From: Alphaproteobacteria bacterium | Lineage (GTDB): Bacteria; Pseudomonadota; Alphaproteobacteria; MPNO01; UBA830 | Direction: 5' to 3' | Length of the DNA stretch: 64,000 nt | NCBI GenBank assembly: GCA_965243135.1 | Contig: OZ251539.1 | Coordinates: forward strand, 3,232,001-3,296,000 | In this document: positions 1 to 64,000 of the stretch, piece by piece | Numbering within the stretch: the first letter of the stretch is position 1 | Layout: each line of letters starts with the position of its first letter | Notes under the pieces: generated by a model | Databases searched by the model: none | What the model was told of the DNA's origin: nothing | What the model saw: the letters and a program-made list of their open reading frames with translations, nothing else | Translations under genes and position numbers: made by a program

Positions 1-1360
1 CCTGGTCGGCGATCGAACGGGTGATCGCCTGGCGTATCCACCAGGTGGCGTAAGTGGAGAACTTGTAGCCGCGGCGGTATTCGAACTTGTCGACCGCCTT
101 CATCAGGCCGATGTTGCCTTCCTGGATGAGGTCGAGGAACTGCAGGCCCCGGTTGGTGTACTTCTTGGCGATGGAGATCACGAGGCGCAGATTGGCCTCG
201 ACCATCTCCTTCTTGGCGCGGCTCGATTCCCGCTCGCCCCGCTGGACCTCCCCGACCAGTTGGCGAAACTCGTTGACCGGCATGCCGATCTCGTTCGAAA
301 GCGCCACGATCTGCGCCCGCAAGTCGCGGATCTCGTCCTTGTTGTTCTTGGTGAACGCCTTCCAGTTCTTGTCCGACAGCCTCGACACCTTGTTCAGCCA
401 CCGCGAATTGTTCTCGTCGCCGAGATACCGCTCGAGAAAGTCTTCCCGGCGGATCTTCGATTGCGTCGCCATTCGCAACAGCCGCCCCTCGAGGGCGAGA
501 AGGGTCTTGTTGTAGGTGTAGAGTTCCTGAACCAGCTGCTCGATGCGGAAATTGTTCATCCGCACGCTCTTCACGTGCTTGACGATGTCCTCGGTGTACT
601 GTTCCAGGTTCCTCGCGGAAATCTTGCCGAAGCTGCCCTTGCCGGCGGCGGCGTCCGCGCGGCGTCCGCGCAGCTTGGCCAGCTTGGCGTGCGTCGCCGC
701 GATGTCGTCGAAGGTCTTCAGGCTCCTGGGCCGCAGCCACTCCTCCATGGCCGCCGCCGACATGCTGACCTCTTCGGAGCCGTCCTCCCCGTTGGCCGAC
801 GCCCCGTTCGCCTTGCCCGATCCCGTATACGCCGCTTCCAGATCGACGACTTCGCGCAACAGCATCTCGTCGTTCCGCAGGCCTTCGCGCCAGCTCAACA
901 TCGCCCGGAAGGTGAGCGGGCTCTCGCAGATCGCGCTGATCATCTTTTCCTGACCGGCCTCGATCCGCTTGGCGATCGCGATCTCGCCCTCCCGCGACAG
1001 CAGTTCGACGCCGCCCATTTCCCGGAGATACATGCGGACCGGGTCGTCGGTCCTCCCCAGTTCCTCGGCGTCGTCGTTCGCGGCCGTGACGGCGGCCCGC
1101 GCCGCCTCGCCGCCGGAGTCGTCCGTATCCTCGTTCTCCACGACGTTGATGCCCAGCTCGGACAGCTGGGTCATCGTGTCTTCGATCTGCTCCGAGGACA
1201 CCTTCTCCTGCGGCAACGCCGCATTCAGTTCGTCGTAGGTGACGTATCCGCGTTCCTTGCCGCGTTCGACCAGCTTCAGGATCGACGCGCCGACGGAATC
1301 GATCACCGGCGCGTCGGCCTGCTGCCTGTCTTCCGGTCGCTTCTTGAGCTTCGTCGCCAT
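1..1360 (-). CDS. rpoD: RNA polymerase sigma-70 factor RpoD (5' part; runs off left edge)
   Basis: Manual translation of the minus strand from ATG at 1360: region 1.1 '[17 protein letters not shown]', region 1.2 '[13 protein letters not shown]', region 2 '[29 protein letters not shown]'. Directly downstream of dnaG. Confidence 0.97.
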
Positions 1361-1396
1361 AGGTCTCCCCAAAATCAGCGCCGGACCTCGACCTTC

Positions 1397-3172
1397 TCAG
1401 GCCGCCCGGCCCCCGGTCCGCACATCGGTTTTCAGTCTTTCGAACCGTTCCCAGTTCTCGAAAGTCGGATCGTCGGCGAACCTGTGAAGTCCTTCCTCGA
1501 CCTCCGCCCGGCGCAACGGCTCGAGGCGCCGCCGGAGCGCTTCGCCGAAGCCGTCGCGCACCTCCTGCCAGTCCGTGCCGTCGCGCGCGAAACGCCCGTG
1601 AACGTAAACCTCCCCGCACAGCAGCGTGCCCAGAAGCTCCGCCTTGCCCCGATCATTCAGTTGGGTTCTGAGGGCCTTGGAGTCAAGGTCCGAAGCTGCG
1701 GAGTATATCTCTAGAATTTCCTCGAGGAGCTTGTCAAGCTCCGGATCGGCGATCTCGATCGCGGCGAGATCCTCGGCGTGGTCGTCGAGAAGCGCCGGAT
1801 GATTGAGCGTCGCGGCCAGCAGGAGCTGGTCGTGGCGCTTCCCGAGAACGGACCTGGCGGCGCCGGCCCGCAGCGAGGACGGCGGCGCCATCTCCTGCGC
1901 CCCTCGCCAGCGGAAACCCAGCTCGCGCAGCTTGCTGCGGAACAGCGCGACGTACTGATATTGAACCTTGCGGTCGTCGATCGAGCGCGCCCTGTCCTCC
2001 AACCTTTTCTCGAGGCCGGCCAGGCGTTCGGGCGTGTCGTGGGAGCGCCCCTCGGTCTCCAGCGACCAGATCAACGCGTCGAGCGGCGCGGCCTCTTCGA
2101 GCGCGCGCTCCAGCGCCGCGGCGCCTTGAGACTTGACCAGGCTGTCGGGGTCCTCGCCCGCGGTCAGGGCCGCGAAACGGAGGGACCGCCCCGGCGTGAG
2201 CAACGCCAAGGCCCGTTCCGCCGCCCGCGCCGCGGCGCGGACGCCGGCGGCGTCGCCGTCGAAGCAGAGAACCGGCTCCGCGGCGTAGCGCCACAACGCG
2301 TGAATATGGCTCTCGGTCAGGGCGGTCCCCAGCGGCGCCACGGTTTCCGAAAACCCCGCCTGGGACAACGCGATCACGTCCATGTATCCTTCGACCACGA
2401 CGATGCGCCGCCTCTCCTGCGCCGCCCGGCGCGCCAGCGCGAGGCCGTACAGCGTGCGCCGCTTGTCGAACAACGGCGTGTCGGGCGAGTTCAGGTATTT
2501 GGGCTCCGCGTCGCCCATGGTCCGGCCGCCGAACGCGATGACCCGCCCCTTCCCGTCGGAGATCGGAAAGATCACGCGCTCGCGGAAGAAATCGTAGCTG
2601 CCGCGCCCGTCGTCCGGCCGCCGCAGCAACCCCGCTTCGACGAGCAGCGACTCCGGCATCTCCGGGCCGGCGAGCCGCGACTTCAGGCGGCTTCCCGGCG
2701 GCGCGAAGCCGAGCCGAAAGCGCGCGACCGTCTCCGCCGACAACCCGCGGCGCTCCAGGTATTCGCGCGCCGCGGCGCCCTCCGGAGACCGGAGAACCTC
2801 CTCGTAGAACGCGCACGCGGCCTCCGTCGCGTCCAGCAAGCCCGCCCGGCGCTGTTCCCGCTCGCGTTCCTCCGGCGTCGCGACGGGCACCTGCAGGCCG
2901 GCTTCCGCCGCGAGCTTCTCCACGGCCTCGGGAAAGGACAGCCCCTCGATCCGCATCGCGAACCCGACCGCGTCGCCGTGCGCGCCGCAACCGAAACAGT
3001 GGAAAAAATCCTTCTCGCCGCTGACGGTGAAGGACGGAGTCTTCTCGTTGTGAAAAGGGCACAGGCCGACATGCTCGCGGCCCCGGCGCTGCAGCTTGAC
3101 GTGACGGCCGACCAGATCGGGAAGTCCGATCCGAGCCCGGAGCTCGTCGAGAAATTGCGGCGAAATCGCCAT
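1397..3172 (-). CDS. dnaG: DNA primase
   Basis: CHC2 Zn finger 'CPFHNEKTPSF...CFGC', 'KYLNSPDTPLF', Toprim 'VVEGYMDV' and 'FDGDAAG'. Confidence 0.98.
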   Translation of the reverse strand: MAISPQFLDELRARIGLPDLVGRHVKLQRRGREHVGLCPFHNEKTPSFTVSGEKDFFHCFGCGAHGDAVGFAMRIEGLSFPEAVEKLAAEAGLQVPVATPEEREREQRRAGLLDATEAACAFYEEVLRSPEGAAAREYLERRGLSAETVARFRLGFAPPGSRLKSRLAGPEMPESLLVEAGLLRRPDDGRGSYDFFRERVIFPISDGKGRVIAFGGRTMGDAEPKYLNSPDTPLFDKRRTLYGLALARRAAQERRRIVVVEGYMDVIALSQAGFSETVAPLGTALTESHIHALWRYAAEPVLCFDGDAAGVRAAARAAERALALLTPGRSLRFAALTAGEDPDSLVKSQGAAALERALEEAAPLDALIWSLETEGRSHDTPERLAGLEKRLEDRARSIDDRKVQYQYVALFRSKLRELGFRWRGAQEMAPPSSLRAGAARSVLGKRHDQLLLAATLNHPALLDDHAEDLAAIEIADPELDKLLEEILEIYSAASDLDSKALRTQLNDRGKAELLGTLLCGEVYVHGRFARDGTDWQEVRDGFGEALRRRLEPLRRAEVEEGLHRFADDPTFENWERFERLKTDVRTGGRAA

Positions 3173-3232
3173 GCCCGCCCTTCGCGTAGCCGGCCCGAAC
3201 TCGCGCCGCGCCGTATGCCGTGCCGTATTCTA

Positions 3233-3691
3233 TCAGGACGTGAGCCGCGTCTTCAACGCGGCGGCCGCCTTCCCGAAATCCATGCGTCCCGCGTAACGTC
3301 GGCGCAGCAGGCCCATCGCCTTGCCCATGTCCTTGACCGATTCGGCGCCGGTCTCGGAAATCGCGGCGGCGATCGCCTCGGCAATTTCTTCCTCGCCGAG
3401 CTGGCGCGGCATGAACTGCTCGATGACGGCGATCTCGCGCTCTTCCCTGTCCGCGAGCTCGTCGCGGCCGCCCTTGCGATAGAGCGCGATGGATTCGTTG
3501 CGCTGGCGCACCATGGTCTGCAGGACGTTCAGAATCTCGGTCTCGCTGATGCCTTCGTCCTCGCCCTTGGAACGCGCGCCGATGTCGCGATCCTTGACGG
3601 CCGCCAGAATCAACCGCAACGTGGACACGGCGATCTGGTCCTTTTCCTTCATGGCCGACTTGAGAGCTTCGCTTAGCCGGTTCCTGAGCAT
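3233..3691 (-). CDS. GatB/YqeY domain protein
   Basis: 'LKSAMKEKD...LRLILAAVKD...QRNESIALY...GR.ELA..E..EI.VIE.FMP.QL' pattern; usual position between carA and dnaG. Confidence 0.93.
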   Translation of the reverse strand: MLRNRLSEALKSAMKEKDQIAVSTLRLILAAVKDRDIGARSKGEDEGISETEILNVLQTMVRQRNESIALYRKGGRDELADREEREIAVIEQFMPRQLGEEEIAEAIAAAISETGAESVKDMGKAMGLLRRRYAGRMDFGKAAAALKTRLTS

Positions 3692-3838
3692 TCGTTCCGT
3701 CCTGACCGTTCGAAGGCGCGGAAAGCTAGCTTAATCGGGATACCGGCGCAAACCGTCGGCGGGCGCGATAATCTTTTGAAATTGAAGCGTTTACGTCGCC
3801 GCGGTTGACGCCCGCCGGACAATCGCCTATGAAGCGGC

Positions 3839-5038
3839 ATGATCTCCGCCTCGCCCCTCGATGGCAATGACCCCGCGCCGCCCCCCTGTTCGCGCTCCCC
3901 GGAGGGAGCGACGGCCGCGCTGGTTCTGGCGGGCGGGGACGTCATATGGGGCAAGGGGCTCGGCGCCGCCGGATCGACGGTCGGCGAAGTCTGCTTCAAT
4001 ACGTCGATGACGGGATATCAGGAAATCCTGACGGATCCGTCCTACGCCGGCCAGATCGTCACCTTCACCTTTCCCCATGTCGGCAACGTGGGCGTCAACC
4101 CGGAAGACGTCGAGACGACGGCGCCGGCGGCCCGCGGCCTCGTCCTCAGAGCCGACGTCACGCCGCCGTCGAACTGGCGGGCGACGGGGCATTTGAACGA
4201 CTGGCTGGCTTCGAGAAACCTGATCGGCCTCGCCGGCGCCGACACCCGCCGGCTGACCAGGGCGATCCGCGACTCCGGCGCGCCGACGGGGGCGCTCTGC
4301 CATTCGCCGAACGGCGAATTCGACATCGACGCGCTGCGCGAGGCCGCGACCGGGTGGCCGGGCCTGGAAGGAATGGATCTCGCGCGCGAAGTGACCTGCC
4401 TCCAGACCTACGAATGGGACGAGAGCCTGTGGACGCCGCGCGAGGGCTACGGCAGGCAGGCCGCCCCCCGGCACCACGTCGTCGCCGTCGATTACGGAGC
4501 CAAGCGCAACATCCTGCGCTCGCTGGCCTCGGCCGGCTGCAGGATCACCGTGGTGCCGGCGACCGCCAGCGCCGAAGACGTGCTGCGCCGCCGGCCCGAC
4601 GGCGTCTTTCTTTCGAACGGTCCCGGCGATCCGGCGGCGACCGGCGCCTACGCGGTGCCGGCGATCCGGCAGATCCTCCGGTTCGGCATTCCGGTATTCG
4701 GGATCTGCCTCGGCCATCAACTGCTTTCGCTCGCTCTCGGCGCGACGACGGAGAAGATGCGTCGCGGCCATCGCGGCGCCAACCATCCCGTGAAGGAGCT
4801 CGATACCGGAAGGGTGGAAATCACCAGCCAGAACCATGGCTTCGTCGTCCGCCGGGACTCCCTGCCGGACAATCTGGAGCCGACCCACGTCTCGCTGTTC
4901 GACGGCTCCCTCGAAGGCTTCAGAGCGAAGGACGCGCCGATACTGTCCATCCAGTACCACCCCGAAGCGTCGCCCGGTCCCCGGGACAGCCACCATCTGT
5001 TCGAGCGTTTCGTCGGAATGATCGCGGAGCATGCCTAG
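3839..5038 (+). CDS. carA: Carbamoyl-phosphate synthase small subunit
   Basis: '[21 protein letters not shown]', GATase motifs 'FGICLGHQ' and '[10 protein letters not shown]'. Confidence 0.98.
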
Positions 5039-8000
5039 GCGCTCCGACATTCGGTCCATCCTGACCATCGGCGCCGGGCCGATCGTCATCGGGCAGGCCT
5101 GCGAGTTCGACTATTCGGGCACCCAGGCTTGCCGGGCGCTGAAGGACGAAGGTTACCGGGTCGTCCTGGTGAACTCGAACCCGGCGACCATCATGACCGA
5201 CCCGGAGTTCGCCGACGCGACCTATATCGAGCCGGTCACGCCCGAACTGGTGGCGAGGATAATCGAACGCGAGAGGCCGGACGCGCTGCTTCCCACCATG
5301 GGCGGCCAGACCGGGCTCAACACGGCGCTCTCGCTGGCCCGGATGGGCGTTCTCGAACGGTTCGGCGTCGAGATGATCGGAGCCCGCCGCGAAGCCATCG
5401 ACAAGGCGGAGGACCGGGAGCTGTTCCGGGAGGCGATGAGCCGGATCGGCCTCGAATCGCCGCGCGGACGCCTCGCGCACTCGATCGAGGAGGCGCGCGC
5501 GGCGCTGGAGGAAACCGGCCTCCCCGCCATCGTCCGGCCCAGCTTCACGCTCGGAGGCACCGGCGGCGGGGTCGCCTACAACAGGAGCGAGTTCGACGAG
5601 ATCGCGAATCGCGGACTCGACGCGTCGCCCACCAGCGAAGTGCTGGTCGAAGAATCCATCATCGGGTGGAAGGAATACGAACTCGAGGTCGTGCGCGACC
5701 GGGCCGACAACTGCATCGTCGTTTGTTCGATCGAGAACGTCGATCCGATGGGCGTGCACACCGGCGACTCCATCACGGTGGCTCCCGCCCTGACGCTGAC
5801 GGACAAGGAATTCCAGATCATGCGCGACGCGGCGATCGCGGTGTTGCGCGAAATCGGCGTCGATACCGGCGGCTCCAACGTCCAGTTCGCCGTCAATCCG
5901 GCCGACGGCAAGCTGGTCGTCATCGAGATGAATCCGCGCGTTTCGCGGTCGTCGGCGCTCGCGTCGAAGGCGACCGGGTTTCCGATCGCCAAGATCGCCG
6001 CCAAGCTGGCGGTCGGCTACACGCTCGACGAGCTCGACAACGACATCACCGGCGTGACGCCCGCCTCCTTCGAACCGACCATCGATTACGTGGTGACCAA
6101 GGCGCCGCGGTTCACGTTCGAAAAATTTCCCGGCACCGAGCCCGTTCTCAACACCCAGATGAAATCCGTCGGCGAGGCGATGTCGATCGGACGCACGTTC
6201 CAGGAATCGCTGCAGAAGGCGCTGCGCTCCATGGAAACCGGCCTGACCGGCCTGAACGAGACGGACATCGACGGCTGCGACGCGGAAACCGGCGAGGTGG
6301 ACGAAAGCGCGGTTCTCGCGGCCTGCGGCGTCCCGCATGCCGACCGCGTCCTGCGGGTCGCCCAGGCCCTGCGCCTCGGACTCTCGATCGACGCCGTTCA
6401 CGGAGCGAGCGGCTTCGATCCCTGGTTCCTGGCCCAGCTGCAGGACATCGTCCGGGCGGAAGAGGCCGTCAGGCGCGAGGGGCTTCCCGACGATCGCGGC
6501 GGACTGCACCGGCTCAAGTCGATGGGCTTCTCGGACGAGCGCCTCGCCGAGCTCGCCGGGCGCGCGGCCCGCGACGTGGCGGCGAGCCGCGCCGCGCTCG
6601 GCGTGCGTCCCGTGTACAAGCGCATCGACACCTGCGCCGCGGAGTTCGCGTCGCAGACTCCCTACATGTATTCGACTTACGAAAGCGGCGGTCCGGAGGG
6701 CTGCGAAGCCGACCCCAGCGATCGGCGCAAGGTGCTGATCCTCGGCGGCGGCCCCAACCGCATCGGGCAGGGAATCGAGTTCGACTATTGCTGCGTGCAC
6801 GCGGTATTCGGGCTGGCCGAAGCCGGGATCGAATCGGTGATGGTCAACTGCAATCCCGAGACGGTGTCGACCGACTACGACACGTCGGACCGGCTGTATT
6901 TCGAGCCGTTGACGGCGGAGGACGTGATCGAGATCGTCCGGAAGGAGGAGAAGAACGGCGAAGTCCTCGGGGTGATCCTGCAGTTCGGCGGGCAGACGCC
7001 GCTCAAGCTGGCGGCGGCGCTGCAGGACGCGGGCGTCCCGATACTCGGGACGCCGCCGGACGCGATCGACCTCGCCGAGGACCGGGAGCGCTTTCAGGCG
7101 CTGCTCCGGAAGCTGGATCTGCGGCAGCCCGCCAACGGAACCGCCCGAAACGGAGAGGAAGCCGTCCGCGTCGCCCGAGGCATCGGATATCCCGTGGTCC
7201 TCCGGCCGTCCTACGTTCTCGGCGGGCGGGCGATGGAGATCGTCCACGACGAGGCGGGCCTCAAGCGCTACATCGAGAACGCGGTCCGGGTCTCGGGAGA
7301 GACGCCGGTCCTCGTGGATTCCTATCTGCGGGACGCGATCGAAGTGGACGTGGACGCCGTTCGCGACCTGTCCGACGACGTCCATGTCGCCGGCATCATG
7401 GAGCACATCGAAGAGGCGGGCATCCATTCGGGCGATTCCGCCTGCTCGTTGCCGCCGCACTCGTTGTCGAAGCCGGTCGTCGACGAACTGCGGCGGCAGA
7501 CCGCCGCGCTCGCGCGCGAGCTCGGGGTGATCGGCCTGATGAACGTCCAGTACGCGATCAAGGACGACGAGGTTTACGTCCTCGAAGTCAATCCGCGGGC
7601 CAGCCGCACGGTCCCGTTCGTCGCGAAGGCGACCGGCCTGCCGGTCGCGAAGATCGCGGCGCGGGCGATGGTGGGCGAAAGGCTGCGCGACCTGATCGCT
7701 CCCGACAGGCCCGCCCTCGACCATATCGCGGTCAAGGAAGCCGTGTTTCCGTTCGCGCGCTTTCCGAACGTCGACATCATCCTCGGGCCCGAAATGAAGT
7801 CGACGGGCGAGGCGATGGGCATCGATTCGGATTTCGGGCGGGCCTTCGCCAAGTCGCAGCTCGGCAGCGGCGTTTCGGTTCCCCGCGAGGGAACGGTCTT
7901 CATCTCCGTCCGCGACAGGGACAAGGCGTCGATGGTCGAGCCGGGACGGCGCCTTCGGGAAATGGGCTTCGATCTGGTCGCGACCACGGGCACCGCCGAG

Positions 8001-8285
8001 ACGCTCAACGAAGCGGGCGTCGAGACGCGCGCGGTGAAGAAGGTGCACGAAGGGCGTCCGCACATCGTCGACGCGATGATCAGCGGAGACGTGCAACTGG
8101 TGTTCAACACGACCGAAGGCGCGAAGGCGATCGCGGATTCGTACGCCCTTCGGCGAACCGCGCTGCTCGGAAGAATTCCCTACTACACGACCGTCGCGGG
8201 CGCGAAGGCGGCGATCGAGGCGATCGCGGCGACGCGCGCCGGCGCGCTTGATGTCGCGCCGCTGCAGTCGTATTTTAGGCGCTAA
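5031..8285 (+). CDS. carB: Carbamoyl-phosphate synthase large subunit
   Basis: 1084 aa; '[17 protein letters not shown]', duplicated ATP-grasp '[18 protein letters not shown]', MGS C-terminus. Confidence 0.99.
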
Positions 8286-8367
8286 TTCAATCGACAACCG
8301 GAACCGTGCGCCGCCGGGCCGCAACAGGGCCCCGCTGCGGGCGGATTTTTCGTGCGAAGGGCAGATC

Positions 8368-8841
8368 ATGGACAGAGCGCCGATGACCGCGGAAGGCTAC
8401 AACAAGCTGGAGACGGAGCTGAAGCGGCTGAAATCCGAGGAGCGGCCGGCGATCATCAAGGCCATCGCCGCCGCGCGCGAACACGGCGACCTCTCGGAGA
8501 ACGCGGAGTATCACGCGGCGCGGGAACGCCAGGCGTTCGTGGAGGGCCGGGTCGAGACGATCGAGGATCTGCTGAGCCGGGCCGAAGTCATCGACATCGC
8601 GGCGATCAAGGGCAAGGTCATCAAGTTCGGCGCGACGGTTCGCGTCGCGGACGACGACACGGACCGCGAAAGCACCTACCAGATCGTCGGCGAGCACGAA
8701 GCCGACATCAAGTCGGGACGGCTTTCGATCACCTCGCCGATGGCGCGCGCGATGATCGGCAAGACCGTGGGAGACTCCGTCGAGGTGACGACTCCGGGCG
8801 GAGTCAGGTCGTACGAGGTGGTCTCGGTCCGCTACGCGTAG
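8368..8841 (+). CDS. greA: Transcription elongation factor GreA
   Basis: '[18 protein letters not shown]', '[10 protein letters not shown]'; start taken at MDRAPMT (8368). Confidence 0.97.
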
Positions 8842-8884
8842 GGCGCGGTCGAGCGCGGCCGACCGCCTGGAGGAGAAAGACGGC

Positions 8885-9832
8885 ATGGCGGAAGAACGCC
8901 GCACCAGAATCCTGATCATCGGCTCCGGCCCGGCCGGGTACACGGCCGCGATCTACGCGGCGCGCGCCTCGCTGTCGCCGGTCCTCGTCACCGGCATCGA
9001 AGTCGGCGGCCAGATGAGCATCACCACCGACGTGGAGAACTTTCCGGGCTTCGCCGACGTGATCCAGGGGCCGTGGCTGATGGACCAGATGCGCGACCAG
9101 GCGCGGCACGTCGGCACCGAGATGATCAACGACCTCGTCGTCGACGCCGACTTTTCGGAACGTCCCTTCCGTTGCACGGGCGATTCGGGCGGAACCTACG
9201 TCGCCGACTCCGTGGTGATCTCCACCGGCGCGCAGGCGCGGTGGCTCGGCCTCGAAAGCGAGGAGAAGTTCAAGGGGTTCGGGGTTTCCGCCTGCGCCAC
9301 CTGCGACGGTTTCTTCTTCCGGGAAAAGGAAGTCGCCGTGGTCGGCGGCGGCAACACGGCGGTCGAGGAGGCGCTCTATCTCACCAACCACGCGGTCAAG
9401 GTCACGCTGGTCCACCGCCGCGACCGGCTGCGGGCCGAGAAGATCCTTCAGAACCGGCTTTTCGCCAACGACAGGATCGAGGTGCAGTGGAACTCGGTGG
9501 TGGACGAGGTTCTGGGGACGGATTCTCCCCCGGGCGTCACCGGGGTCAGGCTGCGCGACGTCGAAACGGACGCGGTCCGGGACCTGGAGGCCGACGGGCT
9601 GTTCGTCGCGATCGGCCACGACCCGGCGACGAGCCTGTTCCGCGGCAAGGTCGACATGGACGACGACGGATACATCGTCACGGAGCCCGATTCGACGCGA
9701 ACGAGCGTCGCGGGCGTGTTCGCGGCGGGCGACGTGCAGGACAAGATCTACCGGCAGGCCGTCACCGCCGCCGGAACGGGCTGCATGGCCGCCCTCGAAG
9801 CGGAGAAGTTTCTCGCCGAGGAAGCCGGCTGA
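8885..9832 (+). CDS. trxB: Thioredoxin-disulfide reductase
   Basis: 'IIGSGPAGYTAAIYAAR', redox motif 'CATCDG', 'GGGNTAVEEA'; RBS GGAGGAG upstream. Confidence 0.98.
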   Translation: MAEERRTRILIIGSGPAGYTAAIYAARASLSPVLVTGIEVGGQMSITTDVENFPGFADVIQGPWLMDQMRDQARHVGTEMINDLVVDADFSERPFRCTGDSGGTYVADSVVISTGAQARWLGLESEEKFKGFGVSACATCDGFFFREKEVAVVGGGNTAVEEALYLTNHAVKVTLVHRRDRLRAEKILQNRLFANDRIEVQWNSVVDEVLGTDSPPGVTGVRLRDVETDAVRDLEADGLFVAIGHDPATSLFRGKVDMDDDGYIVTEPDSTRTSVAGVFAAGDVQDKIYRQAVTAAGTGCMAALEAEKFLAEEAG

Positions 9833-9869
9833 CGCCCCGCGCAACCCGTTCCCGCCGCCGGCAGCCGGC

Positions 9870-10835
9870 CTACATGAACAGCTTTTCGCCCTTCATGTCC
9901 TTGTAGAGGTGCGCCACCTCCTCGGCGTAGCCGTTGTAGAGGAGGGTCGGCACGCGCTTGTCGGCGCCGAGCAGCCGTTCGGTCGCCTGGCTCCAGCGCG
10001 GATGCGGCACCTCCGGGTTCACGTTGGCCCAGAAGCCGTACTCGTTGCCCTGAATTTGTTCCCAGAAGCTTTTCGGCCGCTTGTCGGTGAAGGTGAAGCG
10101 CACGATCGACTTGATCTGCTTGAACCCGTACTTCCACGGCGCGATCAGCCTGAGCGGCGCGCCGTTCTGCTTGGGCATCGGCTTGCCGTAGGCGCCCGTG
10201 CCGATTATCGCGAGCGGGTTGACCGCCTCTTCGAGCGTCACGCCTTCGAGATAAGGCCACGGATACCAGACCTGACGCTGCCCGGGCGCGATCGACTTGT
10301 CGCTGAAGGTTTCCATCACGACGTATCTGGCGCCCGAAAGCGGCTGCGCGAAGTCGACGAGATCCTTCATCGGAAAGCCGGTCCAGGGCACCGCCATCGC
10401 CCACGCCTCGACGCAGCGGTGGCGGTACAGCCGCTCCTCCAGCGCCATGCCGCGCAGAAGCGCGTCGACGTCGACCGTCTTTTCCTTTTCGACCATCCCG
10501 TCGAAGGTGACGGTCCAGGGGCGGATCTTGAGTTTCTGGGCGGCGCGCCAGATGTTCTTGTGCGAGCCGAACTCGTAGAAGTTGTTGTAGGTCGTCGCAA
10601 TTTTTTCGGGGGTGACATCCCGGTCGAGCTCGTATTTCCCGTTGCGATTCGCCGGATAAAGATCCGACGACGGGTCGGCGGCGGCCGACGCCAGCCGGGA
10701 AAATCCGAGCAGCGGGCCGGCGAGGATCGTCCCGGCGGCAATGGACTTGCACAGCTCGCGGCGGTTGAAGAAAGCGGCTTCGGGCGTCGCGGCCGATTCC
10801 GGAAGCTCCCAGCGCGGCTTGGATCGAGTGAGCAT
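9870..10835 (-). CDS. msrP: Periplasmic protein-methionine-sulfoxide reductase catalytic subunit MsrP (YedY, Mo cofactor)
   Basis: Tat-like 'FNRRELCK', 'YNNFYEFG', 'RHRCVEAW', 'PWKYGFK', 'EYGFWANVNP'; start at MLTRSK (10835). Confidence 0.95.
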   Translation of the reverse strand: MLTRSKPRWELPESAATPEAAFFNRRELCKSIAAGTILAGPLLGFSRLASAAADPSSDLYPANRNGKYELDRDVTPEKIATTYNNFYEFGSHKNIWRAAQKLKIRPWTVTFDGMVEKEKTVDVDALLRGMALEERLYRHRCVEAWAMAVPWTGFPMKDLVDFAQPLSGARYVVMETFSDKSIAPGQRQVWYPWPYLEGVTLEEAVNPLAIIGTGAYGKPMPKQNGAPLRLIAPWKYGFKQIKSIVRFTFTDKRPKSFWEQIQGNEYGFWANVNPEVPHPRWSQATERLLGADKRVPTLLYNGYAEEVAHLYKDMKGEKLFM

Positions 10836-11042
10836 GGCATGTTCTCCTGCATCGGTTGCCGAACAACATAGAGCCCGCGCCGGGAAGGGCAAATCACATT
10901 TTCGTCAACTGCCCCCAGTTGAACTTCCGGAAGCAAGCGTCGACCGGCTCACGCGTGCTTCCGCAGGAAGCGCAATGCCTAGCTGTCGGCCCCGCCGGCC
11001 GACGCGCCGATCAGCGTTGACGAGAATCTCCCATGGCGTGCT

Positions 11043-12374
11043 TCAGCTATCTTCGCCATAATGTCGCGCAAGCAGTTTCGCCGTCTGGTTTTTGACGTCC
11101 GAATTTCTTCCCTCCATCGCCGATTTGACGAGCCTGGAAATTATGCGTTCCTTCAGCTTGATATCGGCAAGTTCATTCCGCTGCACCACTTCCGTCCACC
11201 GGCTGCGGGACTGATCGCTTCTACTGGTCAATTTTCCGAGAACTCTCGTATCCGCCGGCAGAACCTGATCCAGATAATACTGCCATCGATGTTCGCCGAT
11301 TTTTTCCAGAATCCTCGACGCGATCGGAGATGCCTCCCATGCTATCCCGTATTCATTTCCCAGAACTACGGACAACAGCGCGGTGATGCAGACGGGAAGC
11401 GCCGGAATTGGAATGGAAGTCCCCAGCCGGCCAAAACTTCTGGTAGGAGAAGTTTCATTATAGAAATTATTCATCCCGTCATGAGCGCGGAGGATCGCAT
11501 CAGCCGCTTTTGCGAAAGTATCGCTACGAAGATTCTCAGGAACGAAGTCGAATCCCTGCGCTTTCATAAGCGCTCGTTTCAAACCGCCTGCGGATATCGT
11601 TTTTCCGTCCAAGTAAACTTCTGCGTATGTACGTCCGACTTGCCATTTTTCGGGATCCTTAAGTTTCGGCCAAAGGATAGGTAAAATGAGATTGGCGTTG
11701 GCGAGAGAACGTTCCAACCGCGCTCCGGCAGAATTTTTGGCCGAATTCATTAAAATCTTTATCGTCAGCTTCCAAAAGAAGTAAGATGACGCAATCAAAC
11801 TGTCGATTTTATTCTTATCGGAGGAAAACGATTCCGACTCGAGCGCATTGCGAAACTCAACAAACTTCTCCGCTACTTCTATTTTCGGTTTTGCCAAAAC
11901 AGATTTCACGCAAACTTTCAGTGCACCAATCGCCTTCAACCCATCGACCTCTTCTTCGCCATCATTTTCCTCCATTTCTAGCTGATTGAAATGCGCGATC
12001 ATCTCGTGCGTGTGGCGCAACCGCATTGCCTCGGTTCCGTTGATAACCCCAAGCTCTTCGGCCAGCCTGATCGTATCCCGCGCCGTCAGTAAATCCTCCA
12101 CATCGTCTTGCTCGCTTACTTCCCTCCTGTCGAGCATTTCCCCAAGCAGTTGAAGGCCCACCGTCGCCAGTTCTTGTTTGAGCGAAGCGACGGTGCGCAG
12201 CCAAAGAAAGTTGAGGGCCATTTCGTAACGCTCCGCATCGAAAGCCGAGACGATCCGACGCTGGCTTTTCCTGCTGAGTCGCGCTGCATACCTCGTTATG
12301 ACTTTCGGGGTATTGGCGTCCGAAGGAACAAGTTCATTGTGTGCGGGCCGCCACAATTGCATCGGAACATTCAT
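11043..12374 (-). CDS. Hypothetical helical protein, possibly HEPN-like N-terminus; lower GC than flanks
   Basis: Intact ORF of about 443 aa with normal composition in visibly AT-richer DNA. 'AFDAERYEMALNFLW...LRHTHEMIAH' resembles HEPN-like helices, but the RxxxxH motif is degenerate. Confidence 0.75.
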   Translation of the reverse strand: MNVPMQLWRPAHNELVPSDANTPKVITRYAARLSRKSQRRIVSAFDAERYEMALNFLWLRTVASLKQELATVGLQLLGEMLDRREVSEQDDVEDLLTARDTIRLAEELGVINGTEAMRLRHTHEMIAHFNQLEMEENDGEEEVDGLKAIGALKVCVKSVLAKPKIEVAEKFVEFRNALESESFSSDKNKIDSLIASSYFFWKLTIKILMNSAKNSAGARLERSLANANLILPILWPKLKDPEKWQVGRTYAEVYLDGKTISAGGLKRALMKAQGFDFVPENLRSDTFAKAADAILRAHDGMNNFYNETSPTRSFGRLGTSIPIPALPVCITALLSVVLGNEYGIAWEASPIASRILEKIGEHRWQYYLDQVLPADTRVLGKLTSRSDQSRSRWTEVVQRNELADIKLKERIISRLVKSAMEGRNSDVKNQTAKLLARHYGEDS

Positions 12375-12457
12375 TGATGCGTCTCCCCGAACTCCGTCCA
12401 TCCGTCCCGAAATTGCGTGAAGGTTGCGAACACCCCTGCTCCAATCGGCGTATCAAT

Positions 12458-12475
12458 GTTTCATACGCTCTTCTT
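12458..12475. repeat. 18-bp dispersed repeat GTTTCATACGCTCTTCTT, copy 1
   Basis: Exact match to 49424-49441. Confidence 0.8.
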
Positions 12476-12577
12476 CGCAGTATTGGAGTTAGGAAAGTAG
12501 TGGTCCATGCGATGAACCTTGCGTGCAGGATTCAACGGCTCGCCGCCCGTCCGCGCTTCCTCCAAAAAACTATCGAG

Positions 12578-13903
12578 TTAAATGCCCTCCAAATAAAGAT
12601 CAGAAAATGGCTTTGACAGCTCATGCTTAATTTTCGCGATCTTCATTTTGAAGTCGTCTTCAATTCGAACGGGATTTGGAAAATGATTAAGGGCAACGAA
12701 CCGTTCATTATCCGGATATTTGGTAATATGAACCTCTAGCCATTTTAGAATGTCCAGACTGTGAGTCGCGACAACAACTTTAACGCCGCCCTTTGCCAAT
12801 TGAAAAAGAGCTTCTGCCAAAACAACTTGCCAACTTGGATGAAGATGAGCTTCGGGCTCGTCTATAAAGAGCATCGTCCTGCGATCAATGATCTTGCGTT
12901 CGATCAACGCGGCAAGGATGCCGATATTCGCAACGCCCGTAGCGGTCATTTGCAAGGAATAGCTGCGCCCGTTCTCCTGAAACATCATTTCGCCTCGTTC
13001 CGAAACGGAAACATGGCCATTGATTACGTCGCTGCCAACAAGCGAATGATAAACTTCTGGATATGCCATCTCTCCAGAGTATTCATGGGCAAGCTTGGCG
13101 GCGATATCGTAGAAATACTCTGGGACGCCCGTCAAGGTATCTCTGTGAGCGTGACGCGGAAAGTGACGGCGTATATCCTGAAGAGCGGTGAGCAACTTCC
13201 AATAAACGGGAGATTCCAAGTAAACGACATTGGCAATTTCGCCGAATGCCGCAAACGTCGAGCGTCCAATTCCCAATTCGAGATCCTTACCCGAAATGGT
13301 CAGCTGAATTATTTCATCGACATTTACTTTTGAATCTTCGTTCGGTTGCCCATTAAGTTCAGAAACTCCAGGAATCTGAAAGTTTTTGATTAGATTTTGT
13401 TCGATGCGATGTTTTAGCACCGCTTGAGTATATTTCCATTCATCTATCCCATCTCCAAATTCTTTCAAAATGTTATCAAGCGCCATTGACAGCTCTGCGA
13501 ACGCAAGCATTTGTCGTTGCATCCCCGGATTTTCAATTTCAACATCTATGACCTTTTTCATTCCTTTTGCTTTCAGATTTAATTCCGAAACTATGTCATC
13601 GAAACCTTGAGTTCCATCCTCGGAATAGGATGCAACAGTTCTTTTCATTTCAGATATTTGATTCCGAATAAAATCAGCGAGAATCCGTTTTTCTTCTGGG
13701 ATCGCATGAGGTTTGAGCGAATTAACCGCGTGCCGAAGCCCGTCCTGCTTCAGATCGGCGTTCATTGGGTCCAAAAGCGAGTACAGAAGCCTCGAAACGA
13801 AACTCTTCCCCGTATTGTTGGGGCCTGCGAACACCGTAAATTCGCCTATGTCGATCTCGGCTTCTTTTATTTTTCCAAAATTTCTAACCTTCAGGCTTTG
13901 CAT
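12578..13903 (-). CDS. ABC/AAA-type ATPase (AAA_15/AAA_21-like, defence-associated type)
   Basis: 'LKVRNFGKIK', Walker A 'GPNNTGKS', signature 'ATGVA', Walker B/D-loop 'FIDEPEAHLHP', H-loop 'VATHS'. Confidence 0.9.
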   Translation of the reverse strand: MQSLKVRNFGKIKEAEIDIGEFTVFAGPNNTGKSFVSRLLYSLLDPMNADLKQDGLRHAVNSLKPHAIPEEKRILADFIRNQISEMKRTVASYSEDGTQGFDDIVSELNLKAKGMKKVIDVEIENPGMQRQMLAFAELSMALDNILKEFGDGIDEWKYTQAVLKHRIEQNLIKNFQIPGVSELNGQPNEDSKVNVDEIIQLTISGKDLELGIGRSTFAAFGEIANVVYLESPVYWKLLTALQDIRRHFPRHAHRDTLTGVPEYFYDIAAKLAHEYSGEMAYPEVYHSLVGSDVINGHVSVSERGEMMFQENGRSYSLQMTATGVANIGILAALIERKIIDRRTMLFIDEPEAHLHPSWQVVLAEALFQLAKGGVKVVVATHSLDILKWLEVHITKYPDNERFVALNHFPNPVRIEDDFKMKIAKIKHELSKPFSDLYLEGI

Positions 13904-14019
13904 TAGTGATCTCGCTCACGGCGGGTTTTCCATGCTTGGCGTCGACGCGCGGTCCGGCGGAGACCGCGCCTCTCCGCTCAAACGCCGTAGTTCTTGTCGC
14001 CGTCGCCTCGCGTTATCGG

Positions 14020-16047
14020 CTAATGCGCCCGCTCCTCTTCGCGTTTCGCGGCGCGCTGCTGCACGATCTCGTCCGCGAGGCGGCCGCTCAGTTCCTGCAA
14101 ATGATCGAACTCCGCCGTGTACCTCCCCACGCCCTGGGTCAGCGACCGCAATTCGATGATCAGATCGTAGATCTCCGATTCGGGCATGTTCGCGAACAGC
14201 GAATCCCAACCGGTCCAACCCTCCTTCGGCTCGAAGCCCAGGATCTGGCCGCGCCGGCCGCTGACCAGCCCGTGCACCTTGTTGGTGTGCTCGGAAGGCA
14301 CGTCGATGGTGACCTTGGCGATCGGCTCGAGCAGCACCGGCGCGCATTTCGGCATGCCTTCCGTCATCGCGACCCGCGCCGCGAGCTTGAACGACATCTC
14401 GTTGCTGTCGACGGAATGGAACTTGCCGTCGGTGAGCGTGACCGCGAAATCCACGACCGGAAAGCCGAGCGGCCCCTCGGCCGCGAACTCCTTGATTCCG
14501 GCCTCCACCGCCGGAATGTATTGCTTCGGTACCGCGCCGCCAACGATCTTGTCGGCGAATTCGAAACCCTCTCCCCGAGGGCGGGGAGCGATGTCCACCA
14601 TGACGTCGCCGAACATGCCGTGGCCGCCGGTCTGGCGCTTGAAGCGGCCGTGCTGCGTCACGGACTTCTGGATCGTCTCCTTGTAGGGCACGCTCGGGCG
14701 CGCCGACTTGGCGGAGACGTTGTACTTGCCGCGCAACTTCTCGAGCGAAATCCGCAGGTGAATGTCGCCTTGCCCGTAGAGGACGAGCTCGTGGGTATCC
14801 TCGTTCTGCTCGTAACTCAGCGACGGATCCTCCTCGTTCAGGCGCTGCAGGCCGCCGGTCAGCTTGACCTCGTCGTTCCGGTTCTCGGGCGTGATCGCCA
14901 GCGAATAGACCGGGGTGAGCGGGACCGGCCAGGCGGATCCGTCGGGCGCGTCGCCGTCCGCGGTCAAAACGTCGCCGGTGCGCACGGACTCCATGCGGCC
15001 CAGGCCGACGACGACGCCGGCGGAAGCGCTCTGGATCGGCTCCGTCTGGCTTCCCAGCATCTTCGACAGGCTGCCGATCCGGCCGCCGTCGAGCGTCTGA
15101 CCGTCCCGGACCTCTCCCGCCCAGACCCTCGCGAGCGAAATCTTGCCGCTGTGCTGGGCATGGCAGGTCTTGAACACCTGAAGCGTCGCGCCGGCGGCGG
15201 AACCGAAGCCCAAATTCGCGGCGCGAACCTCGGGCCCGGGCGTATCGTGCCGCAGCGCCTTGAGCAGACGGCGAACCCCGTGAGTCCGTTCCGCCGACCC
15301 GAAGAATACCGGCACCAGCCGCCCCTCCCGCATGGCGCCCGCCGCCTTCGCGTAGATTTCGTCGACGTCGGGCACTTCGTCTTCGAGAAGCTTCTCGAGG
15401 ATCGAGTCGTCGAAATCCGCGAGCGTCTCGAGCATCTCCCCGCGAGCGATTTCTATCTCGTCGGAAAGCGCTTCGGGAAACTCGATTTCCTTCGACTCCG
15501 CGCCGTCGACGTAGCTGTAGGCCCGGCGGCTGCTCAGGTCGACGTACCCGGTGACCGCCTCGCCCTCGGTAATGGGATACTCCCGCAGCAGCAACGGCGC
15601 CGCCGCCACGTTCTTGAGGGACGCCGCCACGTCGGGAATCGGCTCGGCCAGCGTGTCGACCTTGTTGACGAAGACCATGTGCGGCAGCTTTCGCGCCTCG
15701 AGCGCCCTGAAGATCGGCGAAAGCGTCGCCGCGCGGTCGGCCACGGGCTCCATGACGACGACGCCGACGTCGGCGACGTTGAGCGCGTTCAACGCCTCCT
15801 GCAGCAACTCGATCGATCCGGGGCAATCGACGATCGACCAGTCGTCTCCGAGATAGTCCATCGATGCGGCGTTGAGTTCGGTGCTCATCTGGCGCGCCCT
15901 CGCCTCGCCGGACGAATCCCCGACCGTATTGCCCTCCTTGACCGATCCCTTGCGGTGGATCGCGCCCGCCGTGAAGAGCATGCTCTCGAGAAGGGTCGTC
16001 TTGCCGCTGAGATAGGGTCCGACCAGCGCGGCGCAGCGTGCACTCAT
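14020..16047 (-). CDS. Elongation factor G paralog (EF-G II type)
   Basis: Divergent G1 'GPYLSGKTT', 'DCPG', 'NKVD', 'KRQTGGHGMFG', 'HSVDSNEMSF'; not in the str operon. Confidence 0.92.
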   Translation of the reverse strand: MSARCAALVGPYLSGKTTLLESMLFTAGAIHRKGSVKEGNTVGDSSGEARARQMSTELNAASMDYLGDDWSIVDCPGSIELLQEALNALNVADVGVVVMEPVADRAATLSPIFRALEARKLPHMVFVNKVDTLAEPIPDVAASLKNVAAAPLLLREYPITEGEAVTGYVDLSSRRAYSYVDGAESKEIEFPEALSDEIEIARGEMLETLADFDDSILEKLLEDEVPDVDEIYAKAAGAMREGRLVPVFFGSAERTHGVRRLLKALRHDTPGPEVRAANLGFGSAAGATLQVFKTCHAQHSGKISLARVWAGEVRDGQTLDGGRIGSLSKMLGSQTEPIQSASAGVVVGLGRMESVRTGDVLTADGDAPDGSAWPVPLTPVYSLAITPENRNDEVKLTGGLQRLNEEDPSLSYEQNEDTHELVLYGQGDIHLRISLEKLRGKYNVSAKSARPSVPYKETIQKSVTQHGRFKRQTGGHGMFGDVMVDIAPRPRGEGFEFADKIVGGAVPKQYIPAVEAGIKEFAAEGPLGFPVVDFAVTLTDGKFHSVDSNEMSFKLAARVAMTEGMPKCAPVLLEPIAKVTIDVPSEHTNKVHGLVSGRRGQILGFEPKEGWTGWDSLFANMPESEIYDLIIELRSLTQGVGRYTAEFDHLQELSGRLADEIVQQRAAKREEERAH

Positions 16048-16140
16048 TTCATTCCTCCTTCGGACGGCTGGAGGGGCAGCCCCGCAAGCCGCGTTGTTTC
16101 TTGGCCTTCGTTCCTGCGAGAGGCAGGCAAGGATTTCCGT

Positions 16141-19601
<3,461 letters not shown>

Positions 19602-19649
19602 CGGCGCGGCGCCGGCGGGAGCGCACTCCCGCCGACGCCGCCCGGCGCG

Positions 19650-20081
19650 TCAGTACCCGATCGCGAACGCGACCGCTGCGCCCGCCTCCGAAAGCGACAC
19701 CGAGGCGTCGCCGAAGCTGGGCGGCCCCATGACGCCCTTGGCGTCGTTGGCGAAGCCGTAACCTTCCAACGGGATGCCCAGAATGTTCGCGTCGAGCTCT
19801 CCGTTGCCGTTTTCGTCGTGGAACGCGTTTACGGCGTAGCGCGCCGGCGGCAGACCGCGAAACACGACCCGCAGTCCTCCGGCCTGGGCCAGATTCCAGG
19901 CGCCGGAGATCATGCCGGCGGAGGCGGGAAACTCGACTCCGTCGACGGCGGCGTGGACCGCCACGTAGACCTTGCCCTTGTCGGACCGGATGCCGTTCAC
20001 CTCGACGGCCAGATCGGCCGCGGCGGCGGGCAACGCGAAAGCGAGAACTGCGGCGAGGGATGCCGCGAATCGTCGAACCAT
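19650..20081 (-). CDS. DUF2141 family exported protein
   Basis: Signal peptide 'MVRRFAASLAAVLAFALPAAAA'; 'YAVNAFHDENGNGELDANILGIPLEGYGFAND...GPPSF'. Confidence 0.88.
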   Translation of the reverse strand: MVRRFAASLAAVLAFALPAAAADLAVEVNGIRSDKGKVYVAVHAAVDGVEFPASAGMISGAWNLAQAGGLRVVFRGLPPARYAVNAFHDENGNGELDANILGIPLEGYGFANDAKGVMGPPSFGDASVSLSEAGAAVAFAIGY

Positions 20082-20152
20082 GATGCATATCCTTCGGATG
20101 GTTGATAGACTGCGGCCGCTCAGGGCGGCGCGCCGAACGAACATGCAGGAGA

Positions 20153-20995
20153 ATGTCGATCGCCAGCAATCGGGAATCCGTAGAATGCGCCGATTCTTCG
20201 CGAACCGTCGCAAGCGCGCCGTTCGCGATACGCGAATGGCGCCGAAGCGGCCGACTCCGTCGCCACCTGCTCGGTCTCGCGCTGGCGATCGCCGTCTTTT
20301 CCTATCTCGGGCCGTTCGGCACGGGAACGCGGCTGAGCCCCGTCGAACTCGCGATCTATTGGACGATCGCCATGACGGTGAACTGGGCGATCGCCGTGGC
20401 GATCATCCCGTTCAGCGCGGCGGCGCTCAAACGAGCCGGAAAGCCGGCCTGGTTCGGCGTGATCGTCGGGGCGCTCGTGGCCGCGACGCCCGGCACGGCC
20501 GTCGTCGTTGCGCTGGAGGCGGCCTTCAACCGTACGCCGACGCGGGCGGCGGACCTCGTCTACGTATATTCCTGCGTCGCCGTCGTGTTCGTCGTGGTCG
20601 GCTTTCTGGCGTACCGGCTGATCGACCGCGCGGAGACCGCGGCGGGCGACGGCGCGCCGCGTCAACCGGCCGCGCCGCGGCCCGGAGCGCCGTTTCTGTC
20701 GCGCCTGTCGGCGCGGCGCGGACGCAATCTGTTGCACCTGCACATGCAGGACCATTACGTGGAAGCGCATACCGACAAGGGGTCCGAACTCGTTCTGCTC
20801 AGGTTTCGGGACGCGATTCGCGAACTGGAAGGACTCGACGGCATGCAGGTCCACCGCTCGCACTGGGTCGCGGCTTCCGCGGTGGACCGCGCGTTGCGCC
20901 GCAACGGGCGGCTGTTCCTCAAGCTAACGAACGGCGACGAAGTTCCGGTCAGCCGTTCCTTCGTTCCCGCGCTGAAGGAGCGGGGCTGGATCTGA
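20153..20995 (+). CDS. Membrane-anchored LytTR-family transcriptional regulator
   Basis: About four TM segments, then LytTR 'QDHYVEAHT...QVHRSHWVA...VPVSRSF'; RBS CAGGAG before 20153. Confidence 0.88.
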   Translation: MSIASNRESVECADSSRTVASAPFAIREWRRSGRLRRHLLGLALAIAVFSYLGPFGTGTRLSPVELAIYWTIAMTVNWAIAVAIIPFSAAALKRAGKPAWFGVIVGALVAATPGTAVVVALEAAFNRTPTRAADLVYVYSCVAVVFVVVGFLAYRLIDRAETAAGDGAPRQPAAPRPGAPFLSRLSARRGRNLLHLHMQDHYVEAHTDKGSELVLLRFRDAIRELEGLDGMQVHRSHWVAASAVDRALRRNGRLFLKLTNGDEVPVSRSFVPALKERGWI

Positions 20996-21245
20996 GCGCC
21001 CCGAAGCCTTGCCCTGCGCGCCGAAGACCCGCGGCGGAATCCCGACGGCCGGGCGCGGACCGCGCCGACGGCCGGCGAGGCGGGCGTTCCGCCTCCCCTC
21101 CCGTTGCGGAACCGGCGTTCGAACGCCCCGCGGGCCGGCTTCCGGTCGAGAGGTCGCGGCCGTTCCCGAGAGGAAACGGGTCGCGATTCCTTGCCGCGGC
21201 GGATTATGTTACGAACCCTGAACCACAGCGCTCCGTTCCCGCACC

Positions 21246-22223
21246 ATGACCTATCTTCTCACCATCGCCGGCTTCGCCCTGCTGCTGGCCGGCGGCGAAG
21301 CGATCGTCCGGGGATCGGTCGCGCTCGCGGACCGGCTGGGCGTTTCCCCGCTGGTCGTGGGCGTGACCGTCGTAGGCTTCGGAACGTCGCTGCCCGAAAT
21401 GGTCGTCTGCGTGAACGCCGCCCTCACCGGCGCGCCGGGCCTCGCGGTCGGGAACGTCGTCGGCAGCAACATCGCGAACACGATGCTCGTCGTCGGGGTC
21501 GCCGCGTTGATCCTGCCGATCGCGGTCAATCCCAAGGCCGTGCGCCGCGACGCGCTCGGCATGGTCCTGGCGACCTTCGTTTTCGTCGCCGTCGGAGCGA
21601 CGACCGGCGGGCTCGCTTGGTGGCACGGGGCGCTGCTGCTCGCCGTGCTGTGCGTATACGTCGGCTTCACTTTCTGGCACGACGACAAGACCGACGACGA
21701 CGCGGCGAAGCTGCATCGCGAGGAAGCGGCGGAAAGAGGCACGATTCCCCTTCGCCTCGCCAGCCTGTTCTCCATCGTCGCCGCCGGCCTCGTCGCCGTG
21801 GTCGTCGGCGCGGAATGGCTGGTGACCGGCGCCACGCAGATGGCGCGTTCGTTCGGCGTTCCCGAAGAAGTCATCGGTCTGACCCTCGTGGCGGTCGGCA
21901 CCTCGCTGCCCGAGCTCGCCACCGCCGTCGTCGCGGCGTATCGCGGCCATTCCGACGTGTGCGTGGGCAACGTATTGGGCAGCAACGTCTTCAACCTTTT
22001 CGGAATCGCCGGCGTCACGGCGCTGTTCGCGCCGCTGCCGTTCTCTCCCAAAATCCTGGAGTTCGACCTGTGGGCGCTGCTGGCGAGCGCCGTCGTCATC
22101 CTGCCGTTCATGCTGACGGGCTTCCGGATCAGCAGGATCGAGGGAGCGGCGCTCGCGGCGCTTTACTGCGCCTTCGTCGCCGCCCAGTTCACCGGCCTGA
22201 GCGGCCTGGTTTCCGGGGCCTGA
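21246..22223 (+). CDS. Ca2+/Na+ antiporter (YrbG family)
   Basis: Two alpha repeats 'GTSLPE...GNVVGSN' and 'GTSLPE...GNVLGSN'. Confidence 0.93.
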   Translation: MTYLLTIAGFALLLAGGEAIVRGSVALADRLGVSPLVVGVTVVGFGTSLPEMVVCVNAALTGAPGLAVGNVVGSNIANTMLVVGVAALILPIAVNPKAVRRDALGMVLATFVFVAVGATTGGLAWWHGALLLAVLCVYVGFTFWHDDKTDDDAAKLHREEAAERGTIPLRLASLFSIVAAGLVAVVVGAEWLVTGATQMARSFGVPEEVIGLTLVAVGTSLPELATAVVAAYRGHSDVCVGNVLGSNVFNLFGIAGVTALFAPLPFSPKILEFDLWALLASAVVILPFMLTGFRISRIEGAALAALYCAFVAAQFTGLSGLVSGA

Positions 22224-22229
22224 ACGATC

Positions 22230-23009
22230 ATGGCGACCGACGCCCGCATGGTCCCCAAGGGAAACGCGCTCGTCACCGGAGCGGGCCGGCGGATCGGACG
22301 CGCCATCGCGCGCGCGCTCGCGAGCGACGGGTGGACGGTCGGCATCCACTGCCGGAATTCCGTCGACGAGGCGGAGGCCGCGCGCGCCGAAATCGTTCGG
22401 CGGGGCGGCAACGCCTACGTCGTCGTCGCGGACATATCCGACGAGGGCGAAGGCCGGCGGATTCTGGAACGGGCCGCCGAAGAAGCGGGGCCGGTCACCT
22501 GCCTCGTGAACAACGCCTCCGTCTTCGAGCGCGACGAGGTCCCGTCGGTCACGCGCGAAAGCTGGGATCTCCACATGGACGCCAACCTCCGGGCGCCCTT
22601 CTTCCTCGCCCAGACGATGGCGGCGAACCTGCCGCCCCGGCTGGAGGGCAACGTCGTCAACATCCTGGACCAGCGCGTGATCAACATGACCCCGGGCTTC
22701 GTTTCGTACACGGTCAGCAAGGCGGGCCTCTGGGCGCTCACCCGCAGCATGGCGCTGGCGCTCGCGCCGCGGATCCGGGTCAACGCGGTCGCTCCCGGCC
22801 CGACCCTGCCGAGCCCGCGCCAGTCGGCGGAGCAATTCAGGCGCCAGACCCTGCGCACGCCGCTGGGCCGCGGCGCGACGCCCGAAGAAATCGCCGACGG
22901 CGTTCGCTTCGTCCTTTCGGCGCCGTCGATGACGGGGCAGATAATCGCGCTCGACGGCGGCCAGCATCTGGGATGGGACGTTCCGCGAGCGCCCCCGATC
23001 GAGGAGTGA
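22230..23009 (+). CDS. SDR oxidoreductase (pteridine reductase/FolM-like)
   Basis: 'TGAGRRIG', 'NNAS', 'YTVSK'; directly upstream of folB. Confidence 0.88.
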   Translation: MATDARMVPKGNALVTGAGRRIGRAIARALASDGWTVGIHCRNSVDEAEAARAEIVRRGGNAYVVVADISDEGEGRRILERAAEEAGPVTCLVNNASVFERDEVPSVTRESWDLHMDANLRAPFFLAQTMAANLPPRLEGNVVNILDQRVINMTPGFVSYTVSKAGLWALTRSMALALAPRIRVNAVAPGPTLPSPRQSAEQFRRQTLRTPLGRGATPEEIADGVRFVLSAPSMTGQIIALDGGQHLGWDVPRAPPIEE

Positions 23010-23013
23010 CGGC

Positions 23014-23421
23014 ATGTCCGCCGCACCGCCGCAGACGAAATCCGTTCCCGGGCGTTCCGCGACGGAAAGCACGCGTAGGGTCTTCGTGAACGGTCTCGTT
23101 CTCGATTGCCTGATCGGAATTCACCGTCACGAACGCGACGGCGCGCAACGGGTGCGGATAAACCTGGATCTGGAGGTCAGGGAGTCGAAGCGGCCCATCG
23201 AGGACAAGCTGTCGAACGTGCTGTGCTACGAGCAGCTCGTCGCCAGGGTGCGAAAGCTGGCCGTTTCCGGACACGTCAATCTGGTCGAGACGCTCGCCGA
23301 GCGGGTAGCCTCGCTGTGCCTGGAAGAGCCGGAGGTCGCGGCGGCGAAGGTGCGGGTCGAAAAACTGGACGTTTTCGCCGACGCGGCCAGCGTCGGCGTG
23401 GAGATCTCGCGAAGAAAGTGA
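23014..23421 (+). CDS. folB: Dihydroneopterin aldolase
   Basis: 'IGIHRHER..AQRVRINLDL', 'NLVETLAE', 'KL......SVGVEI'. Confidence 0.88.
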   Translation: MSAAPPQTKSVPGRSATESTRRVFVNGLVLDCLIGIHRHERDGAQRVRINLDLEVRESKRPIEDKLSNVLCYEQLVARVRKLAVSGHVNLVETLAERVASLCLEEPEVAAAKVRVEKLDVFADAASVGVEISRRK

Positions 23422-23550
23422 CCGGACGACGCCGGACGTTCAACAGGTCCGCATTTCGCCGCGAGGCCGACGGGCGCGGGACAATCCGGACGACGGCGTC
23501 ATTCGTTTTTTTCGGGGCGCAGCCTGGCAGCGCCGGCCGCGCACGCGAAG

Positions 23551-23931
23551 TCAACGAGGCTTCGGCGCCCCTGGAGGAGGGTTTTCGCCGTCCGGCGCCG
23601 TCCGGTTTCTCTGCGCGCCGAGTACGGCGAGACTCCACCCGTCGAGCCTTCCCTCGATATTGGCCACCCGTTCGCCAAGTTTGGACACCTCGCCGCGGAG
23701 CGACGCGACATCGGCTCGCAGCGAGGTAAAATCGCGGCGCTGCGCCGCAATGCTTTCGTTCGTCGATATACGCAGGGCCTCAATGCTTTCGTTCGTGGAC
23801 ATCCGCGACGTCTCGAATCTCTCGTTCATGTCCACGCGCAACACTGCGATTTCCTTGCTCGTAGCCATGCGTCCTTCCACGATCAACGCAGCCAGCGCAA
23901 TCCCGACTCCGAGTATGGTCCCCGTCTTCAT
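23551..23931 (-). CDS. Small membrane-anchored coiled-coil protein with 11-aa tandem repeat
   Basis: ATG at 23931 preceded by GGAGG; hydrophobic N-terminus, 'STNESIEALRI STNESIAAQRR', ends 'ERVANIEGRLDG'. Confidence 0.7.
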   Translation of the reverse strand: MKTGTILGVGIALAALIVEGRMATSKEIAVLRVDMNERFETSRMSTNESIEALRISTNESIAAQRRDFTSLRADVASLRGEVSKLGERVANIEGRLDGWSLAVLGAQRNRTAPDGENPPPGAPKPR

Positions 23932-24639
23932 CGTTCCGTTCCTCCGAGGCGCGCCCGGCAGCCTCTCGCCGGAGCCACTCCCTTCTTCCGCCCGACCAGT
24001 TGCAACGGATGGAATAGCGGAAATCGCCCCCGATTGCTTGCGCTTGATAAAGGCGCCCTCCGCCGCCCGCCGATCTTTGCGCCTGGCATCCACGAGGCGC
24101 CGTCCGCCGCTGCCGACGGAATTCGGGAACCTCTCCGACGAGAACGGGCTGGGGATCTCCCTGGCTGTCCGGAAAGGGAACGGCTCTTTGTTTTGTCCGC
24201 CTCCCGGCGATCCCGCCTGCCTGCGGAACGGTTGTTTCGGTCGCTTGCGTTCTCCACGAACTTGTCCGGGCGGGCCACGGAAACGGATACATAGACCATG
24301 CCGACCGCCCGACGGCAGCTGTTCCGGAAGATCGGAGAAACGGTAAAATGAGGACGGTCGGAACGGCGCGAGAGCGGCGGCGCGGGCTGCGAACGCGGTA
24401 AATGGCGCCCGGCCGAAGATCCTTGGACGCGGGCTCAGTCCAGCAGGGCGGAAGAGGCAATCATCGCGCGCTCCAGCGCCCGGACCGGCGACCCCGTCTT
24501 GGCCGTCCGGAACGGGAGACGCGGGAAGGGCGGGCCGCGACGCTGCGGGCCGCCCGAAGAGCGGCGCGACCGTCGAAGTTGACCGCAACGCGTTACTCTG
24601 GAACACATGGCGGCGAGACTACGTGCACGCGGGTTCCGG

Positions 24640-26499
24640 ATGCCTGACGCGGACCTATCGACCGGACCGGAAGTTATCGCGGCGCGACTGCGGTCGCTGC
24701 CGGCGGCGCCGGGCGTCTACCGGATGATCGACGCCAAGGGCGACCCTCTTTACGTCGGCAAGGCGCGCAACCTTCGCAAGCGGGTCTCCGCCTACGCCCG
24801 CCCGCAGAGAATGCCGGAAAGAATCCGGCTGATGGTCGCCCAAACGGCCGACCTCGAAGTCGTCACGACCCATACCGAGGTCGAAGCGCTGCTACTCGAA
24901 AGCAACCTCATCAAGCGCCTGAAACCCCGCTACAACATCATTCTGCGCGACGACAAGTCCTTCCCCTACATTCTGCTCAGAACGGATTCGCCCTGGCCGC
25001 AGCTCGTGAAGCATCGGGGGTCCAAGACCGACGGGGGAGAGTACTACGGGCCCTTCGCCACGGTCGGGGCCGTAAACCGGACGCTCAACGTCCTGCAGAA
25101 GGTCTTCCCGCTGCGCAGCTGTTCGGACGGCGTGTTGGCGCATCGCACGCGTCCCTGCCTGCAGTTTCAGATCAAGCGCTGCGCCGCGCCCTGCGTCGAC
25201 CTCGTCTCGCGGGAAGACTACGCGGAGATCGTCGGGCAGGCTCGCGAATTTCTCGCGGGCCGGACGCGCCATCTTCAGCGGTCGCTCTCGGAACGCATGA
25301 CCAGGGCGAGCGACGAACTGGAATACGAAAACGCCGCCGTCTATCGCGACCGCATTCGCGCCCTGACCCAGATACAGGCTCAGCAGGACATCAATATCGA
25401 GGAGATCGGCGAGGCGGACATCGTCGCCGCCCATCAGGACGGCGGCCATACCTGCGTCCAGGTCTTCTTCTACCGGGCCGGCCAGAACTACGGCAACCGC
25501 ACGTATTTCCCCACCCACGCCAGGTCCGTCGACGTCGACGAAGTGCTCGAAGCCTTCGTCGGCCAGTTCTATTCCGACAAGCAGCCGCCGCGAACGGTTT
25601 TGACGAGCCACGCCCTTCCGAACCAGGAACTCGTTCAGGAAGCGCTGTCCGTCCGCGCCGGCCGCAAGGTGACGCTGGCCGCGCCGCGCCGCGGCAGGCG
25701 GCGCAGCCTGGTGAGCAACGCGTCCGCCAACGCCGCCGACGCGCTCGCGCGCCGTCTCTCGGAAAGCGCGACGCAGCGCAAGCTGCTCGAAAGAATCGCC
25801 GATCTGTTCTCTCTCGACGCGCCGCCGCGGCGGATCGAAGTTTACGACAACAGCCACATTTCGGGCGCCAACGCTCTCGGCGCGATGATCGTCGCCGGCC
25901 CGGAAGGACCCGTCAAGAACGCCTATCGCCGCTTCAACATCAAGAATCCCGAGACGGCTCCGGGCGACGACTACGGGATGATGAAGGAAGTCCTCACCCG
26001 GCGCTTCTCGCGGGCGTTGCGGGACGATCCCAACCGCGAAGGCGGCGTCTGGCCGGACCTGGTGATCGTCGACGGCGGGCACGGCCAGCTGTCGACCGCC
26101 GTCGACGCCCTCGACGAACTCGGGATCCGGGACCTCGCGATCGTCGCCATCGCCAAGGGCCCCGACAGGAACGCGGGACGGGAACGCTTCCATGTTCCCG
26201 GCAAGCAGCCGTTCGTCCTGCCGCGGAACGACCCGGCGCTCTACTTTCTGCAACGGCTGCGCGACGAGGCGCACAGATTCGCCATAGGCGGGCACCGTTC
26301 GCGGCGCCGAAGGGACATCGGCAAATCCGGCATCGACGAAATCCCGGGCGTCGGCGCCAAGCGGAAGCGCGCCCTGTTGCATCATTTCGGAGCCGCGTCG
26401 AGCGTCGCCAAGGCCGGCCTTCACGATCTCGAGGCGGTGGACGGCATCAGCCGAACGGTCGCGAGAAGAATCTATGATCATTTTCATTCGGAAGAATAG
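24640..26499 (+). CDS. uvrC: Excinuclease ABC subunit C
   Basis: GIY-YIG 'PGVYRM...LYVGKARNL', 'RIEVYDNSH', 'DGGHGQL', HhH 'IPGVG'; alternative start 24607. Confidence 0.98.
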   Translation: MPDADLSTGPEVIAARLRSLPAAPGVYRMIDAKGDPLYVGKARNLRKRVSAYARPQRMPERIRLMVAQTADLEVVTTHTEVEALLLESNLIKRLKPRYNIILRDDKSFPYILLRTDSPWPQLVKHRGSKTDGGEYYGPFATVGAVNRTLNVLQKVFPLRSCSDGVLAHRTRPCLQFQIKRCAAPCVDLVSREDYAEIVGQAREFLAGRTRHLQRSLSERMTRASDELEYENAAVYRDRIRALTQIQAQQDINIEEIGEADIVAAHQDGGHTCVQVFFYRAGQNYGNRTYFPTHARSVDVDEVLEAFVGQFYSDKQPPRTVLTSHALPNQELVQEALSVRAGRKVTLAAPRRGRRRSLVSNASANAADALARRLSESATQRKLLERIADLFSLDAPPRRIEVYDNSHISGANALGAMIVAGPEGPVKNAYRRFNIKNPETAPGDDYGMMKEVLTRRFSRALRDDPNREGGVWPDLVIVDGGHGQLSTAVDALDELGIRDLAIVAIAKGPDRNAGRERFHVPGKQPFVLPRNDPALYFLQRLRDEAHRFAIGGHRSRRRRDIGKSGIDEIPGVGAKRKRALLHHFGAASSVAKAGLHDLEAVDGISRTVARRIYDHFHSEE

Positions 26500-26550
26500 A
26501 ATCGCGCGCGGCGGCGGACGCTTCGCGGCGATGCGCGGCTCGCCCGGAAA

Positions 26551-27132
26551 ATGATTCCGACGCTGCCGAACGCCCTGACGCTTGGCCGCGTCGCCGCCGT
26601 CCCGGTCATCGCGGCGCTCTTCTTTCTGGACACTCCCGTTGGGCAGTGGATCACTCTCGCGATCTTCGCGGTCGCGGCGATCACCGACTTCCTCGACGGC
26701 TACATCGTTCGCCGCTATGATCAGCACACGGAATTCGGCCGGTTTCTCGATCCGATCGCGGACAAGCTGCTGATCGCGACCACCTTGATGATGATGGTCG
26801 CGTTCGGACAGATCGCGGGCCTCGCGATCGTTCCCGCGGTCGTCATCCTGTGCAGGGAAATCCTGGTATCCGGCCTCCGGGAGTATCTGGCGGGCATCGA
26901 CGTCGGCCTGCCGGTGAGCTGGCTGGCAAGATGGAAAACGGCAATTCAGATGATCGCGCTCGGATTCCTCATTATCGGCGACGCGGCGCATCCGCCGGTG
27001 CCCGAGGAACTTCCCGTCCGCCTGATCGGCGAGGCCGGCCTCTGGATCGCCGCCCTGATCACGCTGTTCACCGGCTTCGACTACATGCGCATCGGACTCC
27101 GTCACATGGACGGCCCGACGGACCCCGAATGA
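26551..27132 (+). CDS. pgsA: CDP-diacylglycerol--glycerol-3-phosphate 3-phosphatidyltransferase
   Basis: 'TDFLDGYIVR...FGRFLDPIADK'; follows uvrC. Confidence 0.96.
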   Translation: MIPTLPNALTLGRVAAVPVIAALFFLDTPVGQWITLAIFAVAAITDFLDGYIVRRYDQHTEFGRFLDPIADKLLIATTLMMMVAFGQIAGLAIVPAVVILCREILVSGLREYLAGIDVGLPVSWLARWKTAIQMIALGFLIIGDAAHPPVPEELPVRLIGEAGLWIAALITLFTGFDYMRIGLRHMDGPTDPE

Positions 27133-27647
27133 ACCGCCGGGTCATCGGAATCACGGGCTGGAGCGGCAGCGGCAAGACCGCGCTGATCGTCAGGCTGATT
27201 CCCGAGCTTTCCGGCAGGGGACTCCGGGTGGCGACCGTCAAGCACGCCCATCACGACTTCGACCTCGACAAGCCGGGCAAGGATTCGTACCAGCATCGGG
27301 CGGCCGGCGCCGTGGAAGTCGCGGTTTCTTCGGCGCGCCGATGGGCGATCGTCCACGAGAATCGCGAGAACGCCGAGCCGTCGCTCGAAGAGATTCTCGA
27401 AAGGATGTCGCCGGCCGACGTCGTTCTTGTCGAAGGATACAAGAGAGAACCGCATCCCAAGCTCGAAGTGTGGCGCGGCGCGACAGGAAAGCCGCCGCTC
27501 TACAGAAGCGATCCGACCGTAATCGCCGTGGCGACGGACGACCCGGCGGCGCATCCCGACATCGAAGCCCTCGACCTGAACGATACCGCGCTGGTCGCGC
27601 GGTTCATCGTCGAAAGATGCGCGCAACCGGAGCGGGGAGCGGCCTGA
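27129..27647 (+). CDS. mobB: Molybdopterin-guanine dinucleotide biosynthesis protein B
   Basis: 'GWSGSGKT', 'KHAHHDFDLDKPGKDSY', 'VEGYK'. Confidence 0.94.
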   Translation: MNRRVIGITGWSGSGKTALIVRLIPELSGRGLRVATVKHAHHDFDLDKPGKDSYQHRAAGAVEVAVSSARRWAIVHENRENAEPSLEEILERMSPADVVLVEGYKREPHPKLEVWRGATGKPPLYRSDPTVIAVATDDPAAHPDIEALDLNDTALVARFIVERCAQPERGAA

Positions 27648-27648
27648 C

Positions 27649-28902
27649 ATGGCGCAATTGTCGGACGACTGCTTCGCCTTCGGCGGCGAATTGATGCCGA
27701 CCGCGGAAGCGCTGCGGCTTCTGGACGAGCGGCTGGACGTCGTGGTCGACGCCGAAGACGTGGAACTGGAGCGGGCCGACGGCCGCGTTCTGGCCGCCGA
27801 CGTCGCTTCGGACAGGGCGGTGCCGCCGCACGACAACGCGGCGGTCGACGGCTACGCGGTCAGATTCGACGATCTTGCGCCGGACGCGGAAACGAGCCTC
27901 CCCGTTTCCGGACGGATCGCGGCGGGCGACGTGCCGGATGCGCCGCTCCGGGCGGGCGAGGCGGTGCGCATCCTCACCGGCGCGCCCATGCCGGACGAGG
28001 CGGATACCGTCCTGATGCAGGAGGATTGCCGCGAGGAGGAGAATCGCGTGATCATCCCGCCCGGCATCAAGCGGGGCGCGAACCGGAGGTTCGCCGGCGA
28101 GGACATAGAAGCGGGCGCCGTCATCCTCGCGTCGGGCGACCGGTTGCGGCCGCAGGATATCGGGCTCGCGGCTTCCATCGGCCGAACCCGGCTTCCGGTA
28201 TACCGGCGCCTGAAAGTCGCCCTTTTCTCGACGGGCAACGAGGTGCGCGACGCCGGAGAGGATCTGCCTCCCGGCTGCATCTACGACGCCAACCGCCACG
28301 CCGTTCGAGCCGCTCTGAAGCGCCTCGGCTGCCGGGTGACCGATCTCGGCATTCTGCCGGACCGGCTCGACGCCATTCGCGAAAGCCTGGCGAAGGCCGC
28401 GTCGGAGCACGATCTGATCATGACTTCGGGCGGCGTTTCGACGGGCGAAAAGGATCATGTCCGAACGGCGGTCGAGGCGACCGGACGGCTTCATTTCTGG
28501 CGCCTCGCCATTCGGCCGGGCCGGCCGATCGCCTTCGGCCAGATGGGCGCCGTTCCTTTCATCGGCCTTCCGGGCAATCCGGTCGCCGTGCTCGTGACGT
28601 TCATGCGTTTCGCGCGTCCGGCGATATTGCGCCTGAGCGGCTGCGCCGACACGGAGCCGCAAGCGTTTCCCGTGCGCGCGGCGTTTCCGATCCGCAAGAA
28701 GGGCGGCAGGCGGGAATGGTTGCGGGTCCGGCTGGAACGGGACGCGGACGGTACGCCGCTTGCGCGCAAGTTTCCGCGCGACGGCGCCGGAATCCTGACC
28801 TCCATGGTGCAAGCCGACGGACTTGTGGAACTTCCGGAAGATTTGACGTATCTGGAACAAGGCAACATGGTCGATTTTCTGCCGTTCAACGAGTTGGAAT
28901 GA
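27649..28902 (+). CDS. moeA: Molybdopterin molybdotransferase
   Basis: 'NAAVDGYA', 'STGNEV', 'TSGGVSTG', 'GLPGNPV'. Confidence 0.96.
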   Translation: MAQLSDDCFAFGGELMPTAEALRLLDERLDVVVDAEDVELERADGRVLAADVASDRAVPPHDNAAVDGYAVRFDDLAPDAETSLPVSGRIAAGDVPDAPLRAGEAVRILTGAPMPDEADTVLMQEDCREEENRVIIPPGIKRGANRRFAGEDIEAGAVILASGDRLRPQDIGLAASIGRTRLPVYRRLKVALFSTGNEVRDAGEDLPPGCIYDANRHAVRAALKRLGCRVTDLGILPDRLDAIRESLAKAASEHDLIMTSGGVSTGEKDHVRTAVEATGRLHFWRLAIRPGRPIAFGQMGAVPFIGLPGNPVAVLVTFMRFARPAILRLSGCADTEPQAFPVRAAFPIRKKGGRREWLRVRLERDADGTPLARKFPRDGAGILTSMVQADGLVELPEDLTYLEQGNMVDFLPFNELE

Positions 28903-29153
28903 TGCAGATTCTGTATTTCGGCTGGGTCCGGTCCCGCATCGGCATGCCCGGCGAGGAGATTTCGCTGCCGGAGGGGGTCTCCACCGTCGCCGGCCTGATG
29001 GAGTGGCTGAAGGGCCGCGGGGAACGCCATGCGCGCGCGTTCGAGGATGCCGACGCGGTGCGCGCGGCGGTCAACCAAGAAATCGCGCCGCCGGACGCCG
29101 CCGTCGCGGAGGACGACGAGGTGGCGTTTTTCCCGCCGATGACGGGAGGTTGA
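28899..29153 (+). CDS. moaD: Molybdopterin synthase sulfur carrier
   Basis: 'MMQILYFGWVR...AVNQ...EVAFFPPMTGG' with C-terminal GG. Confidence 0.95.
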   Translation: MMQILYFGWVRSRIGMPGEEISLPEGVSTVAGLMEWLKGRGERHARAFEDADAVRAAVNQEIAPPDAAVAEDDEVAFFPPMTGG

Positions 29154-29156
29154 GGC

Positions 29157-29609
29157 TTGATCAGGGTGCAGGAGGAGGACTTCGACGTCGGGGCCGAGTT
29201 CGCCCGGTTGACAGACGGCAGGACGGACGTCGGCGGCGTCGCGAGCTTCGTCGGCATCGTGCGCGACGCCGCGGGCGCGGTGAACGCGATGACCCTCGAG
29301 CACTATCCGGGAATGACGGAACGGGAGCTCGAGAAGATCGAGGCCGAGGCGCGGCGGCGCTGGCCGCTGCAGGACGTCCTCGTCGTTCACCGTTACGGAA
29401 GGCTGGAGCCGGGCGAACGCATCGTGCTCGTTCTCACCGCTTCCGAGCACCGCGGCGCGGCTCTGGAAAGCTGTCAGTTCCTCATCGACTGGCTGAAGAC
29501 GAAAGCGCCGTTCTGGAAGCTCGAGGAGGGAGAGTCCGGCGAAAGTTGGGTCGAAGCCCGACAATCCGACGACGACGCGGCCGAACGGTGGGCCGGCGAC
29601 CGGCCGTGA
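29157..29609 (+). CDS. moaE: Molybdopterin synthase catalytic subunit
   Basis: 'LEHYPGMT', 'HRYG', 'LKTKAPFWK'. Confidence 0.96.
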   Translation: MIRVQEEDFDVGAEFARLTDGRTDVGGVASFVGIVRDAAGAVNAMTLEHYPGMTERELEKIEAEARRRWPLQDVLVVHRYGRLEPGERIVLVLTASEHRGAALESCQFLIDWLKTKAPFWKLEEGESGESWVEARQSDDDAAERWAGDRP

Positions 29610-29949
29610 CCTTCCGCCTATACCCAGCCTCGACGCCGCCCTGGATTTCCGGCACGACAACGCTGAACCACGTCATCGTCAACAAGTTTTCCGGTTCGCT
29701 CGGAGAGGCGTCGAGCGGCTTGGCCAAGAGCGGCCAGCCCGCTCGGTTGGCAGCGATCCACGCGCGCAGGCGGTTCCGGCCGTAACGTTCCGATCGCGCC
29801 GGGCGGCCGATTTTCGAGGATGCATGAGCGAACCCGAGCAAGCAAAATCATGCGTCCATCTACCTCGTAAACGGAGGTAGCCGACGACGGTATGGTCCGC
29901 GCAAAGCTGGCTGTACGCAAAACAGTTCGAGGGTAAGACAGCGGGCAGC

Positions 29950-30748
29950 CTGAACATCGGCAACCTCATCTGGGGCATCGCCGACGACGTGTTGCGGGAC
30001 ATCTACGTGCGCGGCAAATATCGGGACGTCATCTTGCCGATCACCGTGCGCCTCGACGCGGTGCTTGATCCAGCCAAGGATGCCGTGCTTAAGGTGAGAG
30101 ATCGGCTGGAACAAGCGGGCGTCGCCAACCAAGAAGCGGCCCTTTGCCAAGCCGCCAACGAGGCGTTCTACCGCCCTTCCGGCTTCGGAACCTCGCCTTC
30201 CGTGCACACCGTCAGACCCTCAAGGCGGACTTCGAGGATTGCCTGGACGACTTTTCGCCCAACGTCCAGGAGGTCCTGGAGAAATTCCGGTTCCGCAACC
30301 CCGACGCTGCTGGAAGCCGAGGCGCTTGGTTTGGAGCAATTTAACGCCGCAGACTGCTCAAGGAACCGCTCGGGATCGGAAACCCCGAAGCAAAACCCGT
30401 GGAAGGTTTCACGGAAAGAGGGTAAGCGCAGTGCGCTCCACGGCCGTTACTGCGTGGAGACTGGCGGCAAGGGCCGTCACCGCGGAATACGAGGCGGACA
30501 AGGAACTGCGCGAACAGGTGCCGTTGCTGGAAGACGGAGGCATCGAGGCATTCTTCCGGCGCGAGGCGCCGCCCTATGCACCCGACGCCTGGATCGACGA
30601 TTCGAAGACCGCCATCGGCTACGAGATTTCGTTCGCCCGGCGCTTCTACAGGCCGATGCGAACCCTCAAGGAGATCGAAACCGACATCCGGGAGATGGAG
30701 AAGGAAACCGAGGGATTTCTTGACGATTTGCCGGCGGGAAGCGATTGA
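29950..30748 (+). pseudogene. hsdM: Type I R-M methyltransferase HsdM, frameshifted and internally deleted
   Basis: N-terminal 'IWGIADDVLRDIYVRGKYRDVILP', shifted 'LKADFEDCLDDFSPNVQEVLEKFRFRN', then jumps to C-terminal 'EQVPLLEDGGIEAFFRRE..PYAPDAWID...IGYEISF'. No NPPY catalytic core and no start codon. Confidence 0.9.
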
Positions 30749-30795
30749 CGGGCCTTGGCAGCGACTCGGTCGCATGGCGTTCGCTGTCCGTCAAT

Positions 30796-30926
30796 GTTAT
30801 CGGCAAACGATAATATGCACAGCATCGCGCCCTATAGTATCGTCAGCAGATAACACTGACAGGATTATGCTCTATAGTGCTGCCAACTCATAACATGGAA
30901 AGCGGGGCGATCCATATTATCGTCAG
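30796..30926. promoter_or_regulatory. Array of TTATCG/CGATAA-type motifs upstream of fic (candidate operator)
   Basis: Perfect 11-bp inverted pair ACGATAATATG (30807-30817) / CATATTATCGT (30913-30923); TATCGTCAG repeated at 30838 and 30918. Confidence 0.45.
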
Positions 30927-30967
30927 AATGCAATATGGAAGCAATCACTTCTCGGCGGGAGCAAGCC

Positions 30968-32167
30968 ATGGCGGAAGCAAGCGGAACTGACGACCGAGGC
31001 AGAGCCGGCAGTTACGTCCTGCAGCCCGCCGGGTACCGGGCATTCGTACCCGCTCCGTTGCCGCCGCGGCCACCGATTCGCATGATGGGAACCATACAGG
31101 CCATGTTGTCGGCAGCCGATCGCGCCCTGGGCAGGCTGGACGGCGCCATCCACACGTTGCCCGAAGCGGACCTCTTCGTGCTCATGTACATACGCAAGGA
31201 GGCCGTGCTCTCCAGCCAGATCGAAGGCACTCAAAGCTCTCTGCAGGACGTGCTCGCCGCCGAGGCGCGTCTGTTGTCGCCCGGCGGCGCCGGGGACACG
31301 GGCGAAGTGATTAACCATATTGCGGCCATGAACCACGGACTCGAGCGGTTGTCCGACCTTCCTCTGTCCGTTCGCCTTATCCGCGAGATGCACGAAAGGC
31401 TGCTGCGCGGCGTGCGCGGCGGCCGTTCGACGCCGGGCGAACTGCGCCGATCGCAGAACTGGATCGGTCCGGCCGGTTGCACCCCTCGCGATGCGGTCTT
31501 CGTTCCTCCTCCGTTCGAGGAGGTTCCGCGCGCATTGGGCGATCTGGAGACCTTTCTCCACCAGGACGACGATCTGCCCCCACTCGTTCGGATCGGGTTG
31601 GCCCATGCCCAATTCGAGACGGTTCACCCCTTCCTCGACGGCAACGGCCGGGTGGGGCGGTTGTTGATTGCGTTTTTTCTCTGCGAAAGGAGAATTCTCG
31701 CGAAACCGGTCCTCTACATCTCGCATTTCTTCAAACGACATCGGGCCGAGTATTACGAGCGTCTCCAGGCGGTGCGCGACGCTGGCGATTGGGAAGGCTG
31801 GCTGGCGTTTTTCCTGCGCGGCGTGGCGGAGGTCGGCGACGAAGCCGTCGCGACGGCCCGGCGCATCCTCGACCTGCGAGAGACGCATCGCGCCGCCGTC
31901 ACCGCTCACCTCGGTCGGGCCGCCGGCAACGGCCACCGGGTGCTTGAAGCGCTATACAGGAAACCCGCGATAACGGTTTCCGACGTTCGGGAAATCGCCA
32001 ACCTCAGCTATCCGGCGGCGAACAACCTCGTCGCGCGCCTGGTTTCGATCGGCATTCTGGAGCGGTTCGGCGACCGCAGACGCAACCGGGCGTTCCTTTA
32101 TCGCGATTACATCCGCGTCTTCGCGGACGACCCGGAACCCGCGCCTAGCGATGCGCAAACGGCATGA
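30968..32167 (+). CDS. Fic family protein (N-terminal DUF4172-like region, C-terminal HTH)
   Basis: Canonical Fic motif 'HPFLDGNGRVGR', inhibitory-type 'SSQIEGT'; alternative start 30935. Confidence 0.93.
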   Translation: MAEASGTDDRGRAGSYVLQPAGYRAFVPAPLPPRPPIRMMGTIQAMLSAADRALGRLDGAIHTLPEADLFVLMYIRKEAVLSSQIEGTQSSLQDVLAAEARLLSPGGAGDTGEVINHIAAMNHGLERLSDLPLSVRLIREMHERLLRGVRGGRSTPGELRRSQNWIGPAGCTPRDAVFVPPPFEEVPRALGDLETFLHQDDDLPPLVRIGLAHAQFETVHPFLDGNGRVGRLLIAFFLCERRILAKPVLYISHFFKRHRAEYYERLQAVRDAGDWEGWLAFFLRGVAEVGDEAVATARRILDLRETHRAAVTAHLGRAAGNGHRVLEALYRKPAITVSDVREIANLSYPAANNLVARLVSIGILERFGDRRRNRAFLYRDYIRVFADDPEPAPSDAQTA

Positions 32168-32243
32168 GGCACGTCCTCAAGCCCTACCTATCGCGACAGC
32201 GGCTCGCCTTGGCGTCGAAATTATCCCTCTATGGTATTATTGA
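32163..32243 (+). pseudogene. 3'-end stub of darT (DNA ADP-ribosyltransferase toxin)
   Basis: Frame ending at TGA 32243 reads '...ARLGVEIIPLWYY*', like the 'VE++P.WYY' end of DarT, 17 nt upstream of darG. Confidence 0.6.
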
Positions 32244-32260
32244 ACTGGGAGACGATAGAG

Positions 32261-33313
32261 ATGATCCGCTTCAAGACCGGCGACATTCTCGCCGAAGATG
32301 TGGAAGCCTTGGTCAATGCGGTCAATTGCGTCGGCGTCATGGGGCGTGGCGTCGCGCTTCAGTTCAAGAAAGCGTTTCCTGAAAATTTCAAGTCCTATTC
32401 CGCCGCCTGCAAGCGCAAGGAAGTAAAACCGGGCAGGATGTTCGTGTTCGAAACGGGTGCGCTTGCACCCCGCTACATCGTCAACTTCCCCACCAAAAGG
32501 CACTGGCGCACCAACAGTCGGATGGAGGATGTGGAAGCGGGACTGGATGCGCTGGTCGCCGAGATCGAAGCGCGCAACATTCGCTCCATCGCCATACCGC
32601 CCCTTGCCTGCGGCTCGGGCGGTCTCGCCTGGGACGATGTGCGCCCGCGCATCCAAGCGGCGCTGTCTGGCTTGGTCGATCTTCGGGTCACTGTCTTCGA
32701 ACCCGATGCCGCGCCCGTAGCAAAGGATAGGGCGCGCATGCGAAAGCCGCCGGAGATGACTCCGGGCCGTGCGGCGCTTGTGGGCCTGCTGCGCCGCTAC
32801 CTCGACGCCATGCTCGACCCTTTCGTAACTCTGCTGGAGGCGCACAAGCTGATGTATTTCCTGCAAGAGGCGGGCGAACCGCTGCGGCTCCGCTATGCCA
32901 AAGCGCCCCATGGGCCCTATGCCGACAACCTGCGGCGCGTTCTGAACGAGATCGAAGGACACATCGTTTCGAGCGACGCTGACGGCGGCGGCGATCCTGA
33001 AATGCCGTTGGAACTTGTTCCCGGCGCTATCGAAGACGCGGAGGCAGTGCTCAAACGCGAGAGCGAAACACAGACACGGTTCGAGCGGGTTACCGAACTG
33101 ATTTATGGCTTCGAGTCGTCTTTCGGCTTGGAACTCCTCGCAACCGTTCATTGGGTGATGACACGCGAGATCGCCCGGCCGACAAGCGAGGTGGTCGCCC
33201 GCACCCATAACTGGCATAGAAGCAAAATGCGCTTCACCCCTCGCCAGATCGCCCTCGCATCGACGCGACTACGGGAGAAGGGCTGGGTCGCTGCTGCGCC
33301 GCCCGTAACCTGA
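32261..33313 (+). CDS. darG: DarG macrodomain ADP-ribosylglycohydrolase antitoxin
   Basis: Macro domain 'GDILAEDVEALVNAVNCVGVMGRGVALQFK...NFPTKRHW...PPLACGSGGL'; DarG C-domain 'HKLMYFLQEAG..L.L.Y.K..HGPYA', 'GLELLATVHW'. Confidence 0.92.
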   Translation: MIRFKTGDILAEDVEALVNAVNCVGVMGRGVALQFKKAFPENFKSYSAACKRKEVKPGRMFVFETGALAPRYIVNFPTKRHWRTNSRMEDVEAGLDALVAEIEARNIRSIAIPPLACGSGGLAWDDVRPRIQAALSGLVDLRVTVFEPDAAPVAKDRARMRKPPEMTPGRAALVGLLRRYLDAMLDPFVTLLEAHKLMYFLQEAGEPLRLRYAKAPHGPYADNLRRVLNEIEGHIVSSDADGGGDPEMPLELVPGAIEDAEAVLKRESETQTRFERVTELIYGFESSFGLELLATVHWVMTREIARPTSEVVARTHNWHRSKMRFTPRQIALASTRLREKGWVAAAPPVT

Positions 33314-34080
33314 TGACGGCTGATTCGAGCGAAACAGGCTTCGAAATCCTCATCGTCAAATCCTTGATCGACAAGGGCGGCCATGTCGTCAGCGATCCGA
33401 AGGATTGCGGCCGCGCCATCGACGTAGCCAAGCTCTTTGGCTACTCGGACGCGAAGCAGTCCGGGGCCGTCGAGACGTCCGGCATCGGAGCCGACAACTT
33501 GCAACGTATCCGACTCCTCCAACGCCTGCGCGATAAGGTCGACAAACGTGGCGTTGTCGACGTGCTCCGCAAGGGATGTAAGCGCGAACCTGCCTTCGAT
33601 GGAGTTGTTCCAGGGCGCGCCGACCTCCGGCAACGCGAAGGCGGAACCCCTGTTTGCCGCGAACGTCTTCAGCGTCACGCGGCAGCTCCGCCATTCGAGA
33701 GACGAAACCCGGCTCGCGCTTGACCTGGCACCGTTCGTCAACGGTCTGTCCATAGCCGCCTTCGAACTCAAGAACGGCCTGACCAAGCAAAAAATCGAAA
33801 ATGCCGTCGAACAATACCGGCGCGACTGCGACCCGAAGGAACCGTTGTTTCGCTTCGGTCATTGCGTCGTCCATTTCGCGGTGGACAATCAAGAGAGAAG
33901 GATGTGCACCCATCTGCGAGGCAAAGACTCGTGGTTTCTGCCGTTCAATATTGATTGAGATAGCGGCGCAGGAAACACGCCGAACCCGCATTGCCTTGAG
34001 CCGACTACTTGTAGAAGAAGGTTCTGCCAAAAAAAGCCTGACTGACATCCTTGAGAACTACGCCCAGATCGTCTCGGAGG
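33313..34080 (+). pseudogene. hsdR: Type I R-M restriction subunit HsdR, N-terminal remnant
   Basis: 'SETGFE', 'RGVVDVLRKG', 'NVFSVTRQLRHS...DL..FVNGL.I..FELKN.LTKQ...AVEQY', 'SWFLPFN', 'SLTDILENYAQIV'; frameshifts, helicase part absent. Confidence 0.9.
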
Positions 34081-34097
34081 CGGGTGCGCCTTTCCAA

Positions 34098-34541
34098 CTA
34101 GTTCGAAAGTGCAGCCGCCTGACCGGGTGTTTCTTCCAAATTTTCACAGATCAGAACAACGGGATCTCCAACATTCACATAACCCCTTTCGTCATCCTCT
34201 AAATTCATATCCGATCTCATCAATATTTCATACTCCGCGATCCATTTTTTCGGCATAAGCGCATCATAAAGCGTTCCCGATCTTCCAATATTCACTCGCC
34301 TTTTCTTCAACGTAGATGCTACGCAAAGATTTTCCTGAACATGAGTCACTTTGAGTCTTGTCTTAGAACGTTCTATGGAACCCAGAACCTGATTTGTCTC
34401 AGGGTCCGTAATATCCCTGTGCTTGTCATCCACGACATCAAAAATCATTCCCAAACGAACGCCCTGCTTGGAACCAATATTGATTGCCGCCTCGCGAACG
34501 TTAAGGATTTTGGCGATTCTTCCACGAATTGGATCAGTCAT
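34098..34541 (-). CDS. Hypothetical beta-rich protein (FlgT C-terminal-like motif)
   Basis: 'INIGSKQGVRLGMIFDV...ITDPETNQVLGS...LKVTHVQE'; AT-rich; start overlaps the upstream gene's stop. Confidence 0.75.
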   Translation of the reverse strand: MTDPIRGRIAKILNVREAAINIGSKQGVRLGMIFDVVDDKHRDITDPETNQVLGSIERSKTRLKVTHVQENLCVASTLKKRRVNIGRSGTLYDALMPKKWIAEYEILMRSDMNLEDDERGYVNVGDPVVLICENLEETPGQAAALSN

Positions 34542-35023
34542 TTCTATCTCCTCGCAGCTGCATCTGGCGAATTTCCTCGCGATACTTCATCACTTCTTCG
34601 GGCACGATGTCGGCCCAATCTTCCAACGCATCGTCCGGTGTCCGTATTTCCCTGATAATTATTTCTCGAAGCGCCAACATTTTTGCGTCTTCTTTCTCAG
34701 GTTCGGAACTTGCTACCATATGTGCTATTCCGCTCAAACCCTCGTAAAGAGAAACAAGACGTCGAAACGCGGATCTTGCATGCGGTCTGATTGGCTCTCT
34801 TACCACATCTCTCGCCACCTATCTTCCTAAAAGATAAGAACCTGTTAAACCAACGCCAGAAATAAATATTTGGAACAAAATATTTTCCAATTCCGTCAAA
34901 TCTCTATTAGCCGATACCAAGAGAAAAATAACCGCGACTCCTACCGAAATCCCGATTAAAAATTTGCCCGAATTTCCCTATTTCTATAAAGAAAAAGAGC
35001 CATATAATAACTATGCCGTTCAT
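34534..35023 (-). pseudogene. 2-TM membrane protein disrupted by a frameshift and an in-frame TAG
   Basis: ATG 35023 'MNGIVIIWLFFFIEIGKFGQI', shift near a T-run, then 'LIGISVGVAVIFLLVSANRDLTELENILFQIFISGVGLTGSYLLGR*VARDVVREPIRPHARSAFRRL...DALEDWADIVPEEV'. Confidence 0.65.
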
Positions 35024-35256
35024 TGGTCTTGTTGGCAAGGTCATTCGGTGCGCTTCGAAAGCTTATGATCAGCCTATCAACGCCATGGAGGGCAGTATCG
35101 GGGTGGACTGGCCAGCGAGTCAAGGTGCCCCGCCGCCGGCGCGAAAATCTTTCCTGTCCGGTCAAGCATCGACGAACGCCGACGGTGACGACTTCCGGAG
35201 GGTCGTTCGCCTGTCCTTGCACCGTCGGCCCCACGAACTGGCGCGGGCCGGCGGCG

Positions 35257-36837
35257 TCATTCGTCCGCCGTCGGCTCGCGGCGTCCCGCGAGCTTGTTAC
35301 CTGTCTCGAAGTACCGTCCCGTCACGGCGAACTCCGCTTCCTCCGCATTTTCCTGCGTCCAGGCGCTCAAAGGATAGCCGTGCCACGGCGTCCTCAGGTC
35401 GAGTTCGGGCAAGCCCAGCGCTGTCCATTTCTCCCGCGCCGCCCGCATGAAGTCCTCGCGCGGCAACGAGACGGGCAGGTAGGGATGCTCGCGCACCGCG
35501 TTGATCAGGATCGCCGACGCCCCCCGCGCGTCCGGGTACGCGGAATCCGAAGGAGCGACCGAAGGATCGAGACGCGCCACCTTGCCGCGAATGATCTCCA
35601 TATCGCGATGGGGCTGCGTACTGTAGCTCAGCGCCCACAGCACCGCTTCGAGGGAATCGGGATCGACGTCCGAATCGACAGCGATGAAGATCTTGCCAAG
35701 CGACGCGTCGAATGCAGCAGCCGCGCGAAGCGCTTGCCAGGGCTGCCCGGGTTCCGGCCGGTCGAGCTGGATCACGAACAGCATGTTGCAGCTCGCCATT
35801 TCGTGACATGCGACCCTGACGACGGACGGGTTGTTGCAGGCGTCTCTCAGATGCCTCAGATAGATCGCATCGAACGCAGCCTTGCGCATCACCGTGCTTT
35901 CGCTGGGCGGAAATTCGCTGATGATGCCCTGGTAGACGGGATCGGCGCGGTGAGTGACGGCCGTCACCTCGAAGATCTTCTCCATCTTGCGCGGTCCCAG
36001 ATAACCGCTCGCCTCGCCGAACGGCGCCTCGGGCTCCAGCGTATCGGTGCGAATGACGCCTTCCATCACGATTTCGGCTTCGGCCGGCACCATGCAATCG
36101 AACGTCTCCGCCGGGACGACCGCGATCGGCTCGCCGTTGAGCGCGCCGGCGACGCCGTATTCTTCGACGCCGTAGGGGACCTTGCTCGCGGCCGCCAGAA
36201 GCAGCGCCGGCGGGCCGCCCAGGAATACCGCCGCTTCAAGATGCCGGCCCGCCCGGCGCGCCTTCTCCCACTGAATGGCAAGATGCTGCGTGGACACGTC
36301 GGTGGCGCAGCCCATGCGGTCGGGCGCCTTGATCATGCCGCGATAGATGCCGAGATTGTACGTACCGTCCTCCGGATCCCGCGTAATCCAGACGCCCGCA
36401 GTGAGAAACGGCGCCGGATCGAAGCCCGGCGTCGAAACCAGATGAGGAAACCGGTCGATCCCGTCGCCGAAGGCCGCGCCGGCGTGGACGAAGTCCTTCA
36501 CCGGAGCGCTGGACGCTCGCTCGGGCGGCAAGTGGCCGCTCTGCACGCTCGCCCATCGGTCGCCGATCCCGTCGGGCTTCACGCCGAGCGCAGCGGCGTA
36601 TATCGCGCGCGAAGCGCCAAGCGACCCGATTGCTACGGATGCATCGAATTCCCGTCCGCGCGAGTCGGTGACGTTCGTGAACCAGAACGCCTTGCGCCGT
36701 TCCTCGGGCAGGCCGCGAAACTGCAGCCGGACGAGCGGAACGAGTTCGGTGTCCTTGCTGACGCGTTCCCGAACCACATGCAGAAGATCGCGCGCCTGCA
36801 GCTCTTCCAGATACGCCCGCAGATTACGGTACGGCAT
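35257..36837 (-). CDS. UbiD family (prFMN-dependent) decarboxylase
   Basis: 'TRDPEDGTYNLGIYR', 'VPAEAEIVMEG', 'EAPFGEASGY', 'VDSDVDP....VLWAL'. Confidence 0.93.
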   Translation of the reverse strand: MPYRNLRAYLEELQARDLLHVVRERVSKDTELVPLVRLQFRGLPEERRKAFWFTNVTDSRGREFDASVAIGSLGASRAIYAAALGVKPDGIGDRWASVQSGHLPPERASSAPVKDFVHAGAAFGDGIDRFPHLVSTPGFDPAPFLTAGVWITRDPEDGTYNLGIYRGMIKAPDRMGCATDVSTQHLAIQWEKARRAGRHLEAAVFLGGPPALLLAAASKVPYGVEEYGVAGALNGEPIAVVPAETFDCMVPAEAEIVMEGVIRTDTLEPEAPFGEASGYLGPRKMEKIFEVTAVTHRADPVYQGIISEFPPSESTVMRKAAFDAIYLRHLRDACNNPSVVRVACHEMASCNMLFVIQLDRPEPGQPWQALRAAAAFDASLGKIFIAVDSDVDPDSLEAVLWALSYSTQPHRDMEIIRGKVARLDPSVAPSDSAYPDARGASAILINAVREHPYLPVSLPREDFMRAAREKWTALGLPELDLRTPWHGYPLSAWTQENAEEAEFAVTGRYFETGNKLAGRREPTADE

Positions 36838-36883
36838 TCGCCCGGTGCTCCATTGTTAAGCTCGGGGGCATCGCGGCCCCGCT

Positions 36884-37332
36884 TCACGCCCGAAGCCGCG
36901 GCCGGTGCGCGTCGCCCTCGAACGCCCTGCGCCGCCGTTCGTCGTCGAGACCGGGCGTGGCGTCGACGCGGCGCTTGAGTTCGGGATCCATTTTCCTCGG
37001 CTCGACGCATTGCGGCAGTTGGCAGACGGGGACGAAACGAAAGGTCGCAGACCCTGCGAATCGTGTCGTTGCCGATCTGCGCCCAATGACAGGCCGTTTG
37101 CTCCGCGCCGAGATGATGGCCCATGCCGACCGCTCGAGGAGAGAACAACGTCAGGCCGCGTTCGCGCATGAACTTGAGTTGCTCGAGCTTTTCGCGCATC
37201 TCGCCGTCCGACGCCCGGAAGGCGGCGGCGGACGGCCCGAACCCGGGGTTGAACTCCGCATCGGCGAGCCGCTCCCTGCGGCATCAACGCAGCGGGTTCC
37301 GCGGTGCAGTGCCCGTGGCAATCGACGATCAT
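36884..37332 (-). pseudogene. Amidohydrolase, 4-oxalomesaconate hydratase (LigJ)-like remnant
   Basis: 'MIVDCHGHCTAEP', 'QLKFMRERGLTLFSPRAVGMGHHLG...NDTIRRVCDL', 'VCQLPQ', C-terminal 'RRRAFEGDAHRPRL'; frameshifts and a large internal deletion. Confidence 0.75.
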
Positions 37333-38011
37333 GGGGAAACCGCTCCTTGTCTCTCGCGTACCCTGCACTATAGCTAATCGTCGGCATCGCGCCCCGGAAA
37401 GCCGCCCGCCGACGCCGGTTCGCCGACGGCTAAAGGCGCCGCAGCACGCCATCGATGCTGTCTCGTGCGTCGCCGAACGGCATCCGGGCATTCAGGCTGG
37501 GAAGCGCTTTATCGTGCGATAGCATACAGGAAACCGATTCTGGAACCTTACGATACTTCCTGACATAATAAATTTTCGAAGTGTGTAGCAGGTTCTTCAG
37601 AGGGAAACATAACCAACGAAAGCTCGGCCATAAAGCCGAACGTTAGACGTCTGTCATGACGGTCGTGCCTCCTGTCGAGAGAGTCCTTTGCATTTAGCAC
37701 GACCACTACGAGTTAGCGGGAATTTCTGACAATCACAGGTGTTCGACTATAACTAACTGTAACTTCAAGAGAATCTATATCTGGGAGGTATCTATACAAG
37801 GATCGAATCGCCATATATGTCATCTTTAGTATCTGAATACGCTGAATATGACCGTCATACGGCCCATCGAGCGCGACTTAAATCCTGGAATCTCACGAGG
37901 AGCGCGCTATCCTCTGTCACAGGGAAACGAGGCGACTGGCGCTCGGATTCCAAGCCGAAACGCCGGGAGCCATCCCGAAAACAACACGTTTCCCAGGGTC
38001 GGGGTTCCAAC

Positions 38012-38213
38012 CCATAAGCGTCAACTTGTTTGGATACTTCATGTTTCGGGGGCCTCCAATGGTCGAAATTCGCGATGACACGGCAGTTCAGACCCGGATT
38101 TTGGAGACACTGGCCTCACTCACCCGCCCTGATCCGCGTTCTGCCTCACGCTCCTCGGCTTCAGTGGACCAGCGCGAGCAATGCCAAGCCGGGAAACAAG
38201 TTGACGCTTATGG
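38012..38213. mobile_element. 202-bp MITE-like element with perfect 20-bp terminal inverted repeats
   Basis: CCATAAGCGTCAACTTGTTT (38012-38031) and its exact reverse complement AAACAAGTTGACGCTTATGG (38194-38213); no transposase; no clear TSD. Confidence 0.75.
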
Positions 38214-38238
38214 TCGGGAGGGGGGGGGGTGACAGCGG

Positions 38239-38826
38239 TCATCCCTCCGCTGGAGGCTCGGGTTCGAGCACGAATCCCCCGATCGAGAACCGGCCGGCCC
38301 CCCAGTCGTCGGGGTCGCAGCGCACCGGCTCGACCTCGTGCTCGGTCTCGGGCGGGAACGCGACGAAGGCGTTGTGCGCCGGCCGGATCCGGACGGGGCC
38401 GGCGCCGGGCGGATGGAGCACCAGGTCGCCTCCCGCGAAGGCGCACGGACGGCGATGCAGGTAGTAGATGTACGCGATGCGGCGGTTGTCGCACCAACTC
38501 GGCGTGGTCTCTCCGACGTCGGAATGCCGGACATGGAAGTCCCCGTCGTGATGGCACGCCCAAGCGCTATAGAGGCCGGGCGCGGCGGACACGGCCACCC
38601 CCAGCTCCCGCGCCGTCCGCGGAAGCGCCGCGTGGACGCGAGGGAACCACCACTCCCTCTCCCGCGCGCTCAGCTCGGCGTCGAAGGCCGACCGGGTCAG
38701 GCGGTCGATGGTCCCGTCGCCGCTCACCCCTATCGTCCAATCGCCGGAGTACGCATTATCGAACAACGCCACGGCATCGGCGGCGGGCAGAAAGTCGGGA
38801 ATCAGCACATGCGATCTAGGCTTCAT
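38239..38826 (-). CDS. 2OG-Fe(II) oxygenase (prolyl-4-hydroxylase-like), copy A
   Basis: HxD 'HSD', 'RRIAYIYYL', 'FAGGDL', distal His 'HEVEPV', 2OG-binding 'RFSI'; RBS GGAGG. Confidence 0.9.
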   Translation of the reverse strand: MKPRSHVLIPDFLPAADAVALFDNAYSGDWTIGVSGDGTIDRLTRSAFDAELSAREREWWFPRVHAALPRTARELGVAVSAAPGLYSAWACHHDGDFHVRHSDVGETTPSWCDNRRIAYIYYLHRRPCAFAGGDLVLHPPGAGPVRIRPAHNAFVAFPPETEHEVEPVRCDPDDWGAGRFSIGGFVLEPEPPAEG

Positions 38827-38913
38827 CCAGCCTCCGTGCCGTCACTTTCCGGTCGACTGTCCCCCGGACCGTATCGGCGCCGTCGTCCAACCGGGAACGG
38901 CGGGCGATTTCGC

Positions 38914-39501
38914 TCATCCTTCCGCGGAAGGCTCGGGTTCGAGCACGAATCCCACGATCGAGAACCGGCCGGCCCCCCAGTCGTCGGGGTCGCAACGCAC
39001 CGGCTCGACCTCGTGTTCGGTTTCGGGCGGGAACGCGACGAAGGCGTTGTGCGCCGGCCGGATCCGGACGGGGTCGGCGCCGGGAGGATGGAGCACCAGG
39101 TCGCCTCCCGTGAAGGCGCGCGGCCGGCGATGCAGGTAGTAGACATACGCGATGCGGCGGTTGTCCCAGAAAGCCATCGCGGTCTCTCCGGCGTCGCGAT
39201 GCCGGACGTGGAGATCTCCGCTGTGATGGCACGCCCAGGCGGTAAAGAAGTCGGGCGCGGCGGATACGTCCACCCCCAGCTCCCGCGCTGTCCGCGGAAG
39301 CGCCGCGAGGACGCGAGGGAGCCACCATTCCCTCTCGCGCGCGCTCAGTTCGGCGTTGAAGACCGACCGGGACAGGCGGTCGATGATGCCGTTGCCGCTC
39401 GTCCCTATCGTCCAATCGCCGGAGTACGCATTGTCGAACAACGTTGCGGCATCGGCGGCGGGCAGGAAGTCGGGAATCAGCACATGCGATCTAGGCTTCA
39501 T
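38914..39501 (-). CDS. 2OG-Fe(II) oxygenase (prolyl-4-hydroxylase-like), copy B
   Basis: Same motifs (HRD...HEV...RFS); 195 aa, 30 substitutions relative to copy A by manual alignment. Confidence 0.9.
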   Translation of the reverse strand: MKPRSHVLIPDFLPAADAATLFDNAYSGDWTIGTSGNGIIDRLSRSVFNAELSAREREWWLPRVLAALPRTARELGVDVSAAPDFFTAWACHHSGDLHVRHRDAGETAMAFWDNRRIAYVYYLHRRPRAFTGGDLVLHPPGADPVRIRPAHNAFVAFPPETEHEVEPVRCDPDDWGAGRFSIVGFVLEPEPSAEG

Positions 39502-39864
39502 CCAACCTCCGCGCCGTCGTGGTCGAGTTCGGGCCCAACATTCCCAACGGCGCCGCCACCCGCCGCGCTGTCACCGGCGCCCCGGCGGCGGCGAGAACCT
39601 TTCGCCAATCGATGCGGTAGCCGACCCCCTCGAGCCGTTTCAGGGAGTGCCGGCCCGCCTGCATGAGATCCGCCACGCTCTCGGGACGGATCTGGGCGGG
39701 CGCGCCGTCGACGGCGACCACGCACGCGCCGGGCTCCCTGCCCGGCGCGTCGCCGCTGCCCGCGAGCCGCCACCGCACCGGCGAGTCCTCGACCTGCATC
39801 CGGATCAGCACCGTCCGGGGCGGGCCTGCCGGGGCGCCCCGCGGCACCCCGGAAGACCGGGCAT
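39502..39864 (-). pseudogene. Remnant resembling a C39 peptidase domain of a peptidase-containing ABC transporter
   Basis: Strong RBS AAGGAGG before ATG 39864; after a frameshift 'RTVLIRMQVEDS..', 'ACVVAVDG', 'SVADLMQAGRH..L.G.GYRID...L....P' parallels the C39 pattern 'TVLQME..ECG..ACGVSRDG..A.++.AAR.YGL'. Confidence 0.5.
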
Positions 39865-39938
39865 CGGGAACCTCCTTCCGCGACGTGCGGCGAGCCACGT
39901 CGACCAAGCAGGGAGCAGCCCCGCCCTCGCCGGCTCCG

Positions 39939-40319
39939 TCACTGGCCGTAGCGGTACCCCGTAAACCCCGGAAGATTGGGCGGCGAGAAGCACCCACGGT
40001 AGGCGCGAGGGGCCGGCTGCGCCGAAGCGGTCTTGCCGCCGGCGACCATGTCGAGCACCTCGTCCCCCATGCCGGTGTTGAAGTCGGGGGGAAGGACGAA
40101 ATGGAAGACCTCGTCCGTGTCCTCCACGACGCGCACATCCGTATCAGGCGCCACGTCGATGTTGTTCTCGACGAGGGCCGCGACCGGGTCCGAGTCGAAG
40201 TTCGCGCGAAAGTCCAGATCCTCGCGGTACGCATCCGAGATGGACACGAGCTGGCGCGCGCACTGTCTGAATCCTTCGGCTTCCATCGGTACGTGGAGCA
40301 TCGTCGTCAAGTTGATCAT
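39939..40319 (-). CDS. NHLP (nitrile hydratase leader peptide)/proteusin-type RiPP precursor
   Basis: Leader 'DLDFRANFDSDPVAALVENNIDVAPDTDVRVVEDTDEVFHFVLPP...DEVLDMVAGG' with double-Gly site; 31-aa core KTASAQPAPRAYRGCFSPPNLPGFTGYRYGQ; purine-rich RBS before 40319. Confidence 0.85.
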   Translation of the reverse strand: MINLTTMLHVPMEAEGFRQCARQLVSISDAYREDLDFRANFDSDPVAALVENNIDVAPDTDVRVVEDTDEVFHFVLPPDFNTGMGDEVLDMVAGGKTASAQPAPRAYRGCFSPPNLPGFTGYRYGQ

Positions 40320-40530
40320 GTCTTCGTTCCTTCTTCCCAAGACCCATGTGACCACGCCCAACGGCTCCTCACGAGGATACTGCCATTAAGCGCCGGAAGC
40401 GCCATTACAGCGCCCGGTGCGCCCCGTCGTCAACCCCGAGTTGACCCTAATCTCGAGCTTGGGCCATGCCTGTCCGGGCGTCGCTGTGCGTGTCATGAGG
40501 GGTCCGTTCGCGCTCTTCCCCCCGGCGCGC

Positions 40531-40588
40531 GCCCCACCCCGACCTCCCCCCTGCCATTGCCTGACAGGAGGGAGGTCGGGAGGGGGGT
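40531..40588. repeat. GC-rich imperfect palindrome/hairpin; right arm repeated at 38212
   Basis: CCCGACCTCCCCCCTGCCA...TGACAGGAGGGAGGTCGGG; GGTCGGGAGGGGGG occurs at 40574-40587 and 38212-38225. Confidence 0.55.
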
Positions 40589-40800
40589 CACGCGGCCCCG
40601 CAACGCCGCGCGCTCCTCGGTCCCCGCCGGTAGGAGAAATGTGGGCTGGTGTCGTAACATGAATCATGCCGACCGGGTTCGACGCGGCGAAGCGTTCGGC
40701 CACCCTCGATTCCGGAGGATTGGACATGGCCCGGGCCGGGGAGGCGTTCCCGGGCGCTCTTGAAAGACGCCCGACGCGGGATACCCGTCCCTGAACGCCC

Positions 40801-40941
40801 ATACCGGAACCGACGCATACGGGCGTACTGATCGCCGGCCCCAAGGCCGCGGGAAAGTCCCGGCTCGCGCTCGCGGAGGCCCTGGAGTCTTTCGGCGGGG
40901 CGACGATCATAAATTCGGACAGTATGCAGGTCTATCGCGAC
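40801..40941 (+). pseudogene. miaA: 5' fragment of tRNA dimethylallyltransferase MiaA
   Basis: 'VLIAGPKAAGKSRLALAEALESFGGATIINSDSMQVYRD' matches the MiaA N-terminus (GPTASGKS...DSMQVY); ends abruptly. Confidence 0.8.
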
Positions 40942-41174
40942 TCTCGGAGCGGCACCGTGGTGATTTCCGCGCGCGGAATGGCGACTCCCGACCGCATGGC
41001 GCCCATGCCTCCCGCGCGTTGCGCCGCCAACCGGTCGATCCCGAGTTTCCATGTGGCGATCGCCTGGAGCAGCGTGGATTTCCCGGCGTTGTTCGGTCCT
41101 GCGAGAACGACCGTATCCGCCAGCTCCTCCTCGCGAAAGCGTTTGAAGTTCTTGATGGAAACGCGCCGGATCAT
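40932..41174 (-). pseudogene. 5' fragment of an AAA/ABC ATPase
   Basis: 'MIRRVSIKNFKRF...LAGPNNAGKSTLLQAI'; only 80 aa, no Walker B. Confidence 0.8.
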
Positions 41175-41640
41175 CTTTGCCTCGGCGCCGCGGTCGCCAT
41201 GGCGATCGCCTTTCCGCCCCCTCGCCCCGGCAGGCGGCCGAAAGCGCGTTGACGAGCTTCAAGAAGCGGGGACCGCGCTCGCGTTCCGCCCACGCGGGCA
41301 GCGCGGCGTCGACTTCGAAGGAACATGAGGGCGCGCCGACGCTCGACGTTCGGGAACCGGGAATGCCGGGCGGCGCGGAGAGCCAACCGACCCCTTGCCG
41401 TTTCCGGAATGCTGCGCATGGCATTCTGCTCTGTTATCGCGACATTATGCCATTGTCGTCCGCGGATGACCATCCACTGCGCGCCGCTCTTCGGACCCGC
41501 GGAGTCGACCGCGCTTGCGCGACGCGACGCGGCCTTTTACGGGCCTTCCGAGGACAATCGGCGAAGCCGCGCCCGCCTCTCCGGCGCGGCTTCACAAAAA
41601 TGTTATTGGCCTGCGCGTCGCCGGAGCCTATATTTGCGGC

Positions 41641-42366
41641 ATGAAAAAACTCGTTCCCCTCGCTGTCGCTTCGCTAACGCTCGCTGCGGCGACGGCGAGC
41701 GCCGACAACGATCCCGTCGTCGTCGAGCTTTTCACCTCGCAGAGTTGCTATTCGTGCCCGCCGGCCGAGAAATTCCTCGGCGAACTCGCCGGAAGAAAGG
41801 ATGTCCTCGCGCTCGAGTTTCATGTCGACTACTGGAACGATCTCGTATTCGGCGAAGCCGGACGATGGAAGGACGTTTTCTCCAAGCGCGCCTTTACGGA
41901 ACGGCAGATCGGTTACAATCAGCGAATCCGCGAACAGTCGAACGTGTACACGCCGCAAATGGTCGTGGGCGGGCGGCTGGAAGCCGTCGGATCGCATCGC
42001 GCCAACGTCCTGTCCGCGATCGAGGCCTCCGCAACCGACCGAAACGACCGCGTTCGCATCGAGATCGCCCTCGACCCCGAAACGAACGTGACCCTCGCCG
42101 GCGATTCCGTCGAACGCGGAACCGTATGGCTCGTTCGGTTCGTCGAACGGCATCGAACCGACGTGCGGGGCGGCGAGAACAAGGGCAAGTCTCTGGTCAA
42201 CCACCATGTCGTGACGGAGGTCCGGCGAATCGGCGAATGGGCGGGACAGGGCATGTCTGTGACGGTGACGGATTTCTCCCTGGCGGCGGGAGAGGGATGC
42301 GCCGTGCTCGTGCAGGACGATCGCCAAGGCCCGATTCTGGGCGCCGGCGCCTGTCCGGCGCTCTGA
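41641..42366 (+). CDS. DUF1223 family secreted thioredoxin-like protein
   Basis: Signal peptide; 'VVVELFTSQSCYSCPPA', 'FHVDYW', 'YTPQMVV'. Confidence 0.9.
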   Translation: MKKLVPLAVASLTLAAATASADNDPVVVELFTSQSCYSCPPAEKFLGELAGRKDVLALEFHVDYWNDLVFGEAGRWKDVFSKRAFTERQIGYNQRIREQSNVYTPQMVVGGRLEAVGSHRANVLSAIEASATDRNDRVRIEIALDPETNVTLAGDSVERGTVWLVRFVERHRTDVRGGENKGKSLVNHHVVTEVRRIGEWAGQGMSVTVTDFSLAAGEGCAVLVQDDRQGPILGAGACPAL

Positions 42367-42454
42367 TCGGGAAGAAGGCGGCCGGCAGACCGACCGAATT
42401 GCCGAACCGCCGGCGGCCGCGTAAGCTCCCTCTTGGACGCGAAGCGGAGGCCGC

Positions 42455-43327
42455 ATGTTCGAATTCGGCGACGTCACGGTCGCTCCGATCGTCGAAATGG
42501 AACTGCCGCTGCTCGAAGCCGCGGCGTTCTTCCCCGATTGGAACGAGGACGCGATCGAACCGCACCGCGAGTGGATGGTTCCGCGCCACTACGACCCGGC
42601 AAGCGGCAAGGTCGTGATCAATATCCAGTCCTTCCTGGTCCGCACGCCTCGCCATACGATCCTGGTCGACACCTGCGTCGGCAACCGCAAGCGGCGCAAC
42701 CGGGAGTTTTTCGACGACGCGGCGTTCCCCTGGATGGACCGTTTCCTCGCGGCCGGCGCGACGCCCGAGGAAATCGATTTCGTCCTGTGCACCCACATGC
42801 ACGTCGATCACGTCGGCTGGAACACCAGGCTCGAGAACGGGCGCTGGGTTCCGACGTTTCCCAACGCGAAATACATCTTCGCGCGATCCGAACTCGACTT
42901 CTGGCTGCGGCAGTCGGAACGGAACCTGATGACGCGCACCGGCGATTACGTGGCCGACAGCGTGATCCCGATACTCGACGCAAGGCGCGAACTGCTGGTC
43001 GAAACGGATCACCAGATCGACGACGGGCTTACGCTGGAACCGTTGCCCGGCCACACGCCGGGAATGGTGGGACTTCGCATCTCTTCCGGTGGACGCGAAG
43101 CGGTCCTCTGCGGCGATCTCATGCATCATATGATCCAGTGCCATATTCCCGGCTGGAGCACCATCGCCTGCGCCGACCGCGAAGCGGCCCGGGCCACCCG
43201 GGAAGCGTTCCTCGACCGCTACGCCGAAACGGACGTCACCGTCGTCCCGTCCCACTTCCCGACCCCGACGGCGGGCGCGATCGTTCCTTGCGGGGGAGCC
43301 TTCGCTTTCCGCTACCTGGGCGAATGA
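42455..43327 (+). CDS. MBL-fold metallo-hydrolase
   Basis: 'THMHVDHVGWN', 'PGHTPG', 'GDLMH', 'SHF'. Confidence 0.92.
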   Translation: MFEFGDVTVAPIVEMELPLLEAAAFFPDWNEDAIEPHREWMVPRHYDPASGKVVINIQSFLVRTPRHTILVDTCVGNRKRRNREFFDDAAFPWMDRFLAAGATPEEIDFVLCTHMHVDHVGWNTRLENGRWVPTFPNAKYIFARSELDFWLRQSERNLMTRTGDYVADSVIPILDARRELLVETDHQIDDGLTLEPLPGHTPGMVGLRISSGGREAVLCGDLMHHMIQCHIPGWSTIACADREAARATREAFLDRYAETDVTVVPSHFPTPTAGAIVPCGGAFAFRYLGE

Positions 43328-43451
43328 ACGCGGACGCCGGCCCGTCCGCCGGAACGAGGGCAGCGGGCGCGACGGCCGCTTCGCAAACGGCGCGGCGGTC
43401 CGCTCCGAAACGATCCCCGGAGCGGCTTCGAAAAGACGTTCCGCGCCGAAT

Positions 43452-45116
43452 TCAGAACAGTCCCTCGATCCTTCCCCCCGCGCCGAGCCTGATGGCGGCG
43501 GCGGCGGGAACCCGCGGCAGTCCGGGCATCGTCATGATGTCGCCGCAGATCGCCACCACGAATTCCGCGCCGGCCGAAAGCCGGACCTCGCGCACCGGAA
43601 CGACGTGATCGACCGGCGCGCCCTTGAGTTCCGGATCGACCGAGAAGCTGTACTGGGTCTTGGCCATGCACACCGGCAGGTTCCGGTAACCCTCCTCCTC
43701 CCAGCGCCGAAGCTGGTCGAGAACCCGCCTGTCCGCAGTCGCTTCGGCGCCGCGATAAATCTCGCGGACGACCGTGCCGATCTTGTCGAACAGGCCCATG
43801 TCGTCCGGATAGAGCGTCCTGAAATCCGCGTCGCCGCGCGCCACGACCGCGTCCACCTCTCGCGCCAGCGCCTCGATGCCCGCGGAACCGTCCGCCCAGT
43901 GGGTGCATTCCACCACCGGGACTTCGCCGCCGATCCCGGACGCCACGACCGCGACCTCGGCGTCGCTGTCGTCCGCGAAACGGTTGACGGCCACGACCGG
44001 AGGCACTCCGAAACGCGCGACGTTCTCGACGTGCCGGCGAAGATTGGGGAGGCCCTTCGCGACCGCCCCCGCGTTCTCCGTCCCCAGATCCCGGCGCGCG
44101 ACCCCGCCGTGCATCTTGAGGGCGCGGACGGTGGCCACGATCACGGCGGCGTCGGGCCGAAGGTTCGCCTTGCGGCACTTGATGTCGAAGAACTTCTCGG
44201 CGCCGAGATCCGCCCCGAAGCCGGCCTCGGTCACCACGTAGTCCGCCAGGCGAAGCGCCGCTTCCGTCGCGATCACCGAATTGCACCCGTGCGCAATGTT
44301 GGCGAACGGGCCGCCGTGGACGAAGGCGGGGTTGTTCTCCAGCGTCTGCACCAGATTGGGCATCAACGCGTCTTTCAACAGAACGGCCATCGCGCCGTCG
44401 GCCTGCAGGCGGCCGGCGGTCACCGGGGCGCGGTCGCGAGTCTGGCCGACGACGACGTTCGCGAGGCGGCGCTCCAGATCCGGGAGCGACAGCGCGAGGC
44501 AAAAGATCGCCATCACTTCGGAAGCGACGGTGATGTCGAAGCCGCTTTCGCGGGCGAAGCCGTTGGCGACGCCGCCCAACCCGACGGCGACCTCGCGCAG
44601 CGCGCGATCGTTGATGTCCACGACCCGCCGCCAGGAAATCCGGCGCGAATCGAGTTCCGCCGCGTTGTCCCAATAGACATGGTTGTCGACCATCGCGGCG
44701 AGGAGATTATGCGCCGCGCCGATGGCGTGCATATCGCCGGTGAAATGGAGATTGATGTCCTCCATCGGCACCACTTGGGCGTACCCGCCGCCGGCCGCGC
44801 CGCCCTTCATGCCGAAGCACGGACCGAGGGAAGGCTCGCGGATGCAAACCGCCGCCTTCCTGCCGATGCGGTTCAACCCGTCGACCAGGCCCACCGTGGT
44901 CGTCGTCTTGCCTTCGCCGGCGGGGGTGGGCGTAATCGCCGTCACGAGAACCAGCTTGCCCCTTGGACGGTCGCGAAGTCCGTCGAGAAAGCCATGGTCG
45001 AGTTTGGCCTTGTCGACTCCATAAGCGCGAAGCGCATCGGCCGGTATTCCCATGCCGGCGCCGATCTCGCCGATCGGCAGGGTCTTCGCGGCGCGGGCGA
45101 TCTCGATATCGGTCAT
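43452..45116 (-). CDS. fhs: Formate--tetrahydrofolate ligase
   Basis: 'TPAGEGKTT', '[14 protein letters not shown]', '[12 protein letters not shown]', '[13 protein letters not shown]'. Confidence 0.98.
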
Positions 45117-45263
45117 GAGCCTCTCCGACAGCGGCGGGAGAACGTAATCGCCGCCGAAGCAAATCACAAACGGCGGCGCGTTTGCGAGCAGGAAAACCGA
45201 GCGTATGACACGCGGACGGGCAGGCTATAGGTTTACCCGTCGTTTCAAAGGTCGGCGGTCGCC

Positions 45264-47411
45264 ATGCGGACCCGAATCCTTCTTCTGATTTTGGTTCTCG
45301 CCGGCGCGGCGGCGGGGCCGCCGCTCCATGCCCAGAGCGCCGCCGCGCCGCCGGCCCAGGAGGAAGCCGCCGGGCCGAGCCAGGCCGAGTTGACGGACCT
45401 CGTGGCGGACATCGAGGATCCGGAAGCCCGCGCGAAGTTGCTGACCCGCCTCAAGATCCTCCTTGCGGCGACCGACGGGACCGCAAAACCGGAGGCGGCC
45501 GGGGAAAGCGGAATCGCCAAAGCGCTGTCGGAGCGAATCGACCGCCTCAGCGAGGAACTGGTCGCCGGCGCCGCGCTGTTGCTCGATCCTCCGCGCGTCG
45601 CCGCATGGATTCGCGATCAGGCGGAACGCAAGGAATCGAGGAACCTCTGGCTGAACGTTCTGTGGATGTCGGCGGTCGTTCTGGCTGCCGGGCTGATCGC
45701 CGAACTCGGCGCGCGCCGCCTCCTGTCCCGCACGCGCGAAAGATTGCTGCCGCGGCACGTCGCAGCCCGGACGTCGCTCGACCTCGTTTCCATCGCCTCC
45801 TTCGCCGTCGCCGCTTACGCCGCGCTTTTCCTGCTCGGAGCCGGGGAGGCGACCCGCGCGGTCGCGGCGCCCTTGGTGGCCGCCAGCGTCGTCGCCCGAG
45901 CCGCCGCGGTTCTCGCCACGACGTTTTTCGCGCCGGGCGCGCCGCACATGCGCGCAACGAAACTCGACGACGAAACCGCGAACTATCTGGCGCTTTGGAT
46001 CCGCCGCTTCGCCAATGTCGGCGCCTACGGCTACTTTCTGGTCGAGTCGACGAGGCTGCTGGGGCTTCCGCACGGCGGTCAGTTCCTGCTCGGAAGGGCG
46101 GTCGGCCTGCTTCTGGCGTCGCTGGCGATCATCTTCGTCCTGCAGAACCGCCGGAGCGTCGCAGCGCGGATTCGCGGAGACGGCGGGAGCCTCGGCGCCC
46201 TTCGCCGCCGTTTCGCCGCCGTCTGGCACCTGTTCGCGGCGGGGTATTTCGGGGCCGTCTACGTCGTCTGGGCGCTGGAGACCGGGTTCGAATTCGTCTT
46301 CCGCGCCACCGTGATCAGCGCCGCGATCGTCGCGGCGGCCAAGGTCCTGACGTCGGGCTCCCGCATCGCCCTCGACAGGGGTTTCGGATTGCGGCCGGAA
46401 CTCGTCCGGCGGCATCCGGGGCTCGTCGAACGGGCGAACCGGTATTTTTCGGCGCTGCATCACGCGGTTTCCTGGACGATCGCGGCCGCGGCGGCCCTCG
46501 CGATCCTGCGGGCCTGGGGCGTCGACTCCTTCGGCTGGATCGACAGCGAGACGGCGCGCCGGGCGATCGGCAGCCTGGTCACGAGCGCGATCGTGGTCGT
46601 CGTCGCGGTGGCGCTGTGGGAAGTCGCGAGCTCCGCCATCGAGCGCTATCTGGAGTCGGCCGCGAACGGCGACCCCGGGCGCCGCGCGCGCACCCTCCTG
46701 CCCTTGCTTCGCCGGGTCCTGATGATCGTCACCGCCACCGTGATCGGACTCGTGCTTCTTTCGGAAATCGGCGTGGACATCGGGCCGCTGCTGGCCGGAG
46801 CGGGCGTCGTCGGCCTCGCGGTCGGGTTCGGCGCGCAGACGCTGGTGAAGGACGTGATCACCGGCGTCTTCATCCTCGCGGAGAACCAGTTCGGGGTCGA
46901 CGACGTCGTGCGCGTCGGCGACAGGTCGGGGGTGGTCGAGGACATCTCCATCCGCACCATCCGTCTCCGCGACCTGAGGGGCAACGTTCACATCATTCCG
47001 TTCAGTTCGGTTTCGACCGTGGAGAACATGACCAGCGAGTTCTCCCGCTACCTGTTCGACATCGGCGTCGCCTACCGCGAAGACGTGGACGAAGTGATCG
47101 AGGTCCTCGAAGCGCTCGGCGAGGAGATGCGGGCCGATGCCGTCTACGGCGGCTGGATCCACGAGCCCTTGGAGATCATGGGGCTGAACGAGCTCGGCGA
47201 TTCCGCGGTGGTCGTCCGCTCGCGCTTCACCACCGATCCCGGCAGGCAGTGGCAGGTCGGCCGCGAGTTCAATCGCCGGATCAAGCGCCGCTTCGACGAG
47301 CTCGGCATCGAAATCCCGTTCCCGCACCGGACGGTTTATTTCGGGGAAGGGAAGGAAGGCGGCGCGCCGCCGGCCTTCGTGCGCGAAGAGCGGGAAGCGG
47401 GCGCGGAATAG
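45264..47411 (+). CDS. MscS-family mechanosensitive channel (YbiO-like)
   Basis: Signal peptide, many TMs, 'LLAGAGVVGLAVGFGAQTLVKD', 'GIEIPFP'. Confidence 0.92.
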   Translation: MRTRILLLILVLAGAAAGPPLHAQSAAAPPAQEEAAGPSQAELTDLVADIEDPEARAKLLTRLKILLAATDGTAKPEAAGESGIAKALSERIDRLSEELVAGAALLLDPPRVAAWIRDQAERKESRNLWLNVLWMSAVVLAAGLIAELGARRLLSRTRERLLPRHVAARTSLDLVSIASFAVAAYAALFLLGAGEATRAVAAPLVAASVVARAAAVLATTFFAPGAPHMRATKLDDETANYLALWIRRFANVGAYGYFLVESTRLLGLPHGGQFLLGRAVGLLLASLAIIFVLQNRRSVAARIRGDGGSLGALRRRFAAVWHLFAAGYFGAVYVVWALETGFEFVFRATVISAAIVAAAKVLTSGSRIALDRGFGLRPELVRRHPGLVERANRYFSALHHAVSWTIAAAAALAILRAWGVDSFGWIDSETARRAIGSLVTSAIVVVVAVALWEVASSAIERYLESAANGDPGRRARTLLPLLRRVLMIVTATVIGLVLLSEIGVDIGPLLAGAGVVGLAVGFGAQTLVKDVITGVFILAENQFGVDDVVRVGDRSGVVEDISIRTIRLRDLRGNVHIIPFSSVSTVENMTSEFSRYLFDIGVAYREDVDEVIEVLEALGEEMRADAVYGGWIHEPLEIMGLNELGDSAVVVRSRFTTDPGRQWQVGREFNRRIKRRFDELGIEIPFPHRTVYFGEGKEGGAPPAFVREEREAGAE

Positions 47412-47490
47412 CGTCGGCGCGGAACCGCGCATCGCGCGAGGACCAGGGGGTCATGGCCGAAATCGAGACCCGAACGACCTTGCCTGCCCC

Positions 47491-47956
47491 TTACGAGCGC
47501 AAAGCGCTCCGAACTCGCTGCAACCGACACGGCCTGCAGCGTTCGGACCGCGCCGACGAATCTCGTTCCGGCGGGCACCTTCTCGGATAAGCATCGCGCA
47601 CTGCATCCCAGTCGCCAAAGTACCAAGCCTCTAGCTCTTCGATCACGAAACGCTATCTGCCACGAGTTATCGGCAACCTGGGTCCGAGTACGCAGATTCG
47701 ACGCCGCCGCCTCAAGCTGTCTTTTTAAATCGTGGCAATCATCATTGTCGCGATCGACCATCACGACTATACGCCAATCAGACGGAAGCCAACTCGCGGA
47801 TAACCTTTCACCCAGATTCCGCAACAATCTAGATTTGCCGCGAGATGCATGGACCTTGAACGTGCAACCACTCGGAAGAAGACGTGGAAGCAGGCCTCGC
47901 AAAAAACTCCATCGAGGATTCCTCGACAAAAAATTTCAAGTCCCGTGCCTTATCAA
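47491..47956 (-). pseudogene. DUF4276-like (Toprim-type) ATPase partner, two frameshifts
   Basis: 'FFVEESSME' / shift / 'LRGLLPRLLP...GK..LL..L..RL...WRIVVMVDRDNDDCHDLK' / shift / 'VIEELEAWYFGDW'. Confidence 0.8.
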
Positions 47957-47962
47957 TTAAGT

Positions 47963-49189
47963 TTATTCTCCAAAATACGCTGGGTCGCCATTCCGAAAAA
48001 GGGGATCTCCCAATCCAAAATATCCCTCCATCCACAAATCTCCAAGAATGGCGCCATTTTTGATTAATGCCTCTATGTTGCTCAAATCCGCCACGGGCTG
48101 CGTACGCGTATAGCCCGCTTCGTCACGCCATAGAACTCGAACCTCCTCCGCCCGAAGCGCATCCACGAATAACGGCGAATGCGTGGTGATAAGAAGCTGC
48201 GTATGCTCGCAGGCGGCGCGGCATTCCTCGGCCAATTCAAAAAGGAGACGAGGATGCAGAAAATTTTCAGGTTCTTCAATACCTATAAACGGCGGCGGAT
48301 CCAGATCGTACAACAGCACGAACAAAGTAAGCATCTTTAATGTGCCATCAGAGGCAAACCGTGCTAAAACAGGATTTCCAAATGGAGCATCCTTGATTTT
48401 CAACGACAATCGGCCGTCCGACATCGTCTCGGTCAATACCCTTTCTATGCGCGGCACGCGTCTTCGGAGCGTTTCGATTATCTTCTCGAGTCGCGTCGAG
48501 TGCCGCTCGCTCAGGCATTGTATGACATTGGCGAGGTTGTCTCCGGTGGCGCTAAGCCGCTCTTGCGGATCCGTTCCCTGTTGCCCTCGGACGTTGTCCG
48601 CAGAAAGACGTGAGACATGGCATCCCATGACGAAGTCACGCAGCGCCGCTACCCGCGGATGTTCCTGCAACTGGCCAAGTACATTGGCAGCCAGAAGATC
48701 GGGCGACTTAAGGAGAATTGTCCGACGTTCGTCTTCGACGCGTGGCTCGTCGCCGCCGGTCGATTCGCCTTCGCCGCCGCTGAAACGGAGGAAACGAAAT
48801 GGGCCGCCCCGACGGCCAAGCCTCCACGCCAACCATTCATGCGCGACTGTCGGAGAGCCGCCATCCTCGTCGATTTCCAAATGATACGTGATCAATCTTT
48901 CCCCAGGCCGCTCGCGGTATTTCATTTCGATGACGATCGGTCCTTGGGAGTCGCGGGTCCTTAACTCTTTGGCGCGGCCGCGGCGATTCCATGCGCTGTG
49001 CAGGCCGAATTGAAAGCACTCCGCGAGGAACGCAAAGACGTCGAACACCGTGGATTTACCGCTGCCGTTCGGGCCGATAAGCACCGTCATCGGGGTTAGA
49101 TCGCGAAATTCAACTTCCCGAAGCGCTCGGAAATTTCGGACCTTCAGACACTCCACTCGAGGAATTTTTTGACACGCCGATTCGCGCAT
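47963..49189 (-). CDS. AAA_21-like ABC ATPase
   Basis: 'VRNFRAL', Walker A 'GPNGSGKS', 'ASDGTL', '[10 protein letters not shown]', 'ITTHSP'; alternative TTG start at 49204. Confidence 0.92.
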
Positions 49190-49423
49190 GTCGATTTCTC
49201 CCAAGTGAAACTACAACTTATGGACCAAGGAAAAAAGTAATGATTTGCGGAAACGAATTGTCATCATATCTACCAATTCAACTCCGTAAATCACGCATAT
49301 CTACTTTCGTCGCTTGATTACGTTCGCCACCTTTCCTTCAAAAACTCTCGCAACAATTCTCCTGCCTCCTTCATGCGAGCGCATGCGGAATCGGCAATCC
49401 GCGCCGCCCGCCCGAACAAGCGC

Positions 49424-49441
49424 GTTTCATACGCTCTTCTT
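49424..49441. repeat. 18-bp dispersed repeat GTTTCATACGCTCTTCTT, copy 2
   Basis: Exact match to 12458-12475. Confidence 0.8.
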
Positions 49442-49533
49442 TCGTCCATAGACGCCGGACGTGGATACAGGCAACGAGCGATCGCCGCAACCTCGTCGAA
49501 AAACCGCCTCGGCAAGCCGACGATTCGTCGGCC

Positions 49534-49905
49534 TCACTCCGCCGCATCGAGAATGTGCTGCGGCGTCGACGAAACCACCTCCGCGTATTTCGGGGAAAAG
49601 GCCCCCTTGTCGAGGTCTTCGATGTACCGCACGAACTCCGGCGCCATCGCCTGAACTTCCTTCAGGATGCGGCGATGCTCTTCCACGTCGGCCCATTCCG
49701 CGATGAGATAGAAGTGATCCGGATCGTCGACGTCCTGCAGCATGACGCCGTCCTTCACCTGCGCCGGCGACTTGTGCATCGGATTCTCGTCCGAATAGTC
49801 GAACTCCTCGAATTTCCTCAGAAACTCGGGGCCGGCGCCCGGCTTCACCCGGAAATCGTAGATGTGGAAGTAGTTCCCCTTGTTCGCAAGCGGTTCCTGC
49901 GCCAT
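49534..49905 (-). CDS. ABM/dimeric alpha-beta barrel protein
   Basis: RBS AGGAGGAGG; 'YDFRVKPG.G.EF...LQDVDDPDHFYLIAEW...EEH' ABM-like pattern. Confidence 0.8.
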   Translation of the reverse strand: MAQEPLANKGNYFHIYDFRVKPGAGPEFLRKFEEFDYSDENPMHKSPAQVKDGVMLQDVDDPDHFYLIAEWADVEEHRRILKEVQAMAPEFVRYIEDLDKGAFSPKYAEVVSSTPQHILDAAE

Positions 49906-49931
49906 GTCCTCCTCCTGTTCCCTGCGCCCGG

Positions 49932-50414
49932 TCAAACCGGAAAAACCAGGCAGTTGTCGATCGTAACGCTGTCGTAGACGCACGTGCGCCGCTTCAGCAG
50001 CAGCGACTCCTCCGTTCTCTCGAACACGTCCCGGTACTTGCCCACCTGCTGCACCCGCGTCGGCTCCTCGACCAGCGTCTCGAAGAGCTGATAGTTGGCT
50101 TCCGCGCCGATCAGCGGCCCGTCGACGGAAAGAACGCGGGTGTTGGTCACCGAAAGCTGCAGGTAGCGCGGCGCGAACATCTCGGTGTTGAGGATCGCGT
50201 AGGCGCGATCTTTCAGCATCGCCTTCCCCTCGCAATAGATCAGTCCGAGCGGCAGGCCGGCCTCCTCGTTGTCTCGCGCGAGCACATGGTAGACGGCGTC
50301 GTCGGTGAAGAACCCGACCCAGCGGTCGAGGTCGAAGCGGTCGAGCGCCGCCGCGTAGTCCGCGTGAAATTCCTCGATCTCGAATCGGAGTTCGCGCCGT
50401 CCGTCCGCCGTCAA
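49932..50414 (-). CDS. Aromatic ring-hydroxylating oxygenase beta subunit (NagH/AndAd-like)
   Basis: TTG start overlapping the alpha stop; 'YAAALD..DLDRW..FFTDDA.Y....RDN...LP...IYCE...ML.DR', ends 'LVFPV'. Confidence 0.88.
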   Translation of the reverse strand: MTADGRRELRFEIEEFHADYAAALDRFDLDRWVGFFTDDAVYHVLARDNEEAGLPLGLIYCEGKAMLKDRAYAILNTEMFAPRYLQLSVTNTRVLSVDGPLIGAEANYQLFETLVEEPTRVQQVGKYRDVFERTEESLLLKRRTCVYDSVTIDNCLVFPV

Positions 50415-51658
50415 AGCTCCATCGCCTCCCGGTAGTACCGGTACATGCCGCGAATGGCGCGCTCCGTGATCATGGTGTCGAAGGGCTCGTCGTCCTCGCC
50501 CAGCATCGCGAGTCCCGCCGACGGCCGGGATCTCCGCACGCCTTCCTGCAGGAAAGCGAGCGCCTCGTTGTCCTCGATTCCGAGAAACCCGGCCGGCCCG
50601 AAGATGTTGTTCTGACGGAGCCGGTGTCGGATCATCTCGTCGTCGTCCTCCGCGCGTCCGAACACGGTCCAGATCATCATGAATTCGTTGGGACCGCGGG
50701 GCACCAGCAGCCGCGTGTTCAGAATGTTGGTCTGGCGCAACGCCGTGAGCGTCGGAAAGATCGTGAGAACGGACGCCGACCATCCGGAGTCGAACTCGCG
50801 CACGAAATCGAGAACCCGGGGATCGTTCAGTTCCATCTTCTCCTTGAACGCCAGCATGTCCCGGCGCTCCTCGCCCGATACGTCGGGCCGTCCCTCGGGC
50901 CGCCGCGTCAGCAGGCCGCCGTGGCGCCCCCGCGGATCCACGGGAATGCTGGTCTCGTTGCCGGTGACGAACAGGCCGAAGGTCGTGAGATAGGTGTGCA
51001 GCAACGTCGCGTGGTAGGGATCCTTGAGGTTTTCCTGATACAGCTTCCAGTTGCTGCGGACCAGGTTGCGATGAACGCCGAGGAGCTTCATTTCTCCGCC
51101 ATCGAACGTGGCGTCGAACTCGGTCAGGATGTCGGCCCCGAGATAATCCTCCAAGGGTTCGACGCCGTCGCTCGCGGTCGCGAATATCACGCCGCCGCGG
51201 CGCGTTACCACGTATCTGCGCAAGCCGTGCGCGGACATGTCGAAATCCTCCGGCGCGCCGCCCCTGCCCTTCACGCCGCGGCGAAACGGGATCGCCGCCA
51301 GATCGCCTCTGAGCGTGTACGTCCAGTTGTGATAGGGGCAGATGAAGCGCTCCGCGTTGCCGCGATAGGCGCGGCAGAACTCGACGCCGCGGTGGGCGCA
51401 GCGGTTCTCGAAAACGTTTATCTCGCCGTCTTCGTCCCGCGCGACGACCACCGGGTAGGGTCCGACGTAGGAGCGGAAATAGTCCCCTGGATTCGGCGCT
51501 TCGCAGTCGAGCCCGACGTAGTTCCAGTGGGGACCGAGAAAAATCCGTTCCTTTTCGCGCTCGTAGATCTCCGGATCGGTGTAGATCCAGTCCGGTATCC
51601 GGTTCCCGTCGCCCGGCCAGACCGGGCGCGCGCCTCCGCGCGTGACGACGCCGTCCAT
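50411..51658 (-). CDS. Rieske ring-hydroxylating oxygenase alpha subunit (salicylate-5-hydroxylase/anthranilate dioxygenase-like)
   Basis: Rieske 'CAHRG...CPYH'; mononuclear Fe site 'ENLKDPYHATLLH...ED'. Confidence 0.93.
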   Translation of the reverse strand: MDGVVTRGGARPVWPGDGNRIPDWIYTDPEIYEREKERIFLGPHWNYVGLDCEAPNPGDYFRSYVGPYPVVVARDEDGEINVFENRCAHRGVEFCRAYRGNAERFICPYHNWTYTLRGDLAAIPFRRGVKGRGGAPEDFDMSAHGLRRYVVTRRGGVIFATASDGVEPLEDYLGADILTEFDATFDGGEMKLLGVHRNLVRSNWKLYQENLKDPYHATLLHTYLTTFGLFVTGNETSIPVDPRGRHGGLLTRRPEGRPDVSGEERRDMLAFKEKMELNDPRVLDFVREFDSGWSASVLTIFPTLTALRQTNILNTRLLVPRGPNEFMMIWTVFGRAEDDDEMIRHRLRQNNIFGPAGFLGIEDNEALAFLQEGVRRSRPSAGLAMLGEDDEPFDTMITERAIRGMYRYYREAMEL

Positions 51659-51823
51659 CGATCCTCCGCAAGTTTCCTCGCCTTCCGCGCCGACGGGAGC
51701 ATATCACAATCGCCGGACGCTTCCCGGACGAGGCGCCGGGCGGGCGGCGGCTGTCGCGCCGCGAATTGATCGCGGAAACCGTTTCCGTCATAAACGCCGC
51801 AGCCAACCGACCGGACGGGGGAC

Positions 51824-52930
51824 ATGAAGCTCGGATTTTTCACGATGCCGGTGCACCGCATCGACCGCGACTACACGCAGGTGCTGCAGGAAGACCGGGA
51901 AGCGATCATACTCGCGGACCGTCTGGGATATTCGGAAGCCTATGTCGGCGAGCACGTTACGGACACCGCCGAGAGCATCACCAATTCGATGCTGTTCCAG
52001 GCGAGCCTGATTTCGGAAACGAAGCGGATCAAGCTGGGCACGGGCACCACCAACCTCTCCCATACCCATCCCGTGCTGGTCGCGGCGCAAGCCGCCATGC
52101 TCGATCACCTGCTCGAAGGACGTTTCCTCTTCGGCATCAGTCCCGGCGCCCTGGAATCGGACGCCGAGGCGCTCGGCATCCGCGGGATCGACCGGAACGC
52201 GATGTTCGCCGAAGCCATCGGCCATATCGTCGACATCTGGAAGGGCGAGCCGCCCTACGACCTCGAAGGAGAACGGTGGAAGATCACCACCCGCGAAACG
52301 ATTTACCCCGAAATCGGGCTCGGCGCGATCGCGAAGCCCTATCAGAAGCCGCACCCGCCCATCCTCGGCACCGTCGTGGCGCCGTTCTCGAAAGGGGTGA
52401 TCGAGATGGGCAAGAAGGGGTTTCTTCCGATCTCGGCCAACTTCCTGCTGGACAAATGGGTCAAGACCCATTGGACCAACTACGCGCAGGGCTGCCGGGA
52501 AGCGGGACGCGCCGCGCGAACGGAAGACTGGCGCGTCGCCCGTTCGATCTTCGTCAACGACGACCATGCGAAAGCCGTGGACTACGGCATGAAGAATCCG
52601 CGCAGCCCCTACCGGTTCTATTTCAGCCAGCTCTCCACCAAGCTCAAGCGGGGCAACCGCCACGCGGTCTTCAAGCCAGAGCGCGACTTTCCCGACGAAA
52701 AGCTCACCGTCGACTTCATCGTCGACAGCCTCGTCATCGCCGGCGACGTGAACAGCGTCGTCGACCAGATACTCGCTTTCCGGGAAGTGACCGGCGATTT
52801 CGGGACCCTGCTGTACGCCGGCAAGGACTGGGAGGACAAGGCGCTCGCCACCCGTTCCATGGAGTTGATGGCCGAGAAGGTCATGCCCGCCGTGAACGCC
52901 GCGATCCGGCAGCCGCAGGCAGCCGAATAG
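51824..52930 (+). CDS. LLM-class (luciferase-like) flavin-dependent monooxygenase
   Basis: 'ADRLGYSEAYVGEH', 'IKLGTG', 'LDHLLEGR..FGI.PG', 'SMELMAEKVMP'. Confidence 0.92.
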   Translation: MKLGFFTMPVHRIDRDYTQVLQEDREAIILADRLGYSEAYVGEHVTDTAESITNSMLFQASLISETKRIKLGTGTTNLSHTHPVLVAAQAAMLDHLLEGRFLFGISPGALESDAEALGIRGIDRNAMFAEAIGHIVDIWKGEPPYDLEGERWKITTRETIYPEIGLGAIAKPYQKPHPPILGTVVAPFSKGVIEMGKKGFLPISANFLLDKWVKTHWTNYAQGCREAGRAARTEDWRVARSIFVNDDHAKAVDYGMKNPRSPYRFYFSQLSTKLKRGNRHAVFKPERDFPDEKLTVDFIVDSLVIAGDVNSVVDQILAFREVTGDFGTLLYAGKDWEDKALATRSMELMAEKVMPAVNAAIRQPQAAE

Positions 52931-53060
52931 GCGCGGCCTCCTCCCGGCGCGGCGACGCCGGGCGGCGGCTTCGCCGACGAGCGGACGCGGGCGTGCCGAC
53001 GGGCGAAGCGGGCGCGCGTTTCCGGACGTCGCGCCTTGCCCCTCATCGAGAGGAATTGCG

Positions 53061-53864
53061 ATGATGAAATACGAAAGCATCCGTTACGAAACGGCGGAGG
53101 GCGTCGCGAAAATCGTCTTCGACCTCCCGCGATACGGCAACGCGCTGGACTTGACCGGCGTTCGCGAAACCCTTGACGCGCTGGTCCGCTCGGAGGCCGA
53201 CGACGCGGTCGGCGCCGTCATGTTCATCGGCTCAGGCAAGGCTTTCTGCTCGGGCTTCAATCTGAAGGAAATTCCGGAAGCGCGGGAGGAAATTCCCGGC
53301 CATTTCCGCGAACTCGCGATGTGGTGGCACCAGGTCTTTCACAAAGTGGTCCATCTCGGGAAACCGGTCTTTTCGGCGGTCAACGGGGTCGCGGCCGGTT
53401 CCGGCCTCGGCCTCGCCCTGTGCTCGGACATGGCGATCTGCACCGACGACGCCCGTTTCCTCTGCGCATGGCATTCGATCGGCCTCGCCAACGACGCGAC
53501 CACGAGCTATTCGCTGGCGAAGATCGTCGGCTTCCGCCGCGCCATGGAACTGATGATGACCAACCGGACGCTCGACGCGCGGGAAGCGCTCGAATGGCAG
53601 ATCGTCAACCGGGTCTACGAGCGGGGCGAATTCGAGAAAAACGCCTGGTCGATCGCGAAGGATCTCGCGGCGGGGCCGACGCACCTGCAAGCCATGGCGA
53701 GAGAAAGCTTTCACCAGGGCTGGCGGCGTTCGGTCGAGGAAGCGACGGAATGCGAGATCCGCAACGTCATGCGGTCGGTGGACGACCCTTTCTTCGGAAA
53801 GGCGCTCGAGCGTTTCCTGGACGGGAACTCCCGCAGCGACGCGCCGGTCGTGCGGCTGCCCTGA
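53061..53864 (+). CDS. fcbB: 4-chlorobenzoyl-CoA dehalogenase (crotonase fold)
   Basis: Colinear with Pseudomonas CBS3 FcbB as recalled: 'FCSGF', 'WWHQ' (His90), 'CAWHSIGLAND' (Trp137, Asp145 nucleophile), 'SYSLAKIVG.RRAMELM.TNRTL', 'PTHLQ.MA.E.FH.GW', 'EI.NV'. Confidence 0.92.
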   Translation: MMKYESIRYETAEGVAKIVFDLPRYGNALDLTGVRETLDALVRSEADDAVGAVMFIGSGKAFCSGFNLKEIPEAREEIPGHFRELAMWWHQVFHKVVHLGKPVFSAVNGVAAGSGLGLALCSDMAICTDDARFLCAWHSIGLANDATTSYSLAKIVGFRRAMELMMTNRTLDAREALEWQIVNRVYERGEFEKNAWSIAKDLAAGPTHLQAMARESFHQGWRRSVEEATECEIRNVMRSVDDPFFGKALERFLDGNSRSDAPVVRLP

Positions 53865-53883
53865 CCGGCGGACGGGCGCGGCA

Positions 53884-55209
53884 ATGTTCCGGAAGCGCGG
53901 ACGGCCCCTCCACATGGGCCGCTTCCCGATGGAGAAGATCAGGCGGGTCGACCGGCCGACGACCCTGATCACCGACGAAATCAAGCGCGTTCCCAAGCGC
54001 GCCGGCTTCTTCGTCCGCGCCTTTTTCGGCGATCTCGGCCCCAAGGCCGGAAAGGAAATCCGCAGATTCATCACCAAGAACCCGCTCAACGCGGCGATGG
54101 GACATCTGCACTGGACGCAGGTTCCCGTCCATCGCGGAGAGCCGTACGCCGACCCGGCGGAGCTGCCCGACGATCCCGAAGAGCTGGCGAGGCACCTCAA
54201 ATCCCTCTGCTACTTTCTCGACGCCGACATCGTCGGCATCTGCGAATGCCCGGAGTGGGCGTGGTACAGCCACGACATGGACGGAAAGCCCATAGACGCG
54301 AAGCACAAATACGCGATCGTCATCGTCGTCGACCAGCGCTGGGAAACCCTGGAAGCGTCGTCGGGAGACGACTGGGTTTCGGGCGCGCAGAGCTATCGAG
54401 CCTACCTGAAAGGGTCGACCATATCCGTGGTCGTCGCCGACTACATCCGCCGTTTGGGCCACGAGGCGCAGGCGCATTCCAACGCCGACGGCGACGTGCT
54501 GCAGATACCTCTGATGCTGCTCGCGGGTCTCGGGGAGATGAGCCGCATCGGCGAACTGGTCCTCAATCCCTTCGTCGGTCCGCGGCACAAGACCGCCGTC
54601 GTCACGACCAACCTTCCTCTCGCGGTCGACAAGCCGATCGATTTCGGGCTGCAGGATTTCTGCGCCAAGTGCATGAAATGCGCCCGCGAATGCCCGGCGC
54701 AGGCGATCCCGTTCGGCGGCAAGGTGCTCTACAACGGCTACGAGACCTGGAAGCCCGACGTCGAAAAATGCACGAAGTACCGGGTGACCAATCCCAAGGG
54801 TTCGTCCTGCGGCCGGTGCATGAAGATGTGCCCCTGGAACAAGGAGGGTTTGCTGCGGCACCGGCTCGCGATGTGGGCGGCCATCAGGTTGAAATGGTCG
54901 CGCCGCCTTTTGATCTGGCTGGACGACAAGATGGGATACGGCAGGCGCGATCCGGCGAACAAGTGGTGGTTCGACCTCGAAACGGCGAAGAAGAACGGGC
55001 GCGCCTTCGTCAGCGGGAAGGCGAGCGAGCGCGACCTCTCGCTCGACCGGGATACTTCCGGGGGCAACGACGGGATCGCGGTCTATCCCGTCGAGACTCT
55101 TCCGGAGGCCGATCGGAAGGAAGCCGTGCCTACCGACCGCCGAACCGGGTTGCGCGACACGAGGAATGCCGAGGCCGCCCTGCGGCGCGCGAAACAGGCG
55201 CGCAACTGA
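53884..55209 (+). CDS. rdhA: Cobalamin-dependent reductive dehalogenase, catabolic (non-respiratory) type
   Basis: 'GRFPME.I.RVD.PTT', 'AGLGEMSRIGE..LNPFVGPR.K..VVTT', two Fe-S motifs 'CAKCMKCARECP' and 'C...CGRCMKMCPWN', 'KWWFDLE'; no Tat signal, no rdhB. Confidence 0.92.
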   Translation: MFRKRGRPLHMGRFPMEKIRRVDRPTTLITDEIKRVPKRAGFFVRAFFGDLGPKAGKEIRRFITKNPLNAAMGHLHWTQVPVHRGEPYADPAELPDDPEELARHLKSLCYFLDADIVGICECPEWAWYSHDMDGKPIDAKHKYAIVIVVDQRWETLEASSGDDWVSGAQSYRAYLKGSTISVVVADYIRRLGHEAQAHSNADGDVLQIPLMLLAGLGEMSRIGELVLNPFVGPRHKTAVVTTNLPLAVDKPIDFGLQDFCAKCMKCARECPAQAIPFGGKVLYNGYETWKPDVEKCTKYRVTNPKGSSCGRCMKMCPWNKEGLLRHRLAMWAAIRLKWSRRLLIWLDDKMGYGRRDPANKWWFDLETAKKNGRAFVSGKASERDLSLDRDTSGGNDGIAVYPVETLPEADRKEAVPTDRRTGLRDTRNAEAALRRAKQARN

Positions 55210-55520
55210 AGCAACTTGACGTCCCGCCGCGCTGACGCGTTCTCCGCAGGAACGCCCCGGGCGCGTCCGCTTGTCGCCGCCGTCGGCAACTCCGCTCGCC
55301 GACGCCCGGTGCGCTTGCGCGCAACGAGACCGGGGATCGAGGCGTGCCGCCGGCGGCGCGAGGTCCGGGCGACAGGCTTTCCGTTCCGCATGAACCTCGC
55401 CGGACCGCCTCTCCGCCCAACAACTCTCCGCATGAGCCTTGATTTTCCGAGGATTTCCCAAAAAAATCCTTGTATTTTTCCAAAAAACTTGTCGTTTGCG
55501 TGAAAATGGCGGACTTCATC

Positions 55521-55754
55521 ATGGTCGAAGCCACGATCACCTTGAGAGGGCAAACGACGTTGCCGAAATCCGTCCGAAAGGCGCTCGGCGTCGGGGCAGG
55601 AGACCGCATACGTTATGTCATTGAAGACGGTCAGGTTCGCGTCTTGCCCGTTCGCCCGCTCGACCGGCTATTCGGCGCGTTGAACTACGACGGGCCGCTC
55701 GCAACGCTGGAGGATATGGAGCGCGCGATCGCCGAAGGCGCCGATGAAACATGA
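55521..55754 (+). CDS. AbrB/MazE/SpoVT-family antitoxin
   Basis: 'ATITLRGQTTLPKSVRKALGVGAGDRIRY'. Confidence 0.88.
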   Translation: MVEATITLRGQTTLPKSVRKALGVGAGDRIRYVIEDGQVRVLPVRPLDRLFGALNYDGPLATLEDMERAIAEGADET

Positions 55755-56125
55755 TCGCACCAATGTTCTCGTCCGGTGCGAGAGACGACGCCGAACAGGC
55801 GGAAGCCGCGCGCGCTGTCGGGAGAGCTAACGGAAGAACGCCCGGGCCTCGTCCGCCGCGAGGTCATGGTCGAACTTGTTTGGGCACTGCGTCGCACGTA
55901 CGGAATCTCCCGCAGCCAGGAGGCCGACATGCTCGAAGAACTGGTTATCTCGAAGGAACTCGAAGTCGAGGCAGGGGTTGACGTCGCGAGCGCCGCTCTC
56001 CGCTACCGTCAGGGCATTGCGGATTTTATTTCAGCCGCGGCGGAACGATCAGGCGCGTCCGCACCTTCGACCGAAAGGCCGCAAGGCTCGACTCCGCGGC
56101 GCTGCTGGAGCAACCAACGGCTTGA
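55751..56125 (+). pseudogene. PIN/VapC toxin pseudogene
   Basis: Coupled to the antitoxin (ATGA overlap); fragments 'RDDAEQAEAARA', 'EVMVELVWALRRTYG', 'YRQGIADF', 'RKARLRG' lie in different frames; catalytic 'DTN' lost. Confidence 0.8.
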
Positions 56126-56368
56126 GCGAAGCCGCGCCTCGGACCTCGCCGGTCTGCCTGCCGAACGAACAACGGCGGACCCGGCCGGGGGGCGCAGCAA
56201 CGAACGAACGGCCACGGCGCGCGATCTCGCGCCGCCGACGTACCGCGCCGGACGATTCGCAGGCTCCTGCAGCACCCCTGCCGCCGGCAAACCTCCGGCG
56301 CGCAATTGCGCTCCGGGCCGGCAACGCCCCTGGCGCCTGCGCAAGGCAAGGCGCTCAGGCGAAACCGG

Positions 56369-57391
56369 TCAGCCGGCCGAACCTGACAAGCGCTCCGCCC
56401 GATCGTCGACCTCGTCCGCGAGACGCGCCTTTTCCGCATCGTCGAGGAACGATGCGGCGACGGAGTTGCGCGCCAGCGCGACGACGTCCTCGATCGACAG
56501 ATCGAGCGCATCCTTCACGGCGATGTAGTTGTCCGCGACGTACCCCCCGAAATAAGCCGGATCGTCGGAGTTCACCGTCACCATCAGCCCCGCGTCCAGC
56601 ATCCGCTTGAGCGGATGGTCGCGCATGTCCGTCACCCCGCACAGCTTGAGATTGGACAATGGACAGACGGTCAACGGCACCTGCTCGTCCGCGAGGCGCC
56701 GAACCAGCGCCGGATCCTCCAGCGCCCGGTTGCCGTGATCGATCCGGGCGACCTGGAGCAGATCGAGCGCCTCGCGGACGTATTCCGGAGGGCCTTCCTC
56801 GCCGGCATGGGCGACGGTCAGGAATCCCGCCTCGCGCGCCTTCCTGAATACCCGCTCGAACTTCCGGGGCGGATGTCCCCGCTCGGTGGAGTCCAGGCCG
56901 ACCGCGGCAATCCGGTCGCGATAGGGCATCGCCTGCTCCAGGGTCCGGAACGCGTCCTCCTCGTCCAGGTGCCGAAGAAAGCACATGATCAGTCGCGAGG
57001 TAACGCCGGTCTCCTCCAAACCCGCATCCAAGCCGCGCCGAACGCCCTCGATCGCCGTCTCGAACGGGACCCCGCGCTCCGTGTGGCCCTGCGGATCGAA
57101 GAAAATCTCCGCGTGCGCGACGCCGTCGCGGCGCGCGCGCCGCAGATAGGCCGTCGTAAGGTCGCAGAAATCCTCTTCGCGCAGCAATACGCTCATGCCC
57201 TGGTAGTAGATGTCGAGAAACGACTGCAGGTTTTCGAAAGAGTAGGCGGCGCGGACCTCTTCGACCGAACCGAAGGGAAGTTCCACGCCGTTGCGGCGGG
57301 CAAGCTCGAACATGAGCTCCGGTTCCAGAGTGCCTTCGATGTGGACGTGCAGTTCGGTTTTCGGAAGTTTCCGTATGAAGTCGTCGGTCAT
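56369..57391 (-). CDS. Adenosine/adenine deaminase
   Basis: 'PKTELHVHIEGTLEP', 'AHAGEEGP', 'RIDHG', 'CPLSN', 'NSDDPAYF'. Confidence 0.95.
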   Translation of the reverse strand: MTDDFIRKLPKTELHVHIEGTLEPELMFELARRNGVELPFGSVEEVRAAYSFENLQSFLDIYYQGMSVLLREEDFCDLTTAYLRRARRDGVAHAEIFFDPQGHTERGVPFETAIEGVRRGLDAGLEETGVTSRLIMCFLRHLDEEDAFRTLEQAMPYRDRIAAVGLDSTERGHPPRKFERVFRKAREAGFLTVAHAGEEGPPEYVREALDLLQVARIDHGNRALEDPALVRRLADEQVPLTVCPLSNLKLCGVTDMRDHPLKRMLDAGLMVTVNSDDPAYFGGYVADNYIAVKDALDLSIEDVVALARNSVAASFLDDAEKARLADEVDDRAERLSGSAG

Positions 57392-57473
57392 CTCAAGCCT
57401 TTCCTCGGTGCGCAAACGGATCTGGAATGCTACGCTCGACGGCATCGCCAACCAAGTAAGGGACCTCGCGGAG

Positions 57474-59105
57474 ATGGGCAACGAAAAATCGTTCGATTAC
57501 GTGATCGTCGGCGCAGGGTCGGCAGGTTGCACGCTCGCGAACCGGCTGACGGAAGATCCGGAGATCCGCGTGCTCGTGATCGAGGCCGGCGGCAGCGACC
57601 GACATCCCTACATCACGGTTCCCCTCGGCTGGGGAAAGATTCTGTTCGAACGGCTGTTCGACTGGGGCTACTTCACGCAGCCCGAAGCCCGGTTCGACGG
57701 GCGCGAGGTCGAATGCGCGCGCGGCAAGGTTCTGGGGGGATCTTCGTCCATCAACGCCATGGGCTACGTGCGCGGCCATCGGGAAGACTACGATCGCTGG
57801 AGCCGCAACGGCTGCAAGGGCTGGTCCTACGCCGAATGCCTGCCCTATTTCCGGAAATCGGAGGACTGGGAAAAGGGCGGCGACGACTATCGCGGCGCCG
57901 GCGGCCCTCTGACCACGATCGAAAACAAGTACCCCGACCCGCTCCTGCAGGCGTGGCTGGACGCCGGAGAGGCGGCGGGCTACGGAACCACTCCCGACTT
58001 CAACGGCGCCAGGAACGAGGGACTCGGAGTCTTCCAGTCCACCATACGCAACGGTCGCCGATGCAGCGCCGCGGTGGCCTATCTGCGCCCGGCCATGCGG
58101 AGGCCGAACCTCTCCGTCGTCACGAAGGCGCTCGCCGGCAAGGTCGTTCTGGAGGGCTCGCGCGCCGTCGGCGTCGAATACTCCGTCTCCGGAGGCGCTC
58201 CCGAAGTCGCGCGCGCGGACCGCGAGGTCATCCTGTCCGGCGGAGTGATCAACTCGCCGCAATTGTTGATGCTGTCGGGGATCGGAGACGGAGACCGCCT
58301 GAAGGCGCACGGGATCGAGGCGGCCGTCCACGCTCCCGGCGTGGGCCGGAACCTGCAGGATCACCTGTCCGTGGGCGTCGAATACGAGAGAATCGGCGAC
58401 GGGCCGTTCGTCGGCCTGCTGCGCTACGACAGGATCGCTCTCGCGATGATGCGGGCGTACTTCTTCGGCACCGGCTTCGCCACCGAAATGCCGGGCCCCC
58501 TGACCGGCTTTCTGCATTCGAAGGACGGACTGGCGCAGCCCGACATCCAGCTCCTCGCCCGCTTCATACCGCCGGAGTCGCAACCGTGGTTCCCGGGCGC
58601 GCGCCGCAAGCCCACGGACGCCTTCATGGTCCGGCCCGTCCTGCTGCACCCGGCGAGCCGCGGCGAGCTGACGCTGAAGTCCGCGGACCCGGCCGACCAC
58701 ATGCTGATCCATCAGAACTTCCTGGCCGAGCCGGAAGACCGGCAGACGCTGCGCGACGGCATCGAGATGGTGCGCCGCATCGCTTCGCAGAAACCGCTCG
58801 ACGGATTTCGCGGACCGGAGATCCAGCCGGGGAACGAACCCGTCGACGACTTCATCAAGCGGACCGCATGGACCGCCCATCACCCGCTCGGCACCTGCAA
58901 GATGGGCCCCGACGACGACCCGCTCGCCGTCGTCGATTCGGAACTGCGCGTTCGGGGCGCCGAAAACCTGCGCGTCGTCGACGGATCCGTGTTTCCCGAC
59001 ATGATCGGCGGCAACATCAATGCGCCGATCATCATGTTCGCGGAGCGCATCTCCGACCTGCTTCGCGGACGAAAACCGCTCGCCCCCGCGAAGGTCGCGG
59101 CCTGA
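57474..59105 (+). CDS. GMC oxidoreductase (choline dehydrogenase/4-pyridoxate dehydrogenase-like)
   Basis: 'IVGAGSAGC', 'RGKVLGGSSSINAM', 'GRNLQDH', 'HHPLGTCKMG', 'GNINAP'. Confidence 0.93.
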   Translation: MGNEKSFDYVIVGAGSAGCTLANRLTEDPEIRVLVIEAGGSDRHPYITVPLGWGKILFERLFDWGYFTQPEARFDGREVECARGKVLGGSSSINAMGYVRGHREDYDRWSRNGCKGWSYAECLPYFRKSEDWEKGGDDYRGAGGPLTTIENKYPDPLLQAWLDAGEAAGYGTTPDFNGARNEGLGVFQSTIRNGRRCSAAVAYLRPAMRRPNLSVVTKALAGKVVLEGSRAVGVEYSVSGGAPEVARADREVILSGGVINSPQLLMLSGIGDGDRLKAHGIEAAVHAPGVGRNLQDHLSVGVEYERIGDGPFVGLLRYDRIALAMMRAYFFGTGFATEMPGPLTGFLHSKDGLAQPDIQLLARFIPPESQPWFPGARRKPTDAFMVRPVLLHPASRGELTLKSADPADHMLIHQNFLAEPEDRQTLRDGIEMVRRIASQKPLDGFRGPEIQPGNEPVDDFIKRTAWTAHHPLGTCKMGPDDDPLAVVDSELRVRGAENLRVVDGSVFPDMIGGNINAPIIMFAERISDLLRGRKPLAPAKVAA

Positions 59106-59115
59106 GGAGAACGCG

Positions 59116-59571
59116 ATGAACAGCGTCATCGAGGTCGAACGCGTCGATCACGTCGGCATACGGGTTTCGGACGGGGACCGCGCGGTCCGGTTCTACGAAT
59201 TGCTGGGATTCGAAGTCGTCGAGCGCGTCTCTTTCGATCCGGTGATCATCATCCGCAATCCGAGGAACGTGGAGATCAATCTGATCGCGAACGCGGCGCC
59301 CGAACACGACGGCAGCAACGTTCTCATGGACGCCGGCGCCAAATACGCCGGCATGACCCATCTGGCGCTGCGGGTCTCTTCGATCTCCGAAACGATGGAT
59401 ATCCTCAAGCGGGAAGGCATCGAGATCACCCAGGGTCCGGTCGCGTTCGGCCGCGACGGGCACGTATCGCTGTTCGTCCGGGATCCGGATCGCAACGTCA
59501 TCGAACTGCGCGCCCGCGCGGAAAACCTTGCGGAAATCGAAGGACTCCGGCAATATGAAAACTTGAATTAG
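59116..59571 (+). CDS. VOC (glyoxalase/bleomycin resistance) family protein
   Basis: 'DHVGIRV', 'THLALRV', 'FVRDPDRNVIEL'. Confidence 0.9.
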   Translation: MNSVIEVERVDHVGIRVSDGDRAVRFYELLGFEVVERVSFDPVIIIRNPRNVEINLIANAAPEHDGSNVLMDAGAKYAGMTHLALRVSSISETMDILKREGIEITQGPVAFGRDGHVSLFVRDPDRNVIELRARAENLAEIEGLRQYENLN

Positions 59572-59835
59572 ACTGCGGTTGGAGCGGGCGCCAGCGTCCG
59601 GACGGAGACCTGAACGGTTCCGGACGTCCGGCGGGGACTTGAAGAATCAACGAACGGAACCGGGCGCAGCGGCCTTTCCTCCGAAACGAAGAAGCCGCGC
59701 GACGGCAAGCGGGGCCGGTCTTGTCGCCGGGGAGCCGCGCGCGATGAACGGCCTTCCCGCTCCCGCGGCTCGCTCCCGACCTTCGGAACCGGAACGACCT
59801 TCTGAGGGCCGCGGCCCCACAACGGAGAGGAAAAC

Positions 59836-60336
59836 ATGAAGAAATCCAGCAAAATCGCGTCCGCGGTCATAGCGGGCGCCGTCTGCACGGCGCAGATCGC
59901 CGTCGCCGACGAGAGCGGAAGCTTCGACGCGATCGAAAGCGCGGTCCACGACTATACGGTGATGGAGCACGCGGGGACGACCATCACCAGCGGTCCGCTG
60001 CATGGAACGACCACCGTCCTCAACAGCAGCGGCGGCCCTTTCGCGGAGGGCAGCCATCACAGCGCCACCTGCCTGGTCTATGCGAAGAAATCGGCTGGCG
60101 GCGTGGATCTTGAAGCGCCCTGCGTCTTCACCGACTCGTCGGGCGACAAATGGTACCTGATAGCCAAAAGAAGCGCTGGAGACACCGCTGTCGGCGGCGG
60201 CGGCAAGGGCAACCAACGCATCGTCGGCGGCACCGGCAAATACGCCGGCATCACCGGAAACTGTCCCTACGAGACCAAATATCTCCCGAACAAATGGCTC
60301 GTCTCGACCTCGACCTGCACCTGGCAAAAACCGTGA
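59836..60336 (+). CDS. Secreted beta-barrel-like protein (dirigent/allene oxide cyclase-like motif), copy 1
   Basis: RBS GGAGAGG, signal peptide, 'IVGGTGKYAGITG', four Cys in the mature part. Confidence 0.8.
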   Translation: MKKSSKIASAVIAGAVCTAQIAVADESGSFDAIESAVHDYTVMEHAGTTITSGPLHGTTTVLNSSGGPFAEGSHHSATCLVYAKKSAGGVDLEAPCVFTDSSGDKWYLIAKRSAGDTAVGGGGKGNQRIVGGTGKYAGITGNCPYETKYLPNKWLVSTSTCTWQKP

Positions 60337-60613
60337 TCCCGCTTCCGCCGCCCGCGACGCGGGAACGGCGGTCGGCAGCCGGTACGCAAGGATCCTGGAA
60401 CGACCCGCGGCGAACCGGTTTCCCGGATCGTGGAGCTCGCCGCGGGAATCGAAATGCGCCTTCGGCATTCGCGCGATCCTGCGGTCTATAGCCGGCGCCG
60501 CGCGGCGGCGCGCCGGGTATGGCAGGCAACTCTCGCTCTTCCGAGGCGCGGTCCCGCTCTCGGAACCGAAGGGATCTTCCGACGGCCGCGGCCCGGCAAC
60601 CGGTGAGGAAAGC

Positions 60614-61096
60614 ATGAAGAAATCCGGCAAAATCGCCTCCGCCGCCATAGTTGGCGTCGTTTGCGCGGCGCGGATCGCCGTCGCCGGCGAGAGCGGAAGC
60701 TTCGACCTGCTCGAAAGCTACGTCCACGACTATACGGTCATGGAACATCGGGGAACCGCCATCACCGGCGGTCCGCTGCATGGAACGGCGACCATCGTCA
60801 GGAGCGGCGCCGGCCCTTTCGCGCAGGGCAGCCGTCACAGCGCCAAGTGTCTCGTCTACGCGAAGGAATCGGCCGGCGGCGCCGATCTCGAGGCGCCCTG
60901 CGTCTTCGCCGACTCGTCGGGCGACAAATGGTACATGCTGGTGAAAGAAAGCGATGCCGGCGGCAAGGGCAACCAGCGCATCGTCGGCGGCACCGGCAAA
61001 TTCGCCGGCGTCGCCGGAAACTGCTCCTACGAGCTTGGAAATCTCCCGGACAAATGGCTCGTCGTCGCCTCCACCTGCGCCTGGCAAAAACCGTGA
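60614..61096 (+). CDS. Secreted beta-barrel-like protein, copy 2 (tandem paralog)
   Basis: Colinear with 59836..60336, with a 6-aa shorter loop before 'GGKGNQRIVGGTGK'; upstream region also homologous. Confidence 0.8.
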   Translation: MKKSGKIASAAIVGVVCAARIAVAGESGSFDLLESYVHDYTVMEHRGTAITGGPLHGTATIVRSGAGPFAQGSRHSAKCLVYAKESAGGADLEAPCVFADSSGDKWYMLVKESDAGGKGNQRIVGGTGKFAGVAGNCSYELGNLPDKWLVVASTCAWQKP

Positions 61097-61310
61097 CCTT
61101 GGCGTCTACCTCCTGAAGCGCGCGCCGCCGGGAAAGAGGGAGCGCCAGACGCCGGGCGAGCGTCGCGCCGGGAAGCCGGAAGATGCCTTCGCGCGGCGTC
61201 CGGCGGATCGCCCCGCCGCAAGTCGGCAACCACCGCAACGCGCCGGACGCGCCCGAAACCCGGAGGCAAGACCGCGCCTCGCTCCCCGGCGTCCCGGCGC
61301 GTTCGCCAAC

Positions 61311-61841
61311 TCAAAGCCACCATTGCATGACGTAATCGTAAGGGCCTTCGCGGTTGACCAGATCGACCCGCTGCAGCGCAATGCGGTACCCGTCGTCGGC
61401 CTTCTTCAGGAAATGACGGTACCGGCCGCAAAAATGCCGGACGCTGTAGCGCAGGTATTCGGCGCAGTAGAAGCGCGACCTCGCGACGATATCGCCGTTC
61501 GCGTCCTCGCTTTCCACGATCACCCCGGAAACCACGTGGCACAGCCGGTTGTTCGGAGACTGGCTGTGCGCTCGCGGATGGTCGTTGCGGCGGATGCGCA
61601 TCAGCATCAGTTCGCGGTCTTCCCAGAAAATGTTGGGGACGCCGTCGCCGTCCGTCTGGTCTTCCTCCGCCGGCATCCAGTACCGCCCGTCCGCGGCGAA
61701 CAGGGCGAGCCATTCGTCCCATCGCTTCTCGTCGAGGATCTCGGCCTGGAGGTAAAGAAAGCGCTCGACCGCAAGCTGCGTCTCGACGGAGACGTCGGCC
61801 GTCGCGAACGGAGCCGCGAGCTTCTCCGTGGCGGCGCTCAC
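61311..61841 (-). CDS. Aromatic ring-hydroxylating dioxygenase beta subunit
   Basis: GTG start overlapping the alpha stop; 'RFLYLQAEILDEKRWDEWLALF..DGRYWMP', 'RI.R......SQ.P..R..H', 'RVDLVN'. Confidence 0.88.
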   Translation of the reverse strand: MSAATEKLAAPFATADVSVETQLAVERFLYLQAEILDEKRWDEWLALFAADGRYWMPAEEDQTDGDGVPNIFWEDRELMLMRIRRNDHPRAHSQSPNNRLCHVVSGVIVESEDANGDIVARSRFYCAEYLRYSVRHFCGRYRHFLKKADDGYRIALQRVDLVNREGPYDYVMQWWL

Positions 61842-63169
61842 GATCTCTCCTCCTCGCCGGCCGACGTCAGATAGTCCCGCCATGCGTGCATCATGTGGCG
61901 CATGGGCATTTCGCTCATGCTCTTGGGCGCGGACCGCCGCGCGTCGCCTTCGACCACGTCCTGGCCGGCGTTGCGGTGAAAGCTCACCCAGTCGCCGCCT
62001 TTCGACGCGAGGCCGTGCTGGCATTTCCACCAGTTGAACAGGTCGTCGGCGTTCACCATCGTCGAGGGCGAATTCACGAGATAGTAGTAGGCCAGCGACC
62101 GGCGATAGATCGGCTCCGGCGCCCCCTTCAGCCGGAAGTGCCAGATTTCGGTCAACGTGCGATCCGGTCCGAGCGGCCGCACGGCGCGAAGCTGCTGCAA
62201 CAGCGGCTGGACCGACAGGCAGGGATAGATCAGGACGTGGTGCAGGTTGACGCCGAGGATTTCCTCGGCTCGCTCTTCGCCGTAGGCGTCGTACATCAGC
62301 TTGACGTAGGCGTTCGTGTCCGGATCGTCCGGGCGCAGGCCCATGTAGCCTTCGAGCATGCAGTGGCCCCGCGGATAGCCGACCGTGCCGAACTTGTCCC
62401 ACCCTTCGATGCCGAGACGCGCGAAGTCCGACAGGAACGAGTATTCGAGCGGCACGTCGCGGCCCTCCTGCCGCAGCTCCTGCTCGACGGTCCTGGCGGC
62501 GACGCCGGCGGATTCGTGCGTCGCGCCGGGATGCGAGGCGTCGAGTTGGTTCTCCAGGAAGATCTTCCAGTTGGATTGCTGGATCATGTGGAAGCAGTCG
62601 CCGACGACTTCGGTCTCTCCGTCCGGCGCCCGGTCGACCAGTTGGTCGAGAGCCGTCTTCGCCGGACCCAGATGGCTCTCGAGATCGGGGACGTCCTCGC
62701 TGACCGAGGCGAACCAGAACCCGCGGTAACTGGCGGATTTCGCCGGCTTCCGAACGTGAAACTCCGGATCGTCGGAGGAAAAGCCGGTTCCGTCGTAGCC
62801 GCCGACCGCCGGAACGCTCTCGATCTTGCCGTCGAGATGGAACATCCAGGCGTGATACGAGCAACGCAAGGCCTTGCCGGCGTTGCCCTTGCGCGCGGTG
62901 CACAACTGCGCGCCGCGGTGCGGGCACCGATTGTAAAGCACGTGCACCTGGCCGTCGCGGTCTCGCGTCATCATCATCGGCTGGCGTCCGACCCTGGCGA
63001 GGTAGTAATCGCCCGGGTTCTTCACCTGGCTTTCGTGCCCGACGTAGATCCAATTGCGCTCGAAGATGCGCTCCATCTCGAGGTCGAAAAGATCCGGATC
63101 CGTATACGCTTTCCGATGCGCCCGATCCGGCTGAACCAGATCGGCGATCTCTGCATTGGACCATGCCAT
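61838..63169 (-). CDS. Rieske ring-hydroxylating oxygenase alpha subunit (second system)
   Basis: Rieske 'CPHRG...CSYH'; 'ENQLDASHPGATH', 'DD'. Confidence 0.93.
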   Translation of the reverse strand: MAWSNAEIADLVQPDRAHRKAYTDPDLFDLEMERIFERNWIYVGHESQVKNPGDYYLARVGRQPMMMTRDRDGQVHVLYNRCPHRGAQLCTARKGNAGKALRCSYHAWMFHLDGKIESVPAVGGYDGTGFSSDDPEFHVRKPAKSASYRGFWFASVSEDVPDLESHLGPAKTALDQLVDRAPDGETEVVGDCFHMIQQSNWKIFLENQLDASHPGATHESAGVAARTVEQELRQEGRDVPLEYSFLSDFARLGIEGWDKFGTVGYPRGHCMLEGYMGLRPDDPDTNAYVKLMYDAYGEERAEEILGVNLHHVLIYPCLSVQPLLQQLRAVRPLGPDRTLTEIWHFRLKGAPEPIYRRSLAYYYLVNSPSTMVNADDLFNWWKCQHGLASKGGDWVSFHRNAGQDVVEGDARRSAPKSMSEMPMRHMMHAWRDYLTSAGEEERS

Positions 63170-63412
63170 TGCCTTGCCCCCATTCTCGACGAATTCGCTT
63201 CAAGTCTGACACATCTTGCGACAGAATCCAGAGATCCGAAAGGCGCGCCGCCGTTCCCGAGGCCGAATTCCGCCGCGCGGCCGCGCTCCGCGAAGGAACG
63301 GCGGCGCGAACGCCGCAGCTTGCGCCGGCCCGTCCGCATTCGCGCGCGGCGGTTGAACCGCCGGGGCCCTTGCGGTCTAATTCGCCGACAACGGAAATCG
63401 GGAGGAAAACCA

Positions 63413-64000
63413 ATGCGCCTCAGCCTCGCAGCCGGATGCGCGTTCGCCGCCGTCGTAGGCGCCGCCCACGCCGGGCAGATCACGATGAAAATCGGCCACC
63501 CCACCATCAAGGGCGCGTTCGACCAATGGGCGGACACGTTCAAGGCGGGCCTTTCGCAGCGGGTCGGCGACCGGATCAAGGTCGAGGTCTATCCCGGAAG
63601 CCAGCTCGGCGCGATTCCCAGCATGATCCAAGGCGTTCAGCTCGGCACCGTCGAAATGATCATGCTGCCGCCCGCGTTCCTGTCGGGCGTCGACCCGCGT
63701 TTTTCGGTGCTGGCCGCCCCCGGCATCTTCGGGGATCTGATGCACGGGTTCCGCACCGTCCACGATGCCGAGTTCAAGAAGGCGTTCTGGCCGATCGGCG
63801 ACGGCAAGGGCCTCAAGCTCGTCAGCATGACCTGCGAAGCGCCGACGGACTACGCCACGACGTCGCCGATCCGCCGGCTCGCGGATTTCCGCGGCAAGAA
63901 ACTCAGGGTGTTCGGCAGCAAGCTGGAAATCGAGGCCCTGCGCCGCCTCGGCGCGGCGGGCGTCCCGATGCCGTTGTCGGAAGTGGTCCCGGCGATCCAG
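63413..64000 (+). CDS. TRAP transporter substrate-binding protein (DctP family), runs off right edge
   Basis: Manual translation from ATG 63413 (RBS GGAGG): signal peptide, 'IKVEVYPGSQLG...MIQGVQLGTVEM', 'DFRGKKLRV', 'LGAAGVPMPLSEV'. Confidence 0.9.
   Translation, partial: MRLSLAAGCAFAAVVGAAHAGQITMKIGHPTIKGAFDQWADTFKAGLSQRVGDRIKVEVYPGSQLGAIPSMIQGVQLGTVEMIMLPPAFLSGVDPRFSVLAAPGIFGDLMHGFRTVHDAEFKKAFWPIGDGKGLKLVSMTCEAPTDYATTSPIRRLADFRGKKLRVFGSKLEIEALRRLGAAGVPMPLSEVVPAIQ

Follow-up and report, generated by a model that had tools for sequence, protein, structure and literature searches.

What is made by a short run of minus-strand genes in which a precursor with an NHLP-type leader has two prolyl-hydroxylase-like oxygenases as its sole adjacent enzymes? 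The question is raised by a 64,000-nucleotide stretch of an alphaproteobacterial genome (here G000), which we call the window. An earlier note, made from the sequence alone, described four co-oriented minus-strand units here and proposed that P4H-like oxygenases act on the Pro-rich core of a minimal NHLP system. All four units lie where it placed them, and the conserved module, the in-frame core and the PHD-like fold have been borne out, whereas the C39 identity given to the second unit has not, nor has minimality at the scale of the genome. Drawing on gene content, conservation, synteny, selection, fold and catalytic residues, we lean towards a compact mobile RiPP module in which PHD-like oxygenases would oxidise the core, probably on proline, and processing would take place in trans.

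The precursor gene (39939-40319, minus strand) encodes 126 aa plus a stop and comprises, as first described, an NHLP-type leader ending LDMVAGG (residues 1-95; 40035-40319, minus strand), followed by the core (residues 96-126; 39942-40034, minus strand). The earlier note had suggested scanning this gene with NHLP leader models, and TIGR03793 matches it with an E-value of 1.5e-10 over model positions 14-77 of 77, but the score of 40.7 bits is below the NCBIfam curated cut-off of 50.9. With a significant E-value and a score under the annotation threshold, the precursor therefore represents a divergent NHLP subfamily. The solved NHLP leader PDB 8tb1 is matched at E 1.8e-6, and nitrile hydratase alpha chains at E 0.009-0.8. 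An alignment of 14 rows (the window plus 13 homologues) contains 24 invariant columns, every one within the leader; A93, G94 and G95, which form the double-Gly leader end, are identical in all 14 members. A metagenome scan with this alignment returned 220 pattern matches and no relatives.

The core reads KTASAQPAPRAYRGCFSPPNLPGFTGYRYGQ in the leader's frame, with the 5 Pro, 3 Tyr and 1 Cys originally counted, and holds a conserved 13-residue motif, C[FYW][ST]PP[ND][LA]PGF[ST]G[YW] (CFSPPNLPGFTGY in the window). Three prolines of the motif are invariant, including one in an X-Pro-Gly site. The motif stands in the leader's frame in 5 of the 14 alignment rows (window, P0002, P0003, P0005 and P0006) and in locus L021 of a second genome, G078, which makes five precursors, besides that of the window, that share the Pro-rich core in frame. 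It had been cautioned that the Pro-rich reading might be a frameshift artefact and the true core a Ser/Thr/Ala/Gly-rich peptide of another frame. Such a frame is indeed open, though this is usual at 70% G+C, and the caveat is refuted because the frame conserved at the amino-acid level, in four independent homologues and in L021, is the Pro-rich one that continues the leader; the GC3 of the precursor ORF (0.84) likewise speaks against a frameshifted core. We give that explanation practically no credence. Between G000 and G078 the precursor has undergone 9 nonsynonymous changes and 1 synonymous change, an excess that could reflect relaxed constraint, and the 13-residue motif is unchanged.

The second unit, at 39502-39938, had been described as a broken C39-like gene. 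This identification has to be given up, since no search finds C39 similarity in the interval, which belongs instead to a conserved small ORF (39491-39799, minus strand). A genome-wide six-frame search with PF03412, read through stops, gave 2 matches, neither of them in the window; Pfam scans of the small ORF at E-values up to 10 gave no C39 match; and tblastn with the C39 domains of G000 itself returned short scattered fragments at the level of noise, the best being 34 aa on the opposite strand at E 0.009 in a 600-nt search space. The small ORF encodes 102 aa from an ATG that is conserved in all three genomes carrying the cassette (G000, G078 and a third, G012), and it ends in an overlap with the beginning of oxygenase 1; stop and oxygenase start overlap in both forms of the cassette. 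The start may lie further upstream, at a GTG at 39898 in the window; in G012 and G078 the alternative is an ATG/GTG four codons downstream of the equivalent position. The GC content by codon position (0.73/0.57/0.91) resembles that of the neighbouring genes. Codon differences from G012 divide 16:16 into synonymous and nonsynonymous in this frame, compared with 11:23 and 5:29 in the other frames, with a dN/dS of 0.39, while the comparison with G078 gives 3 synonymous and 0 nonsynonymous changes. Judged by its codons, the small ORF is apparently a real, conserved and intact gene.

Relatives of the small ORF form one cluster among 1.84 billion representatives searched exhaustively with HMMER, the other matches being PEGA-repeat and other repetitive proteins. 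With phmmer it matches two PEGA-repeat proteins (E 7e-13 summed over 5 repeats, and E 1e-4), and BLASTP against one PEGA repeat gives E 2e-5; the Pfam PEGA model PF08308 does not match, hhalign to the same family gives P 7e-4 with a probability of 26%, and PDZ_6 reaches E 0.0056, below its cut-off. These resemblances hint at PEGA- or PDZ-like elements at a level below proof. The PqqD/RRE model PF05402 gives no match at E-values up to 10, nothing credible is found among PDB sequences and there is no usable match in the ESM Atlas. An AF2 model built from 3 sequences has a pLDDT of 36, too poor to judge the fold, and a complex prediction of oxygenase, precursor and the small ORF as partner scores 0.02 against a mark of 0.32, a result that bears neither way on binding.

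The last two units are intact 195-aa oxygenases of the HxD...H...R type, exactly as the earlier note had it: oxygenase 1 (38914-39501, minus strand) matches PF13640 with 50.4 bits and oxygenase 2 (38239-38826, minus strand) with 50.0 bits, the cut-off being 27. Oxygenase 2 is a tandem duplicate of oxygenase 1, to which it is 85% identical, and the 675-nt repeat unit includes about 25 nt of upstream sequence; both copies are intact in G078 too. Further oxygenases, P0016 and P0018, show 80-90% identity. None of the residues H101, D103, H163 and R179 varies among the 11 homologues aligned, and by analogy we take the first three to be the iron triad and R179 to bind the 2OG C5-carboxylate. The dN/dS values of the oxygenases range from 0.15 to 0.66, with 0.55 between the two copies overall (0.67 over codons 1-128 and 0.22 over codons 129-195), and codon changes point to purifying selection on the oxygenases and the small ORF alike.

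The AF2 model of oxygenase 1 (pLDDT 80) shows a double-stranded beta-helix fold that, as modelled, is closest to the protein prolyl hydroxylases, which make up almost all of its best matches. The top hit in Foldseek is the Trichoplax PHD 6f0w (E 2.3e-8, TM 0.66) and that in VIA-align is the Pseudomonas prolyl hydroxylase PPHD, 4j25 (Z 17.9, rmsd 2.7, 168 residues aligned), with PHD2 at Z 16-17 and Tpa1 at Z 16.3. PiuC and uncharacterised oxygenases score no more than 2 Z units away from the prolyl hydroxylases, and fold likeness at about 20% identity leaves the substrate residue unfixed. The same cassette might direct other Fe/2OG chemistry to the motif; candidates are beta-hydroxylation of Asn/Asp, Phe or Tyr, as well as aromatic hydroxylation, desaturation, or an oxidative cross-link in which the conserved Cys and aromatic residues take part. 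Besides proline, the motif does offer Cys, aromatic, Ser/Thr, Asn/Asp and Tyr/Trp positions, and Cys-rich cores, in which just a Pro-Pro or Pro-Ser pair is retained, were likewise partners of the oxygenase ancestrally. As far as the descriptions in PMC11575548 (CinX, ThoJ/TsaJ, CanE and CzlI) and bioRxiv 10.64898/2026.10.04.756588 (MppG) go, the targets of RiPP Fe/2OG enzymes are Asp, His, Phe and Trp, and macrocyclisation catalysed by alpha-KG dioxygenases in RiPPs is, to judge by the references concerned, a topic of work cited by PMC13060819 and PMC12636437. The near-uniform run of prolyl hydroxylases among the structural matches nevertheless argues for proline, as do the three invariant prolines of the motif with their X-Pro-Gly site, and we consider a different chemistry rather unlikely.

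The cassette recurs as a unit in three genomes. A block at 38220-40941 (minus strand) is common to the window and to L021 (5279-8099): window positions 40554-38220 align by blastn with 5764-8099 at 96.7% identity over 2338 nt, and positions 40941-40560 with 5279-5669 at 91.3%. Homology between G000 and G078 stops at the ends of this block. The order precursor, small ORF, oxygenase(s) is the same at three unrelated chromosomal sites in the three alphaproteobacterial genomes, namely within an island that contains gene fragments, among them pieces of miaA, of an AAA ATPase gene and of a restriction enzyme gene, in G000, between miaA and serB in G078, and between a RidA-like gene and a flavodoxin-like gene in G012. 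G000 and G078 each have the four genes in intact form; G012, with its single oxygenase, has three, likewise intact. The precursor and oxygenases are thus a conserved, self-contained module.

Overlapping the upstream end of the block is a truncated 5' miaA fragment (40813-41034, plus strand), equivalent to residues 8-86 of the MiaA that adjoins the G078 cassette (65% identity over 79 aa by tblastn); the full-length miaA of G000 is elsewhere, at 3050048-3050929. The presence of this hitchhiking fragment indicates that the window cassette was imported. On alignment evidence, the fragment appears to mark the imported end of the block and the cassette to be laterally mobile. Upstream of the precursor blastn also identifies a REP-like repeat element (40556-40650), which is rare in G000 (3 copies) and has several copies in each of the loci L021, L023 and L024. 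This element is frequent around the G078 copies of the cassette. Scans of the window for tRNAs and Rfam families gave no match.

The type of core tracks the presence of the oxygenase. Loci with a Pro-rich core have intact oxygenases in three of three cases, and those with a Cys-rich core in none of five, of which two have a frameshifted oxygenase, one has a small-ORF stub only and two have nothing. A mobile block of this kind could be a non-functional passenger, its genes merely copied together and the window copy heading for decay. Two of the three cassette copies in G000 are frameshifted, the window copy sits amid gene fragments, and a scan covering sigma-70-type consensus sites finds 0 promoter-like and 0 terminator-like sites. 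Decay is, however, difficult to reconcile with the intact gene sets of the three genomes, the dN/dS below 1 for the oxygenases and the small ORF, the invariant catalytic residues, and the purely synonymous changes that separate the small ORFs of G000 and G078. We judge the passenger explanation to be improbable and retain a functional module as the better account.

The module had been called minimal, and locally it is. An adjacent C39 peptidase-ABC exporter is absent, no radical SAM epimerase of the PoyD type is seen at 33000-46000 of the window, and an exporter or protease stands beside the cassette in none of the three genomes. The same genome nevertheless has a complete NHLP system for export and cleavage, with the exporter genes TIGR03794 (HlyD), TIGR03796 and TIGR03797 at 3794153-3800904, some 520 kb away. 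It also encodes a YcaO cyclodehydratase, SagB and a PoyD-like epimerase (3790162-3791658; TIGR04517 at 315.7 bits against a cut-off of 325) at about 510-545 kb from the cassette, and C39-domain genes exist in all three cassette genomes. From their presence in the genome, these distant export, cleavage and tailoring enzymes could act on the cassette in trans.

A cassette with neither protease nor exporter would also suit a precursor that is in fact an intracellular, nitrile hydratase-like small protein, its tail being hydroxylated as a regulatory or oxygen-sensing mark by analogy with PPHD and EF-Tu; that the closest structure is the EF-Tu-hydroxylating Pseudomonas enzyme fits this idea. Such a protein would hardly need the double-Gly leader end found in every aligned member, nor does it sit well with the roughly 20 NHLP-type genes and the dedicated NHLP exporter of the genome. 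Hypervariable cores on a conserved leader are typical of RiPP precursors, and a mobile, often decaying cassette is unlike a housekeeping sensor. We see very little chance that the precursor is an intracellular protein of this kind, and continue with the reading of it as a RiPP precursor.

Linkage of the oxygenase to NHLP precursors holds for the close cassette at its three sites and is not general among distant homologues, at whose 67 metagenome loci no NHLP precursor is found. A large number of the loci span no more than 1-3 kb, which makes the absence weakly informative. A homologue in genome G009 (33% identical) has no NHLP precursor in its 15 kb locus, about 7 kb either side. Some distant relatives carry fused RRE or TPR modules. 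In one of them, L042 (31% identity), the fusion partner is a PqqD/RRE domain, the hallmark of RiPP enzymes; this is the single RRE fusion among the 63 ORFs scanned, a Pfam domain count that leaves out L062, L078, L086 and L094 (internal stops or X). With no precursor at 67 loci and one RRE fusion in 63, the wider oxygenase family is therefore not generally RiPP-linked.

From these observations we infer how the parts would work together. The translated precursor would consist of a folded leader, about 95 aa long, and the 31-aa core, whose motif would be oxidised by the PHD-like Fe(II)/2-oxoglutarate oxygenases. Of these the window has two, with most of their divergence in the N-terminal halves, and G012 has one. 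The likeliest reaction, as predicted from the fold of the oxygenase model, would be hydroxylation of at least one proline. The co-translated small ORF may be a helper of the oxygenase, for instance one that brings the substrate in, and the NHLP-type C39 ABC exporter of the genome would cleave after the double glycine and export the product in trans. The gene content suggests that the cassette probably makes an undescribed kind of modified peptide; our literature search gave no description of a P4H/PHD-type enzyme from any bacterial RiPP cluster. A bolder version of this proposal, which we regard as possible though somewhat doubtful, has a PHD-type prolyl hydroxylase recruited as the defining and, locally, only RiPP tailoring enzyme, giving a hydroxyproline peptide from an NHLP precursor. 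A novel small partner would then replace the RRE/TPR modules of the distant relatives, a travelling cassette of about 2.7 kb would use the resident NHLP exporter, and the tandem oxygenases would be site-specialised, each for different prolines among those of the PP and LPG sites.

If the proposal is correct, it would join PHD/P4H-type prolyl hydroxylases and leader-guided RiPP biosynthesis, so far unlinked in bacteria, and might offer a route to site-specific hydroxyproline in peptides. With three or four short genes the system is very small and easily expressed, and would lend itself to asking how a 2OG oxygenase is guided by a folded NHLP leader and what part the small partner plays. It also suggests a comparative pattern in which RiPP cassettes move as precursor plus enzyme and depend on a resident exporter, and in which the enzyme is lost when the core changes type.

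Among known systems, the precursor resembles those with NHLP leaders (the TIGR03793 clan, comprising proteusins and NHLP-type azoline/lanthipeptide precursors) in its long leader related to the nitrile hydratase alpha chain, its (D/E)EVL..VAGG leader end, the combination of hypervariable cores and a conserved leader across numerous paralogues in one genome, and the dedicated C39 ABC exporter encoded in that genome. It differs from the TIGR03793 family in its sub-cut-off score and in some 30 additional residues at the N-terminus (MINLTT...), and from NHLP systems in that no radical SAM epimerase, YcaO, LanM or exporter adjoins it. The oxygenases share the beta-helix, the HxD...H arrangement and a C-terminal Arg with the PHD-type enzymes (PPHD/EF-Tu 4iw3 and 4j25, human PHD2, 6f0w and Tpa1/OGFOD1), which they match at Z 16-18 over 161-181 aligned residues. 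They are nonetheless only 16-21% identical to these, shorter (195 aa), and linked at the gene level with a leader-bearing peptide, not with a housekeeping protein substrate.

The pairing of an Fe/2OG oxygenase with a precursor whose leader is long and folded recalls, by description alone, MppG, an alpha-KG/non-heme-iron hydroxylase that modifies a Nif11-leader precursor in a leader-dependent manner (bioRxiv 10.64898/2026.10.04.756588). As that source describes it, MppG has an RRE domain and hydroxylates the C-beta of Trp after lanthionine formation as part of a large cluster, whereas the oxygenases of the window have no RRE, a small ORF lies between precursor and enzyme, and there is no further adjacent enzyme. 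Closest in the predicted outcome is PesO, an alpha-KG HExxH enzyme described in PMC13060819 as making 3-hydroxyproline in nitrilobacillin. Both would be instances of iron- and 2OG-dependent proline hydroxylation of a RiPP core, the activity in the window being predicted from fold, but according to the account in PMC13060819 PesO belongs to the HExxH family, with an active-site architecture other than that of the canonical facial-triad oxygenases.

Four head-to-tail open reading frames occupy positions 38239–40319 on the minus strand, as read directly from the window. One (39939–40319, minus strand) encodes a 126-residue precursor, identified by an NHLP leader model and by a match to a solved leader. 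In a profile search residues 32–95 match TIGR03793 with E = 1.5e-10, although the score of 40.7 bits lies below the NCBIfam curated cut-off of 50.9, and the solved NHLP leader 8tb1 is matched with E = 1.8e-6. The leader ends in DEVLDMVAGG and precedes a core of 31 residues, which on re-reading was identical to the sequence given in the earlier note. A search of 5.8 billion protein sequences returned 31 candidates that were reduced to 14 proteins, the window's own and 13 others. Their aligned leaders share 24 invariant columns, and their cores are of three types: Pro-rich (5/14, the window's included; C[FYW][ST]PP[ND][LA]PGF[ST]G[YW]), Cys-rich (6/14; ...PP[AS]CGCGA[GS]C[IL]D.W) and a third type (3/14; RR[IL][IV]R....). 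The earlier note had cautioned that the core might be a frameshifted Ser/Thr/Gly/Ala-rich one; this is refuted, since the Pro-rich motif is kept in frame in 5 of the 14 proteins, the window's own among them.

Other precursor genes show features of their own. At one locus of G078, a second alphaproteobacterial genome carrying the cassette (L023, 6001–6399), one Cys-rich copy reads ...PPACITVTPGCMGAFGRD and its paralogue ...PPACGCGAGCIDSWTFGRD, as if a short double frameshift inside the gene had created a new core. Both precursor genes of G012, a third cassette-bearing genome, are preceded by tandem short repeats (L019, 7490–7760 and 9900–10170) whose reading is (ADG)n, (SAP)n or (MAL)n according to frame; by eye, the sequence ahead of the window's precursor shows no such repeat. 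NHLP-type precursor genes also stand in tandem arrays of 5 and 7 on two further alphaproteobacterial MAG chromosomes (L025 and L026), with only distant relationship to the window's precursor (32–46% identity).

The two oxygenases (oxygenase 1, 38914–39501; oxygenase 2, 38239–38826) are each 195 residues long, 85% identical to each other, and match PF13640 at about 50 bits (cut-off 27). All 11 aligned sequences (the pair and nine homologues) share H101, D103, H163 and R179 without exception. The closest Foldseek matches to an AF2 model (pLDDT 80) are Trichoplax PHD with HIF peptide, Pseudomonas PPHD with EF-Tu, and human PHD2 (E = 2e-8 to 1e-6; TM 0.6–0.66 against prolyl hydroxylases). VIA-align gave Z = 17.9 for PPHD, 16–17 for PHD2 and 16.3 for Tpa1, with PiuC and an uncharacterised Shewanella oxygenase at most 2 units from the prolyl hydroxylases. 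Identity to these structural matches is only 16–21%, so the modelled fold suggests, without proving, a peptidyl-proline substrate. The oxygenases have dN/dS values of 0.15–0.66, and the paralogues diverge mainly in codons 1–128 (dN/dS 0.67 versus 0.22 for the rest), which would fit specialisation for different sites.

Across the eight subfamily precursor loci of the three related genomes, core type tracks the oxygenase. Intact oxygenases are present at all three loci with a Pro-rich core and at none of the five with a Cys-rich core or variant. At two Cys-rich loci of the window's own genome, frameshifts and stops interrupt what is left of the oxygenase, and most of the small ORF is gone; at one in G012 the small ORF is reduced to its first codons, and nothing of the cassette follows two Cys-rich precursors of G078. 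With so few loci, from genomes related to one another, this stands as a pattern rather than as a statistical result.

Between precursor and oxygenases the earlier note had placed a broken C39-like gene, a label not borne out by any search. PF03412, run against all six frames of the 6.1-Mb genome with stops read through, found two C39 domains, none of them in the window; Pfam scans of the small ORF (39491–39799, minus strand) gave no C39 match at E up to 10, and the C39 domains of the genome itself, used as tblastn queries, gave only noise over this stretch. The label is replaced by a small intact gene on the basis of third-position GC, substitution pattern and overlap with the oxygenase start. 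GC by codon position is 0.73/0.57/0.91, compared with 0.69/0.52/0.82 and 0.70/0.54/0.85 for oxygenases 1 and 2. Against the G012 orthologue, synonymous and nonsynonymous codon differences number 16:16 in frame and 11:23 and 5:29 in the other frames (dN/dS = 0.39); against G078 there are three synonymous changes and no nonsynonymous ones. The stop of the small ORF overlaps the oxygenase start by 11 nt in the window and as ATGA in G012, the two forms being a 5-nt indel apart that alters only the C-terminal tail. The ATG at 39799 has counterparts in both other genomes, but the start codon is uncertain, a further upstream ATG or GTG of G078 and G012 being ACG in the window. Among 1.84 billion representatives, exhaustive HMMER searching found one true relative cluster, and the AF2 model is poor (pLDDT 36). 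Similarity to PEGA repeats is weak (BLASTP E = 2e-5 to one repeat; hhalign probability 26%; no match to the Pfam PEGA model), as is that to PDZ_6 (E = 0.0056).

More distant relatives of the oxygenases occur in other settings. A protein search reduced 683 candidates to 13 proteins, four of which (one being oxygenase 2) are 81–99% identical to the oxygenase, after which full-length matches fall to about 37%. A metagenome scan yielded 67 loci with relatives of 26–56% identity, none with an NHLP precursor; the scan did pick up distant NHLP arrays used as a positive control. Gene neighbourhoods thus indicate that only within the close clade is the oxygenase linked to NHLP precursors. Among 63 ORFs scanned for domains, four loci having been dropped beforehand, 61 contain PF13640, six TPR repeats, and one (L042, 700 residues) an N-terminal PqqD/RRE domain. 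Because some relatives carry fused peptide-binding modules, a separate helper protein in the cassette is plausible. At one metagenome locus (L084, 3575–5651) two 2OG-FeII_Oxy_3 genes fused to TPR repeats lie in tandem; they are distantly related to the window's oxygenases and make a further case of tandem duplication in this enzyme family.

The cassette is rare and its surroundings vary. An oxygenase match at E ≤ 1e-10 was found in 3 of 78 genomes of the host order, the window's own included; one is G012, from another family, with an oxygenase 88% identical. In a scan of one genome per species, subfamily precursors turned up outside the window's genome in G012 and G078 alone, and distant NHLP arrays in two more records. 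G078 keeps the same gene order (identities: precursor 93%, small ORF 100%, oxygenase 1 98.5%, oxygenase 2 96.4%), and G012 has a precursor at 61%, a small ORF at 83% and a single oxygenase. Flanks are unlike in all three: the cassette lies between miaA and serB with ilvIHC adjoining in G078, between RidA-like and flavodoxin-like genes in G012, and among gene fragments in the window. The window and G078 are homologous over 38220–40941 and no further. At the upstream end of this block is a truncated 5' miaA fragment (40813–41034, plus strand), 65% identical to the cassette-adjoining MiaA of G078; it is a footprint of lateral import, since the genome's full miaA lies elsewhere, 220 kb off. Together with a REP-like element that is common around the G078 copies and present in only three copies in the window's genome, it argues from sequence that the window copy was imported from a G078-like context. 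By eye, apparent gene fragments and accessory genes surround the cassette (32231–34050 and 40932–41174), with translations giving as candidates a DarG-like macro-domain ORF, N-terminal pieces of an R subunit from a type I restriction enzyme, and an 80-residue AAA-ATPase N-terminal fragment. Stretches of low G+C (0.45–0.56, against the usual 0.63–0.72) at 11000–14000, 34000–35000 and 47000–50000 are probably foreign DNA.

The earlier description of a minimal module holds locally and fails genome-wide. The genome has about 20 NHLP-type genes, and a classical NHLP island lies outside the window at 3.78–3.813 Mb (C1:3779000–3817000; loci L099 and L100). It contains several NHLP precursors, two fused TOMM cyclodehydratases (TIGR03882 + TIGR03604), SagB, an OlsC/LpxO-like hydroxylase, a PoyD-like radical SAM epimerase (315.7 bits versus a cut-off of 325) and an exporter comprising HlyD (TIGR03794), a C39 ABC transporter (TIGR03796, 1020 bits) and its partner (TIGR03797). 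A decayed cassette copy sits at its edge (3814713–3815700), and C39-domain genes are found in all three cassette-bearing genomes. Cleavage and export can thus be supplied from elsewhere in the genome, and possibly other modifications as well.

We conclude that the cassette is genuine, conserved, mobile and of RiPP type, and we infer its chemistry: an NHLP RiPP with a predicted new class of tailoring enzyme and a small putative partner. In searches of the full-text literature, mostly outside subscription journals, P4H/PHD-type enzymes were not found in any bacterial RiPP cluster, which is no proof of absence. There are related precedents: MppG is an RRE-bearing alpha-KG hydroxylase, leader-dependent on a Nif11 precursor (bioRxiv 10.64898/2026.10.04.756588); CzlI is a JmjC-type Phe hydroxylase, listed with other Fe/2OG RiPP enzymes (PMC11575548); and PesO is an HExxH enzyme whose product is 3-hydroxyproline (PMC13060819).

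Follow-up and report, generated by a model that had tools for sequence, protein, structure and literature searches.

The locus described here raises the question of why a hydrolytic dehalogenase of benzoyl-CoA thioesters is encoded directly upstream of a reductive, cobalamin-dependent one, and whether the two serve the same compounds. It lies in a window (the whole stretch of DNA that was analysed, 64,000 nt) taken from contig OZ251539.1, positions 3,232,001-3,296,000 of the forward strand, of the assembly GCA_965243135.1 of an Alphaproteobacteria bacterium, labelled G000 below. The reading under test was an initial annotation that a model had made from the sequence alone, without database searches, and that had fcbB stopping 19 nt ahead of a gene for a 441-aa RdhA. 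The coordinates and the gap were confirmed, as were both open reading frames:

53061..53864, + strand: FcbB-type 4-halobenzoyl-CoA dehalogenase of the crotonase superfamily, 267 aa (PF00378; 1NZY)
53865..53883, + strand: 19-nt intergenic spacer between fcbB and rdhA, read from the sequence
53884..55209, + strand: short (one-core-domain) cytoplasmic NpRdhA-type cobalamin/[4Fe-4S] reductive dehalogenase, 441 aa (TIGR02486; 4RAS)

The third-position GC of the two frames (0.83 for fcbB and 0.85 for rdhA) is high, as is usual for coding DNA of this genome. A ribosome-binding site, GAGAGGAA, is found upstream of the fcbB ATG, and a consensus scan found no terminator-like site in the gap. Across 18 orthologous loci, the spacer measures at most 31 nt in 14; it is 137 nt in the other four, which are near-identical.

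FcbB enzymes exchange the para-halogen of benzoyl-CoA for a hydroxyl group, and their gene is usually found in an fcbABC operon. In the enzyme of strain CBS3, Asp145 is the nucleophile and His90 the general base, together with Trp137, while the backbone amides of Phe64 and Gly114 polarise the thioester. The product of the window gene has the crotonase fold (PF00378, E 4.8e-43) and aligns over its full length with the 4-chlorobenzoyl-CoA dehalogenase structures 1NZY/1JXZ (E 3.6e-98; residues 4-267 against 2-266), with the best other crotonase far behind (E 1.1e-32). It was claimed initially that the protein keeps His90, Trp137 and Asp145; the numbering proved identical to that of 1NZY, and all three residues are invariant in 54 homologues, as are F66 (the F64 equivalent), W89 and G113. 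Position 114 is Ser in the window protein and in the clade consensus but Gly in 1NZY; this position acts through its backbone NH, so the Ser side chain may or may not matter. The protein also has Ala146 for Thr146 and Asn67 for Tyr65. A tblastn search of a plasmid collection with FcbB gave no match at E <=1e-40, and a phylum-wide sample of 400 other genomes gave none at E <=1e-70; since at most six candidates were scored per genome, the latter result shows only that FcbB is rare and carries no information on its contexts.

The second protein scored 188.8 bits against TIGR02486, above the cut-off of 160.35, and matched NpRdhA (4RAS) at E 3.3e-160, with the alignment confined to residues 5-432 against 252-686. 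A Fer4_7 match is present, and C260, C263, C266, C270, C296, C309, C312 and C316 are invariant in 40 sequences. In NpRdhA, Tyr426 and Lys488 are described as the proton-donor dyad, and Ser422 and Arg552 as the residues that bind the substrate hydroxyl (PMC7565698). Their equivalents S170, Y174, K236 and R300 (NpRdhA S422, Y426, K488 and R552) are invariant in the same number of sequences, and the hydroxyl-binding residues are kept in every RdhA inspected. An identity as QueG was ruled out (TIGR00276 gave 29.9 bits against a cut-off of 200, and 5D08 gave E 0.0034), and the grouping with QueG-like proteins that the initial annotation had named as refuting its case was not seen. A respiratory PceA-type identity was ruled out as well, since 4UQU matched at E 1.1e-30 only and the protein has neither a leader nor an RdhB partner. 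A 95-codon frame after rdhA was considered as an RdhB and rejected: it is Arg-rich, not hydrophobic and of low coding signal. The absence of a Tat signal, an RdhB anchor and a fused reductase was thus borne out, as there is no twin-arginine leader and the N-terminus aligns inside NpRdhA.

The assignment of the protein to the catabolic NpRdhA/BhbA type was upheld in part. The catalytic and hydroxyl-binding residues and the cytoplasmic nature agree with it, but the form is not the standard one, in that the vestigial N-terminal domain of NpRdhA is missing. This domain is described as a mark of catabolic RdhAs that mimics the dimer interface (PMC10463259). With the end of fcbB only 19 nt upstream, rdhA has no space for it. 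A short open frame like that of the window RdhA was found at 50 of 75 uncut RdhA loci, and the one-domain form makes up 51 of the 77 sequences in the RdhA tree. The supposed hallmark of catabolic RdhAs is thus dispensable in a large clade, and its loss raises the question of whether short RdhAs dimerise like the respiratory ones.

The following features lie around the pair:

51824..52930, + strand: luciferase-like flavin monooxygenase (LLM), 368 aa, the first gene of a conserved LLM-(MarR)-FcbB-RdhA module (PF00296, E 6e-37)
55448..55472, + strand: terminator-like hairpin with a T-run, a possible operon end, 239 nt past the rdhA stop (consensus scan)
57291..59105, + strand: GMC-family oxidoreductase, a syntenic accessory gene (PF00732, PF05199)
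59020..59571, + strand: glyoxalase/VOC-fold protein after the GMC gene (PF00903 from residue 41 on; the gene probably starts downstream of 59020)

The closest solved structure to the LLM protein is 3,6-diketocamphane 1,6-monooxygenase (4UWM, E 1.6e-25, full length), and an orthologue with 82-87% identity stands upstream of FcbB in 9 of 80 RdhA-centred loci. Two frames of 432 and 430 aa over 51766-53080 were rejected as genes, being Arg/Pro-rich and without a family match; the real gene is the LLM, in another frame. LLM homologues near long RdhAs (loci L072 and L073) were likewise rejected as an association, as they lie about 3 kb off on the other strand, surrounded by unrelated genes. Downstream of the pair, the terminator scan returned 4 sites against 4.7 from shuffles, so the hairpin is weak evidence for an operon end. 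Orthologues of the GMC protein come straight after RdhA in two loci (L001 and L005; 84-85% identity) and further downstream in three others (L003, L009 and L011; 72-76%), and in all five they are followed by orthologues of the VOC-fold protein (68-71%). In the window, genes for an antitoxin and for an adenosine deaminase lie between rdhA and the GMC gene.

A search for fcbB-rdhA adjacency, as the initial annotation had proposed, revealed an arrangement that is conserved in one clade. RdhA is immediately preceded by FcbB in 10 of 80 RdhA-centred species loci, and the two are adjacent in 10 of 41 related genomes; about a dozen uncultured relatives have kept the pair. All 10 linked loci form one RdhA clade together with the window (100% support), while the flanks differ between genomes (MarR, AEC permease, GMC). 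Among such close relatives, the conservation may simply reflect inherited synteny.

A second architecture was found in metagenomes. Among 80 FcbB-centred metagenome loci, 25 have at least 3.5 kb downstream, and 14 of these carry an NpRdhA-type RdhA: seven a short one adjacent to FcbB, and seven a long one after an FcbA-type ligase. The other roomy loci lack an RdhA and have either FcbB with a ligase (6) or neither ligase nor RdhA (5). The seven contigs with a long RdhA share the order MarR-FcbB-FcbA ligase-long RdhA, in which the ligase resembles CBAL (3CW8, E 2.5e-118) and lies between fcbB and rdhA with reading frames that overlap or abut. The two linked architectures fall into separate clades in the trees of both proteins, and neither contains a thioesterase. 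Some of the metagenome loci are copies of MAG loci, with identical rows, so these linkage counts are not independent; the placement of the ligase-linked long RdhAs relative to the short clade is poorly supported (SH-aLRT 42), and therefore no claim is made about an ancestral form or an ancestral linkage. Elsewhere the association is looser. In a sister family, f2, fcbB and rdhA are 266 to 541 kb apart; one genome (G006) keeps LLM-MarR-FcbB-AEC without RdhA; and other clades of short RdhAs include MarR-RdhA units that lack FcbB. The MarR proteins of families f1 and f2 are only 19% identical and were not taken as evidence of a shared ancestral regulator. The initial annotation could not recall the FcbB-RdhA arrangement as characterised, and a literature search found no description of the pairing.

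It was claimed initially that neither an fcbA ligase nor an fcbC thioesterase is adjacent, which proved correct: the ORFs scanned over the 64-kb window included neither an AMP-binding ligase nor a 4HBT thioesterase, and all five 4HBT matches in the genome lie outside it. FcbB is thus not encoded here with FcbA and FcbC. A search of the rest of the genome, also suggested initially, located an FcbA-like ligase at G000:C1:4631087-4632646, 1.35 Mb from fcbB (3CW8, E 1.8e-111). Such a ligase is present in 14 of 15 FcbB-positive relatives and also in 8 or 9 genomes that lack FcbB. Further on in metabolism, 4-hydroxybenzoyl-CoA reductase takes the product of FcbB as its substrate. One hcrA gene for this enzyme scored above the cut-off in G000 (1104 bits), about 1.85 Mb from fcbB, and benzoate-CoA ligase, BoxB and BoxC of the box pathway are encoded as well; the ligase, the reductase and the box pathway are all at unlinked sites. 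In family f2, an hcrCAB-(hydrolase)-fcbB cluster ends with the FcbB gene (TIGR03194, 1131 bits, cut-off 994; TIGR03195, 418 bits, cut-off 405), and the metagenome locus L142 shows the same linkage, although the reductase is found in 30 of 41 genomes of the order and is common with or without FcbB. Since the reductase and the box pathway are encoded, a thioesterase may not be needed in G000, as judged from the gene content. The second architecture, the f2 cluster and the unlinked ligase, reductase and box pathway are all new relative to the initial annotation.

As far as sequence comparison can tell, FcbB and RdhA are well-founded members or near-members of the families to which they were first assigned. 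The 19-nt pairing kept in relatives, taken together with a second, unrelated operon that holds the same two enzyme types, suggests that they probably work together on halogenated benzoic acids. More specifically, we favour, tentatively and with slightly less than an even chance of being right, that fcbB and rdhA form a co-transcribed dehalogenation unit for these acids that acts on or near CoA thioesters. The unlinked FcbA-type ligase would activate the halobenzoic acid. FcbB would then exchange the para halogen for a hydroxyl group, with Asp145 as the nucleophile and His90 activating the hydrolytic water, via a Meisenheimer intermediate. The short cobalamin/[4Fe-4S] RdhA would reductively strip the halogen or halogens ortho to the new hydroxyl, with the thioester or the free acid as its substrate, and 4-hydroxybenzoyl-CoA would be passed through 4-hydroxybenzoyl-CoA reductase to the benzoyl-CoA (box) pathway. 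This route builds on the family identities, the catalytic residues, the conserved linkage, the second architecture and the finding of the ligase and downstream genes in the genome; the activities of the two enzymes, their order of action, their substrate and electron donor, and their co-transcription are predicted from these. The phenol-hydroxyl-binding residues kept in RdhA fit the series proposed initially, in which FcbB makes the 4-hydroxyl group and RdhA then removes the ortho halogens, and that interpretation was thus supported in part. Against the favoured route, both linked architectures lack a thioesterase, the NpRdhA-type enzymes known to us act on free phenols and acids only, and we know of no natural 3,4-dihalobenzoates or 3,4,5-trihalobenzoates that are abundant compounds. 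The Ser114 of FcbB, where 1NZY has Gly, and the fact that the linkage is not universal were counted against it too. Among the sequencing runs listed as containing the sequence, none was an RNA run. Runs labelled sponge metagenome contain near-identical DNA, which hints at natural organobromine turnover.

Other explanations of the pair have to be weighed against this route. It is very improbable that the FcbB-like enzyme is not a dehalogenase in vivo and acts on another para leaving group, or has another crotonase activity, in which case its place beside RdhA may be historical and not functional. NCBIfam has no model naming FcbB and its top matches are generic crotonase models, all under their cut-offs, while public sources label the relatives enoyl-CoA hydratase or PaaG. 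Environmental relatives make up 494 clusters at E <=1e-40, although 4-halobenzoates are not, to our knowledge, common natural products, and the differences from 1NZY at Ser114, Ala146 and Asn67 point in the same direction. However, the full-length similarity to the characterised enzyme far exceeds that to any other crotonase; the nucleophile, the base and the Trp are invariant; and FcbB is linked repeatedly to an FcbA-type ligase (in 21 of 40 loci with room downstream), to 4-hydroxybenzoyl-CoA reductase and to another dehalogenase. A dehalogenating FcbB could instead share a purely regulatory bond with RdhA, which is unlikely, though the likeliest of the competing explanations: FcbB would act on 4-halobenzoyl-CoA and RdhA on 3-halo- or 3,5-dihalo-4-hydroxybenzoate or halophenols, the two being co-regulated only since both yield the 4-hydroxybenzoyl skeleton for further degradation by the cell. 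Both known enzyme types do end at 4-hydroxybenzoate or 4-hydroxybenzoyl-CoA, as family knowledge and the NpRdhA substrates described in PMC7565698 indicate. No thioesterase joins the two steps, each gene occurs without the other, and the MarR-RdhA units lacking FcbB fit as well. Nevertheless, the pairing recurs in two separate clades, one of which has the FcbA ligase tightly packed between the two genes, and this exceeds what co-regulation needs.

The two enzymes might also act in the reverse order, which we regard as quite improbable; RdhA would remove the ortho halogen of 2,4-dihalobenzoyl-CoA before FcbB hydrolyses the 4-halogen. A CoA-level, NADPH-dependent version of such a route for 2,4-dichlorobenzoate was reportedly described by Romanov and Hausinger in 1996. 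We know of no gene assigned to its reductive enzyme, and a literature search for a 2,4-dichlorobenzoyl-CoA reductase found nothing relevant. The order itself has a precedent, as reductive dechlorination of 2,4-dichlorobenzoate to 4-chlorobenzoate, followed by the hydrolytic step, is known (PMC3809935, citing van den Tweel et al. 1987), and the set of ligase, FcbB and RdhA without a thioesterase fits an all-CoA route. Moreover, the position of NpRdhA K307, a basic residue paired with the free carboxylate in one described pose, is hydrophobic in all FcbB-linked RdhAs. This feature is, however, common to 58 of the 59 short forms, the majority of them without a link to FcbB, and all these RdhAs keep the Ser/Lys/Arg set for a phenolic hydroxyl ortho to the halogen, whereas 2,4-dihalobenzoyl-CoA has no such hydroxyl.

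The coupling of the two genes in two architectures gives a concrete pathway context for an RdhA beside a CoA-dependent hydrolytic dehalogenase, and suggests full dehalogenation of polyhalogenated benzoates at the CoA level before 4-hydroxybenzoyl-CoA reductase. It also supplies candidate genes for a combined reductive and hydrolytic route that has been known since the 1980s, but from physiological work only. A stronger proposal, which appears distinctly unlikely at present, is that the FcbB-linked RdhAs, both the short and the ligase-linked long ones, are cobalamin reductive dehalogenases of aryl-CoA thioesters, with 3-halo-4-hydroxybenzoyl-CoA and 2,4-dihalobenzoyl-CoA as candidate substrates. 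If this were true, they would be the first CoA-ester-specific RdhAs and candidates for the enzyme that carries out the reductive dechlorination in the 2,4-dichlorobenzoate pathway, and would belong to a fully CoA-bound aerobic dehalogenation route ending in 4-hydroxybenzoyl-CoA reductase.

Compared with known systems, the window FcbB has the length and fold of the enzyme of Pseudomonas sp. CBS3 (1NZY, 1JXZ) and keeps the F64 equivalent, W89, H90, G113, W137 and D145. In contrast to the fcbABC operon of that strain, the window gene has no adjacent ligase or thioesterase and is flanked by the LLM monooxygenase gene and rdhA; the FcbA-type ligase is also present in G000, but unlinked. The CBS3 pathway uses the FcbC thioesterase, whereas in G000 the likely sink is 4-hydroxybenzoyl-CoA reductase. 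With regard to the HcrCAB/HbaBCD clusters, the f2 orthologue of FcbB lies in the same gene string as hcrCAB, whereas the two are unlinked in the family of the window.

The window RdhA shares with NpRdhA (Nitratireductor pacificus pht-3B; 4RAS, 6ZXU) the Fe-S motifs and S422, Y426, K488, R552, F290, F291, F310 and N452 (NpRdhA numbering); both are cytoplasmic and have no RdhB and no fused reductase. NpRdhA carries a vestigial duplicate of the cobalamin domain of about 250 residues that the window protein lacks, and the pocket differs by the changes A419G, M423Y, P311I and K307I. [quoted passage not shown] The self-sufficient catabolic enzymes BhbA and JtRdhA belong to the same RdhA branch, and their described substrates are ortho-halophenolic, for example 3,5-dibromo-4-hydroxybenzoate (PMC10463259); they have a C-terminal reductase domain and a vestigial domain, and the 441-aa window protein has neither. 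A physiological precedent is the degradation of 2,4-dichlorobenzoate by Alcaligenes denitrificans NTB-1 and by coryneform strains, in which a single benzoate skeleton undergoes both a reductive and an FcbB-type hydrolytic dehalogenation (PMC3809935), as is proposed for the present pair. That pathway is known at the physiological and enzymatic level only, and its order of steps is opposite to that of the route favoured here.

The gene order around fcbB and rdhA was derived from third-position GC and family scans. The window lies at positions 3232001-3296000 of contig C1 of its genome, G000 (6.1 Mb, a single contig, ~65% GC), and the following features were placed:

~49932-50400, minus strand: Rieske oxygenase small subunit, of a divergent pair of Rieske oxygenase genes
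50411-51658, minus strand: Rieske oxygenase large subunit, of the same divergent pair
51824-52930, plus strand: luciferase-like monooxygenase (LLM)
53061-53864, plus strand: crotonase-family gene (fcbB)
19 nt: spacer between fcbB and rdhA
53884-55209, plus strand: RdhA gene
within 55448-55754, downstream of rdhA and after a hairpin: PrlF/MazE-type antitoxin gene
after the antitoxin gene, minus strand: adenosine deaminase gene
57291-59105, plus strand: GMC oxidoreductase gene
after the GMC gene: glyoxalase-fold gene

The initial annotation had correctly placed the end of fcbB 19 nt before a gene for a 441-aa RdhA. Two long frames, 51766-53064 (plus strand) and 51788-53080 (minus strand), were rejected as genes. 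The closest structure to the LLM is a type II Baeyer-Villiger monooxygenase. In the stretch 55448-55754, an A/T-rich terminator-like hairpin precedes the antitoxin gene; the ORF after the latter gave no family match. Together with the adenosine deaminase gene, this stretch lies between rdhA and the two genes for the GMC and glyoxalase proteins; in the related loci L001 and L005, these two are directly 3' of rdhA. The remaining window holds housekeeping genes (rpoD, dnaG, carAB, uvrB, uvrC, moeA) and a few lower-GC islands. The lower-GC stretches 30935-33958 and 47963-49204 encode a Fic/DOC-MarR fusion, a Macro-domain protein, an HsdR N-terminal fragment and an AAA_21/AAA_15 ATPase; together with an 80-aa AAA_15 fragment at 40932-41174, they are probably defence or mobile islands. 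Tandem paralogous 2OG-Fe(II) oxygenase genes, each of 195 aa, lie at 38239-38826 and 38914-39501 on the minus strand.

FcbB (267 aa) aligned end to end with the structures of Pseudomonas 4-chlorobenzoyl-CoA dehalogenase (E 3.6e-98), with all other crotonases at 1e-32 or worse; none of the NCBIfam models names FcbB. The catalytic His90, Trp137 and Asp145 noted initially are numbered identically in 1NZY, and an alignment of 54 FcbB homologues showed F66 (Phe64 of 1NZY), W89, H90, G113, W137 and D145 to be invariant.

RdhA passed the RdhA family model (188.8 bits against a cut-off of 160.35) and matched NpRdhA at E 3.3e-160, covering residues 252-686 only. Because the E values were merely 0.0034 for QueG and 1e-30 for PceA, the grouping with QueG that would have spoken against a dehalogenase was not found. 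The protein has no Tat leader or fused reductase and no RdhB-like gene, as first described. PMC7565698 assigns S422, Y426, K488 and R552 of NpRdhA to catalysis and phenolic-OH binding; the equivalent S170, Y174, K236 and R300 are invariant in 40 relatives. RdhA relatives were collected in 80 species-level loci, of which five were cut and set aside. Upstream of the core, 50 of the 75 uncut loci have only a short open frame, and 25 encode long forms. In a tree of 77 cores (these 75, the window RdhA and a second, long RdhA of G000), all 51 short RdhAs fell on one side of a single branch (SH-aLRT 99%). The second RdhA of G000 is of the NpRdhA type (730 aa; C1:5645627-5646931, L091:8869-11061) and adjoins a fumarylacetoacetase-fold gene and a ketopantoate-reductase-like gene.

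A search for the adjacency, as proposed with the first description, found it to be conserved. Of the 80 RdhA-centred loci, 10 have an FcbB orthologue (66-78% identity) immediately before RdhA (one, L005, cut inside FcbB), and none was found in the other 70; the LLM gene precedes FcbB in nine. These ten and the window form one clade of the RdhA tree (100% support). Of 41 genomes from the window's order, 15 carry an FcbB orthologue (E 1e-100 or better), and in 10 of the 15, all of the window's family, it abuts a short RdhA; in G001, a contig break falls between the two. Fourteen of 18 orthologous loci have a spacer of at most 31 nt; in the other four, which are near-identical, it measures 137 nt. 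The flanking genes differ between loci. In most relatives, a MarR gene separates LLM from FcbB and RdhA is followed by an AEC-family permease; the window and L001 have neither. GMC and glyoxalase genes come next, either immediately or beyond an insertion. In G006, which is 77% complete, the order is LLM-MarR-FcbB-AEC without RdhA, and therefore RdhA is a gain or loss within the module. This locus (L090, G006:C2:703000-721000; 4809-11350, minus strand) continues with GMC and glyoxalase genes and has merely ~340 nt at the expected place of RdhA. Other loci (L006, L019, L027, L029-L037) have a MarR gene (39-52% identity to the MarR of the window's family) before a short RdhA, without FcbB. It looks as if MarR-RdhA were an older unit, with FcbB later inserted or lost. 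In L016 (6749-12923) and L021, from Defluviicoccus-like relatives in a sister short-RdhA clade, an amidohydrolase_2 gene lies upstream and RidA, EamA transporter, family III CoA-transferase and crotonase genes lie 3' of RdhA, a different CoA-linked context.

A second architecture was found in 80 FcbB-centred metagenome loci, of which 40 had at least 1.5 kb and 25 at least 3.5 kb downstream of FcbB; several of these rows are identical to MAG rows, which qualifies the counts. Of the 40, eight have a short RdhA no more than 200 nt after FcbB, and 21 have an AMP-ligase gene as the next gene. NpRdhA-type RdhAs are present in 14 of the 25: seven are short forms adjoining FcbB, and seven belong to a MarR-FcbB-ligase-long RdhA string whose frames abut or overlap, with a periplasmic binding protein next. 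Six of the 25 have the ligase without RdhA and five have neither. The ligase is a homologue of FcbA/CBAL (3CW8, E 2.5e-118; next family 1e-65). In L132 (13630-14718, minus strand) and L129 (8484-9575, minus strand), a gene for a single-subunit Rieske oxygenase is convergent with this operon, and L129 also has TRAP transporter genes beside it. The ligase-linked long RdhAs group together with 100% support; apart from them, the FcbB-linked short RdhAs make up another clade (100%), which lies deep within the unlinked short forms. In the FcbB tree, the two RdhA-linked groups are likewise separate clades (87% and 98%), with a ligase-only and a reductase-linked clade between them. Since support for the deep branching order is 42, two gains and a single old linkage with later losses are indistinguishable.

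In the sister family (G033, G036, G039), FcbB and the short RdhA are 266 to 541 kb apart or on different contigs. There it is the last gene of a 4-hydroxybenzoyl-CoA reductase string (alpha 1131 bits, cut-off 994.55; beta 417.7, cut-off 404.55; gamma 240.6, slightly below its cut-off of 257.8), often with an alpha/beta hydrolase gene; metagenome contig L142 has the same order. This reductase acts on precisely the compound that FcbB produces. G000 itself has one alpha subunit above the cut-off (1104.5 bits, C1:5131482-5133719), a benzoate-CoA ligase family gene adjoining boxB and boxC near 4.01 Mb, and an FcbA-like ligase at C1:4631087-4632646 (3CW8, E 1.8e-111; next family 7e-55). FcbA-like ligases occur in 14 of the 15 FcbB-positive genomes and the reductase in 30 of the 41. 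These co-occurrences are permissive, not specific, because FcbB-negative genomes also carry the reductase or the ligase (the latter in eight or nine). The large-subunit model TIGR03194 (xanthine-dehydrogenase/CODH family) gave 43 matches in G000 at E 1e-50 or better, one above cut-off (examples are C1:5131482-5133719 and C1:1065678-1067942); so many molybdenum hydroxylase paralogues are unusual. The FcbA-like ligase gene is divergent from a UbiD-family decarboxylase gene (C1:4631087-4634478, L185:9064-12479); another UbiD-family gene lies in the window (35257-36837, minus strand).

The most economical reading of these sequences is a CoA-level route in which a ligase would activate the acid, FcbB would exchange the para halogen for OH, RdhA would remove the halogen ortho to this OH, and 4-hydroxybenzoyl-CoA would be dehydroxylated and enter the box pathway. 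The action in series proposed in the initial annotation thus stays the favoured reading in amended form: a ligase is encoded elsewhere in the genome, and a thioesterase may be dispensable. The five matches to 4HBT thioesterases in G000 all lie away from fcbB-rdhA, the ligase, the reductase and the box genes. The retained OH-binding residues of RdhA favour the order FcbB, then RdhA. In one non-productive pose described for NpRdhA, the free carboxylate is paired with the basic residue K307. At the equivalent position, 24 of 26 unlinked long RdhAs have Lys or Arg, all seven ligase-linked long ones have Phe, and 58 of 59 short ones have Ile or Val. A non-basic residue would fit a substrate whose carboxylate is not free, a hint to be taken with caution, as it is also found in short forms not linked to FcbB.

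Set against this series are rivals. In the reverse order, the reductive step would precede the hydrolytic one, on 2,4-dihalobenzoyl-CoA; the known reductive-then-hydrolytic route runs at the CoA level. The sequence of a reductive and then a hydrolytic step is known physiologically, according to PMC3809935. The two enzymes might also act in parallel, as independent dehalogenases converging on the 4-hydroxybenzoyl skeleton, or the FcbB-like enzyme might serve another role.

Near-identical DNA of the locus was found in sponge metagenome-labelled runs of one study (0.42 to 0.77 of sampled words) and in runs of other coded studies; no RNA run was among the listed sequencing runs matching this DNA. 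The arrangement, initially thought uncharacterised, was not described in the full-text literature covered, which includes few subscription journals; the publications found were reviews or surveys treating each enzyme separately.

Compared with 1NZY, FcbB has Ser rather than Gly at position 114. According to PMC10463259, a vestigial second copy of the cobalamin-binding domain, mimicking the dimer interface of the respiratory enzymes, distinguishes catabolic RdhAs. The window RdhA lacks this copy. The two enzyme families were known before; the new elements are their recurrent coupling, the CoA-pathway context and the one-domain RdhA.
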